This document shows, piece after piece, positions 1-64,000 of a DNA stretch of 64,000 bases. Below the pieces are notes generated by a model that was given only the letters and a program-made list of their open reading frames with translations, made no database searches and had not been told where the DNA came from. The translations under genes were made by a program, and so were the position numbers. Position 1 is the stretch's first letter, and the number at the start of each line of letters is the position of its first letter. Source of the stretch: Eledone cirrhosa. Taxonomy: Eukaryota. The stretch lies in the NCBI GenBank assembly GCA_964016885.1, contig OZ024743.1, positions 372,992,001 to 373,056,000 on the forward strand, written 5' to 3'.

Positions 1-165
1 ACACCTAGTAAATGAGTGAAATTTACTCCCATTAATATTACTATTATATATATATATATGTATATACATAGAGAGAGAGATTTACAAAATTACTATTTAA
101 AACATCACAATTCAGAAGAATGGGAATAACATTATTTATTGCGTTACACTTACACGTGTTTCATC

Positions 166-198
<33 letters not shown>

Positions 199-454
199 GA
201 TATATTTCTTTATTTGCCACAAGGGCGCACATGAAAAGGGGACAATACAAAGACACATGCCGGGGGTTTTACATACAGTCGTGTAAAAAATATAAGACAA
301 ACAATTATAGATAGAGAGAGATAGTTTTTCCTTGAAAGAAACAAGAATAGAATCATTATCAATTTGCCAAATGCCTGCCAGTTATCAAGGAATGTAAGAC
401 TAAAGATGAAGTAGAAGACTGAAGATAATGACACCAAAACAGAATCGGTAAACA

Positions 455-489
<35 letters not shown>

Positions 490-587
490 AGTAAAATTAT
501 TAATATATAGTTGAAATGAACGAACAAAACACAGGAGGCAATTGTACACAGTTATATGAGGTTCACGCTTGGTGGAAGTGGTGGAAG

Positions 588-623
588 TTTCAACGTTTCG
601 GACATAAGTCCTTCACCAGGAAA
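588..623 (-). ncRNA. Minimal type I hammerhead ribozyme motif (A6G core variant)
   Basis: Minus strand reads tttc-CTGGTGA-a-ggac ttat gtcc-GAAA-cg-TT-gaaa. It has a 4-bp stem I, a perfect stem II and the palindromic ACGU stem III typical of Penelope-associated minimal hammerheads. Confidence 0.7.
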
Positions 624-750
624 GTTCGGATAGGGGGAGAACAGGAATTATATATATATATATATACAGAGTGTCCCCTCAAAATGTATACACACTTCAA
701 CAGCAAAAAAAAAGATTCTTTAAAATAAATTTTGTATGCATGATTTAAAT

Positions 751-950
751 GGCGGTGAGGGCAGTCGATTGGCAGTATCGGTAGAGAGTCGGACACCATG
801 CTTTGCAGCATAGAGTTACGGCCCTTTATGATCTGAGTTCAAATCCCGCCGAGGTTAACTTTGCCTTTCATCCTTACGGGGTCGATAAAATAAAGTACCA
901 GTAATGCACTGGTTAATTGCTGGCCTTGTGCCAAAAGAAGAAACAATTAT
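751..950 (+). mobile_element. tRNA-derived SINE (family A)
   Basis: A-box/B-box-like head (tggcagtatcgg ... gagttcaaatccc) and conserved body actttgcctttcatccttacggggtcgataaaataaagtaccag. More than 10 copies occur in the window. Confidence 0.85.
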
Positions 951-956
951 TTAAAT

Positions 957-1150
957 GGCGGTGGATTGGCAGTATCGGTAGAAGGTCGGACGCCATGCTT
1001 TGCAGCATAGAGTTACGACCCTTCACGGTCTGAGTTCAAATCCTACCGAGGTTAACTTTGCCTTTCATCCTTAGGGGAGCTATAAAATAAAGCACCAATA
1101 ATGCACTGGGGTAATTGCTGGCCTTGTGCCAAAAATAAAAACAATTATTT
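957..1150 (+). mobile_element. tRNA-derived SINE (family A), tandem second copy
   Basis: Closely similar to 751-950 and directly head-to-tail with it. Confidence 0.85.
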
Positions 1151-1309
1151 AAATTATGTATGCATTTCGGGGTGTTTACATACAATTGAATTATGTCTGT
1201 AGATCATCTTATTTTGGGGAAGGGTTGTGCATTCTAATAAATATTCCCTGTACAGGTAACCAAAGTCTGTATACATTTTTGGTGGACACCCTGTTCATAT
1301 TAGATTAAA

Positions 1310-1446
1310 TCTCTATATATAAAATATATATTGATTAAGTTATTCTACAAAGAAAGCATAATTTATAAAATTTAAAGAGAGCATAATTTATAAAATTTAA
1401 ACGATATACATAGTTTTTTCCATATATCAAGTTGAGAAACAACTAG
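1310..1446 (+). mobile_element. Possible short non-autonomous Helitron
   Basis: A|TCTCTATATATAAAA start, subterminal hairpin agttg-agaaa-caact, CTAG|T end. Confidence 0.35.
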
Positions 1447-1454
1447 TATTATCT

Positions 1455-1492
<38 letters not shown>

Positions 1493-1669
1493 GAGAGAGA
1501 GAGAACGACGAATAATAAATGTACTCACTTAAAGAAAGAATCAACTAGATATATGGGAAAAGAAATGTATATATAGCTTAAATTTGTATATATACTTGAA
1601 CTTCTCCACCTGCATCAGCGGAATTCCATTTGCATATATATATATATATATATAAAGGAAGCCTGTACA

Positions 1670-2130
1670 GTGCACTTTACATGTAAATGGAGTGTTCCGC
1701 TGATGCAGGTGTAGAAGTTCAAGTATCTTGGGGCCGTTTTCACGAGTGATGGAAGGCAGGAATCTGAATTAAGTACAAAATTTGCAGGAGCTAGTGTAGT
1801 AATGTGTCAGCCTCAGCATTCGGTAATCAGAAGGGAGGTAGGTGTAAAAGCCAAACTAGCTATCTTCAAATCGGTTTTCGTGCCAATCCTTACCTATGGT
1901 CATGAATCTTGAATACGATCGCGAATACAAGCATCCGAAATGGGGCTCTTCCGAAGGGTGTTTGGAGTAACATTACTCAATAGAGTGCGTAGCTCGGAGA
2001 TCAGAGAGTCGCTCCAGGTAGAGCCGCTACTTCTCCGAATTCAGAGATCACAGCTCCGATACTATGGACATGTGATTAGAATGTCTCAGGAAAGAATTGC
2101 TGGACAGATTTTACGGTCCTGCACCGCTCG
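1670..2130 (+). mobile_element. Degenerate RTE-clade (Expander-like) LINE fragment
   Basis: Translates to KFKYLGAVFTSDGRQE...IFKSVFVPILTYGHES and RSQLRYYGHVIRM, with stops. Related 3' pieces lie at 40030-40300 and 62530-62800. Confidence 0.8.
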
Positions 2131-3646
2131 AACATAGAAGGAAAGCTGGCGGTGTCCAAGCCATGTTTTATGATCTCGTTGAATGCAACATAGTGTGGGA
2201 GGCGGCCAGCACTATGACGGCACGACATTTGGTGGAACTGAAGGAATCCGCAGCTTCATTTGTGAGGCTCAGAGATCCGGAGGCCGAGTCTCAGAGAAAT
2301 ACCGATGCGCAGGAAGTTGCTGTCCAGCTGATTACCAGTCGAGAGTAATGGCACAGCGTTGAGCCAGGCACCGCTGTGGAGTTGGGAGGCTGAGCGAAAG
2401 CGTGTCTGACGGTCAGTGCTGGACCTACATATAAGCTAAATCTTAAGGCTACACTTGAGTGCCTCATTAAAAAAAATATATATATATTTGTTTATCATTA
2501 GTTTTTATTCTTTAACACCCAAATCTCCAAAATGTATATAATACTTATATTATTTATTTTTTATCATTAACATTAATATAGAAAATAATGATTATATGTT
2601 TTAGAGAAGGGCCTTAAATTTCATATAGCTTAGGGCCTCAGTAGATGAAATCCTGACTCTCCAGACGATGCTGATCAAGCCGGCGTACCAGCATGTCTGA
2701 GGTCATGTTGCATTGGATGGCGTCCCGTTTGTTTTGTGGGGACTGGACGTCTACAAAAGTGAGAGGAGGATGGACGTCTGCAGGGCTATGACCGAGCTGG
2801 TTCCATGAGAAGCTTAAATACATTTCTGACTCTTCATACACACACATTGTTAGGACAATTAGATGTTTCACTTTCTAATCAAACATACACTTTTATGTGC
2901 TTGAGTAATGTTTCCCTTCGTTTGTGTGTAAAATGTGTGTGTGTGTGTATTGGTGATTTTGGACACCCTGCGGGATGAAAAGCAAATCACATCAAAAGGC
3001 GGAGGAACCCAGGAGAGTCAACGGCCATACAATAAAGCTTTTCTTCTTTTTTTGTGGAGCGAGAAACTCCTAGTCTTCATTAAGACATCTATGAGAAGGT
3101 CACTCTGATATAAAACCTGCGATTTCGTTAGCATCCAATGATGTAGACCAGTTCTTCTTTTTGAGTAAATGCATTCGATGTTCAGAGAGTGGGATTGGCT
3201 CCGTGCAAAGCCTTTCCTCACTTAAAAAAGCTTCAAGCACAGGCATCGCTTGACATGTGACATTTTTTGCGACTAAAAAACCACGTCCATGATGCACATG
3301 CTTAAGTATCAAGCGATGTCATTTCTCGAATTCGAGTTGCAGTCATCATGTATGTATGTCTTGTATGTTGTGGTTTTATTCTTCTAATTAATTTCTTACG
3401 AATAGAGAGTCTCTTTCTAACACAAAAAACAAGACATCGGAATTTAGACATCAACTAGGCAATTAAGTATGTCTGTTTGTGTGTTTTTGTATATATGTCT
3501 GTATTTGTGTGTGTGTTCATGTGCGTATGTATGTCTGTCTGTTTGTATGTGTGTGTTAATGTATGTATGTGTGTGTGTATGCAGGTATGAATGTCATTAC
3601 ATGAGTGAATCTGTATGTTTTGAATTATATATACACATTCTTATAG

Positions 3647-3975
3647 ACGGTGAATTGGTAGAGTCGTTAGAACGTCGGATAGAATGCTTTATGGTATTCG
3701 TTCTTGCTCTCTGAGTTCAAATCCCGTCGAGGTCAACTTTGCCTTTCATCATTTCGCGGTCGATAAAAAAGTACTAGTCCACTGGGGTGGATTCTTCCTC
3801 TATATCTCTTTCTCATTTTCTCTCTCCAACTTTCTATCTTTCTCTGGGAGAAATCTGCTGTACTCAGGCCTGGAAAGGGATGGGCTCCGCCAAGTTTTAA
3901 AATGCTCAAGAAATGCCGTATGTCAATACGGCGCCCCTACGACTCTATCAGAAGTTATGGGACCATACATACACG
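3647..3975 (+). mobile_element. Family A SINE followed by a repeated tail module
   Basis: SINE head and body, then gaaatctgctgtactcaggcctggaaagg...ccatacatac. The module recurs at 13140-13270 and 60290-60390. Confidence 0.7.
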
Positions 3976-4024
3976 TTTCTATGTATGCATGTATGTTTGT
4001 GTGTATGTAGGTAGGTACGTGTGA

Positions 4025-4305
4025 AGATGCTTTGTGGTTGGGGTATTCGGCTCACCATCGTATGGTGATGAGTTCGATACCCGGCGGCGCGTAGTGACCC
4101 TTTATTTTACGTTGTTCCAGTTCATTCATCTGGCAAAAATGAGTTGTGCCTGTAATTTGAAGGGCCAGCCTTGTCACATTCTGTGTCACGCTAATTCTCC
4201 CTGAGAATTACGTTAGGTGTTTGTAGAATGCTCAGATACTTGCAAGATAATTTCATGAGCAGGCTGTTCCGTTGATTGGATCAACTGGAATTCTCGTCGT
4301 CGTAT
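4025..4305 (+). mobile_element. tRNA-derived SINE (family B)
   Basis: B-box gagttcgatacc and body ctggcaaaaatgagt...cacgctaattctccctgaga. A related copy lies at 63775-64000. Confidence 0.65.
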
Positions 4306-4750
4306 CAGTGGAGGATCGGACGCCAGGCTCTGCAGCAGTTACGTCCCTTTACGGACTGAGTTCAAAACCCGCCGAGGTTAACTTTGCTTTTCATCCTTAA
4401 GGGGTCGATAAAATAAAGTACCAGTAATACACTGGGATAATTGCTGGCCTTGTGCCAAAAGTAGAAACAATTATATATATGGTGGTGGTCGATAAATAAA
4501 GTACCAGTAATGTATTAGGTAATTGCTGGCCTTGTGCCAAAAGTAGAAACAATTATATATATGGCGGTGGATTGGCAGTATCGGTAGAGGGTCGGACGCC
4601 ATGCTTTCCAGCATAGTTACGTCCCTTTACGATCTGAGTTCAAATCCCGCCGAGGTTGACTTTGCCTTTCATCCTTACGGGGTCGATAAAACAAAGTACC
4701 AGTAATGCACTGATAATTGCTGGCCTTGTGCCTAAAGTAGAAACAATTAT
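4306..4750 (+). mobile_element. Cluster of family A SINEs (partial, short and full copies)
   Basis: Three tandem 3' ends (ttgctggccttgtgccaaaagtagaaacaattat); the full copy is at 4563-4750. Confidence 0.85.
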
Positions 4751-5445
4751 ATATATGTACGTACGTATGTATTTACGTATGTATGTTTGTATGTACGTAT
4801 GTATGTACGTACGTACGTACATACATACGTATGACAGTGTACATTCATTCATTCATACATACATATGTATGAATGAATGTACACTATATACATCCATTGA
4901 TGAGCAATATCTTCATTCAGCTATGTCTCTCTAAAACTGTACATATTCTGTGAGTGAATCTTACTTAACACTTACTACTAATGTAATTAACACATTTATT
5001 TCCTTAACAACTATAATAATACGCCATCGCTGTTTGTATATTCATACATATCTCCATCTGCAGTTCTTCTCACACAAACACAATGTGTTTACTATGTAAA
5101 CTCACAGATACGTATACAAAAACTGACACACAAATACTAAAAAGATACACACATATATCTATGACGTTATAGTGAATGGGGTGATGAAACAGTATGGAGA
5201 AGAGAAGAAACACCGTTCTAAGATATGTGAATGAGTATATATATATATGTTTTCTATACCTTTCATTTATATATATATATATATATGAGAAAGAGAGAAA
5301 GAGAGAGAGAGAGCGGGGTGCTGAGGCCGCAGAGACCACAAATCATGTGAGTACTCCATACATGGGGAGATGTAGAGTGGGTATAGAGATATGTAAAATC
5401 CCGACAGGTCGAGATTTTACATATCTCTATATATATGATTTCTAC

Positions 5446-5616
5446 TATAGGTACAAGGCCAGCAATTTGGGGGAGAGGGGAAAAGTTGGTTAAATTGACT
5501 CCAGTGCATTACTGGTGCTTTATTTTACCGACCCTGTAAGGATGAAAGCTAACCTTGGCGGGATTTGAACTCTCTGCCACAAAGCAGGGTATCCGACACT
5601 CTATTGATTCTGCCAA
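5446..5616 (-). mobile_element. Family A SINE
   Basis: Reverse complement of the family A body and B-box (ggatttgaactc). Confidence 0.75.
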
Positions 5617-5738
5617 TATATATATATATATATATATAGTAATAATAATAAATTTGAAGACTAAAATCCAAAGAGGGCTCGATAAGGATAAATATATATG
5701 AACCGTAGAGCAAATATATATTAAAATAACAGATTAAA

Positions 5739-5787
5739 GTTTAAGCAAAGAATCAGTGCTTTCACCCTTAACGGGATCTTCTGAAAC
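5739..5787 (-). ncRNA. Hammerhead ribozyme motif in PLE 3' pseudo-LTR (variant core)
   Basis: Minus strand reads gttt-CAGAAGA-tccc gttaa gggt-GAAA-gca ctgattctt tgc-TT-aaac. All three stems can form; it has U4A and a U-U pair at the base of stem II. Confidence 0.55.
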
Positions 5788-6717
5788 AAACAAAGTCAAT
5801 CTGTGACGCAGAAGTAAATATTTCAAAAAACGTTGCAACCGGAGGAAGACAGGAAGACGATACTTTGGTTCGTGGAAACGTTCCCTGGCAAAGAACGGGA
5901 AAAAACGAATATAATACGTCATTATTTGGAGCGGTGAAAAACAATTACGCGCAAAGACAAAACCACGTTTATGGTATAAAAGAGGTCGTAGACTAATGTT
6001 CTCTTAGGTGGTGCATAGAGACGTTCTCTGGCAATGAACGAAAAAACGAAGATAATAAGCCATATGTGGAGCGTGGAGAACAAAAGCACGCAAAGACAAA
6101 ACCACGTAAATGGTATAGCAGAAGTCGTAGACTAAAATTCTAACTAGGAGACCAAATGAATCTCCGCTACAGAGTTAAGAACAAAGTAAATAAATACAAT
6201 ACAGAAGTAATAGAAACAAATAAATACATACACGCAAACAGATACGTACATACACAAGCACACGCAAAACCTTACCATAGGTATACAAAACCACGCACAT
6301 ATAAATATGTGTGTGTGTGTATGCTTGTGTACAAATAAATAAATAATTATATAAACGTATATAAGTAAATAAATACGTATATAACAAGCGCACACACATA
6401 CCTACATATAAATACACGAATGTTCGGAGACGTAAGTCAACTAAAACAAGAAGTACACATATACACACACCCACCATACGTACGAACCTGTATACTCACT
6501 CGGACGCAAAACTCCCGTATACACATAGCCAAACCCTAAATACCAGAATATGTAAAAATGATACGCCATAACAGTCAAATATACGTACGAGAAGGTATAC
6601 ATACCTTCACAAAACATATGGGTAATATATACTTACCTATGCAAATAAGTAAAGGAATAAACAAAACATATACTTAGCTCCCACATCAAGACGTAAAATA
6701 TCCACGTATAGATCGTG

Positions 6718-8855
6718 CTATCCGTTAGGGTATAACGTGGGGCTGTAATACAGGAAAGTTTTGTGCAATTTATGTTTACAAGCCGAAATTGCCTCAGATT
6801 TTTTGTTTAAGATGTGGTCTGTGGCGTAGAGTATTTCCAGGGCCTCAGCGGCGCAGAGGTCACATGGTCTTTTATTTCCGTTATACGATCTAGCCCTAGC
6901 TAGGATCTCCCAGTGTAACTTATATTGGGTGTGGTTGTCTTTTAGACTCCAGATATAAGCTGAAAGTGACGTCATATTCCTTCTTAGAGAGTAACGAAAA
7001 GAATGGGTATGCATGTAAAGACGCTGCTTGAAACTATTGGCGGTTAACCCTATGTAGGCCCTACGGGACGTGGGTGTTACAACCTTACATTTGTAGACAA
7101 TGTTACTAGAGAGGCTATTCCCGGATAGGGGGCAATCAGCCCGATTCCTACAATTACAGTTAGTACTAACTACAAACTACAGGGTTGCACGTGTTCCTAC
7201 GGCTAGGTAGTTTAGCTAAATTTGAAGCTGTGATGTTATGTGCAAGGTTAGGAGTCGTGGAGTAAGAAATTTTAATAGTATTTCTATTAAAAATTTTACT
7301 ATATTTATGTGTAGGGGGAAAATGCTTCGTAATAAGGGAAAGAAAGATCTTAGCTAATGGTGTGGCCACCTCCATATTATATGGTGGGTTAAACCAACAA
7401 ATGCGACGGGATCTATTTCTTCTAGGTCTATTTTCATACTCTGTATTTGCTACCTTATCGACAAATCCACTTCGAGCAAGAGCTTCATTGTAATAAGTGG
7501 AATGGTCGTTGAAAATGCGCTCGTTGGTGGAAAGACGGGAAAGCCTCAACGAAACGTTTCTTACCAGGTTCTTGGTTATGCTGGCAGGATGGTTGGAATG
7601 CTTACTTATGTAATTAAGCGTATCATTCGGCTTTCTATACAGGTAATACAACCCATTCAATAAATTGAGGGTAACGTCGAGGTAATTAACGACCGAGAGA
7701 TTGGCCTCAACCTGTATAGAGAGGTTGAAGCCTTTAAAGAAGGCTGTGAGTTCTTTTCTGAACCTGTCGCAAGCACGAGGTCCGCACTTAGTCATGGTCA
7801 AAAGACCATCGTCACGGTACAAACCACCGCCCGCGTTGGGGAATTCGTCCTTGATAGAGAAAAGAAGGAAAAGGCCAATAAGATCAGTAACCTCCGCAGA
7901 GTCACTGGCGCCCATACTCACGTCGAATGAGGTACTATTGGATTTTTTAATCCAAATAGAGTCGTCGAAATTAATCACCGACTTTCGGGCATTAAAGATG
8001 ACATCAACTTCAAAATCCTTAACCACTGTCAGTGTTTTAGCGAAATTGATAGCTCTAAGGAGAAGTGGTAAAGTGATGGAGGAGTAGTAATTGTTGATGT
8101 CGAATTGGATAAAACGGCAATGTTCCTTGTTACATATGCCGTTGAACCAATCAATCACCGCGAAAGAATTGTTCCACAGTGCGAGAGGGGCTAAACTTCT
8201 AATTTCAGGTATAATTCTATCAAGAATCGTTTTACTAAGTCTACCTAAATCGGACTTCGTAGGGTTAATAAGCCGAATAGGGGGGGTTGTTCGGAAAATT
8301 GGATTTGTGATCCTTCAGGGTAAAGTGGGGAGAGATAGGGTCCAGAGGTTCGGTCCGGTCCAGGATGTTGAGATCAGATGTGATTTTAAACCCAGCATCG
8401 TTGATTTCATTGATGACACACCGATTAGTTTTACGGTAATCCTTAGTTACAGCATTATGTAGTAGTTGATGGTAAGTACTGCGCTCCACTTGATATAGGT
8501 TGCCAGTTTTGTCGGAATGGACGTGCACGGCGTTAGAATCCTTAATAGAACGAATTTTATTCTTCAGGTCTTGCTGGAAGGAATTGCTACTATTCCGAAA
8601 TTTGATATTCCGAATGAGTTCCAAGACATCATTTTCGAAGGGTAGCAATGCTGGGTTCCACGGAGGGTTATTATAAGTTTTAAATCCAAATTTATCCCGT
8701 TTGTTGTCTGCTTTTCGCGGATTATCGAAATAAAAGGCACGCCAACGCAACCTTTTAATGAACGCGTCTGTTTTCTGTATCAGGAGTTTTAGGTATGTTT
8801 TCCTGCTTGGTACGGGTATGTTCTTTGTAGAAATATTCAGATGTTGTTTCTGCAT
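6718..8855 (-). pseudogene. PLE reverse transcriptase + GIY-YIG endonuclease, two frameshifts
   Basis: Motifs in order: STKNIPVP...FIKRLRWRAFYF, FIQFDINNYYSSI, SMGASDS, LYRDDGL, NYLDVTL, WFNPPY, linker NCNCR..CPL, then IVY..AYIG..FKQR..H, CDLC..E, LNKKSE..CKH. Lesions are one extra base in the G run at 8280-8286 and a 7-bp duplication (tgtagtt) near 7170-7183. Confidence 0.9.
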
Positions 8856-8978
8856 GATGAATATAAGTCAGTAGAGTGCTCAACCGAAGGAGCCAAATAG
8901 TAATAATAATAAAATTGAAGACTAAAATCCAAAGAGGGCTCGATAAGGAAAATATATATCAAATATATATTATATATA

Positions 8979-9046
<68 letters not shown>

Positions 9047-9191
9047 GAAGTTATATTTAATTTGTTGGGATACAACAAGCAAATATTTTTATAACTGATA
9101 TAAAGCACTCAACTATCCGGGAGCTTCCAACCGACATGGTCGCATTCTTTAAGGGTATGTCAATATTTGTTTTTAAAACTGATCTATATTA

Positions 9192-9256
9192 TATTTTATC
9201 TGATGAAAGCGCACCATAATTTGCTTTGGTGTCCTTGAAATATGTATAATGAAATA
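9192..9256 (+). ncRNA. Type I hammerhead ribozyme motif
   Basis: tattttat-CTGATGA-aagcgcacca...tggtgtcctt-GAAA-tatgta-TA-atgaaata. It has an 8-bp stem I, a long stem II and a near-palindromic stem III. Confidence 0.75.
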
Positions 9257-9619
9257 AATATGGTTTTATAAATATAGTTTCCATTTCTTAATATATTATA
9301 TATATATATATATATTTATATATTTATATATATACAATCACATGACGTATGCAATACGATTATATATATATACAAATATAGAGATATGTAAAATCCCGAC
9401 CGATCGGGATTTTACATACCTCTCTCTATATATATGCCAGTAACTCTATATCTGTATATATAAGTTAGTAACTCTTTAGGCATTTCCTATCCAATAAGTT
9501 CAAAATTAAGTTTAGTGATGTATGAAACAAACTGAAACAAAACGAAAAAAACAAAAAAAAGATTCATTTGATACAATCATTTGACTTTGATGAATAAAGT
9601 ATAAATATTGTGTACAAAA

Positions 9620-10342
9620 TTATGTGTGGTTACTGCTTTGAAGGGGGAATCGAAACCCCAGAGTCGAAATCAATACGGGACCTGGGTATTGAGATGAGAA
9701 ATAATGCATCGTTTCATTTACACATCACCAAAACAATGGCAATACGCAGACGACTGGCTGGTTGGATTCTGAAGACATTCAGAAAAAGAGACTCAGAAAC
9801 CATGTTGGTCCTCTGGAGGACTTTCGTCCTCAGCCGAATTGACTATTGCTCTCAGCTGTGGTTGCCCCACAGTGTCAAACTAACTGCAGAACTTGAGGCA
9901 ATCCAACGAAGCTACATCAAGAGGATTGCCTCAATGAAAGAGATAAGCTACTGGGAGAAGTTGAAGAAATTTAAGCATTAAAGGCAGGCCCAGCCCACGA
10001 ACATGACGTCACTGTGTAGTACCAAAAGGCCCCATCCGTCGCATCGAGAATAAGGATCACATACTGCAATAGCCCGGGGTTCAAGAGACCCCAGCTTTTT
10101 AATAAGCTGCCAAAAAATCTGAGAGATCTACATAGCCTGCATGTAAATGTTTTCAAGAGATATCTAGATATTCTACTGACCAAGATCCCGGATGAACCCA
10201 CAGCACGAGGCGAGGCTCAAATACGAGCAGCAGCAACAAGCTCCCTTTTGCATTAATGGCCAACCAGGGAAAGCTGACTATAGAAAGTGTAGCTTCGGTG
10301 GCGGTGCTCCAGCATGGCCTCAGCCCCTCGGCTGGAACGCAA
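9620..10342 (+). mobile_element. CR1-group LINE 3' fragment
   Basis: IRDLGI...WILKTF...LSRIDYCSQLW.P aligns with the ORF2 C-terminus at 50278-51000. The 3' end ggtgctccagcatggcctcagcc also appears reversed near 33440-33470. Confidence 0.85.
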
Positions 10343-10417
10343 ATATATATAAATATATATGTGTGTGGTGTGTGTGTTTACGTAATACATTAGTAAAGTA
10401 TAAACATCAAGTTTAAA

Positions 10418-10528
10418 GTAGAAATAGCTTCTACAGGGCTAGAACTGTTTCATTCAAAAGAAGTCATCAGGAAAGCCCTGATGATTTTTTTTATGAAACA
10501 GTTCTAGTTATGTAGAAGTTATTTCTAC
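10418..10528. ncRNA. 111-bp imperfect palindrome made of two divergent hammerhead motifs
   Basis: Minus 10474-10428 reads tttc-CTGATGA-cttc tttt gaat-GAAA-cag ttctagcc ctg-TA-gaag. The plus arm from 10478 has CTGATGA..GAAAC..GTA with a decayed stem II. Confidence 0.65.
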
Positions 10529-10589
10529 GCACGCACGCACACACACACACACAGACACACAGACACACAGACAGAGAGAGAGATATGAT

Positions 10590-10885
10590 AGATTTCGGCC
10601 AGTATTGGCCCAGGCTATGTCTATGTTTTGGGAACCATGACCCACTCTAGTAAAGCGTTATTGCTTTCAAAGACATATCCGGGTATAGAGGGTTATCCAG
10701 AATTCCTTAGAGGAATATGTCTAGGAACATTTTGAATTTTATTGCATCTGATTCTGTTCTGATGTGTTTTTGGTATGGTATTAAAGAGAGCGGGACCAGT
10801 TGAGGTGAGATAGTTGTGCTGTAATGTTATGAGATGCGAGTTTGATTTTTGTAGTGGCCAGATAGTACGGGACTTTGGGTAGATT
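10590..10885 (-). mobile_element. 3' fragment of the same LINE family as 50191-54950
   Basis: ggccagtattggcccaggctatgtcta matches 50218-50244. Translation includes TLQHNYLTSTGPALFNTIP. Confidence 0.85.
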
Positions 10886-11350
10886 TTAATATATATATAT
10901 ATTATAGCCAACCTCAGTCTCCTCTGTGTCACTTTTGAGCTGACTTTTGGGATGCTCCCATACAGCTCTGAGTTTTTCATCCTCAGTGTATACTGATTAA
11001 TGTTCAGAGCCATCCTCAGCATTCTCGTGTAGCACCCATCCACCATCTGAGTGAGTTTCTTGGTCAGTGTCCAAGTCTCAGACCCGTACAGCAGCACAAT
11101 CAAAAGTCACAGAGGAGACTGAGGTTGGCTGGACATGCTCACCGACATCCAGAGTTGACATTGCACTCAGTGCTCCTGTGGGAGCCCCTACATGGACACA
11201 CTAGAAGAGGAAGACCAAGGTTAACGTATGTTGATGCCCTAAGGACAGACACTGGTCTGTTGGAGACGCAGGACATGGCAGCGATAATGAGGGACAGAGG
11301 CCGCTGGAGAGAACTCGTCCATGGATCTCGGAAATTTTACCCGCCTTAGA
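10885..11350. mobile_element. RTE LINE 3' fragment with inverted 5' part
   Basis: Minus 11100-10885 encodes LLYGSETWTLT...RRLRLA; plus 11102-11349 continues LRLAGHAHRHPE...RRGRPRLTY...RWR. Confidence 0.85.
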
Positions 11351-11360
11351 TAGATATATT

Positions 11361-11844
11361 ATAGCCGAATTACTCGAGCCTTGCTGCGTTTCACACATTT
11401 TTTTGTAAGAAAATGATGATTGATTTTAAATCAGTGATATAATTTATGGAGAAAAACTCTGCATTTCAATATTACTCAATGTAAAATGTAATGCATGAAA
11501 AATTGGAAAACATTATTTGTAATATATTAAATCAAAATTACATTAATAAATCTTATTCTTATTTTGTTTCTTGTAAATATTTTTTTTCATAATATCAATT
11601 CAAAACTTTTGCGAATAGGCATCATATCTTGTCATTTACCTATGGTTTAAATTTCATATAAATCGAAGGGAAAACATTTTCAGCGGAGGTTTGTGCCCGC
11701 GGGGAACCCTTTGATTAAAATGAAAGTACCCTGGGCAATGTAGTTTCAGAATATATATGGTTATGGGGGTCTATCTCCAAAACCATAGGAGGAGTTCGTG
11801 AACAAACAAACAAACAGGCAGAAACTACAACTACAATATATAGA
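11361..11844 (-). mobile_element. Possible non-autonomous Helitron/Helentron-like element
   Basis: Minus strand starts A|TCTATATAT, contains (TTTG)n, and ends in a GC-rich segment followed by CTAT in place of CTAG. Confidence 0.4.
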
Positions 11845-12832
11845 TATAGTGGAGAGAACCAAGGTTTTTGAATTAAATCCATGTTTAATATCTACAATCG
11901 TTTCTATACAGATGCTTGCATATATGTACAAACAGACCAATGAAGAATCAGTTATACTTAAATAACAATTATTTACACACCTGCATATCATCAGGATTTG
12001 CTTCTCTTCACTTTAAAAATGTATTCTCCAGGGACGGTGGAACTGGGAGACCGGCGGGGGGAGGGAGGATACACGCCCCGCCCCCACCGACAATTATATT
12101 TTTCTCCCCGAACTACCAAAACACACTATGTATATGCGCTACAATTTATGTTCATGTTAGATTTATCGCATATCGAAGATTTTTATATCTTGGTTGATAA
12201 TAACAGTGTAATATATTATGTTAGCCTTCATAGTAAATCTGTCATAACTTTTTCTCCACATATCACTAATTGCCAATTGGCCCAGGCTATGTGTATGCAG
12301 AGACAGATTTCATAGGTCATTTTACTATAATCACTTTATAATTATCGGAAGCTGTAAATGTAATAAGACCTGCTTGGACTCAAATTGCATTTTCTGACCA
12401 TTTCAGAAATGCTTCCACCACCCTCACTGCCTTTAACAGCAAGAACTTTAACATTTGGAAGACTATTTCGATTGTTTAAAATTCCTTACGTACTGCAGAC
12501 TTTAAGTGTACATTGAGCTTTTCACTCATTAGAGGAATATTCCATTATAATCACTCACATATACCTATATGTGTGAGTGTGTGTGTATTCATTAAAAACG
12601 ACAACAAAAGGCCGGACTGGAAACTTTATAATTTTAATTCTGTGAAAACTATACATACTTCTTCACCCGAATATGATGCAAGACCCAGGCGATTTCGTCA
12701 GGTCTTCATTACAGAATTAGTTATTTAAGAGAACAGGATTTGGGTGAACACAAACAGAATAAAAAATAGAGGACCGATTTTGATTCGGGGATAGCTCGCC
12801 GATTTCGCGTTATTGTAACGGCAGGTCATCCC

Positions 12833-12891
<59 letters not shown>

Positions 12892-13001
12892 GCACACACA
12901 TATATATGTATTGTACTTTGCGTAGTGGGTCATACTCCCAATCAAAAACACGTGCACTGGTTGTTTTAGCACTTCAGTTTTAATAATGAACTAGCTAATT
13001 A

Positions 13002-13270
13002 GGTGGCGCGTTGGCAGAGTCTTTAGAATGCTTTGCGGTATTCGTCCCGGCTCTCTGCTTTCTGAGCTCAAATCCCGCCGAGGTTAACTTTGCCTTTCAC
13101 ACATTTAAGGTCGATAAAAAAAGTACCAGTCTAGTTCTTTGGAAGAAATCTGCTGTATTCAGACCTGGAAAGGTGATGAACTCCGCCAGGTTTTAAATTG
13201 CCCTGGAAATGCCGTATGTCAATATGGCGCCCCCACAACTACCCCAGGAGTTACGGATCCATACATACAT
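13002..13270 (+). mobile_element. Family A SINE plus tail module
   Basis: Same composite structure as 3647-3975. Confidence 0.75.
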
Positions 13271-13566
13271 GCATCTAATTGATTATAAATCCGAAGTGAA
13301 ATACAACCAGCTTGTGTTGTTATCGATTAGCAATATGACCCTCCCAAAGTACAATACATGATTTCACATCAAGGATTTTTACAAAACAAGTACGAAAGCG
13401 AAAGATAAGAGCACTCTTCAGAACTAATATCCATATATTGAGTTTTGTTTCTCCATTTGCACAGTCCAACCGATATATGTGTGTGTATTATATATATATA
13501 TATGTGTGTGTGTATGTATATATATACACACACACACATGCAAACACATGTAGGTGTGTATTTATA

Positions 13567-13640
13567 CAGATTGTCCCCCAAAATGTATACACATTTCAAC
13601 AGCATTCTAAATATATGTATACATTTTGGGAGACACCCTG
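13567..13640. mobile_element. 74-bp Tc1/mariner-type mini-MITE
   Basis: TA|cagattgtcccccaaaatgtatac ... gtatacattttgggagacaccctg|TA. Confidence 0.75.
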
Positions 13641-14399
13641 TATATAAGCATGTTCACGCGCATGTATATATTTATATATACACATATGTTTGTGTGTGTG
13701 TATGTGTGCTGGAAGGCCTTTGACCTGGGTTAGCTCTATTTCTGGGTACATTTGGCTCTAAACAATAACGACAACGACCAATGCCGGTCTTTTATTTACA
13801 AGAGATTTTACAACAGTCTCTTCCTCTCCCATCAACGCACGAATGTATTTTAGACACAGATAAATCTTAGAGCATTGTCTATGATTACTAGACTCCTACT
13901 TGTTCTCTCTAAATATGTCACTAAAAATAGATATCAAAACTGACTTCCAAACACAACTAACAATAAACAGGCTTATAGACCTGCTTGCTGCAAATAGCAG
14001 CCAAAACTGAAATCATAATGCAGCCCTTTACCATCACCATTGAAGTCCCCGGGTCTCGGTGCGTCATGACATATTTGAAATTTTAAAAATGGCAGGATGG
14101 TCCTGACTGTAATACCTTTGAACATACATGTGTTCAATTGAGATGGGCCTGTAAATGAATAAATAAAATGAAATAAAATAGAATATACAAACAACTCGAT
14201 TCTTCAAACCAACGAAAGATCATCTATGAAATGATTGCTCAATTTGCTAGAAATAGCAGCTAAATCATACTCTCATATCGGTGTATCCTAAATATATTGG
14301 GTTTGAAAGAGAAAGACTAAAGGTTTGTTTTGCTTTTAGCATAGACAACAAAATGAAAGTAAATGAAAATAAAAAGAAGTGTCCATTTTTTCAGGGAGT

Positions 14400-15047
14400 A
14401 TGTTGGCGCTTTACCTGTGGCCTACTTAGTCTGGTTGAGCTCGACATCTCTATTGTGCTCAGAGTTGGAGCTGATGTGTGGAGAATTTAAAAGTCGTTGT
14501 GGTAGGTCCCTTGAGTTCACAGGTCTTCATTGATTGTCTTTTCAGCTGAATGTAGGCCGCTTCGCTCGTTAGTCATACCCAGCTGAAACCATTTATCAAC
14601 TGGATCCGACTTCAGTTAACATCCCCTCAATTCTGGAGCGAGCTGGATTATCCAGGGTCGATGGGAAGAGGCCAGATGGTCTTACCTTTTGTCCCAGGAT
14701 AAGAGATAGATGTCTCATTTAAAACGTCACAGTCATCGACTCTTTTGAGCCTTCCCACATTCGTGATGCTGCGGTAAAGGTGAGGGTCATTGCATCTGTA
14801 ATCGAATTGAATAAAATTCTAAAACAACAGGAATTATTGGCAAACTATTGTTTTCAACCTGTAGCTTTTGAAACGTTTGTGGAGGATGGGCCACTAACAA
14901 CATTGTTCTTGACATTGTTGGCGGCTTGCCTAACTGTGATATCAGGTGATGCCCCTGGTGAGGGTGCTTGGTTATTTCAGCGTCTTAGCCTCGCTATCAG
15001 CTGCCGTAATGTTACGAGTGTGTTGACTTCTTAAAAAAAAAAAAAAT
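14400..15047 (+). mobile_element. CRE-like (restriction-like endonuclease) non-LTR retrotransposon 3' fragment
   Basis: SRVDGKRPDGLT...VTVIDSF...YCFQPVAFETF...WLFQRLSLAI.CRN, followed by poly(A). Confidence 0.75.
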
Positions 15048-15479
15048 GATGGCGTATGATTGATTGTGCGTCTCAGATTTTTCTTTATTTAAAAAAGTAT
15101 AAATTGTGTTTATTTGTATGCATAATTTTTCATAGAACACAATAAATTTAAAATGAATAAAACATGCAAAACGACTTTTCGTTTTGTTGAACTAATTTAC
15201 TGGTGGGCGGCAAGTGGCCAAACAGGCTGTGAGGGAGCCAGTCAATATTGAAAAATTTCACAAAAGATCATTAAGAAAATTTTCGGTTTATTGATTAAAA
15301 AACAAAACAAATCAGAAACTAAATATTTACAACGAAAAAGCTGGTGCCATTAAATTTTAATTTCCTTTAAATCTCATTCATTTTCATTTTAATACCTGCA
15401 TTTTATATATCTAAAGTGAAACAAATGCAGAACAATATCATTTATTTAAATACAAAAAAAAATATATTTATTTAAAACA

Positions 15480-15830
15480 GTGAGGACCTTGGAAGGTAGT
15501 AGTATTGGTGCCACAACAACAAAAAAAAAGCACCCAGTTCACCCTGGGAGGTGGTATAGTGCCATGACAAAAAAGCATCCAGTCCACCATGAAAGGTGGT
15601 AGTGTTGGTGCCATAACAAAAAAAGCACCCAGTCCACTCTGTAAGATACCAGTGCAGGAGTCATAATAGAATACTCCCAGTATATGCTGTAAAGTGGCTG
15701 GCATTAGGAAAGGTATCTTACTGTAGAAACCAAGCCAAAAACAGCTTACAAGAAAGATGTTGTAATGTGACAGCCTATCTAACCCATGTAAGCATGGGAA
15801 ATAGATGCTAAATGATGATAATGGTGATGA
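15480..15830 (+). mobile_element. RTE 3'-UTR-derived short element
   Basis: aaaaaagcacccagtcca subrepeats, ggcattaggaaaggtatc, and a (TGA)n tail matching the RTE 3' UTR at 48360-48712. Further copies lie near 20540-20850, 21020-21420, 23890-24115 and 60900-61005. Confidence 0.65.
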
Positions 15831-16740
15831 TTAAAAATGTGAAAAAAAAACACTGAAAATATTTAAATTCCAGTTTAAACCATTAATTACAAGCATTTTG
15901 GCTTAGATTTTATTTCTGTTCACCAGTGAAACAAGTCAAGATGATATTGGTTAGAATATCAATCATTATAAGTTTTCTCAACAATAGTTTTATACTCTTT
16001 TCTGACAGACAAATTCAGGAAAACAGTTACATTTTTTTTAAATGTAAATTTATTAAATAGTAATTTATTTAAAACAGTGGAAACATATCTATAATTATGA
16101 AAATTCCAGGTTAACCATTTTTTTTTTTCTAAGTTAAGTGTGCCGTTTTTTGTAACTTTTTCCCTGTGATTTTATTTATGTTTCATCACCTACCAGACAT
16201 TCCTCAAACCTCCTCCTCTTTCTCACCCTTTTCCTCCTTCTGGCAAGGCTTTTGAGGGCAATGGCCTATCGAAACAACTGTTTCCAAATGATCTGGCTGG
16301 ATCCCCAAGCAAGATTATGGAGTAATTCCTGATAAAAAAAAAGTATCTTTACTTGTAAAATAAACGTTCTGTAATTTCTTATTTTGGTATTTGTATAATA
16401 ATAGACATTAGAAGTAAAATATTTGGTTTTAAAATAATAAATTCTGAAGTAATGAAGGGACTGACTGTAAATAATAAAATGAATAGAGAGCAAATATGGC
16501 AGTGCATGTAGGAGAGTCATATTTTAAGGAAGAAGGGAGAATGAACAGGATGATAAGGTTCAGGGAGCATGGACGAGAGGAGGGTGTGTTGCAGCATAGA
16601 ATTAACTCGAACATTATGAAAGAGGGATTCTATTGCAACTCATTACTTGTCCAGGCTGTCTATGATTCCCTTACCAAGCACAGCTAATTTTCACACTAGG
16701 GTCAAGAGCAAGAGACCTATTTGTTTGTTTTGTTCCAGAA

Positions 16741-16842
16741 CAGTCATGGGCAACTGTGGCCTGTTCGGCTTTCTGAATGGCGCACCTAATTTCAAAATTG
16801 CTTTGATGTGGCCCACTGCTCAAAAAATGTTGCCCATGCCTG
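16741..16842. mobile_element. hAT-type MITE
   Basis: TIRs cagtcatgggcaac / gttgcccatgcctg with a degenerate 8-bp TSD (ttccagaa / ttctaggt). Confidence 0.6.
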
Positions 16843-16849
16843 TTCTAGG

Positions 16850-17520
16850 TGATCTTTGGAATATCCATTCAGCAGCTGTCCAAAACCTCCTGAAGAGGGC
16901 CACTATTTTTGGCACAGTGACTAAATGCTTTGGGCAGTTGCTGGAAGCACAGCCACTGCCCTCAATATAAGTAAACAGAGCCAGAGAGAAACTCTATTCA
17001 CAGCTAAGAACAAAGACAGGTCTTCTGTATACAGCCTTTGACTGGCAGTTTAATGTATCACAGTACATTGTATCAACATTATTCTGGCCAGACATGACCG
17101 TCACACCAGAATTAACAGAACAACTGATCTTCCTGGAGCTTGCAGTGTCATGGGAAGAGCGCATTAAAGTACCAGGAACTGGTGGAGCAGTGCCAGAACA
17201 GAGGCTGGAAACCATACTGGGAGCCTTGAGAAGTCGGTTGTAAAGGCATTGTGGGATGCTCATTCAGTAAGGTCTTTATCTGAGGAGGTTCTACTGAAGG
17301 AGAAAATAGAAGCACCATTTGGTCCATGAGAAAAACCAGTTGGTGGCTTTCGATGAAAAGTGCTGATCCATGGTTGCTTGCTGCGGCTGAAATGCAGGTC
17401 AGGTCTGGATCAACCCTGGCTAAGTCAACAAGGCAAGACTGCGTGATGTTGAAAGGCCTGAAACACTCAATGACTCCAGGTCACATTACTAATCATGCTT
17501 ACCAACTCATCTACGAGGAT
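16850..17520 (+). mobile_element. HERO-like (RLE-type) non-LTR retrotransposon 3' remnant
   Basis: WPDMTV...LIFLELAVSWEERI, KTSWWLSMK, and a 3' UTR gtgatgttgaaaggcctgaaacactcaatgactccagg. Confidence 0.6.
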
Positions 17521-18018
17521 GTATTTTATACATACATACAAATATATATGTGTCTGTGTGTTGTCAACAAGTTGGCTTATTGACAAGCTTCACTCCTACA
17601 GCATTGTCGTACATTGTTGCAAAATATTTAGATCCGCCAAGTCTATAGGAGTTCCCTCCCTTGTTTGCTTTCCATCATTTCAACACCCTTAAGGGGCGTT
17701 TCGGTGTTCAAATTGTGAGGATAGATTTTTTTCCTACTCGCCATATTCGAAATGGAGACAATGTATATATAAAGCTGAGCCAAGGAAGATCGGGAACAAG
17801 ATACTCCGAATAGTACTGTGTGTTTTTACGCTTCATTGCAATTCACACAAGTGAGTCCATACACATGTCTATCCATTTATTTATCTTATATTATGTATAT
17901 ATATATATGTATGCGTATATATAAGTACGAGATACTTCCCCTAGTCTGTCGTGGCTTACGAGCTCTATACAAACGTTTAAATTGATTAAATAAATATGTG
18001 TGGTCTGTGTGTGCTAAC

Positions 18019-18052
<34 letters not shown>

Positions 18053-18557
18053 AACACACACACATATATGTGTGTGTGTGATTGTATGTATTCATTTTGG
18101 TATATGTGTATTTGCGACCTATGTGTGTGTATAGATATATGTATGCGTATATATAAACGTATGCGTATAAACACACTGAATGTATATTGTGCAGCCACAT
18201 ACAGACAATTGATCACAGGGTTACATAGAATATACAAAACACACACCCAGGATCAGATACGAAGAACGAGTCCTTTAAACCACAAACATACGCTGAAGCA
18301 TTCTGTAAGTACACACATTCCCACTGTGTATCTATACACAGACATATATATATATATATAAACAGCCTTACCTTCTCTCTCTTTCTCTCTCACGCACACA
18401 CGCCCGTACTCATACATTCGCGCAAGAGTATTAATTTATAAACAAATCTGTGGAAAGACGAGATAGTAACCATTTCTTCAGTAATGGATCTTGTACATCT
18501 TCAACAACCATTATAGAAGGTAATAGCAGTTTTATCTAATATTTCGACACACACACA

Positions 18558-18594
<37 letters not shown>

Positions 18595-18688
18595 CATACA
18601 CACACACACACTTGCACTCACGTACGTACTTTTCTACCAATGCTAAAAGCAAATCAATAATTTCATTTTATATACATACGTGTGTATT

Positions 18689-18726
<38 letters not shown>

Positions 18727-18885
18727 TGTGTGTGTGTGTGTGTGTGAATCAAGGATAATCGTTATGGTTTGTTGTGGCTAGTTTGGGGAAGGGGGTCTAC
18801 GATGACCAGAGCCTCAATATAATCCACAGTGTGCGGAAGGGGGGGGAGTGGGTAATGACCATTTTGGAAAGTTCCTTTAATGAAA

Positions 18886-19058
18886 GTGTGAAAGGGTTAT
18901 TGACCAACTAACTACTACTACTAATGCACACACATATATATATATATACAGAGAGAGAGAGAGAGAGAGTGTGAAAGGGTTATTGACCAACTAACTACTA
19001 CTACTAATGCACACACACACACATATATATATATACAGAGAGAGAGAGAGAGAGAGTG
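18886..19058. repeat. Direct tandem duplication of ~85 bp
   Basis: gtgtgaaagggttattgaccaactaactactactactaatgc(ac)n(at)n(ag)n occurs twice. Confidence 0.9.
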
Positions 19059-19137
19059 TGTATTTCCGAAGAGGAACGGAATGGGATCTCAGTTAAACAA
19101 GGTACTCAATACATTAAGTAGAGAAGGTATATGATTC

Positions 19138-19188
<51 letters not shown>

Positions 19189-19542
19189 CGTGTGCATATC
19201 TACGACAAAAATTGCAACTCTTATGCCTAAATTTGTGAGCAGCCCTCATGTATATACACACACATATATATATATCCACGCAGAGTGTATCAAGGACTAC
19301 ATTATTCAAAATGTTTTTTTTATTTATTTATGACGGGATGTGATATATGAGAAACAGAAAGAGAAAGAGAGATTTTTATCTGCTATTTCTAGCAAGTCGA
19401 GCCATCCACTACATAGAAGCAGCTCGTGTGAGTAGCTGATAATTTTCTATCGAAGTATTTGTCATATTTCGATATGAAAAATTGAGAAAAACAACAAAAA
19501 AAAACTCTTTTATTTCTAACCCTGTTAGGAAAGTTCTCAACA

Positions 19543-19580
<38 letters not shown>

Positions 19581-19819
19581 GATATTATTTCTTGTAGTAA
19601 AATACATAGTCAGCCAAGCTCCATTATAGTCGGTCACTCCACCTAACGCTGGTTTATTGGAGTCTCGGTTGTGGCACATTCTTTACAATAACGTCCATTT
19701 AATATTAATTTCCTTCCTGCAACTGCAGTTTATAGACATGAAGGAGGGGAGTAGCATGGATATATTTATTTTCTGTCAGTATTTCTGAAACGTCTAGCAA
19801 CGAAAGATATTTAGACATC

Positions 19820-19876
<57 letters not shown>

Positions 19877-20168
19877 GTTATTCCGGGTTGAATCGGAGGT
19901 AACCACAGTAAGTAAGGTACTCAATACATAGCAGAGTATAACAGTTTTAATATAGATGAGATTCTACAGGACTAGAACTGTTTCATTCATTTATATATAT
20001 ATATATATAAATATATGGTGCATGTATATGTGTGTGTGTATAAATATATATGTATGTGTGCATGCACATATATGTGGGTAAATTTATAGAACACTCCCAT
20101 CGATTTCTATAATATTTATGTGTATGTATCTATGTATATATATATATATATATATATATAATCCATTT

Positions 20169-20202
20169 TTCTCGGACTTTTGACTAAGATCAAAGTGTAG
20201 TA
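20169..20202 (+). pseudogene. U2 snRNA 5' fragment
   Basis: ttctcggacttttgactaagatcaaagtgtagta versus U2 ttctcggccttttggctaagatcaagtgtagta, including the GUAGUA branch-point recognition sequence. Similarity stops there. Confidence 0.75.
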
Positions 20203-21728
20203 ATCTTAGCTACTGACTTCCTAGTCGGACATAGAGCCGCCTCTTGCTTACATTTCGTTCCCGCACCCAACAGAGCACACCATGCATTTTTATCGTGGCA
20301 CCAGCACTAGAGAGGTTGTCATTGTCCTTTCCACGACAGAAGAGGCCTCTCGACTCTTTGTTTGGCATGTTTTCTACAGCTTGGTATTCTTCCTATCACC
20401 AATCACTTTACAGAAGGTACTGGGTGGCGTTGCTGGTGATTGACTTGACTGAAGAGCTCTCTATAAGGGTGGAGGTAAGAAGGATGATAAGTATGATGTC
20501 ATTGGTGTGGTGGGGTTTGACAGGGTGATAAGTGCAAGGAAAGGGGTTAATCTCCAATAGTGTGGCAGGCGGGTGGGATTCTTACACCTTGTACACTCTG
20601 TAAAGTTGTTGGTGAGAGAAAAAAAAGCATCCAGCCATAGAAAAGTTGCCAGACATACCAATCACCCTCATCGTGGTGTCATGACATGATAAAATGCCCT
20701 CAATAAAGCACAGGATCATACATGAATTGCAAGCTCCCGGCCCATCTGGGAGGTCAGTAGTTCTGTTTGAGTACTGATTCAATTTATGAAGACCTGTCCA
20801 ATCCTTGCTAGGAGGGAAAATGAACAGTAAAGGATGATGATGATGGTGGTGTTGAAATAGATTGACTTCAAAAACCAGTTATAAGTTTCCTATACACCAA
20901 ATGTTAAGATTTTTGACAGACATACTATTACCAATGGAAAAACCAATGGAGACATTGTTTCCTTGTTCCCATCTGACATTGGATTCTTTCTTTTTTGTAA
21001 ATATTTGTCATTATTGTTAGTTTGTTAATTTTTTTTGCTATCTCTATCTAATTTTATTCTTGCTTTGCCCCAAAGTATATATCATCACTTTACATCTGTT
21101 CTCCATATTGGCATGAGTTGGACAGATTGTTATGCTCAGAGTTATTGCCCTTGTAGACAGGACAAAGACCACATCTTGCAAAACATGTTATGTTTTCAAG
21201 GCAATGTTTCTACAGTTGGATGCCTGCCTTTTCTATTGCCAACTACTTTACAGAGTATACTATGTACCTTTTATCATGTCACCAGAGAGGTTGTCATGCC
21301 GTAATTGGAGGGTCCTCTCATTCCTTTTTGGTATGATGTCTATGGCTGAAAGCCCTTCCTAACACTAACCATCTTACAGAGTATACTATGTATATTTCAT
21401 CATGTCACCGGCTCTAGAAAGTTTGTTGTGTTCTCTCTACCCTCTTTTATCATTGTTTTGTTTTTTTTTAAATTGGCACTGGAGATGATATTTCAATCCT
21501 GGCAACACTTAAAGGGTTTTCTCCTCTACACTGTGTTGGGAAGAGAGCCAAAGTGAGAAGGTGATAGAAGAGAGAGAGAGAGAGAGAGACCAACAGAGAG
21601 CTACATGATGGTAGTTGATAAAGAGAAGCAATATGAGAGAGGGTAATAGAAGAGAGAGAGGGGGTAATGAAAGATAGAGAGCTATATGATGATAGCTGAT
21701 AAGAAGCAACATAACTCAAGAGGGTGAT

Positions 21729-21789
<61 letters not shown>

Positions 21790-23069
21790 ACATGATGGTA
21801 GATTGTAAGAAGCAAAATGACCTGAGAGAGTGATAGAGAAGAGTAATAGAAGAGATCTAGAGTGATGGGACACATACAGTGGTTGGCTATAAGCTTGTCT
21901 CCATTTTCTGTTACCTGTATTTGATCCAGTTGTACAACCTGATTGCTTTTAACTTTAATGTGATCAAGGGATTACTGACAACATGTATATTTTTTACAAA
22001 CAAGAAGGCCCTTTATTTACATGGGGTGTGTGTGGGGGGTAGTGGATGGTGGTGGTGTGATGTTAGGTAGTGGCTTGGCTGGTGGTGGTAGTTGTGGTGG
22101 TGTGATGTTTGCGGAAGCTGATTGACACCAAACTAATTGGATGAGAACATGAACATGTTTAATACCCTCCTCCCCCTTCTACCCCTGCCACTCATATGAA
22201 GACAACCATCATAGCCATTTCAGGAATTTAATTAATCATTTACACCTAATATAATTGTAATCTTTGCTGATACCTAAAACTAAAGCGCCTAATTAGATAA
22301 TAACTATGAGTGTAGCTGAGTCAACAAGGCAGACTATGTGATTGTTGTTGTTGTTATTGTTGTTGCTGTTATTGTTGTCATCATCATCATCTTGTTGTTG
22401 TTTAGCGCAAGTTCAAGCAGATCTACGTGATCAAATACATTCTAGCTATGATCATCCATTCTTTTACCCATGCCAGAGGTTAGAAACGTGTGGCCCCAGA
22501 GCCACATGCAACTTCTTAATCCAGGAACCCCTAAACGTTTTAGAAAGGACCTCTCTGTTAAATACAGGTTCAGAAAAGTTCTAAGTGCTGCTTCCGATGA
22601 AAGAGAGGAGGAAATAGATATATATTACATAGAGGACAATTGGAAGTTTCTACATGAAACTTGCTGCAAACTACTGGAGAGCAGGGTTGGATTTAGATCT
22701 TGGGGGGCCCGGGACACTTCAGGTTTGGGTGGGGTTCCTCATACACAAAAAAAATTAGAATACACAGCAAACCCCGCAATTTTACATATCAAAGTCAGCT
22801 TGGCGCAAGTAATTGGAATTGGAAAGTTATACATGCAGGTATTAAATTCAAAAATTCTAACCATAAGGTGTTCTGTATTGCAATGCAGAGTGTCACTGAG
22901 AACCAGGATGTTGTTGAAGAAAAATGTGTTTGAAATGACACCAGTGCACTTAACTTCACTGAGGCCTGGAAATGTTAGTATTAGAGATAGTTGAATGTGT
23001 AGGGTAGTGAGATATGGCCAGTGAATACAGAGGATATGTGAAAGCTGGACAGAAATGACTTTGCTTTTC

Positions 23070-23600
23070 ATATGAGACAGCAATTATGTGACATCCCCCA
23101 AGTGATGCAACCAGCTCACGGTGGTGGGATTAAAGTGCGTGAGATCCACACTCTCAGTTGGCAGAGGTCCAGGCCCTCACTCAGTATGTGTTCTCTGGTG
23201 AACCCCACTGGCAGGTTGCTGATAGCCTCAGCCTCCAGTGGTGCATGGCTCCATTGAATCGACCAAAAACTGTATGTAGCCAATTCGGGGACACCCACTC
23301 CCTCCAAGAGGTTAGCACCTGGTTGGAGGGCTGTATTAGGGTTGACATTCAGTTGGGCTGGTCGAGATCTTTGTTGCCAGCTAGCTCTCCACGTTTAAAG
23401 CATGTTGAAACTTGAGTTTTGCAGCTTGGTCTAGTAGCTGAGAATCCTCAACCATGTTATGGAGTGAGAATGAGTTGAGCTCCAATGGATGTGTAATGTT
23501 AACATTTATGAATATCGAAACATGGATAAGCTGAGAGAAAAATTGGGCATAAGAATAATAAGATGTAATATACAAGAGAGAATATTGCACTGGTATAAAC
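23070..23600 (-). mobile_element. Ingi/I-group LINE 3' remnant
   Basis: Minus translation LHTVFGRFNGAMHHWRLRLSATCQWGSPE resembles the Ingi C-terminal zinc-knuckle region (RLRTG.GRF...W.L..S..C.CG). Confidence 0.55.
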
Positions 23601-24582
23601 ACAATGATAGTTGTTTAGTGAAGAAGTGGTAAGAGATCTTAGTGGAAAGAAGCTGCAGTAGAGGAAGACAAGGGAGGTTTTCAGATTCTTGACAGAGCCA
23701 AAGGGTCGTCTCTATTCTATGTTGTCTTAGTCTGATTGTCCACCAATTTACGAGGGATGGGTATTGACTGTTCTTTTGTGAAACCAACACTGGAGAGGTT
23801 ATCTTATCCATTGCAGGGAAAAGAGACCTCTCCACTCCATGTAATGTTTAATCTCATAACTAAACTGTGCTAGTACTAGTGGGCAGGTCTTTTCTAGAAA
23901 AAACATGAACAAGCAAAGGGTTTGGAAGATTCTCTGTGTCAAAGACATGACAACCTCCCTAGTGATGGTGTAGAGCATGGGAGCATATGTAAGCAAGATA
24001 TAGGACTCTGGCCTATCTAAGAGGTCAGTAGCTCTGCTTGAATACTGACTCAGTTTGTGAAGGCCCAACCAATCCTTGCTATCATGGAAGACAGGCATAA
24101 TGGATAATTATGATGATTAGATATATAATAATGAAATGGTTAAGTGCATTTGTATGTTTTGATTAGTCTAAGAAACTCTCTTTGTTTTTTTCTTGAATTC
24201 TGTGTATATCTTTGCCTTAATTTCCCACAGAATTATGTTCTATTGTCAATATGGTATTATTTCTATTGAGTTTGAAATTACTTTGAATACAATGGTTTAT
24301 GTTATATTGGTGTAATGTAGAAATTACAGTAAAAGGTCAAATTCAAAGAAATTACTATACAATACAATGTCTAATTTTTTTTACTGAATATAACAAAAAA
24401 AAAATTTTTTTTATCCCTTTTGTTAGCAAATTACCTGGAACTGACTCTGATTCTATTATACTAAGCTGTTTGTTTTTAAAGTATAATGTATGTTTTTATC
24501 TAAATTCTTCAATCATAATTTCATGTAAGAACCTTTAAGTTATGCTCCAGACATGAGATAAATAATAAGAAAGTTAGTTATA

Positions 24583-25434
24583 CAAGGTGTGTCAGAAAAG
24601 AAACAGGACTGGCATCGCAAGAAGATTTCAAATCCAAACTACAAACTACAAGTTTTCCCCTTCGAAATAATCCCCCTTGAGTCTAACGTACTTTCCCATC
24701 CTTCTCCATGTCTTCATGCACTCCTAGAAAGACTCTTTCAGTATTCTCTGCAGCTCCGTCGTCACAGCTCTTTTGATGGCGTCCGGAAAACAGGTCTCCT
24801 TGTTGACCTCCTTGAGCTTGGGGAAAAAAGAAAGTCTGGATCAGTTTGAAGACTCTCGAAGATGTCCAGAGGCACCTGCATGCATCACTCCTTCTGGTCA
24901 TCATTCAACAGCTTTGGCACCATCTTTGTGCAGATCTTCTGCATGCCCAAATCTTTGGTGATAATCTTCTAAACACTGTTGCAGTTCATGCCTAGCTCAC
25001 CTGTGATCAGTCAAACACTCAGCCAAAGATTGCCATGCACCACATGTCTCATGCACTCAATGTTGACCTCACTCAGGCTTGTTGAAGGCCTTCTGCTCCT
25101 GGGGTTGTCTTCCATGTACTTGCATCCCTCTTTGAACCTTTTGTGCTATTCAAAAACCTATGAGAGCAACATTATCTCATCTCCACTTGCTGAGTTTTCC
25201 CCAACCGGACCAGAAACTTCACGTTGGTTTGTTGCTCTGTGCCCATTACTTGACAGCCTAAAATTAAGGAGTTGTTAACAAAAGCACATAAAAAAACATA
25301 CATGACTGCAGAAAGCTGAGATTGCAGTTATATCCTCCCTGGATATTACATCATATGGTGACACAACCCGCTTATCCTAACCCCACTCAATTCACACAGC
25401 ACACTAAGTCCTGTTACTTTTCTGACACACCTTG
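24583..25434 (-). mobile_element. Internally deleted mariner transposon
   Basis: TIRs TA|caaggtgtgtcagaaaag ... cttttctgacacaccttg|TA. Minus translation DLGMQKICTKMVPKLLNDDQKE matches the mariner WVPHEL-type linker. Confidence 0.85.
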
Positions 25435-25864
25435 TATTATAAAATCCCTCCAAATTCTTGATTATTTTCAAAATGATCTGAAAATTATAGGCAGTGTCTT
25501 TTGTGTGTGTGTGTGGTGGTGGGGTTAAAAATATTCTAATGAATGGGTAAAAATTCATAAAACACGTTAATGAAAAAAAAAGATAAATCATAAACCCTAT
25601 CCAAACTTTGCACCCTCGGTTGGATAGTTGTCTTAGATGTACCCTATGGAGAAGATAGTGAAAGTGTTACAATGAAGAACATCAGTGATATTACACTGTA
25701 TTAGCCATTCTACATCATGGATCTCTTTTTGCAGACATGATACCTTCATCCTGATTTGGCAGAGGAGAGCCACAGTTCAGGGATCTGATGTCACTCATAT
25801 GAAGTTTTAAAAGGTGACTAGCACAAAATGGAATCTGTCTGTTTAATACTTGGCATTTAATCAT

Positions 25865-26130
25865 ATTTCTTCCTTCCTCTTTTTGCTCTTGCTCAATAAG
25901 GCCAAAGTCATCGTAAGCCAGCGATCCCTAAGCTCGTTGTGCATAGAGTTAACCAGGTCCACCAGTGCCCTCCATCGCTGGTGATTCCATGCAAGCTCCT
26001 CTGCATCCTCCAAGGTTATGCCGAGCCTCTGGAGATCTACCCTGATGATATCCAGCCATCTGGTGTGGGGCCTGCCATGAGGATTCTTCCAGCCTGCAGC
26101 CACTGCATCGAATGAGAGTAAGGCCATGGT
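25865..26130 (-). mobile_element. RTE LINE 3' remnant
   Basis: GWKNPHGRPHTRWLDIIRVDLQRLGI...RWRALV. Confidence 0.7.
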
Positions 26131-26294
26131 AGGATGATCTGGTGGAAAATGAAGGACATGTCTGTACCAGTGTATGTGCGGATAGCTATGAAGTTATTGT
26201 TCCTTCCACTCCTCGGTATTGCAGGTGATAACATTGGTACCAGAGAAATTATCACAATATGTGGCATCCAAGATGAATGGCCTACCCCTCAGAG

Positions 26295-26591
26295 CTGGGG
26301 CCGGATTTAATGGGGAACAAAGGGGGCAATTGTCCCGTGCCTTTTGCTTTGGGGAGCTCCACCAACAACAGCTATTGTAATTTATTTGTGCCCTTAGCTG
26401 GGCTTTTTAGTTTTAGGATGATTAGAATTTTTGAATTTAATATGTATAACTTTTCAATTTCAATTACTTGCAACAAACTAACTTTGATATGTAAAATTGA
26501 AGGGTTTGCTGTGTATTCTAATTTTTTGTGTATGAGAGTCCTCCCCAAACCTAAACTGCCCTGGGACCTCCAAGGTCTAAATCCAACCCTG
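26295..26591. mobile_element. MITE with C(A/T)GGG..GGATTTA termini
   Basis: ctggggccggattta ... taaatccaaccctg. An inverted partial copy lies at 22682-22870. Confidence 0.65.
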
Positions 26592-26807
26592 TTCAGGGTC
26601 AATGGGGGGTGGTCATCTAATTAAAATCCACTATCATCATCATCATTATTATTTAAGGTCTGTTTCCCTTGCAGGCTAGGGTTTCTATAGTCCGTCCATC
26701 ACTGACTTACCTCTTAGTTGTGCCTGCAACTGAATTGGGAGTAAGAGTTGTGGTGGGATGTACTTCTGCTGGGATGGTGGCAAAATATCTTCCACTATAT
26801 TTGCTGA

Positions 26808-26990
26808 ATTGGCAATACTGGCAGAGGGTCGGATGTCATGCTTTCCAGCATAGTTACGTCCCATTACGGTCTGAGTTCAAATCCCATCGAGGTTAACTTT
26901 TCCTTTCATCCATACGGGGGTCGATAAAATAAAGTACCAGTAATGTACTGGGTAATTGCTGGCCTTGTGCCAAAAGTAGAAACAACTATA
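26808..26990 (+). mobile_element. Family A SINE
   Basis: Matches 751-950. Confidence 0.85.
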
Positions 26991-27319
26991 TTTGCTTTCT
27001 TTCTCTTCCCCCTCCCTCATCCTTGTTTAAGACCCCCAACCCTCCTCACCAGCCAAGAATACTTCAGTTTTGAATAGCTTATTGACCAGCTATAAGGACA
27101 TGTGTACTGTATATTATAGTAAAACTAACATATGTTTGTGAGCTACTGCTGCAGCTGATGATGATACAACCACGTTGCACATACACATACACACAAATAT
27201 GCACACACACACACATATACACACACATGCACGCACATACATGCACACACACACACATACACTTCAGGTTACATGCCCCCCACCCATCTCTTTAGCCATC
27301 CAGCTGATAAGTAAATGTT

Positions 27320-27610
27320 AACACATCACCAGCACACCACCATTTAGTTACTATATCCTCACCAATGCACCACCACCACTATCATTGATGTACTATATTC
27401 TCACCAACACACCACCACTTAGTTAATACATCCTCACCAACACACCACCATTTAGTTACTACATCTTCACCAACACACCACCACTTAGTTAACATATCCT
27501 CACAAACACACCACTACTACCATTGCTGTACTATATCCTCACCAACACACCACCACTATCATTGATGTACTATATCCTCACCAACACACCACCACTACAA
27601 CCACCACCAA
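27320..27610. repeat. Degenerate 33-42 bp tandem repeat
   Basis: About 7 units sharing tactatatcctcaccaacacaccaccact. Confidence 0.8.
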
Positions 27611-28224
27611 GAATTTCAAACTCCTTGTTAACACATTTGATAGCAAACCTCCTGAAACCACACCTGGTTCTATGATACTCTTTATTTCAAAGTGTTTATA
27701 TTTATCTCAAAAGCTTCCATCATAATTTTATATAAGAACCTTTGTTTGGTTGTTTCAAACTTGAGCTTATTAATGAGAAAGTTATTTTACTAAATTTTCT
27801 AAATTGCTTTCAAAATTTTTTGAAAATCACAGGCATCTCATTAAGGGGTCAATAAAATAAAGTAGCAGTAATGCACTGGGGTGATTTAATTGACTTCCCC
27901 CTCACTCAAAATTGCAGGCTTTGTGCCTACAGTAGAAATCATTATGCTTATAGTAACAAAAAAGTTAAATTGTTTATATTTATCTAAAAACCTTCCATCT
28001 TTATTGTATGTAAGAACCTATGTTAAGCTATGCTCCAAATACCAGCTTAATAACAAGAAAGTTTTGCATTGGCAGTCATTGAACAAATGCTTTGATGTAC
28101 TTAGTTACAACTTTCTATATTCTAAGTTCAAATCCTGCCAAGGTCAACTTTGCCTATCATTCTTCAGAGGGCGATAAAATAAAGTACTAGCTAAATACTG
28201 GCGTTGGCATGGGCAGCAACTACA

Positions 28225-28625
28225 GAGGATATGCGAAGGCTGGAGAGAAATGAAGCAGGCTTGCGCTGATGGATGTGCAATGTCAATGTGCGTGAGTGGC
28301 CATGCATGGACAAGTTGAGATTGAAACTGTGTATAAGAGGGATAAACTGTAGTGTGCAGGAGAGAAGACTGTGTTGGTATGGCTATGTGATGCACATGGA
28401 AGGTGACCACTGGGTGAAGAAGTGCCTAAGAAATCCCAGTAGAAGGAAGACGCAGTAGAGGAAGACCACGAAAATCATGAGCGGCGGTAGTGAGAGCTGA
28501 CCTCAGATTGCTGAAGCTCACAGAGGAGATGAGGGACCGTGATGAATGGAGAGATGCTGTGCTGAAGAGGACTCATCCTACCCTTACAAGCAGGGAAAAG
28601 CGAACGTAAAATGATGATGATGATT
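28225..28625 (+). mobile_element. RTE LINE 3' remnant (same family as 46705-48712)
   Basis: RWMCNVNVRE...QERRLCWYGYVMHM and a (TGA)n tail. Confidence 0.8.
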
Positions 28626-28696
28626 TCATCATCTTTCCCATCTCTTCAGAATTGCTGGCCTTGTGTCAAAATTAGAAATCATTATATTATTGACTG

Positions 28697-28871
28697 TATT
28701 GGTAGTGCGTCAGACACCATGTTTTGCGGCATAGTTATGGCCCTTTACGTTCTGAGTTCAAATCCTGCCAAGATTAACTTTGCCTTTCATCCTTATGGGG
28801 TCAATAAAATAAAGCACCTGTAATACACTGGGATAATTGCTGGCCTTGTGCCAAAAGTAGAAGCAATTATA
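28697..28871 (+). mobile_element. Family A SINE
   Basis: Matches 751-950. Confidence 0.8.
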
Positions 28872-29279
28872 TTACTAAATCACTCTAAAGATTATTTGAA
28901 AATCACTGACAGTGTCTTTCATTGGAAATGTGGTAACAAAACTCTATCTCTCGCCACACTCACGCACACACACATGGGCGTGACTTTAATGACTTATTAG
29001 CTGCTCTTGTCCTAATACACAGGCATTTTATTGTACATGAACTTTCTGAAATAATTGTTAAAGGTTAATTAAAACAAATGACATTGGAAAAGATTGATAC
29101 CTAGCACAAAGACAAACAATGGTTTAATTATTTTCAGTTTAACAAAGGTTTAGATATGGCCGTGTGGTTAAGACATTATGTAGTTTCTGGTTCAGTCCCA
29201 CTATGTGGCACCATGGACAAGTGTCTTCTACTATAGCTCCAGACTGACCATTGTCTTGTGAGTGGATTTTAGATGGAAA

Positions 29280-30210
29280 CTGTCAATAAATGCGAAGTAT
29301 AAGAGTTTATTCGTAGCTAAGTACTTCTCTTGCTGTTGTCTCGCCAGGAATATAGTATCAGTAGTACTGCTCCCTGGCATAATGCCCAAATGCATCTCAT
29401 CATTAATTTTGTCCCTAATCAATTTTGCTATCAATCTTTCTGTGACTTTCATAACCTGATCCAACAATTTGATGCCTCTGTCTAGTGTATCTCCTTTACC
29501 CTTGCAGCAGTCATTGGGTATGACACCTTCCCGCACTACCTGATTTACTATACAAGTGACTAACCTACTCAGTGACAATCCCTAAAGGGCCAGCTACCTT
29601 CCCTACCTTCATTTTCTGAATCGCCTTATCTACCATACTGTTGTCAACTTTGGTGACCTGTCTCTCAGTTGGGTCTACATGGGGTAGATCCTCATTCTCC
29701 CATACATTTTCCTCTTTCAGCAACCTCTTGTAATAACACTTCCCTGAATTTTCCCTTTTCAGTAACAATAAGGATAAGTGAACCACTGTCATTCTGTATA
29801 CACTTCTCTCCCACAATATTTTGGTATTTTCTTTCACAACCATGTAATCTGGAACACTTCATACTCCAGAACATTTGCAAACCTTGTACTTACTGCCCCA
29901 CTTCTTGCTAAATAAACTTGATGTCTACCCTTTCTTCTAGCTACTTAGTATTATTGTTCTCTGTTACCCCTAGCCTTCCAGACTCCCCAAGCCTTTCCCT
30001 TAGCCTTTATAGCTCTATCTACAGTACAGTTCCACCACCACATCACCCTCTAGCTGGAACCTTGCTTCCCCCAATCCAGAACACTTGTCTGTGACCTTCA
30101 GTAGGTTGTCTTGTAGGAGTTTCCAGTTGTTCTCTTATATACCTTTAATTCCTTAACCCCCTTGTCAAGTCCTTTGTCTAGTATGTCTCTAAACCTCTTA
30201 CTATTTGATG
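29280..30210 (-). mobile_element. Degenerate RTE LINE RT N-terminal fragment
   Basis: [65 protein letters not shown]; homologous to the ORF at 46705. Confidence 0.85.
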
Positions 30211-30845
30211 GTGCCTTAATGTTTCCTTAATGGTTCCACCAAGCCACCACCACATATTAATAAGGCGAAAGATTTATCTGCTTTGGGTGAGGAGAACTTT
30301 ATGTTCTGAGTTCAAATTCTGCTAAGGTTAGCTTTGCCTTTCATCTTTACGGGGTGGATAAATAAAGTACCAGGGTTGATTTAATCGACTTCCCCTCTCC
30401 CCTTTCAAATTGCTGGCCTTGTCTCTAAAATAGAAACAATTATTTGGTATCAATATCAAATGCTAATGGTAATAAAAGTTAGTTAACACAACAACAAATC
30501 AATAAAAGACCAAACCAGTTGTGATTATTGATTATTAAAAGATTATTTGTTCTTGAGCTTGTTTCATATTCAGTCTTTAATTTGACTATCCAAATGGATA
30601 AACCATTTTTAACGCTTTTGTAACTGTGTCTCTAATGAAAGATATTACATATGTTTTTTTAAGATTTTGAAAATAAAGAAGAATTTGAGGGATTTAGTAA
30701 TATAATTAACTTGCTCGTTATTAAGCAGGTGTTTGGAATGTAACTTAACAAAGGTTCCTACATAATATTATGATGGAAGGTTAAACACTTTAACCGTTTT
30801 GCTACCATATTTTTAATGAAAGACATTGTCTATGTTTTTGTAATA

Positions 30846-31059
30846 TTGGTTTCTGATTTAGGCACAAGGCCAACAATTTTCAGGGGAGGGAAACTCGACT
30901 AAATCAACCCTAGTGCATTACTGGTACTTTATTTTATTGACCCCTTAAGGATGAAAGGCAGAGATTACCTCGGCAGGATTTGAACTCAGGTCGTAAAGGG
31001 CCGTAACTCTATGCCATAAAGCATGTTGTCTGATGCACAACCGATACTGCCAATCCACC
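30846..31059 (-). mobile_element. Family A SINE
   Basis: Reverse complement of the family A consensus. Confidence 0.85.
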
Positions 31060-31732
31060 TGTTTTTGTAATATTGAATGAATTTAGTGATATAATTAACT
31101 TTCTCATTATTAAGCTGGTGTTTGGAATACAACTTCAAGGTTCTTAACTAATATTAGGTTTTTAGATAAATGTAACCACTTAGGAAAAAACAGTTTTATA
31201 TCAGAGAACTAAGGACAGTCCTGTGGGTTTGGTATCAAAAATGCTAACAGAACCAAAACAGTTCCAGTATGCACCCTCTAAAACCAACTAGATCCCTCTT
31301 TTTAGAATTTCAGCCCCTTTCTTTTCTTTTGCTTCTCTTACATTCTACAAGTACCCAGTCCTGAGATCTACCTTTTCAGCCTTACCCTTTAATTTGGTGG
31401 CTCCTATTTATCTACAAGTTCATTTCCTGTGACCTTTTGAACTTTTCACTTGTCAGCAAGTTGAAATCTGTAGACATAACAAAATTCCCCTAATATATTT
31501 AAAAAGTAGTTGAGGTAGATTGTCAGTTAAAACAGTGGAACAACCATAGTTTGTAACTAACCTACTGCAACAATCATCGTCATCATCATCACTGTTTAAC
31601 GTCCATTTTCCACGCTAGCATGGGTTAGATGAGCTGTCTCATTGTGAAACAAACTAGGTCAGTGATTGTGTTTTGCTCATACAGAACTGATTTTGGCGTG
31701 GTTTCTACAGCTGGATGCCCTTCCTAACACCA

Positions 31733-33146
31733 ACCACATTTACAGTGTGTACTGAGTGCTTTTTGTTGTGACACCTACACAACCACTTTACAGTGTGGAC
31801 TGGGTGCTTTTTGTTGTGACACCTACACAAACACTTTACAGTGTGGGCTGGGTGCTTTTTGTTGTGACACCTGCACAACCACTTTACAGTGTGGGCTGGG
31901 TGCTTTTTGTTGTGACACCCACACTGCCACTTTACAGTGTGAACTGGGTGCTTTTTGTTGTGAGACCTGCACAACCACTTTACAGTTTGGGCTGGGTGCT
32001 TTTTGTTGTGAACCTACACGACCACTTTACAGTGTGGGCTGGGTGTTTTTTGTTGTGACACCTACACTGCCACTTTACAGTGTGAACTGGGTGCTTTTTG
32101 TTGTGACACCTGCACAACCACTTTACAGTGTGGGCTGGGTGCTTTTTGTTGTGAACCTACACGACCACTTTACAGTGTGGGCTGGGTGCTTTTTGTTGTG
32201 ACACCTGCACAACCACTTTACAGTGTGGGCTGGGTGCTTTTTGTTGTGAACCTACACGACCACTTTACAGTGTGGGCTGGGTGCTTTTTGTTGTGACACC
32301 TGCACAACCACTTTACAGTGTGGGCTGGGTGCGTTTTGTTGTGAACTTACATGACCACTTTACAGTGTGGGCTGGGTGCTTTTTGTTGTGACACCTACAC
32401 AACCACTTTACAGTGTGGGCTGGGTGCTTTTTGTTGCGACACCTGCACGATCACTTTACAGCGTGGGCTGGGTGTTTTTTGTTGTGACACCTACACAGCC
32501 ACTTTACAGTGTGAACTGGGTGCTTTTTGTTGTGACACCTGCACAACCACTTTACAGTGTGGGCTGGGTGCTTTTTGTTGTGAACTTACACGACCACTTT
32601 ACAGTGTGAGCTGGGTGCTTTTTGTTGTGACACCTTAACAACCACTTTACAGTGTGGGCTGGGTGCTTTTTGTTGTGACACCTACACAACCACTTTACAG
32701 TGTGGGCTGGGTGCTTTTTGTTGTGAACTTACACGACCACTTAACAGTGTGAACTGGGTGCTTTTTGTTGTGACACCTTAACGACCACTTTACTGTGTGG
32801 GCTGGGTGCTTTTTGTTGTGACACCTACACAACCACTTTACAGTGTGGGCTGGGTGCTTTTTGTTGTGACACCTGCACAACCACTTTACAGTGTGGGCTG
32901 GGTGCGTTTTGTTGTGAACTTACACGACCACTTTACAGTGTGAACTGGGTGCTTTTTGTTGTGACACCTTAACGACCACTTTACAGTGTGGGCTGGGTGC
33001 TTTTTGTTGTGAACTTACACGACCACTTTACAGTGTGGGCTGGGTGCTTTTTGTTATGATGCCATCACGACCACTTTACAGTGTGGGCTGGGTGCTTTTT
33101 GTTATGATGCCATCACGACCACTTTACAGTGTGGGCTGGGTGCTTC
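31733..33146. repeat. 44-45 bp minisatellite, about 31 copies, inside an RTE 3'-UTR-derived element
   Basis: Unit ccactttacagtgtgggctgggtgctttttgttgtgacacctacacaa, with no unique spacers. The element's (CAT)n tail is at 31574-31590. Confidence 0.95.
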
Positions 33147-36100
33147 ACATTGTAAAATTCATCATGTTTTTTGCAATATATTTTAGTGTCTCTTGAATCA
33201 TACTCTTATTTCCTTTCCTTATTACTCTCTCTCTTCTAGTATTCAATATTCTCTCTCTCCACCCTCACACCAATTCACTTTGTAATGATTTAACAGAAAA
33301 TGTCTAAAAACTTGTCTGTTAATTTAAATATTTATAGTGTTTTTACTAGTTGACAAATTGTTGTGAAAATTTACAGTATTAGAATAAAGACTTTAATTTT
33401 TAAAGTGATGCAATGATATTCCATTAACTGTTCCATTCGAGAGGCTGAGGCCATGCTGGAGCACCGCTACCAATCATAGTTTTTTTTATTTTTATCAAGA
33501 ATGTCTCTTTAATATGATTCCATGTGGTACAGGATGTTAAGAGTTCAATTATATATAAACTTTACTGATTTGTTTATGCCCCCCTCCCCCTCTCTCCCAT
33601 CTGCTATTTTTGCTATAATGTGTCATTGACATTTATGGTATGTTAGCAATGAGGATTGTTATACAAGATCAGCTTTATTGTAATCTCTCCTCTTTTCCTT
33701 CATAATGGGGGTTGTTATCATAATCAGTAATTATCCTTCTTTACATTTTTCCTATGTTGACATATCAGGAACTCTTGTCATTGGCTTATCTATTCTGATG
33801 TTAAAACAACACAAATACTACTGCAGCTATTTTTGTTTTTGTTGCACAGTAATGTCCTCTCATTTTAAGGCAAGAGTTATCCTTGCCTGCTTTTGTGTGT
33901 GTGTGGGGGGGGGGGGGGGGCAGCTTTATATTCATCATAGGCACCTTTTATGGTAATGTTTTACTGCTGGCTACTATGCTCCTCCTGGCAGAGATGGATT
34001 TAGACCGCCTCATACACAATAATTTAGTGTGAATTTTATATGTTAAGCTTTTCTTGCTGGATGCCCTTCCTATCACCAACCACTTTACAGCATGGACAGG
34101 CTGCATTCTTTATGCCACCACCGCTAGAGAGGTTGTGTGACTAGACTCAAGAGTCTTCTCCACTCTGTACCAGTTTTTATTCAGAGTGATTGCTATTCTA
34201 GACAGGCTACCCTTACTGGCTTATGGGGCCCTTGTCAACGATTTCTAGGGAGTCATCAAAGCATTTGAAAGAGTTGGTTTCATATGATCTCTTCCTGCTT
34301 ACTGTTTCTGTGTATAAAAGAGTTATTTTATCATTTCCGCTCTTCATATTTCATCCCCCTCAATTAACTTGACCTTATGTCATCTCAGTTGACCTCTCAC
34401 CACAACTTTTTGACCTCATATCAAAGTGTTTTTGCTGTCATCTACTGTTATCATGTAACAACTTTTTGCACCTAATTCACCCAACTTCACCTGTTCAGCT
34501 TAACATTTCAAAAACTAATAAACTCATACTTCTCTCCTCATCATTTAGTCTTTTCTTCCTCCTCTCTGTATAAATTAAGCCTTTTCCTCCTCCTCTCTCT
34601 ACACATTAAGCCTTTTCCACCTCCTCTCTCTATAAGAACCTTATTGTAAGTTACTGTTTTACCAAACCTGTCAAAACCAGCTCTATGAAATAAAACCACC
34701 CATTTTAAAGGTTTCTAATTTAAATTAAAATCTTCCAACATAATTTTATATAAGAACCTTATATTAAGTTACTATCTTAGTAATGGAATAATTAATAATG
34801 TTGGTAAAATCCTTCAAAATTCTTCATTAATTAATTAAAATAGTGTATTTCATTAGAGATGTGGTCATGAAAGGGTTAAGCCTTTTGTTACTATATTTCT
34901 AATGAAACACATTGTCAATATGTTTCAATTTATTTTGAAAATAATCGAAGAATTTGGTGGAATTTAGAAATATAGCTTAACTATTTCAATATTAAACTGG
35001 TGGGCCAGTTGTTCTTTAGTGTAGTGGTTAATGCAACCGAAAGATGTGGGGTTTGATTCCTTACAGATTCCTCTGTCCAGGTTTTTCCATCTCCAGAGAA
35101 ACTACCAGATTTTCACAACTATTAAGTGGTTGATTGGCAGTATCAGAGTATTGGACAAAATGCTTTGTGACATTTATTCAAATCCTTTTGAGGTCCAGCT
35201 TTGCTTTTCATCTTTCTGGATCAATAAAATAAAGTACCAGCTAAGTACTGAGGTCGACATAATTGACTTTCCCTTCCCCTCCAAATTGCTGACTTTGTGC
35301 TGGTGTCAAAGAGAATTGTTAAGCTGATGTTTGGAACATAACAATACAAAAGATTCTTACATAAAATTCCGGAAAGAGGTTTTAATGACTAGTTTAAAAC
35401 AAACAGTTTTGTATTATAATTATAAAAGAGCAGTTGTGGGTGGTTTAGTGCAGGGGTTCTCAACCTTTTTTTCGCCGTGGACCACCAAAATAAGTAATTT
35501 TTTCCTGTGGACCACCTAAACTTTAAAATCTTTTGTAATAGAACTGCTACTTATAAGCATCAGTAGATGTTTTTTTTCAATGAATTAGAAAATGCTATTA
35601 TCATGTTGCAGTGTCTAAAAATCTACGCAAACAAACAGCTGAAGTCGTACTCATGCGAAGAATAAAAACAGCGCTTTAAGTCAAATGCATGGATCAAAAA
35701 ATAATTTGCTATTGAAAATTTCCTGTGGACCACCTGAATTTTTAGTGGTCCACATGGACCAGGTTGGGCGATATCCAATTTTAGCTGCCTAAATGCCGCT
35801 TACTTGCTGCAGTTGCTGCTTACTTCAATGTATGAGGCTATTCCAACAAATTTACATTCCCCCTTTTTTTAGCCGTTAAAAGAAATATAGATTTATTTAT
35901 TTTTTTTTTTTGCGATTTATTTGCCACTGGGGCATAGATTTCTTTATTTGCCCCTTTTTTGTTTGTTTGTTTTTTTGCGATTTATTAGCCTTTTGGGGTC
36001 ACACACACCCCCGTAGAAAATGTGCTACCTTTCTGCCAGGGAGCACAGAGAGAGGGGGGTGCTCCCTTCTTCTCTTACCTGTACAAGCCGATATAGAGAG

Positions 36101-36408
36101 ATGGCCCACTTACACGGGCCATTATTGCTACTTTCACCCATCTTTCATGGAATTGGCTGGGACTGAGTGCCTTTTTCTCCACCTTGATCCTTCTTTCGAA
36201 GTGGTATCGGAAGAAGAGGACCATTTGTTGGCCGGCGACATATCCCCACAGTTTCCTCGTTGCAAACGCATCTGGGACATTTCTTTTCCAAGGGGTTTCC
36301 GTCCCGGAATCCGTGTCTGTAGAGCCTTTCCCGAACGGGCAGGGCCCCTCGGTATAATAGTAAGTATTAGTGGTTGTAATAAAAATGCAATCAAAATGTA
36401 ATAAATAC

Positions 36409-36544
36409 CTTCACTGATTTCTTTCCTTATATTATCAACAGAAGTTGGCATGTCACCCAAAGTTCGCTTTGTATGTTCCCGAATAGCAGTGAATTTTGAT
36501 AAAACTGTTTCTAATTCCTTCTCCACAGTAAGACAAATATCCAT
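36409..36544 (-). pseudogene. RMND5: Captured RMND5/GID2-like first coding exon (left arm)
   Basis: MDICLTVEKELETVLSKFTAIREHTKRTL resembles the RMND5 N-terminus (MDQCVTVERELEKVLHKF, recalled from memory). It is followed by a GAAG|GTATTT donor. Confidence 0.75.
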
Positions 36545-36717
36545 GTGTAGTCCAAAAAGATATAAATCTTTAAAAAAATTATAATAATTCTTTATTATTA
36601 TTTTCTTTTTCTGTAAATAATTATTTTTCTATATATCTCAAACCCTGCCAAACACCACATCTGTCCATCTGTAAATTTAAATGACTGTTCTTTCATACTT
36701 ATCCCCTTCAACTACAC

Positions 36718-36850
36718 ATGGATTGTCTTACTGTGGAGAAGGAATTAGAAACAGTTTTATCAAAATTCACTGCTATTCGGGAACATACAAAGCGAACTTT
36801 GGGTGACACACCAACTTCTGTTGATAATATAAGGAAAGAAATCAGTGAAG
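36718..36850 (+). pseudogene. RMND5: Captured RMND5/GID2-like first coding exon (right arm)
   Basis: MDCLTVEKELETVLSKF...KEISE, with a 3-bp deletion relative to the left copy and a donor GT at 36851. Confidence 0.75.
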
Positions 36851-36910
36851 GTATTTATTACATTTTGATTGCATTTTTATTACAACCACTAATACTTACT
36901 ATTATACCGA

Positions 36911-37362
36911 GGGGCCCTGCCCGTTCGGGAAAGGCTCTACAGACACGGATTCCGGGACGGAAACCCCTTGGAAAAGAAATGTCCCAGATGCGTTTGCAAC
37001 GAGGAAACTGTGGGGATATGTCGCCGGCCAACAAATGGTCCTCTTCTTCCGATACCACTTCGAAAGAAGGATCAAGGTGGAGAAAAAGGCACTCAGTCCC
37101 AGCCAATTCCATGAAAGATGGGTGAAAGTAGCAATAATGGCCCGTGTAAGTGGGCCATCTCTCTATATCGGCTTGTACAGGTAAGAGAAGAAGGGAGCAC
37201 CCCCCTCTCTCTGTGCTCCCTGGCAGAAAGGTAGCACATTTTCTACGGGGGTGTGTGTGACCCCAAAAGGCTAATAAATCGCAAAAAAACAAACAAACAA
37301 AAAAGGGGCAAATAAAGAAATCTATGCCCCAGTGGCAAATAAATCGCAAAAAAAAAAAATAA
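36911..37362 (+). mobile_element. Tx1/L1-clade LINE 3' fragment within the foldback arm (mirrored at ~35897-36348)
   Basis: ALPVRERLYRHGFRDGNPLEKKCPRCVCNEETV (zf-RVT-like), then FFRYHFERRIKVEKKALSPSQFHERWVKVA, aataaa and an A-rich tail. Confidence 0.7.
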
Positions 37363-38629
37363 ATAAATCTATATTTCTTTTAACGGCTAAAAAAAGGGGG
37401 AATGTAAATTTGTTGGAATAGCCTCATACATTGAAGTAAGCAGCAACTGCAGCAAGTAAGCGGCATTTAGGCAGCTAAAATTGGATATCGCCCCAGGTTC
37501 AGAACCCCCGGTTTAGTGTGAAAGGGGTTAATAACTGGGTTAACCGAGCAATTCACACAATATCAGTACTGTTTACATCTCAGAAGGATATTGTTTTGAT
37601 GGCTAATAAATAATATTGCATCATCTTCTATTTCACTTTCCTGCTGTGTTTATACACACATACACACATATGTGTGTGTATGTGTATGTGTATGTGTGTA
37701 TACATATGTATGTGTGTGTATATACATGTGTGTGTATGTATATATATACACAAACACAATGTCTCAGCTCCTCATTATGTTGTTACATTTTGACCTTTAT
37801 ATCTTTCAAAACAATTATATCAACCCTGAGTTAGTTGTATGTATTTTACAATACTAACAATGGACCTCCTATGATATAATTGTATGTACTTTAGACACAA
37901 GGCCAGCAATCTAGAATAATCTAACATTTATCACATCATTCTTTCAATATTCATCACAGCAGTTCTCCATCCTGTTTGGTTCTTATTTTATTTTGATGAT
38001 TTAGCATATATGAAATATACTAGTTTGACTTTTTTTCTTGTTAGTGTGTGTAAGTGTTGTGTGTGTAGACGTTATGTGTGTACGACATGTGTGTAATTGT
38101 TGTGTGTAAGTGTATGGGTTGTGTATGTACGACGTGTGTGTAAGTGTTGTGTGTGTACGACGTGTGCATGTAAGTGTATGTGTGGGTATGTACGACGTGT
38201 AAGTGTATGTATATGTGTGTGTATGTGTACGATATGTGTGTGTGTACGACGTTTGTGTGTGTTGTTTATTTTATATATTTGTATATGTTGGTATCACTAT
38301 ATCAGTTTACAGAGTTCACATGTATTCTACTGACTGACATTTAAACAAAGATACACAACAACAATAACGAACATAAAAACAATAAAAGTATTTCAAACCC
38401 AGTATATTTCCCAACTTTTGTTTTCTCTTTAGAATATATATTTTGTTTTATAAACACATAATAAATACAATTAATTATTGCTAGAGACCTTATAAATATA
38501 ATACACAAAAATAAATGACCAAAGCAAGAGAAAAAACAAGCAAAAACAAAAATAAAACATCAATACAACACTAAGTATGTCAATCAGTCACACATCACAA
38601 GGGTCAATGGAAATTTTTGAGGCAAGCCA

Positions 38630-39830
38630 ATACTCTGGCAGCATTATGGCTGGTAATGGCGAGGTTGAGGCGCTGAAACAACCAGGCACCCTCACGGGTA
38701 TCACCTGACACCTCGGTAAGGCGAGCCGCTAACAATGACATAACAAGAACTTCGCTGTCACCGATCCAGCTCCACCAAATGTCATGAATGTCACAGGCTG
38801 GAGAAAATAGTTATTTGATGGTTCCGGGTATTTTAGGATTTGATTCCGTTCGCCATCCATGATGTGGGAGGGAGCAAAAGAGTCACTGACTGTGGTGTCC
38901 CTCTTACCCAGGGACAAAGGGTAGTCTCTTCCCATCAATTTTGGATAATCCAGCTGGCTACAGAACTAAGGGGATAGTTACCCGAACTAGGGCTCGCTTG
39001 ATGATCAGGTTTAGCTCGGTGTGGTAGGCGAAGCGACCAGCATTCAGGTGGCAAGACAAACCTTCGAGGCCTGTGAAGTGAAGAGGCTTACCACAGCAAC
39101 ATCTCAGACCCCTACAAATATCGGCTCCCACTCAGAGTGCAATGGAGATGCAGAGCTCATACTGACTGAGAAGACTACCAATGTTGGCTACAAGCAGGGC
39201 ATCTACTCAGTCTCCTGAGAATTTTGCACTTGCAGAAAGTAATCAACACCTTGAAAATTGATCAGATTGATCAAAGAGAGAGTTGAAAGTGCTGCTTGAA
39301 TGCAGATTATCCCACACTTTCTGCTTCCATCTATCCTTGTTAGTATCAGGAACTGAGAAACCCAGCTTTCTCAATTGTAGTAAAGCTTCATCCATCTCCC
39401 TGGTGGAAATAGTCCATGTTGGAAAGGAGAATATGTTACATACTAAAAAAGAACATTTTGGATGGAGGAAAGAAAGCAAGGTAGAGCAAGAGACGAGTAT
39501 TTACGCAGACCGAGACCTCCAAACTGTTTAGGCAAGGCAGCCTGGTAGCAGGACTCTGGAGAGAGTCTGACATTGACCAAGCTCTTGAGTTCACTTAAGA
39601 TTAAGTCAACAAAGCATTGGAGAGACGACGAGAATCTGTAAGAGAGACTAACTATGAGAAAATACAACAACTCAGGAATCAACAAACAATTCCTAAGTAT
39701 AAAAAAAAACCTTGGTGGGGCTCAATAACCTTGATGTTTTTTAAAAGTTGCTCGACATTAGCCAACTTAGATCAAAAGATGAACTCAAATGCTTGGTCAA
39801 TAATTGGGGTTCCAAGGGAGCACCATGCTG
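38630..39830 (-). mobile_element. Degenerate CRE-like non-LTR retrotransposon
   Basis: QAALPKQFGGLGLRK.SSLALPCFLSS and DTTVSDSFAPSHI..NYFLQPVTFMTFGGAG; related to 14400-15047. Confidence 0.7.
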
Positions 39831-40029
39831 ATAGTTTTCAATATATTATGAATGGTGACTACAATATCTGGGAAAAATAGTCCAGGAAACAAACAACAAG
39901 ACACAATGAGCTGCTAACAATATAGACATACAGGCGAACAAACAGATCAACAGGCATTATAAAGATAAACAGGCAAATAGACGTACAAACATAAATGGGC
40001 AAACATAAAATTAGATATATGAGATAAAT

Positions 40030-40300
40030 GAGAGATCACAGCTCCGATACTATGGGCATGTGATTAGAATGTCTCAGGAAAGAATTGCTGAACAGATTTT
40101 ACAGGCAAAACCAACTGGCAGAGGCAGACGCCGAGCAAGATGGTTTGATAACATCCATGAGCTTGGTTGGTTTTGCTTGGGGATCCAGCTGGATCAGTTG
40201 GAGACTGTTGCTTCTGACAGGACCCACTGGAAGGAGTGTTTGAGGACTCTGCGTCCCACGACCCTCTTAGGAATAAGTGGAATAAGAAGAAGAAAAGAAT
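40030..40300 (+). mobile_element. Expander-like RTE 3' fragment
   Basis: Nearly identical to 2043-2112, then KPTGRGRRRARW and an (AAG)n tail. Confidence 0.8.
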
Positions 40301-40811
40301 ATAGATAGGTTGGCAAAGGGATAGATGGATAGGCAGAGAAATAAAAATGAATTTGACCTGGAAAAATAAATTATTGACAATTTGTGTTATTGAAAAACAA
40401 ATGGGAAACATATAGATGAGTTGTTAATTTTGTTGTTTTGTTAACTGGAGCCGATTTTCTACATTGTTACTCATTACACCGAATAAAGGAAATTTTATAC
40501 GTAATTAATCGTTTATGAAAAGAACAGTGGAGCAAATAAATGTTTGTTGGAAATGATTGTTTGAATAACAGAAAGAAAATGGATTTTCTATAATGGGAAT
40601 CTTGTAATGAAGAAGAGCTAACCATTAATTTTGTTTTGATAAGAGGAACTGATTTTGTACTGTTTAAATCAACAATATTTGAAGTATAATATATTGGCAG
40701 CAAAACAAAATTTCTTTTTTAATGAAAAACAGGAAGTGACTTTAACTGTAAAATAGAAGTAGATTTCATTTATAGTATCTATGTGTGTGTGTGTTTGTAT
40801 GTATGCATGAT

Positions 40812-42102
<1,291 letters not shown>

Positions 42103-42109
42103 GTCAGGT

Positions 42110-42184
42110 GACCAGTTGGTGCTACTGGTAACATGTATCCCAGTACAACCTGTCTCATGGTCGGGTCGTTGGCGACTAAACTGG
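42110..42184 (+). ncRNA. Candidate HDV-like ribozyme at the start of an RTE-type 5' UTR
   Basis: P1 gacca/tggtc, P2 ccagt/actgg, imperfect P3 aca/tct with an L3 CC, GG after P1, P4 tcg-ttgg-cga, J4/2 CTAA. Confidence 0.45.
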
Positions 42185-42659
42185 CAACCCCACCAAGGTT
42201 TCTTGGTGAGGAGGGTGACTTTGGACATCCTGCAGGACTAAAAACAAAACCTGTCAAAGGCAAAGGAGCTCTTAAGAGTCAATGGCATCCAAAATCACCG
42301 GGAGAGATGACCCCTTAGCCTTTGTCAAGGCAGAATTCTAGGAGAAGGAAAACTCTGATATAACACCTGCAACCCTGATGGTATCCAATGATGTTGACTT
42401 GTTCTTCTTTTTGGTAAATATCATCTTGGTTAAGAGAGTGGACTGGCTTTGTGCAGTGCCTTTGCTCACTATAAAAGCTTCACGGCACAGGCATTGCTTT
42501 ATATCTGGAGATCTCTCTGCACCTGTCGTCACATGGTACCATGGGCCCAGCACTATGTGTCAATAATTGTCACAGGTGTAGTGTTTGTACCAGAGTTTTC
42601 AAGTCGCTGGCTGGACTAAAAAGTCACACTCGTTCAGCGCATCGGTAGGGGTTCTCCTA

Positions 42660-42750
42660 CATGGATAAAAAGTAGTGGTCGTACTCGAAAACGAGTTGGC
42701 AGCCACCATATATATATATATGTATATATATATATATGTATATATATATA

Positions 42751-42782
<32 letters not shown>

Positions 42783-42783
42783 G

Positions 42784-42841
<58 letters not shown>

Positions 42842-42905
42842 CATATATATATATATGGTGGCTGCCAACTCGTTTTCGAGTACGACCACTACTTTTTATC
42901 CATGT
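42660..42905. repeat. Perfect ~50 bp inverted repeat around a (TA)n tract
   Basis: catggataaaaagtagtggtcgtactcgaaaacgagttggcagccacca ... exact reverse complement. Confidence 0.95.
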
Positions 42906-42956
42906 ACATATATATATACATATATATACATACATATATATATACATATATATATA

Positions 42957-44236
42957 TCATCATCATCATCATCATCACCGTTTTACGTCCGTTCTTCCAC
43001 GCTAGCATGGGTTAGACGGGTTGTCCTGTTGTGGGCAGTGTCTGGTCGGCTGACCATGCCTTGCTCATACAGGAACTGATCTGGCTTGATTTCTACAGCT
43101 GGATGCCCTTCCTAACACCAACCTCATTTACAGTGAGTGCTGGGTGCTTTTTCGTGGCGCCTACACGTCCACTTACAGTGTGGGCTGGGTGCTTTTTTGC
43201 CGTGGCACCTCCACGACCACCTTGCGGTGGGGGGGGGGGGGGGCATATTGTTTATATGCTTCAGCATGTACCCATGGGAAGGTCGGGTACCCTGTATTAC
43301 TGCGTGACGCCAGAAGTCACGGTCGTGTGTCATTGACTTTGAGAGGTGTAGTTGGGTAAGGTCGGCTTTTATCACCTCATCCCAAGTCATCTTGGGTCTC
43401 CCCACTCCGCGGTTTCCATCAACTTCTAGTGCTCTGCACCTTTTTATGCAGCTGTCATCCTTCATACGCATCACATGTCCATACCAGCGTAACCGCCTCT
43501 CCTGCACGCAGCATTTGATTCCTCTTATGCTCAGTCTCTCTCTCAATTCATTTATGCTTTGTCGTTCACGTATATTACTGTTACACATCCATCGGAGCAT
43601 GCAGGCTTCGTTTCTCTCTAATCTACGTAAGTCTTCCACCTTCAGCGCCCAGGTCTCACTACCATGCAACATCGCTGTTCGGATACACGCATCATACAGT
43701 CTGCCTTTCATTCTGAGGGAGAAGCCTTTTGCAGCTAGCAGTGGTAGTAGTTCCCTAAACTTCTTCCATCCCGTTCTTACCCTAGTTATTGTACTTTCTG
43801 AGCACCCACCTCCGTTGCTAATTCGGTCACCTAGGTAGCAGAAGCTGTCTACTGTTTCTACAGGGCCCTCCCAGAGATTGGTGGTACTTGTTTCCTGTGG
43901 CTGTTTGCTTGCTGTTTCAGCACAGCTGCTGCATGTGAATCCTACATTCTTAATTAAGCTTCCTGAGATCCCGCTACATCTCTTGTGTACCCATTGTTTG
44001 CATTTGGGGCAAAGAATGGAGTTCCTACCTACACCTTTCCTACATACTGAGCAAGGCCATTTCCCTGAGGGGATCTGGGTTCTGTTTTCTCGTCTACTTA
44101 TAAGGACCTTAGTCTTTGTCATGTTGACTTTGAGGCCCTTTCTCTCTAGTCCCTGCTTCCAGGTTTGGAATTTATTCTCTAGTTCTACCATAGATTCAGC
44201 TATGAGTGCGAGGTCATCAGCATACAGGAGTTCCCA
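42957..44236 (-). mobile_element. 5'-truncated RTE LINE, open reading frame from the YADD motif onward
   Basis: [14 protein letters not shown]-type finger, [24 protein letters not shown], 3' UTR and (TGA)n tail. Inserted in (TA)n. Confidence 0.95.
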
Positions 44237-45782
<1,546 letters not shown>

Positions 45783-45821
45783 ATAATATAAGATCAAAAG
45801 ATGGTTAAAGGAGTTCAATAT

Positions 45822-45890
45822 ATTTTATTATGCGCATTTCAAAAACAAACATCATCAAACAATAATATTTGTGTTTTCATCAGATAAAAC
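45822..45890 (-). ncRNA. Type I hammerhead ribozyme (mirror copy)
   Basis: Reverse complement of 46015-46083. Confidence 0.8.
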
Positions 45891-46014
45891 AGGAGAACAT
45901 GATATGAAGGCTAAAAAAACACTTGTTGATAGTGCAGTTTTAAATCAACATATATGTTGATTTAAAACTGCACTATCAACAAGTGTTTTTTTAGCCTTCA
46001 TATCATGTTCTCCT

Positions 46015-46083
46015 GTTTTATCTGATGAAAACACAAATATTATTGTTTGATGATGTTTGTTTTTGAAATGCGCATAATAAAAT
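46015..46083 (+). ncRNA. Type I hammerhead ribozyme with intact core
   Basis: gttttat-CTGATGA-[16-position stem II, one mismatch]-GAAA-tgcgca-TA-ataaaat. Stem III is the palindrome ATGCGCAT; cleavage is predicted after 46076 (AUA). Confidence 0.85.
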
Positions 46084-46204
46084 ATATTGAACTCCTTTAA
46101 CCATCTTTTGATCTTATATTATGCATACTCCAGTCCCACAAACTGTAGAGTGCTTCTTATCCGATATCTGCATTGCTTTATTGTACTACAATAAAACTCA
46201 CCTC

Positions 46205-46235
<31 letters not shown>

Positions 46236-46259
46236 GTATATATATATATATATATATAT

Positions 46260-46617
<358 letters not shown>

Positions 46618-46704
46618 TATGTATAAGGCAATCAAGGATATGTGTGTATATATATATATATATAAGGCAATCAAGGATATATATGTATATATATATATAT
46701 ATAT

Positions 46705-48357
46705 ATGTATAAGGCAATCAAGGATATGAAGACTGGTAAGGCGGCTGGGCCTTCGGAAATAGTTGCTGAGATGCTGAAGGCATCTGGCACGGTGGGACAC
46801 ACCATGGTCACCCGCATAGTTAACCAAGTCGTACAGAATGGGGTTGTTCCGAAGGACTGGCATAGCAGCATCATCGTTAACTGTTATAAGGGTAAAGGAG
46901 ACGCCCTAGATAGGAGTAACTATAGAGGCATTAAATTAATCGACCAGGTCATGAAGGTCACGGAAAAAGTAATAGCGCAACTAATCAGAGAGAGAATTGA
47001 TCTAGATGAAATGCAGTTCGGGTTTGTGTCAGGCAAAAGCACCACAGACGCTCTTTTCATAGTACGACAACTACAGGAGAAGTACCTAGCTAAAGGTAAA
47101 CCCCTCTACTTAGCTTTTGTCGACCTGGAGAAAGCCTTCGACAGAGTCCCCCGCTCCATTATCTGGTGGGCTCTTAGAAAACTAGGCGTTGACGAATGGC
47201 TTGTGAGGGCTATACAAGCCATGTATAAAGAAACAGTCAGCAAGGTTAGAATTAACAACGAATATAGTGAAGAGTTTAGCGTAAAAGTTGGCGTCCATCA
47301 GGGCTCTGTTCTCAGCCCCCTACTATTTATTATTGCCCTTCAGGCTATAACAGAGGAGTTCAAGACAGGCTGCCCATGGGAACTCCTATACGCAGACGAC
47401 CTGACACTCATAGCGGAATCAATGGCCGAGCTAGAGAAGAAATTCCAAACATGGAAGCACGGCCTAGAGTCAAAAGGACTTAAAATTAACCTGGCTAAGA
47501 CCAAAGTTCTAGTTTGTAGGAAAGAAAACAAGGCGGCGGTCCCTTCTGGGAAATGGTCGTGCTCGGTATGTAGGAAAGGCGTAGGTAGAAACTCCATCTT
47601 ATGTCCTAAATGCAAAGTATGGGTGCATAAAAGATGTAGTGGGATCACAGGTAAGCTAACTAAGAACATAGACTTTACATGTGGCCGGTGTTCTGGTGCA
47701 ATAAGTAGCAGCAAGTGCCCACAAAATACTAGCTCTTTCAATTGCGCAGAGGGTTTTATAGAAATAGTGGACAGCTTCCGTTACCTGGGCGATAAAATCA
47801 GCAGTGGGGGAGGGTGCTCTGAAAGTACTGTAGCTAGAGTCAGAACTGGTTGGAAAAAGTTCAGAGAGCTTATACCACTATTAGCTGCTAAAGGGTTCTC
47901 CCTAAAAATGAAAGGCAGGTTGTACGATGCCTGCATACGAACAGCAATGTTGCATGGTAGTGAGACCTGGGCATTGTGTGCAGAGGATATACGCAGACTA
48001 GAGAGGAACGAAGCTTGCATGCTCCGCTGGATGTGTAACAGTAATATACGTGAACGGCAAAGCATAAACGAACTAAGGAAAAAATTAGAGATAAGAGGGA
48101 TCAGATGTTGTTTACTCGAGAGAAGGCTGCGTTGGTATGGACACGTGATGCGCATGAAAGTCGATAGCTGTATTACAAAGTGCAGGGCAATAAAGATAGA
48201 CGGTAGCCACGGAATAGGCAGACCTAGAAAAACATGGGATGAGCTGATAAACTCCGACCTCACACACTTACACCTCTCCAAGACAATGTCACTGGACCGT
48301 GACCTTTGGCGGTACTCAGTAACAGAGAAGACCCGCCTTGCCAGTAGGCATCTCTAA
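46705..48357 (+). CDS. RTE-clade reverse transcriptase ORF (5'-truncated, uninterrupted 550 codons)
   Basis: [76 protein letters not shown]. There is no endonuclease, and the start M comes from the TA tract. Confidence 0.9.
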
Positions 48358-48713
48358 CAAAATACACCCCTCCCGCCGCCACCCCCACCCCATCCACACC
48401 ACCCCGTTCTATGTAAAGTTATGTTGGTGCCGCGCCATCCAGGCCGAAACAAATGAGATCGTGTAGGTGTCACGACAAAAAAACACACAGTCCACGCTGT
48501 AATGTGGCCGTGTAGGCAACACGGTAAAAACCTCCCAGACCCACACTGTAAATGTGGTTGGTGTTAGGAAGGGCATCCAACTGTAGAAAACCTGCCAGAC
48601 AGTCCTATGCGAGCAAGACAATCACTCTTGCCTCAAGTGGGACTACCCCCGTCCAAACCCATGCAAGCGTGGAACACGGACGTTAAACGTTGATGATGAT
48701 GATGATGATGATG
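46707..48713 (+). mobile_element. 5'-truncated RTE LINE
   Basis: RT ORF, a ~350 bp 3' UTR and a ggacgttaaacgt(tga)n tail, flanked by (TA)n. Confidence 0.95.
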
Positions 48714-50190
<1,477 letters not shown>

Positions 50191-50277
50191 TAACTTTGAA
50201 TAACTTTGAAATGTTTTGGCCAGTATTGGCCCAGGCCATGTCTAACTTAATAGCACCACCTGGCGAAGTCTTTCAAT

Positions 50278-53200
50278 TCAGGATTTGGGCACCATGGCCC
50301 ATTCGAGAAGAGAATTACTGTTTGCGGAGACATATCCGGGTGTGGGTGGTTTGTCCGGGATTACTTGGAGGAATTTGTCCAAAGACTTCTTGAATTTTGT
50401 GTGGTCAGTTTCTGTTTTGACGTGTCCTGGTGTGATGTTGAAGAGAGCAGGGCCGATTGAGGTGAAATAATTGTGCCGTATTGTTGTTATGAGTTGCGAT
50501 TTAGATTTTTGAATGGGACGGATAGCACGGGGCCCAAGCCTTGGGTGTATCTTGAAGGCGATGCCAACATCATTTGGGCAGTGATGATGGAACATTTTCC
50601 ACATCATGCAGATAATATAACGCTCACGGCGACGTTGGAGTGAGTAAAGTTTCAGGTTTTCCAATCGACCCCAGTAGTCAAGGTCTGACATGCCATCTAT
50701 CTTTTTCGTGATTGCCCTTTGAGGAGCTTCAAGTTTCATGATACTTTGTTTCGTGTGGGGAGACCACAGTGGACAACAGTATTCAAGGTGTGGTCGGGCG
50801 AAAGTAGAGAAGAGAAGGATAATGGTGCGGGAATCTCTCGACTGGAAGGTTCTGAGGATCCAGGAACACATTCTGCGGGCCATGTCAACTTTGCTGCTTA
50901 TATGCGTGGTCCAGCTTATGTTGCTGTCCACGGTTACTCCCAAGTCTCTGATGTTGTTAGATGCCACGAGAGTTTCCCCGGAGGGAAGGGAGTACGGGAG
51001 TTTCAGAGCATCCTCTTTTCCAAAGTGGATCAGTTCGAATTTGTCTTCGTTCAGTAACATGTTGTTCTTTTCTGCCCATTGGGTAACAGCCAGTAGGTCT
51101 GACTGAAGGCTTATCCGGTCATCCACGCCATTGATGACCTTTTGGAGCTTGGAATCATCAGCGAAAATTTTAATGTTGCTGTGTTTGATGATGTCAGTGA
51201 TGTCATTAATATAGATGATGAAGAGAAGTGGGCCCAACACAGTGCCTTGTGGGACTCCACTACTGACTTTGGCTGGGCTTGATTTGACTCCCTCAACTAC
51301 AACATGTTGGGTTCTGTTTGACAGGAAGCTCTTGATCCACTGCAGCAGCTTTCCAGTGACACCAATATTGGACAGCTTTCTGAGTAGAATGTTATGATCA
51401 ACCCTGTCAAAGGCCTTGCTGAAATCAAGGTAGATAACATCAGTGTTGGAACCCTCTCCCAAGGCTCTCAAAATGTCATCAAAGTGATGCAGTAGTTGCG
51501 TCAGGCAATCCCTTCCATTACGGAATCCATGCTGGTTGGAGTTTAGCATATTGTTACTCTCAAGGAAGTGGGTCATTCGCGATCTCACCACTCGCTCAAA
51601 TACCTTAATGATATGAGAGGTGAGTGAGATTGGACGGTAATTCACGGCAAGGGATTTGTTTCCCTTTTTGAAAACTGGGACAACAGACTGGGATAGAAGG
51701 TTTTCTGGCACATATCCAGCATCCAGTGAGTTCCGCCACAGATTGGCAAGAGGAGAAGCAAGTTGGTGTTGACACGCCTTCAAGACACAAGCAGGGAACC
51801 TATCGGGACCTACTGCTGAATTATGCTTGATTTCCTTTATTGCCGCCAAGACATCAGGGGCGCCAAACGTTATGTCCGATAAGGTGTAATGGGGAGTAAC
51901 ATCGCCGATACAGCCCAGATCGGCCATATCAGGATTGCTGAAAACAGAGCAGTATTGTTTCTGCAGTATCTCACCCATGGTTTTAGCATTGTCTTGAAGA
52001 GTGCCATTTTCATCAATTAGAGGGCCAACAGTAGAGCCAGTGATTTTGTGTTTTTTTGCAAATGAAAAGAACACTTTGGGATTGAGTTTGATCTTCTCAA
52101 TGGCCCAGGCCTCTTCAGCTCTTCTCTGATTGTTGATGAGGGACATTATGTTGTTTTGGAGGTTATGTTTTTTAATCTCTAGTGATGAAATGGCAGTCAA
52201 GTTGATGTGTTGCTGCTGACAGTATTTCAGCTTGTTGATTTTTTTGTTCGTTCTCTTAATTTTTCTGATGAGTGTTTTTCTATTTCTAGGGATTCTGCTC
52301 TTAGATTTGTTTATAGTTCTTAATGGGGTGTGTTTAGCACATATGTTTGTAACAGTGTCCACAAATGTCTGCCAGGACTTTTTGATGTTAGTGGGTGTAT
52401 GAGTGTGCGTGAAGGACCAGTCGACATGTGCAAGATCATGACTGATCGCTTCCCAGTTTGCATTGTGGAAATCCATAGCGTCAAACGGATGGACAGGAGA
52501 AATGACATTGGGTTTGTATATTGGACGGTGGAATCTCAGATCACAGAGAACCATGTCATGATCAGAGAGTAGAGTTTTCTCCACTGCAATATTGTGGATA
52601 TTGTCAGTGTGATTGCTGAAAATTAAGTCTAGGACGTTTTTGTGGCACCTCGTTGGTTCGAGAACTAGTTGGGATAGGAAGAAATCATCCATGAAGTCAA
52701 GAAGCGATTCCACAGCTTCCCTGTCAGAGGTTGAGGCAGAAGAACCTGGTGGCAGGGTGTTTGTGGACCAGTCAACTCCGGGGAGGTTGAAGTCCCCCAT
52801 CATTAAGATGTTGTCAGGGTGACACTCTTGGATGAAACACTTTATGCTGTTGAGGCATTCCTTGAAGCATGGTACAGGCGTTTGGGGTGGCCTATAGAGC
52901 CCAACTACTAATAGGTTGTTGGTTTGACTGAATACAGTGACTGCCTCACAGTATCCATTAGTGAATATGTTCATAGCCTCTGTTGAGAAAGAATTATGGA
53001 CATAAATGGCAGTTCCGCCCTTTCTTCTGCCAGCGCGATCAGCACGGATGGCTTTGAAATTTTTCACTTTCACCTCGGCTTCCAAGTGGAGGTTACTGAG
53101 ATGGGTTTCAGTGAGGACGAAGAAAGGGATGTGGTTTGGATGGACATCAATCCAGTCCTCCAGGAATTTGATCTTCCATTTTTGAGTATTGGTGGAAGGG

Positions 53201-53298
53201 CTGATGCCTTGGGCGTTAAGCAAAAATGTAGAGGCGAGAGTGGATGGTTTTAATTGTTTTGGTGTGTTGTTAATTTGTTTGTTTGTTAATGGCAGCAA
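50278..53298 (-). CDS. LINE ORF2: apurinic-like endonuclease + reverse transcriptase (no AUG at start; frame open from ~53415)
   Basis: LLNAQG, LTETHL, GGTAIYV, YRPP, MGDFNLP, LDLIF, SDH; [55 protein letters not shown]. Confidence 0.95.
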
Positions 53299-54443
53299 TG
53301 GGAGTTTGTGCAGTGGGGTGATAGTGGAGGGTGGTGCTGGGTGATAGCTCGAATGTTTTTTTCCAGTTCTTTTGCCAGATTCATTATGGCTAAAAAAGAG
53401 GAAGAAGTTTCCTGTTTAGAAGACTGTTGGTGACTGTGGTAGTGGTTATTTTTATGTAGGTTATGGTTTTTGTTTTTGCTTTTATTTTTAATTTTATTTT
53501 CATTTATCCGACGGGTCCCCGGGAGATGGGTAAAGGGACAATCCCGGTCTAAACACAATCTGTCTCGCAGGGAAAAACGGCAGATTTGTGGATTCCTTGT
53601 TTGAGTTATTGGTGGTTGTGTTGGTGTTAAATTAGAGTATGTATTATGGTGGTGGCTGTTTGTGGGGATAGATCGTTTTGTCCTAGGTAAATGGGTGAAT
53701 TTGCAGCCACTATCCGTACATATTCTATAGCGTAGAGAGTAGCGGCAAATGATGGGGTTTCGAGTGGGTGGGTATGTGGGTGTGGGTGTTGTGAGAGGTG
53801 TAGATGATGGTTTGGGTAGGATTTGACGACCTTTGTGGACTGTGGGAGGGAGAGTTCTTGTTCTGGTATTAGAAGGTAAATTCCTTGACATAGCAGTAGA
53901 CAAAAATGTTGTAGTAGTAGTAGTAGTAGTAGGCAGAGATGTTGGCAGTGGTGATGATTGGACTGCTGGGCCAGAGAAAGGATGTGGCGTTTCATGCTGT
54001 GAGACAGAGGCTACTGGGGGGTCAATAGTTTCATTTAGTAGATCGGCCATTGTTGATGAATCAAGGAGTGGTTCACACTGTTGTTGTCGTTGTTGTTGTT
54101 GTTGTTGCTGTTGTTGTTGTTGTAGCTGTTGTTGTTGTTGTTGTTGTTGCTGTTGTAGCTGCTGTTGTTGTTGTTGCTGCTGCTGGACAGCATTCGAAGA
54201 GAAAACACACCGTAGTTTATCCAAATGTTTATTGATTAATTTAAAAGCAATTTCGATTTGCTTTAATTTATTTTGAATCTGTTGTTCAGATCGAGTTTTC
54301 AAAAATTGAACTGTACGTTTAGCAATGTCGTTCAGAGATGAAGCATCTATATTTTCTGTTTGGGAAAGGCAATGCCATGTGTTTATTAGAATGTCGATTT
54401 CATTATCAGACCAGTTCTGTTTGGATTTTTGCTGGTTAGCCAT
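53286..54443 (-). CDS. LINE ORF1: Myb/SANT-like domain, polyQ, Pro/Thr-rich linker, two CCCH zinc fingers
   Basis: ATG-initiated 385 aa. Contains WSDNEIDILINTW...RSEQQIQNKLKQI and two C-x8-C-x4-C-x3-H motifs. Confidence 0.85.
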   Translation of the reverse strand: MANQQKSKQNWSDNEIDILINTWHCLSQTENIDASSLNDIAKRTVQFLKTRSEQQIQNKLKQIEIAFKLINKHLDKLRCVFSSNAVQQQQQQQQQLQQQQQQQQQQLQQQQQQQQQQQRQQQCEPLLDSSTMADLLNETIDPPVASVSQHETPHPFSGPAVQSSPLPTSLPTTTTTTTTFLSTAMSRNLPSNTRTRTLPPTVHKGRQILPKPSSTPLTTPTPTYPPTRNPIICRYSLRYRICTDSGCKFTHLPRTKRSIPTNSHHHNTYSNLTPTQPPITQTRNPQICRFSLRDRLCLDRDCPFTHLPGTRRINENKIKNKSKNKNHNLHKNNHYHSHQQSSKQETSSSFLAIMNLAKELEKNIRAITQHHPPLSPHCTNSHCCH

Positions 54444-55014
54444 TCTAGTTTTGAGTGTGTGTGTGTTTTAGTTAAGTATTTCAATATATATATATATTTT
54501 TTTTTTTAAATTTATTTTTGATTTATTTTTGTTTTTTGTTTTTCTTGTGTGTGAGTGAGAAGCGTATATATATAAATATGAGTATATATATATATATATA
54601 TGTATATTCTGGTTATTTGAAATTAATTAAGTTAATGAAAAGACGAAAGTATATAATAATAATTTGTAGTTAAAGGAAAATGTACTCACAAGTTCGTGTG
54701 TGTGTGTTTTAGTTAAGTATTTCAATATATATATATTTTTTTAAATTTATTTTTGATTTATTTTTGTTTTTTGTTTTTCTTGTGTGTGAGTGAGAAGCGT
54801 ATATATATAAATATGAGTATATATATATATATATATATATGTATATTCTGGTTATTTGAAATTAATTAAGTTAATGAAAAGACGAAAGTATATAATAATA
54901 ATTTGTAGTTAAAGGAAAATGTACTCACAAGTTCGAAAACACGTGGTTTCAAATATATAATAATATAGATGTATGAAAAATGTATTAACCGGTCAATTTT
55001 CAAATATATAATGA

Positions 55015-55600
<586 letters not shown>

Positions 55601-55689
55601 ATGTAAAAGGTAACCAGAAATAACAACACAGCCGGTACAGTATATGGAAGGGATATATTAGGTTAACGCTTAAAATAGCAGGAAGAGGG

Positions 55690-55725
55690 TCTTAACGTTT
55701 CAGACGCTAGTCCTTCATCAGAAGA
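55690..55725 (-). ncRNA. Minimal type I hammerhead ribozyme with intact core
   Basis: Minus strand reads tctt-CTGATGA-a-ggac tagc gtct-GAAA-cg-TT-aaga. It sits in a ~170 bp pLTR-like piece whose end (55600-55660) is repeated at 59160-59220. Confidence 0.8.
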
Positions 55726-55862
55726 AAGAATGAGAAATAAAATAGATTGAGGGGATGGAAATATATATTTTACAGATATTGTATATATGTATGTGTGCGT
55801 TGTATATATATATTGAGAATATATATATGTGTTTTTATGTAGATATATACACGTATATAAAT

Positions 55863-55909
<47 letters not shown>

Positions 55910-56063
55910 ATATTTTTTACCAGAATCTTACAACATACTCTCTGCCTCCCTCTCATTTACTCCACTACAGTCTCTCACACTCTCTTTCTTACTTTATATA
56001 CACCAATAATATTGTTTATGATAACCAGTACTGTATATGTACTTTCTTTTCTTTCTATTTTAG

Positions 56064-56179
56064 ATTAGCCAAGTTAGTGGTAACAATGTCAGAGTAAACT
56101 TTATATGCAGTCACTCCACTTACAATAGAAGATGCTTGCATTAAAATACTCCTGAGCCAACGGCCCATCTTTCCAAAAA
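56064..56179 (+). other. Possible 5' UTR exon of the MARCH-like gene
   Basis: Strong polypyrimidine tract plus TAG acceptor, and a GTAACG donor. Splicing to 58519 would create A|TG ATG. Confidence 0.3.
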
Positions 56180-56744
56180 GTAACGTTTCTTTAATTGTCT
56201 TCATATATTCATTATTAAATCATTTAATGGGGTTTTTTTTCATCTAAATTCATTAACATTGTAAATCTAGTTAACACTTTTACAACTATTTGTTGAGTAT
56301 ATATATATATATATATCCTGAGATAAGATTTATCAGTTTTTTTTTATTGTAGTAATTAACTCATGTTTTTCAATTTATTTAATTTGCATTTATCTTTCGC
56401 TTTCTGGTTTGTAATCATTTTAACTTCAAATATATTCTAAATTTTGTTGATATCCACTATTTTTTTCTATTTTAAATGAAATTTAGCTATTAATAAAAAA
56501 TCTATATCAATTTCAAAGTAAGGTATTTGGCTATATTAGCTTCCTCAGTCATCAGCCAAACAAAAGCTGATGATTGGGGAAGCCAGTATAAGTAAATAAT
56601 CTCCAGTAATGGAATATACCTCTGAATAATAAAATTCCATGAAACTAAAAGTGTTTTTTGAAGATGTGTACCTAATTAGCATATTTCAAAGTAGATAGGT
56701 TGGAATGTTTGAAACAGTTTATGTTATTTCATTGGAGAACAGTT

Positions 56745-57097
56745 GCTGTGTGATATCTGTGGAACAGCTGTGATATCACTGGATTAACTTTGATATTTAT
56801 GGGCTAGTAATGATATCTGTAGGTGAATTACATTTGTGGATTAACTGTGATATCTCTAGATTAACTGATATCATTGGATTAGCTGTCATGTCTATAGATT
56901 AATTGTGATATCAATGAATTGACTGTGATATCTATGAAACAGTTGTGATATCTATGGATTGGCTGTAATATCTGTGGATTGGCTGTGATATCTATGGATT
57001 GACTGTGATATCTATGGATTGACTGTGATATCTATGGATTGGTTGTGGTATCTATGGATTTGTTGTGGTATCTTTGGATTAGTTGTGGTATGTATGA
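56745..57097. repeat. Degenerate 20-bp minisatellite
   Basis: About 17 units of tgtgatatctatggattgac with graded divergence. Confidence 0.85.
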
Positions 57098-57829
57098 ACT
57101 AGCCAGACGGCAACTTGGAGCCCCTGTCATTAAAACAACCAAGAGACCTCCGATTAAATGCAGCCTCATAAGAAGCCTACTAAACCTAAACCAACTTTAC
57201 AGCAGACTAAATTAGATTAAAAGTTAAACCGTTAGATGTCTGTGCCATGATAATAAGTAAGTAGTTAGATAGAAAGTAATAAAAAACAGCCATACTATAT
57301 ATGACAACCAATTGACTGTTATTTAACTTTCACTAATTTCTAGTGTCTTACAATCTCACAGTAATTTTCTATTCAATTTATTCCTCTTTTCTAATTGAGA
57401 TTTTATTTTCTTAGCCACCTACCTTGAACTTTTAACTGTTACTACAGCTGTTACTTGCAACTAAGTATGACTTGGTAGTATATATTGTGCTTTCATGAGG
57501 AGTTTAGGTAGCCAGAAAGTCCTAAGTATACATAGACAACAGGAAGTGACAGCTTCATATATTGCACTTTCATGATAGTTTTTGGTAGCCATACTGTCCT
57601 CACTATACACAGACACCAAATGAAACAGTTGTTGTTATTATTGTTTTTGTAAACTTAGTTATTTTTTTAATTTAATTAATAAATAAAAATCTGATTCCAT
57701 AGAGAACATTGTTATTTTTGTACAACAGTCTGATGGCACAGAATTTAAACAGGCGCCCTCTCCTCAACCCTCCTTCCCTTAATCCAGCTGATCATCCAGG
57801 ATGTGACAGATGAAAGGAGAGAGGGCTGC

Positions 57830-58455
57830 ACCAGTACTGCATTGGTACTTTCTTTGTAAACCCCAAAAGAGTGAAAGGCAAAGTGGTTTGTGGGCTGCAC
57901 ATGTGTGACACTTGCATTGGGTTGATAAAATAAAGTACCAATGAAATACTGGGATGTGATTTAACCAACTTTTCATTCCCCCAAACATTGCCGGCCTTGT
58001 ACCAGTGTTAGAAACCATTATTTTAAGCGTGATGGAATTGGCAGAATCATTAGAGCATTGGATAGAATGTTTTACAATATTTGTTCTGATACTCTGAATT
58101 CTCAATTCAAATCTTGCTGAAGTCAACTTCCGAGATTGATAAAATAATGTACTAGTCAAATACTGGGATCAGTATGGATCAATTTGTTCCCATCCTCCTC
58201 CAAATTAATGGCCTTGTGCCTAAATTTGAAATCGGTAGAGTGTCAGATGATATTCTTTGTGACATTTGTGCCAATTTTATATAGAATTATTTTGTTGTTG
58301 TTACGTTCTGAGTTCAAATCCCACCAAGGTCAACTTTGTCCTTCATCCTTACAGGGTTGATAAAATAAAGTACCAGTAATGCACTGGGGTCGATTTAATT
58401 GACTTTCCCCTTCCCCCAAAATGGTTGGCCTTGTGCCTAAATCAGAAACCATTAT
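57830..58455. mobile_element. Cluster of decayed family A SINEs
   Basis: Repeated gataaaataaagtacca and ggccttgtgcctaaa motifs. Confidence 0.7.
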
Positions 58456-58518
58456 TATTATCATGCCATTTTATATTATATTATTTTGGTTCTTTTTTTT
58501 TCTTTTCTGTATTCTCAG

Positions 58519-58817
58519 TGATGTATGGAATGAATGGATTTAGTGATGACAACAATGAGTATGTCATGGTCCAAGTGACCCCTTTACCAAGTGGTGAAGT
58601 GACCCCTCTTCAGAGTTACAATAACACTCCATTGACCAGTGCAAATGCTACACCATTACCTAACAAGAAGTGGCCATGTTCCAATGACTCGGACACCGGC
58701 ACGGATATTTTACCGATATGCAGGATTTGTCATCTTCCAGGGGATAAAGAAGACAGTTTGTTCAAACCTTGCCGCTGCTCTGGAACATTGAGGTTTATAC
58801 ACAATGGATGTCTCATG
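58519..58817 (+). CDS. Exon of a RING-CH (RINGv) E3 ubiquitin ligase, MARCH family
   Basis: Acceptor ttttctgtattctcag|, ATG at 58521, [35 protein letters not shown], donor |gtaaat. I did not find the exon with the last CxxC pair in the window. Confidence 0.9.
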
Positions 58818-58936
58818 GTAAATCATTCTTTTTTTTTTTCTGCTTGTTTTCCCAAGGAAAACCTGTATGAAATTTGTAATCGATAAAACTAACAAAATTT
58901 ATATCATTTTATACAGTTGATATACTCTCTCTCTCT

Positions 58937-58983
<47 letters not shown>

Positions 58984-59116
58984 CTAACTTCTTGTGTTCA
59001 CTTTGAGGAGAAATTTATTAATTACTCTATCATTGAGTGCTTTGTGACAGTCTTTGAAGATGAAGATCGGGTGCTAATCTGCTACTTGCAGCTGCAACTT
59101 CGATTATACTCATTAC

Positions 59117-59165
<49 letters not shown>

Positions 59166-59649
59166 AAAGGTAAACAGAAATAACAACACAATCAGTACAG
59201 TATATGGAAGGAATATATTATATATATATATATATATAAAAGAAGTAATGGAAAAGGTAGGTTGTCATGAAAATGTTCCTAGACAAACATGGGAAAGCTG
59301 ATGTGAAAACAATGTGTGAATAGATATATTGATATCATTCTTATGCAAGTTTTCATGAATATTATTATGATAAATATGTTTGTAAACCTTTCTTGTGATT
59401 CTAAAATGTAAATAAAAATGGCTGTTATTTAGATGGCATGACAGTCAAATGGTATATCAACCACCCACAACCTCCTATCAGCACTGTTTTATACAATTGC
59501 CTATATTGTGGAGGAAGTTTGAAGATCCTGAAATACTTGTATCTAATGTTCTGACGCAGTTACTGATGTAACTTAAAATATCCACAACGAGACTTATGTA
59601 TGTTTATTATACATAAACATATTGTATATGTTTTCATGTACACCTTTGT

Positions 59650-59810
59650 ATATGTATATATATACACAAACACACATATACTGACAAATACATATACATT
59701 TACACAAACACACATATACTGACAAGTACATATACATATACACAAACACACATATACTGACAAGTACATATACATATACACAAACACACATATACTGAGA
59801 TGTACATATA
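59650..59810. repeat. 38-bp tandem repeat, about 4 copies
   Basis: tacatatacatatacacaaacacacatatactgacaag repeated. Confidence 0.8.
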
Positions 59811-61110
59811 CTACATTTTCACACACACACACATACATACATACATTTATACATACATATATTGATATGCAGATATACATTTACACATACATACATATAC
59901 AGACATGCACATACATACATACATACAGTGATGATGTTGATACATACATACATATATTGATATGCACATATACATTTACACATACATACACACATATACC
60001 AACATGCATATATACATTTATACATGCATACATATGTATACACACACACACACACGTGTTTATAAATTTATTACGTTACATACACACTTATCTCTGAACA
60101 TATTTTGTTAATATTCTGTATAGCAACAGAAATTAGTTCTAATGTAGGCCAAGATATTGTTCATAGATGATGCTGTTTCCTTTTGAAATTATCTTGTCTA
60201 ATATAACAGTTCCTTTCAAGGTCAATATAAAAAGTACCAGTCCAGTATTGGAGTCAATTCTTTCTATATATCTCATTCTCATTCCTTCTCTGAAAGAAAT
60301 TGGCTGTGTTCAGACCTGGAGAGGATATGGACTCCACCAGGTTTAAAGTACTCCTATGATTCCATCAGGAGTTACAAGTTCATATATATGATATGACAGT
60401 ATTTTCATTGTCTTTGTCTCATCACATCATCATCATCACCATCACGTTACCATCACATCATTATCACATTATTGTTGTCTTGTCATTGTCATCATCAACA
60501 TCATTGTCAACATCAAAATCATTGTCATCATCATTATCGTTTACATCACCATCGTTTACATCATTGTCATCATCATCATCACCGTTTACATCATTGTTAT
60601 TGTGTTATCCTCAACACATCATTATTGTTATCTTGTCATTGTCATCAACACATCATCATCATCATCCACTCATCAGCTGTATATATCCATTTTCCATTCA
60701 TTAGATTACATTTAATAAACATATTTGATCAAGGCTGAAAAATTATTTGATTTTTTTTCTTTCCTAATTTCAATTAACATTAACTAACTGTTACAAAATA
60801 TTCCACTGGTTCTTATATTAATATTATTTATTAAAACATCCTTATGTGTATCCAGTTTAGAATGGGTACCTTGTATCCCTATGTATTGTAAGAAACAACT
60901 AAAAAGGTTGGTGACATGAAAGGCATCTGGCTGTAAAACATTACCTCAACCCATCCAATCTAATCCATGCCAGCATGAAAACATCAATATAAAAGTGATG
61001 ATGATATCTTTATTGGCTGACCAACAGACTTATAACTTGTTGATGTTTGTCCATCAGTAATCAATGAAGGTCATCACTTTGGTATTTTATTAATAGGGGA
61101 ATTTTGTGTG

Positions 61111-61488
61111 CACAGATGGCTGCAGAGTCTGATCTGGCACACAGATGGCTGCAGAGTTTGATCTGGCACACAGATGGCTGCAGAGTCTGATCTGGCACAC
61201 AGATGGCTGCAGAGTCTGATCTGGCACACAGATGGCTGCAGAGTCTGATCTGGCACACAGATGGCTGCAGAGTCTGATCTGGCACACAGATGGCTGCAGA
61301 GTCTGATCTGGCACACAGATGGCTGCAGAGTCTGATCTGGCACACAGATGGCTGCAGAGTTTGATCTGGCACACAGATGGCTGCAGAGTCTGATCTGGCA
61401 CACAGATGGCTGCAGAGTCTGATCTGGCACACAGATGGCTGCAGAGTTTGATCTGGCACACAGATGGCTGCAGAGTCTGATCTGGCAC
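61111..61488. repeat. 29-bp minisatellite, 13 copies
   Basis: cacagatggctgcagagt(c/t)tgatctggca with a single variable position. Confidence 0.95.
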
Positions 61489-62321
61489 AAAAATAAAAAT
61501 AACAGCCACCAGTAAGGTACATGCGGTCTGTGGCTTCATTTGAAGTGTCAACTGACTGGGTTTTGTGGAGCTCATGTTAGGTTTCCACTGCCTCATACAA
61601 GTACTTTGCACCTTAACCCTTTAGCATTTACATTACTCTATACATACTATTATATTTTTGTGGTAAAGGCTTTACCTCACATAATATCGAATCTATGAGA
61701 TTTTGATATTATTTATTTTGAGAACAATGCTTTAACATCAGTATGAGTGGCTGGTTACAGCTGGTTTGAACAGAAAGTGATCAAAGAATTCTGGTTGGTT
61801 ATGGCCAGTTTAAATGCTAAAGGGTTAATGCAGAGGAGCGTGTTCTGAGCAAACTGTTCCCAGGATTTTATGTCAATGTTAATGACTGTCAGTGTTACTT
61901 TCAGTCTATCCTTGTAATGACGTTTCTGCCTTCCAACTGTTCTCTTCCCTATAGTAAACTGAGGAGTGGCTTTGTTATCACATGTTGTTCATGTGGATGG
62001 CATGGGCTGTCCAGTGATATTTGTTGTTTTCCCACAGAGTTTGTATTGAAGGAATTTTTGAATTGAAGGAATGTTTGTATTGAAGGAATTTTTGTCCATT
62101 AGAACACTTCTGTATCTGCGACATTCTCTTGACACTTAAAGCTTAACAATCCACGGAGAGATGTGGTGTGAAGATGATTCATCTGTTTGGTGTGTCTGCT
62201 CTAAATACTCCATGTCTCACATGCAGAGAGGAGTATCAAGAGTACAACTGCTTTATAGTAATCCTGGTTATCTCTACAATCCCTGACTATAGAGAAGAGG
62301 TCTTGAATTTGTGGTATAGAG

Positions 62322-62465
62322 CAGGGGTCTCAAATATGTGGCCCACAAGCTACTTTTCTGTGGCCTGTGGCAAAACAATTTTTATAACTTATATTTTCTT
62401 AAAACTTGGCAATTTGTCCCTCAGGACTTAACAGCCCTTTTGAGTACTTGAGTTTGAAACCCGTG
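62322..62465. mobile_element. hAT-type MITE
   Basis: caggggtctcaaa ... tttgaaacccgtg with a degenerate 8-bp TSD gtatagag / ctatggag. Confidence 0.6.
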
Positions 62466-62529
62466 CTATGGAGCTTAGCCTCAAAATCCGAGCATGCTTT
62501 AGCTATCTTGTAATTGACCTCATCATCAA

Positions 62530-62800
62530 TGAGAACACAGCTCTGATACTATGGGGGACATGTGGTTAGAATGTCTCAGGAAAGAACCACTGGACAGATT
62601 TTATGGGCAAAACCAACTGGTAGGAGACCCAGGGGTAGACCTTGAGCAAGATGGATGGATAACATCTATGAGCTTGGCTGGTCTCACTTGGAGATCCAGC
62701 TGGAGACGGTTGCATCTGACAGGGCCTGCTGGAGGGAGTGTTTGAGGACTCTGCCCCCACAGCCCTCTCAGGAATAAGTGAGTGAAGAAGAAGAGAAGAT
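62530..62800 (+). mobile_element. Expander-like RTE 3' fragment
   Basis: Homologous to 40030-40300. Confidence 0.75.
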
Positions 62801-63279
62801 CAATGTGGGCAAGTCTGAAAGAGAAAGCTACCAAGAAAGGAGATATTACATTTACTTCTCCACTGTCTGACGGCAGATATCTTTGACCATTATTTTTGAT
62901 GATTTGGTGTACTCGTGACCTGGTGAGGGTTGCTACATCACTTCAGATTTTTTTAATTAATTAATAAACCAACAACCTAGATGCCATGTGCTGTCAAAAG
63001 CAACTAATTTGTTCTTTTTTTTTCTTTTCTTCTTTTTTACTTTTTTTTTTTTTTCATAGGAGTTCCATTCATAAGACTAAATGAATCCATAATCCTTTAG
63101 AGACCACTCAGTTTGTATGCAGCACTTTACTAACTCCTGATATTGGAGCAAAATGAAATCTCAACTACAGACCTGAGTGGCACCATCTATGCTTGCTCCA
63201 CTCCACTGCTTAATTGACCAAACCCACTTTTCACTGTCAACTGCTTTGCACATAAAACATGTAGGACCACTACTACTTC

Positions 63280-63347
<68 letters not shown>

Positions 63348-63774
63348 ATTGATCTCTCTCTATCACTAAACAATACATTAGAATTATTAAAAGGTCTACC
63401 ATTTCTCTCTCTCTCTCACTCTCACTTTCAACTCTTTCTCTCTGTATATACATATAAATAAAGTCACCTGACAGCAAGAGCTCAGCCGTCAAGTCCTGAC
63501 TCTTTATAATATAGCCATACTCTACTACCCCAAGTATTGAGTACTCTGTTGAGTAATGATCTAACTAGTTTTAAACTGGTTCTATCCTAATATATATATA
63601 TGTAAATAAATAGATAGTATAATTTCAATGGAAGAGAGCCCTCCATTGGCATTATAGTATATATATTTATTTACTCTGCACCTAAACATGTATTGAGTAC
63701 TACCCTCATTTGTGGTCTTCACCATCCACGAACCATAAATACACCGTGTGTGTGTGTGTGTGTGTGTGTGTGTT

Positions 63775-64000
63775 GGGGTGGAGTGTAAAGCCACATGGCT
63801 TAATGATTAAAGTGTTTTGCTCAAGATTGTGAGTTTAATTCTCGGTGTCACGTTGTGTTTTTGAGCAAGACACTTTATTTCATGTTCTTCTTGTCCATTC
63901 AGCTGGTGAAAATATGTTACACACACTGTCCTGCTGAATCTCCCTGTATAAATACTCAGCCACTTAGATATTAATTTCGTCAGTAAGCTGTTCTATTGGT
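63775..64000 (+). mobile_element. Family B SINE, decayed, truncated by the window end
   Basis: Similar to 4025-4305 (gagcaagacactttatttcatgtt...ctgaatctccctg). Confidence 0.6.

Follow-up and report, generated by a model that had tools for sequence, protein, structure and literature searches.

A palindromic transposon-like element carrying an RMND5 exon and a LINE 3' end in both arms: a probable multicopy gene-capturing family in an animal

The window analysed here, a stretch of 64,000 nucleotides, contains a palindromic element of 1726 nt (35767–37492), each end of which reads GGCGATATCC inward. Inverted-repeat alignment defines a left arm of 785 nt (35767–36551, minus strand) and a right arm of 782 nt (36711–37492, plus strand) that are 99.4% identical across a 785-nt alignment, the differences being two adjacent substitutions (36449 and 36450) and three nucleotides missing from the right arm. 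Between the arms lies a spacer of 159 nt (36552–36710), the loop of the hairpin. The element is flanked by an 8-bp duplication (35759–35766 and 37493–37500) with seven of eight letters identical, a match of at least 7/8 being expected by chance at a fixed offset with p = 2e-4; this duplication length is read from one locus only, with one mismatch. Such a mismatch is slightly odd for so young a copy. The element splits a host MITE (35451–37510) into a left part belonging to a high-copy family (35451–35766) and a right remnant (37493–37510). The MITE has its own perfect 8-bp target-site duplication (35443–35450 and 37511–37518), and its 5' end predicts the G present in the left copy of the element's duplication; we take it to be of hAT type from its 8-bp duplication and its CAG..-type end sequence. 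The initial annotation had described a 1726-bp element with near-perfect inverted arms of ~785 bp, an 8-bp duplication with one mismatch and an insertion in the right end of a hAT MITE, and these descriptions all hold.

Contigs and reads from sequencing runs X1, X4, X5 and X10 (four of the 12 listed) were compared with the left half of the locus (35340–36722). X1 is possibly the sample used for the assembly itself, and X4 behaves like an RNA run, although its kind is not on record.

Each arm harbours a captured first coding exon of RMND5. The left-arm copy (36409–36544, minus strand) consists of 45 codons plus one base followed by a GT donor, and the right-arm copy (36718–36850, plus strand) lacks codon 3. 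The peptide from the window matches residues 1–42 of human RMND5A with an E-value of 0.041, the sole match up to E 10; parent-type protein P0010, which shares 38 of 45 residues with it, matches human RMND5A at E 8.5e-4. Six of the seven residues at which P0010 differs are those computed from single-letter variants in diverged X4 and X5 records. These parent-type records, together with P0010, show that the cargo has a separate parent copy. One of them, an X4 record of 1435 nt at a depth of 99.5, has seven differences in 129 nt, and its match to the window stops precisely at 36409, the donor; it is likely to be an mRNA contig, showing this donor in use. A second contig also leaves at 36409. Homology to RMND5 thus begins at Met1 and ends at a used splice donor, in agreement with the original claim of an RMND5-like ATG exon with its donor in both arms. 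All seven differences between arm and parent alter amino acids and look like decay.

On its upstream side the exon is joined by likely 5' UTR (36662–36717, plus strand), the start of which is placed by X4 depth: a parent record from organism B matches 36401–36546, followed by 46 nt in the right-hand part of the spacer. Beyond the donor lies an AT-rich segment of 54 nt (36355–36408, minus strand), in which agreement with parent-type records is limited to the first 8 nt. The intron start reported earlier is therefore borne out by the GT donor and these eight bases, but not beyond them; the remainder showed no resemblance to the intron of P0010, which may not be the host's own, and 435 of 500 shuffles scored as well. 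Pfam gave merely two sub-threshold matches for the exon peptide and none for four other reading frames of the element, and a comparison of the peptide with longer proteins yielded seven candidates, none of which scored. Matches in the ESM Atlas were all low-recognition bacterial look-alikes and were rejected, and a designed TIM barrel, the second PDB match of P0010 (E 0.005), was taken as a match of helical composition.

The 3' end of an L1/Tx1-type LINE accounts for about half of each arm and was overlooked in the initial annotation. In the left arm (35955–36354, minus strand, left boundary approximate) it comprises an ORF2 C-terminus, a stop and a short 3' UTR, with the ORF2 portion reduced by an internal deletion to the start of the zf-RVT domain and the last ~50 amino acids. 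In the right arm (36905–37304, plus strand, right boundary approximate) the ORF stop ends at 37184 and an AATAAA lies at 37273. The identification is based on a match to P0003 (E 2e-9), the zf-RVT domain and tblastn matches in two frames; a full-length cluster mate carries endonuclease, reverse transcriptase and zf-RVT. The clade is presumably Tx1. Two A-rich units of 41 nt, 65 nt apart and each with an AATAAA (35892–35997, minus strand), are likely LINE tail(s) or a subterminal repeat. P0006, one of seven matches in the LINE protein search, is an odorant-receptor repeat and was dropped as spurious, and 45 longer-protein candidates for the LINE frame gave no scored match.

Depth in X1 separates the element from its surroundings. 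A depth of 9.45 for the contig with the exact left junction (0 differences) contrasts with 440–610 in the spacer, 799 in the exon contig and 712 and 849 in contigs of the arm that lie within the LINE piece. Because the arms reach 75–90 times and the spacer 47–65 times the junction depth, the interior is multicopy and this flank is not. Contig depth is not equal to true copy number, and on this measure about 25–65 copies of the element are suggested, which would be a minority of a more numerous family sharing its ends. The terminal segment (35767–35900) of that family has a depth of 6,500–14,300 at the listed sites, and three other flanks, two X4 loose ends and an X1 joint (36059 to 35767), meet the terminus; they are flanks of terminus-family members, which may lack RMND5. 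The possibility that the termini were single-copy, raised in the initial annotation, does not agree with these data. Setting the boundary one base wider, with a GGG end, would give a perfect 6-bp duplication; this is disfavoured by the absence of the extra G in two of the three other flanks, which join precisely at 35767, the third having it. A further set of 83 X10 loose ends at 35777 was rejected as insertion flanks, given that molecule ends of that library sit at AATT sites.

At 36020 and 36026 the two arms agree on letters that are opposed by the X1 contigs (11,852 of 11,852 and 11,450 of 11,677 depth respectively), and because of these letters, common to both arms but not to the contigs, we infer that the sequence of one arm replaced that of its partner. 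The mismatch at 36449/36450 represents one private change per arm; CpG decay was rejected as its cause, the family letters being T and A. There is precedent for arm extension in Galileo, in which internal sequence is recruited into the TIRs (PMC3573991), and TIR-to-TIR conversion has been proposed for maize Mu (PMC10401008).

The element was previously described as Pack-Merlin-like, with a Mutator-type origin allowed for. Merlin transposons have GGNRM termini and duplications of 8–9 bp; a literature search for the GGNRM label returned no transposon paper carrying it. The 5'-GG ends fit Merlin/IS1016, as would the 8-bp duplication read at this one locus (PMC8101967). No transposase was found among the 183 filtered ORFs of the window outside the element, and the sequence is compatible with Merlin but would also suit Mutator. 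The 5'-GG termini are not specific to Merlin, as MULE ends are also G/C-rich, and long TIRs starting with G/C-rich bases are a Mutator/MULE trait seen here. TIRs of Merlin/IS1016 span 24–462 bp, compared with an arm of 785 nt in this element, although the shared terminus alone (about 135) falls inside that range (PMC8101967); for arthropod MULEs the TIRs are given as 13–1193 bp, with G/C ends (PMC13359780).

Taken together, we favour, at a probability of roughly 80%, a non-autonomous cut-and-paste DNA transposon whose arms each carry an RMND5 exon and a LINE tail, and which a transposase encoded elsewhere has helped to multiply to tens of copies. Its multicopy state, TIR-type ends, 8-bp insertion signature and the RMND5 exon in both arms make the earlier proposal of a mobile, gene-capturing element likely. 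In the history that we infer, the first three steps of which may have come in another order, a member of the large same-ended family would have acquired the 5' end of RMND5. This piece comprises the coding exon with about 56 nt of 5' UTR before it and at least 8 bases of intron after it, and its most likely source is genomic DNA, by gap repair or template switching. The deleted 3' end of an L1/Tx1-type LINE would then have come between this piece and the terminus. Intra-element conversion may subsequently have written one arm over the other; the presumed end of the tract, 7 nt upstream of the ATG, would explain why the remaining UTR is found only in the spacer. The composite would finally have been amplified, with one copy entering the end of the hAT MITE at this locus. 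We consider the cargo most likely to be a passenger in decay.

A reading without transposition, in which the palindrome is a local inverted duplication, a foldback artefact of assembly or a tandem or segmental amplification of RMND5, draws on the absence of a second complete copy among the contigs and reads compared, and of any listed contig covering the entire left half. Opposite-strand joints at the palindrome centre are nevertheless present in X1 contigs (depth 610), in X4 contigs (67) and in raw X10 reads (10 and 9 reads, with two start places each), and short-read data from three samples of organism A (S1, S2 and S8) contain the centre joint, which argues against the assembly artefact that the initial annotation had allowed for. 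The centre is also found in X5 contigs, which we do not count as proof of the family in a second species. Together with the private differences of the arms, a left junction at single depth against an interior at 47–90 times that value and the split host MITE with its 8-bp duplication, this makes the reading highly improbable. A more serious competitor concerns how the cargo was acquired. Capture from DNA, as first suggested, is likely, with the eight intron bases common to parent-type records pointing to an unspliced template; it is not forced, however, since the exon and the 3' end of the LINE are joined in sense orientation. The cargo could instead have entered as RNA, by reverse transcription of a Tx1-type LINE from its own 3' end with jumps, a switch to RMND5 pre-mRNA within intron 1 and continuation into the 5' UTR, after which the chimera would have inserted into a TIR element, to be mirrored and amplified there. 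The exon and the LINE piece are co-oriented, the latter terminates in AATAAA and an A-rich tail, depth bookkeeping places the start of the host piece seemingly inside the transcribed 5' UTR, and the parent record of organism B has no LINE joint in about 107 nt past the end of its match. Template-switch chimeras of cellular RNA and L1 have been described, as has Tx1 insertion into a non-autonomous DNA transposon (PMC4494074). On the other hand, no duplication is visible by eye around the exon-plus-LINE unit and about 46 nt of unexplained sequence separates the eight intron bases from the LINE piece. An X4 joint from 35908 to 36354 (depth 16, side 23 nt), which may be spurious, hints in addition at a form without the LINE piece, and the LINE would therefore be a later arrival. 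On balance we regard entry as RNA as possible but rather unlikely.

With the cargo in both arms, any read-through RNA would be a long hairpin with perfect windows of 21–30 nt to a housekeeping mRNA and long LINE homology. The predicted fold of the centre, computed over 661 nt, is an almost uninterrupted stem (-465 kcal/mol, z -46), and the complete hairpin would measure ~780 bp. The earlier description of ~780 bp of dsRNA homologous to the RMND5 mRNA does not stand, as only about 151 of 785 bases of the stem (~19%) are RMND5-like, some 150 bp, while the LINE 3' end contributes about 51%, or ~400 bp. The palindrome could be kept by selection if such RNA gave rise to small RNAs against the RMND5 mRNA, the LINE or both, or served as an ADAR substrate important to the host. 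Besides the predicted stem, this would fit the stretches of 30, 22 and 21 nt that still match the parent-type exon perfectly (with the seventh difference placed by deduction) and the presence in X4 of element-type exon, LINE-deletion and spacer contigs at a depth of 23–32, against 99.5 for the parent record. The same depth could come, however, from background DNA or intronic RNA of tens of near-identical copies; the X4/X1 ratio is 0.02–0.05 for terminus and cargo alike, and the parent record is abundant in X4. That every arm-to-parent difference changes an amino acid fits neutral decay. As for editing by ADAR, no A-to-I clusters were visible in X4 contigs, in which rare variants are dropped: contigs 13, 15 and 16 have 0–1 differences, and the two X4-only changes of contig 12 (36175 and 36199) recur in X10 DNA reads (1/6 and 3/6). 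Selection on the hairpin is improbable in our view. We would give similarly little credence to the most far-reaching version, a first Pack-Merlin and an animal gene-capturing family of tens of copies, each a ready hairpin against the 5' end of the mRNA for RMND5, a core ubiquitin-ligase component, and the LINE 3' end, that would act as a self-spreading small-RNA or editing substrate tying host-gene dosage to retrotransposon control, with some copies providing novel spliced transcripts with a functional ATG exon.

Given the preferred reading of an amplified DNA transposon, a young family with tens of copies would mean that plant-style capture and amplification occurs in an animal. Thanks to the hairpin cargo, it could be asked directly in a natural system whether parent genes are regulated by captured fragments in animals, and the nested order of terminus, LINE end, exon and UTR in the loop documents the way in which arms grow longer. 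Should the cargo be inert, as its decay suggests, the element is a good example of TE architecture and not new biology.

Among known systems, the best-ranked matches of a literature search, mainly of non-subscription papers, included no paper dealing with this element, with the capture of RMND5 or with a Pack-Merlin. TIR gene capture in animals is documented mostly as single, immobile copies, and tens of copies would be unusual. The survey of Tan et al. (2021; PMC8277862) reports 370 Pack-TIRs in 100 animals, only four of them multicopy (the example shown has three copies), and explains multicopy cases by template switching followed by transposition. They are mostly hAT and Tc1/mariner, with no animal Pack-MULE; within its 12 supplement files the sole occurrence of 'Merlin' is a column head in the TE-count table, and neither Merlin nor Mutator has a listed case by text search.

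In plants, Pack-MULEs, including tandem-TIR forms (PMC3310237), and long-TIR Mu homomorphs (PMC10401008) likewise combine gene-fragment cargo, long TIRs and multicopy families, with TIR symmetry restored by a proposed conversion as inferred here; their gene fragment lies between the TIRs, whereas here it is part of both, and the host is an animal. Galileo and other foldback elements also have non-autonomous copies with TIRs of >1 kb built from internal sequence recruited into both arms, but Galileo belongs to the P superfamily and recruits its own DNA rather than a host exon and a LINE end (PMC3573991). L1/Tx1 template-switch chimeras similarly join a piece of cellular RNA 5' of a LINE 3' end; unlike these, the unit described here lies inside DNA-transposon ends, is mirrored and has no duplication of its own that we could see (PMC4494074). 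The closest counterparts are animal Pack-TIRs, non-autonomous TIR elements with host non-TE sequence (Tan et al., 2021; PMC8277862), as seen here in the TIRs at both ends, the 7/8 target-site duplication, the repeated-family ends with other flanks and the host-gene cargo with a parent copy. They differ in that depth here suggests tens of copies and that the cargo lies in both arms instead of between them; the element is a variant of the animal Pack-TIR, new in its probable high copy number and in the placement of its cargo.

The palindrome at 35767-37492 is a real, young gene-capturing foldback element that is multicopy by contig depth. An alignment of its arms, 35767-36551 (- strand) and 36711-37492 (+), extends over 785 nt and shows two neighbouring substitutions plus a 3-nt gap, and a repeat search of the window gave an ungapped core of 771 nt; the near-perfect arms of about 785 bp described in the initial annotation were therefore confirmed. 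Its 8-bp duplication with one mismatch also held, as seven of the eight flanking letters are equal (chance about 2e-4) and every other length from 2 to 12 gives at most three equal letters. The element lies, as proposed, inside a MITE (35451-37510), which it interrupts and which is itself flanked by a perfect 8-bp duplication. The mismatched letter is G in the left copy and C in the right; given that the MITE 5' end predicts G, a single later substitution accounts for it. Shifting the boundary one base outward produces a perfect 6-bp duplication, but this is less favoured because two of three other flanks at the terminus join at 35767 without the extra G (the third joins at 35766).

Four of 12 listed sequencing runs were compared with the left half of the element only (35340-36722): X1, X4 and X10 from organism A and X5 from organism B. 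The exact MITE-element junction was present in X1 as a 109-nt contig with no differences at a depth of 9.45. Depths in the interior were 799 for the exon contig, 849 and 712 for two LINE-piece contigs, 440 for the spacer contig and 610 for the centre joint; ratios to the junction contig were 75-90 for the arms and 47-65 for the spacer. This corresponds to about 25-65 elements in a haploid genome, according to whether one chromosome or both carry the insertion, noting that contig depth is not equivalent to copy number and that X1 is possibly the same sample as the assembly. A foldback artefact or misassembled inversion, considered at the outset as a source of the palindrome, is very unlikely because the centre joint recurs in X4, a different sample, and in raw reads of X10, a different study (the 3-nt gap form in 10 reads and the form without it in nine; two start places each). 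Nor are the termini single-copy: other flanks join the terminus, and summed depth at listed sites of the terminal ~135 nt, which overcounts, is 6,500-14,300, so that arms with RMND5 probably make up the smaller part of a wider family that shares these termini. An X1 joint of 36059 to 35767 (depth 13.9) places a family terminus in LINE 3' UTR sequence, either in another copy or in a free LINE.

The left-arm exon (36544-36409, -; 36718-36850, + in the right arm) codes for a 45-residue peptide running from ATG to a GT donor. Up to E 10 its sole match in the PDB was human RMND5A (E 0.041, aligned over residues 1-42 of each), and a search among proteins of near length returned one candidate, P0010, which is identical at 38 of 45 residues, matches RMND5A at E 8.5e-4 and continues into the apparent intron; the RMND5 identity is thus upheld. 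A 1435-nt X4 record (depth 99.5) differs from the window at 7 of 129 letters and departs from it exactly at donor 36409, behaving as spliced parent mRNA would, and it is mainly for this reason that we treat X4 as an RNA run. Six listed X4 variants encode K13, L21, Q26, A28, I32 and A33, all found in P0010; the seventh P0010 difference from the element peptide is K40. Each of the seven element-parent differences alters the encoded residue, and one parent-type residue is that of the human protein, a pattern that fits neutral decay of the exon within the element. A 510-nt X5 record has five parent-type variants in common, together with the family letter at 36449, and matches 36401-36546 followed by 46 nt of the right-hand spacer; the parent's upstream sequence therefore persists in the right-hand part of the loop. 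X4 depth bookkeeping agrees with a parent-shared stretch from 36662 onward, likely 5' UTR. Of the exon, donor and intron start originally described, the first two stand, but agreement of the intron with parent-type records is limited to 8 letters; past these, the arm shows no likeness to the P0010 intron, its score being equalled or exceeded by 435 of 500 shuffles; that intron is perhaps one of another species.

The stem had been regarded as RMND5-homologous throughout, yet only about 19% is RMND5 and about 51% is a LINE 3' end that had been overlooked. Frame 36894-37181 matched seven proteins at E up to 0.001, six of them alike; the seventh was dropped as an odorant-receptor repeat. The best match, P0003 (E 2e-9), has a zf-RVT domain; another member of its cluster, P0013, combines endonuclease, RT and zf-RVT. 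By tblastn in two frames, each arm aligns with P0003 residues 203-233 and 308-356, the ~75 residues between these being absent. In the right arm the stop at 37184 precedes a short UTR; AATAAA (37273) with an A-rich tract comes next and recurs 65 nt further on. Loose ends of a high-copy LINE family depart at 36354 and 36251. We presume that the piece belongs to the Tx1 clade. Possible arm variants without all or part of the LINE piece were seen as an X4 joint of 35908 to 36354 (its short side is 23 nt and it may be spurious) and an X1 joint of 35904 to 36051.

In X5, four element-type contigs within 35864-36710 have 4 of 653 letters differing from the window, and depth is zero over the terminal 90 nt. 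The four listed X5 sites consistent with these contigs are all ones where the window also departs from the X1 majority, so they look like the organism A consensus, at about single-copy depth; parent records differ from the window at 14 of 146 letters in organism B and 7 of 129 in organism A. These contigs could be trace DNA of organism A, or recent transfer or introgression.

The data establish the anatomy, the identity of the parent, the contrast between a high-depth interior and a flank of single depth, and the joining of other flanks to this terminus. A member of the larger same-terminus family probably took up the RMND5 piece and gained a LINE end; one arm would have been copied over the other, with a copy tract stopping 7 nt upstream of the ATG, and the composite amplified in trans. 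Letters at 36020 and 36026 are common to both arms and absent or nearly so from X1 contigs, and 36449 and 36450 each represent a change private to one arm; arm-to-arm conversion followed by drift fits these sites, with the proviso that contig simplification could mask a subfamily. In the text available, Galileo is described as having drawn internal sequence into both of its TIRs (PMC3573991), and for maize Mu conversion from TIR to TIR has been put forward (PMC10401008). How the cargo was captured is less certain. Capture from DNA offers the simplest route; a switch of template by a LINE onto RMND5 pre-mRNA is less likely, though the orientation and tail of the cargo agree with it and analogous chimeras are on record (PMC4494074, in the portion available).

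The palindrome centre is predicted to fold as a near-perfect stem, and windows of 30, 22 and 21 nt still match the parent-type exon perfectly. Element-type contigs in X4 have depths of 23-32, with X4/X1 ratios of 0.02-0.05 across terminus and cargo versus 0.001-0.016 for MITE and LINE bins; these values are compatible with transcription and also with background copies. No A-to-I editing cluster was found in X4 contigs on the arm, and two X4-only arm changes were not taken as editing because X10 DNA reads carry both. Two X4 records leave donor 36409 with differing sequence (agreement 0.53), one being the parent; the other is unlike the parent's next exon and might be an infrequent chimeric splice or another exon of the parent gene used as an alternative. 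For the element-type exon, depth bookkeeping gave ~31-33 for the unspliced path and 0-2 for any other, and a rare chimeric splice from the captured donor is possible. The closest exon of a host gene that could be recognised, of RING-variant type, lies 21 kb away. Any regulatory role of the hairpin is putative, and the cargo looks decayed.

That exon-like ORF (58380-58886, +; RING-variant domain start, E 4e-10) is probably of a MARCH-type E3 ligase. The window also contains an apparently intact two-ORF LINE (50281-54467, -) with a 1045-aa endonuclease and RT ORF and a 393-aa upstream ORF; and two RT ORFs in opposite orientation, ~75% identical (46666-48354, +; about 43275-44237, -), one with a PHD-like finger and both bordered by long TA-rich arrays. 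Three consecutive ORFs (6721-8867, -) had no Pfam match at E 0.001, and by their motifs we take them to be a frameshifted Penelope-type element. Tandem repeats with a period of about 48 nt (31731-33145) are akin to pieces at 15490-15832, 42959-43233 and 48461-48709.

No transposase was found among 183 of 219 filtered window ORFs, the 36 excluded being ORFs of the element itself, ORFs overlapping LINE ORFs in an opposite or shifted frame, or parts of a tandem repeat. Merlin is the leading candidate superfamily (probability about 0.55), Mutator is a weaker candidate and any other origin is improbable. In the text available, Merlin elements bear 5'-GG termini, duplications of 8-9 bp and TIRs of 24-462 bp (PMC8101967), while arthropod MULEs end in G/C and their TIRs reach 1193 bp (PMC13359780). 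By its repeats the window resembles an octopus genome. If it is one, both superfamilies are present in its group (PMC13282606, PMC8101967).

All Pack-TIR features checkable here are present, and the element works like a Pack-TIR or Pack-MULE. In the portion available, Tan et al. (2021) report 370 animal Pack-TIRs, four of them multicopy, mostly hAT and Tc1/mariner with zero Pack-MULE; Merlin appears solely as a table heading and the words 'octopus' and 'mollus' are absent from that main text (PMC8277862). A literature search that covered few subscription papers and no repeat database found no counterpart with such copy number and mirrored cargo. Plant multiple-TIR elements, in the part of the source available, carry cargo between their TIRs (PMC3310237), whereas here it lies within both arms; it is copy number and mirrored cargo that distinguish the element from the published cases found.
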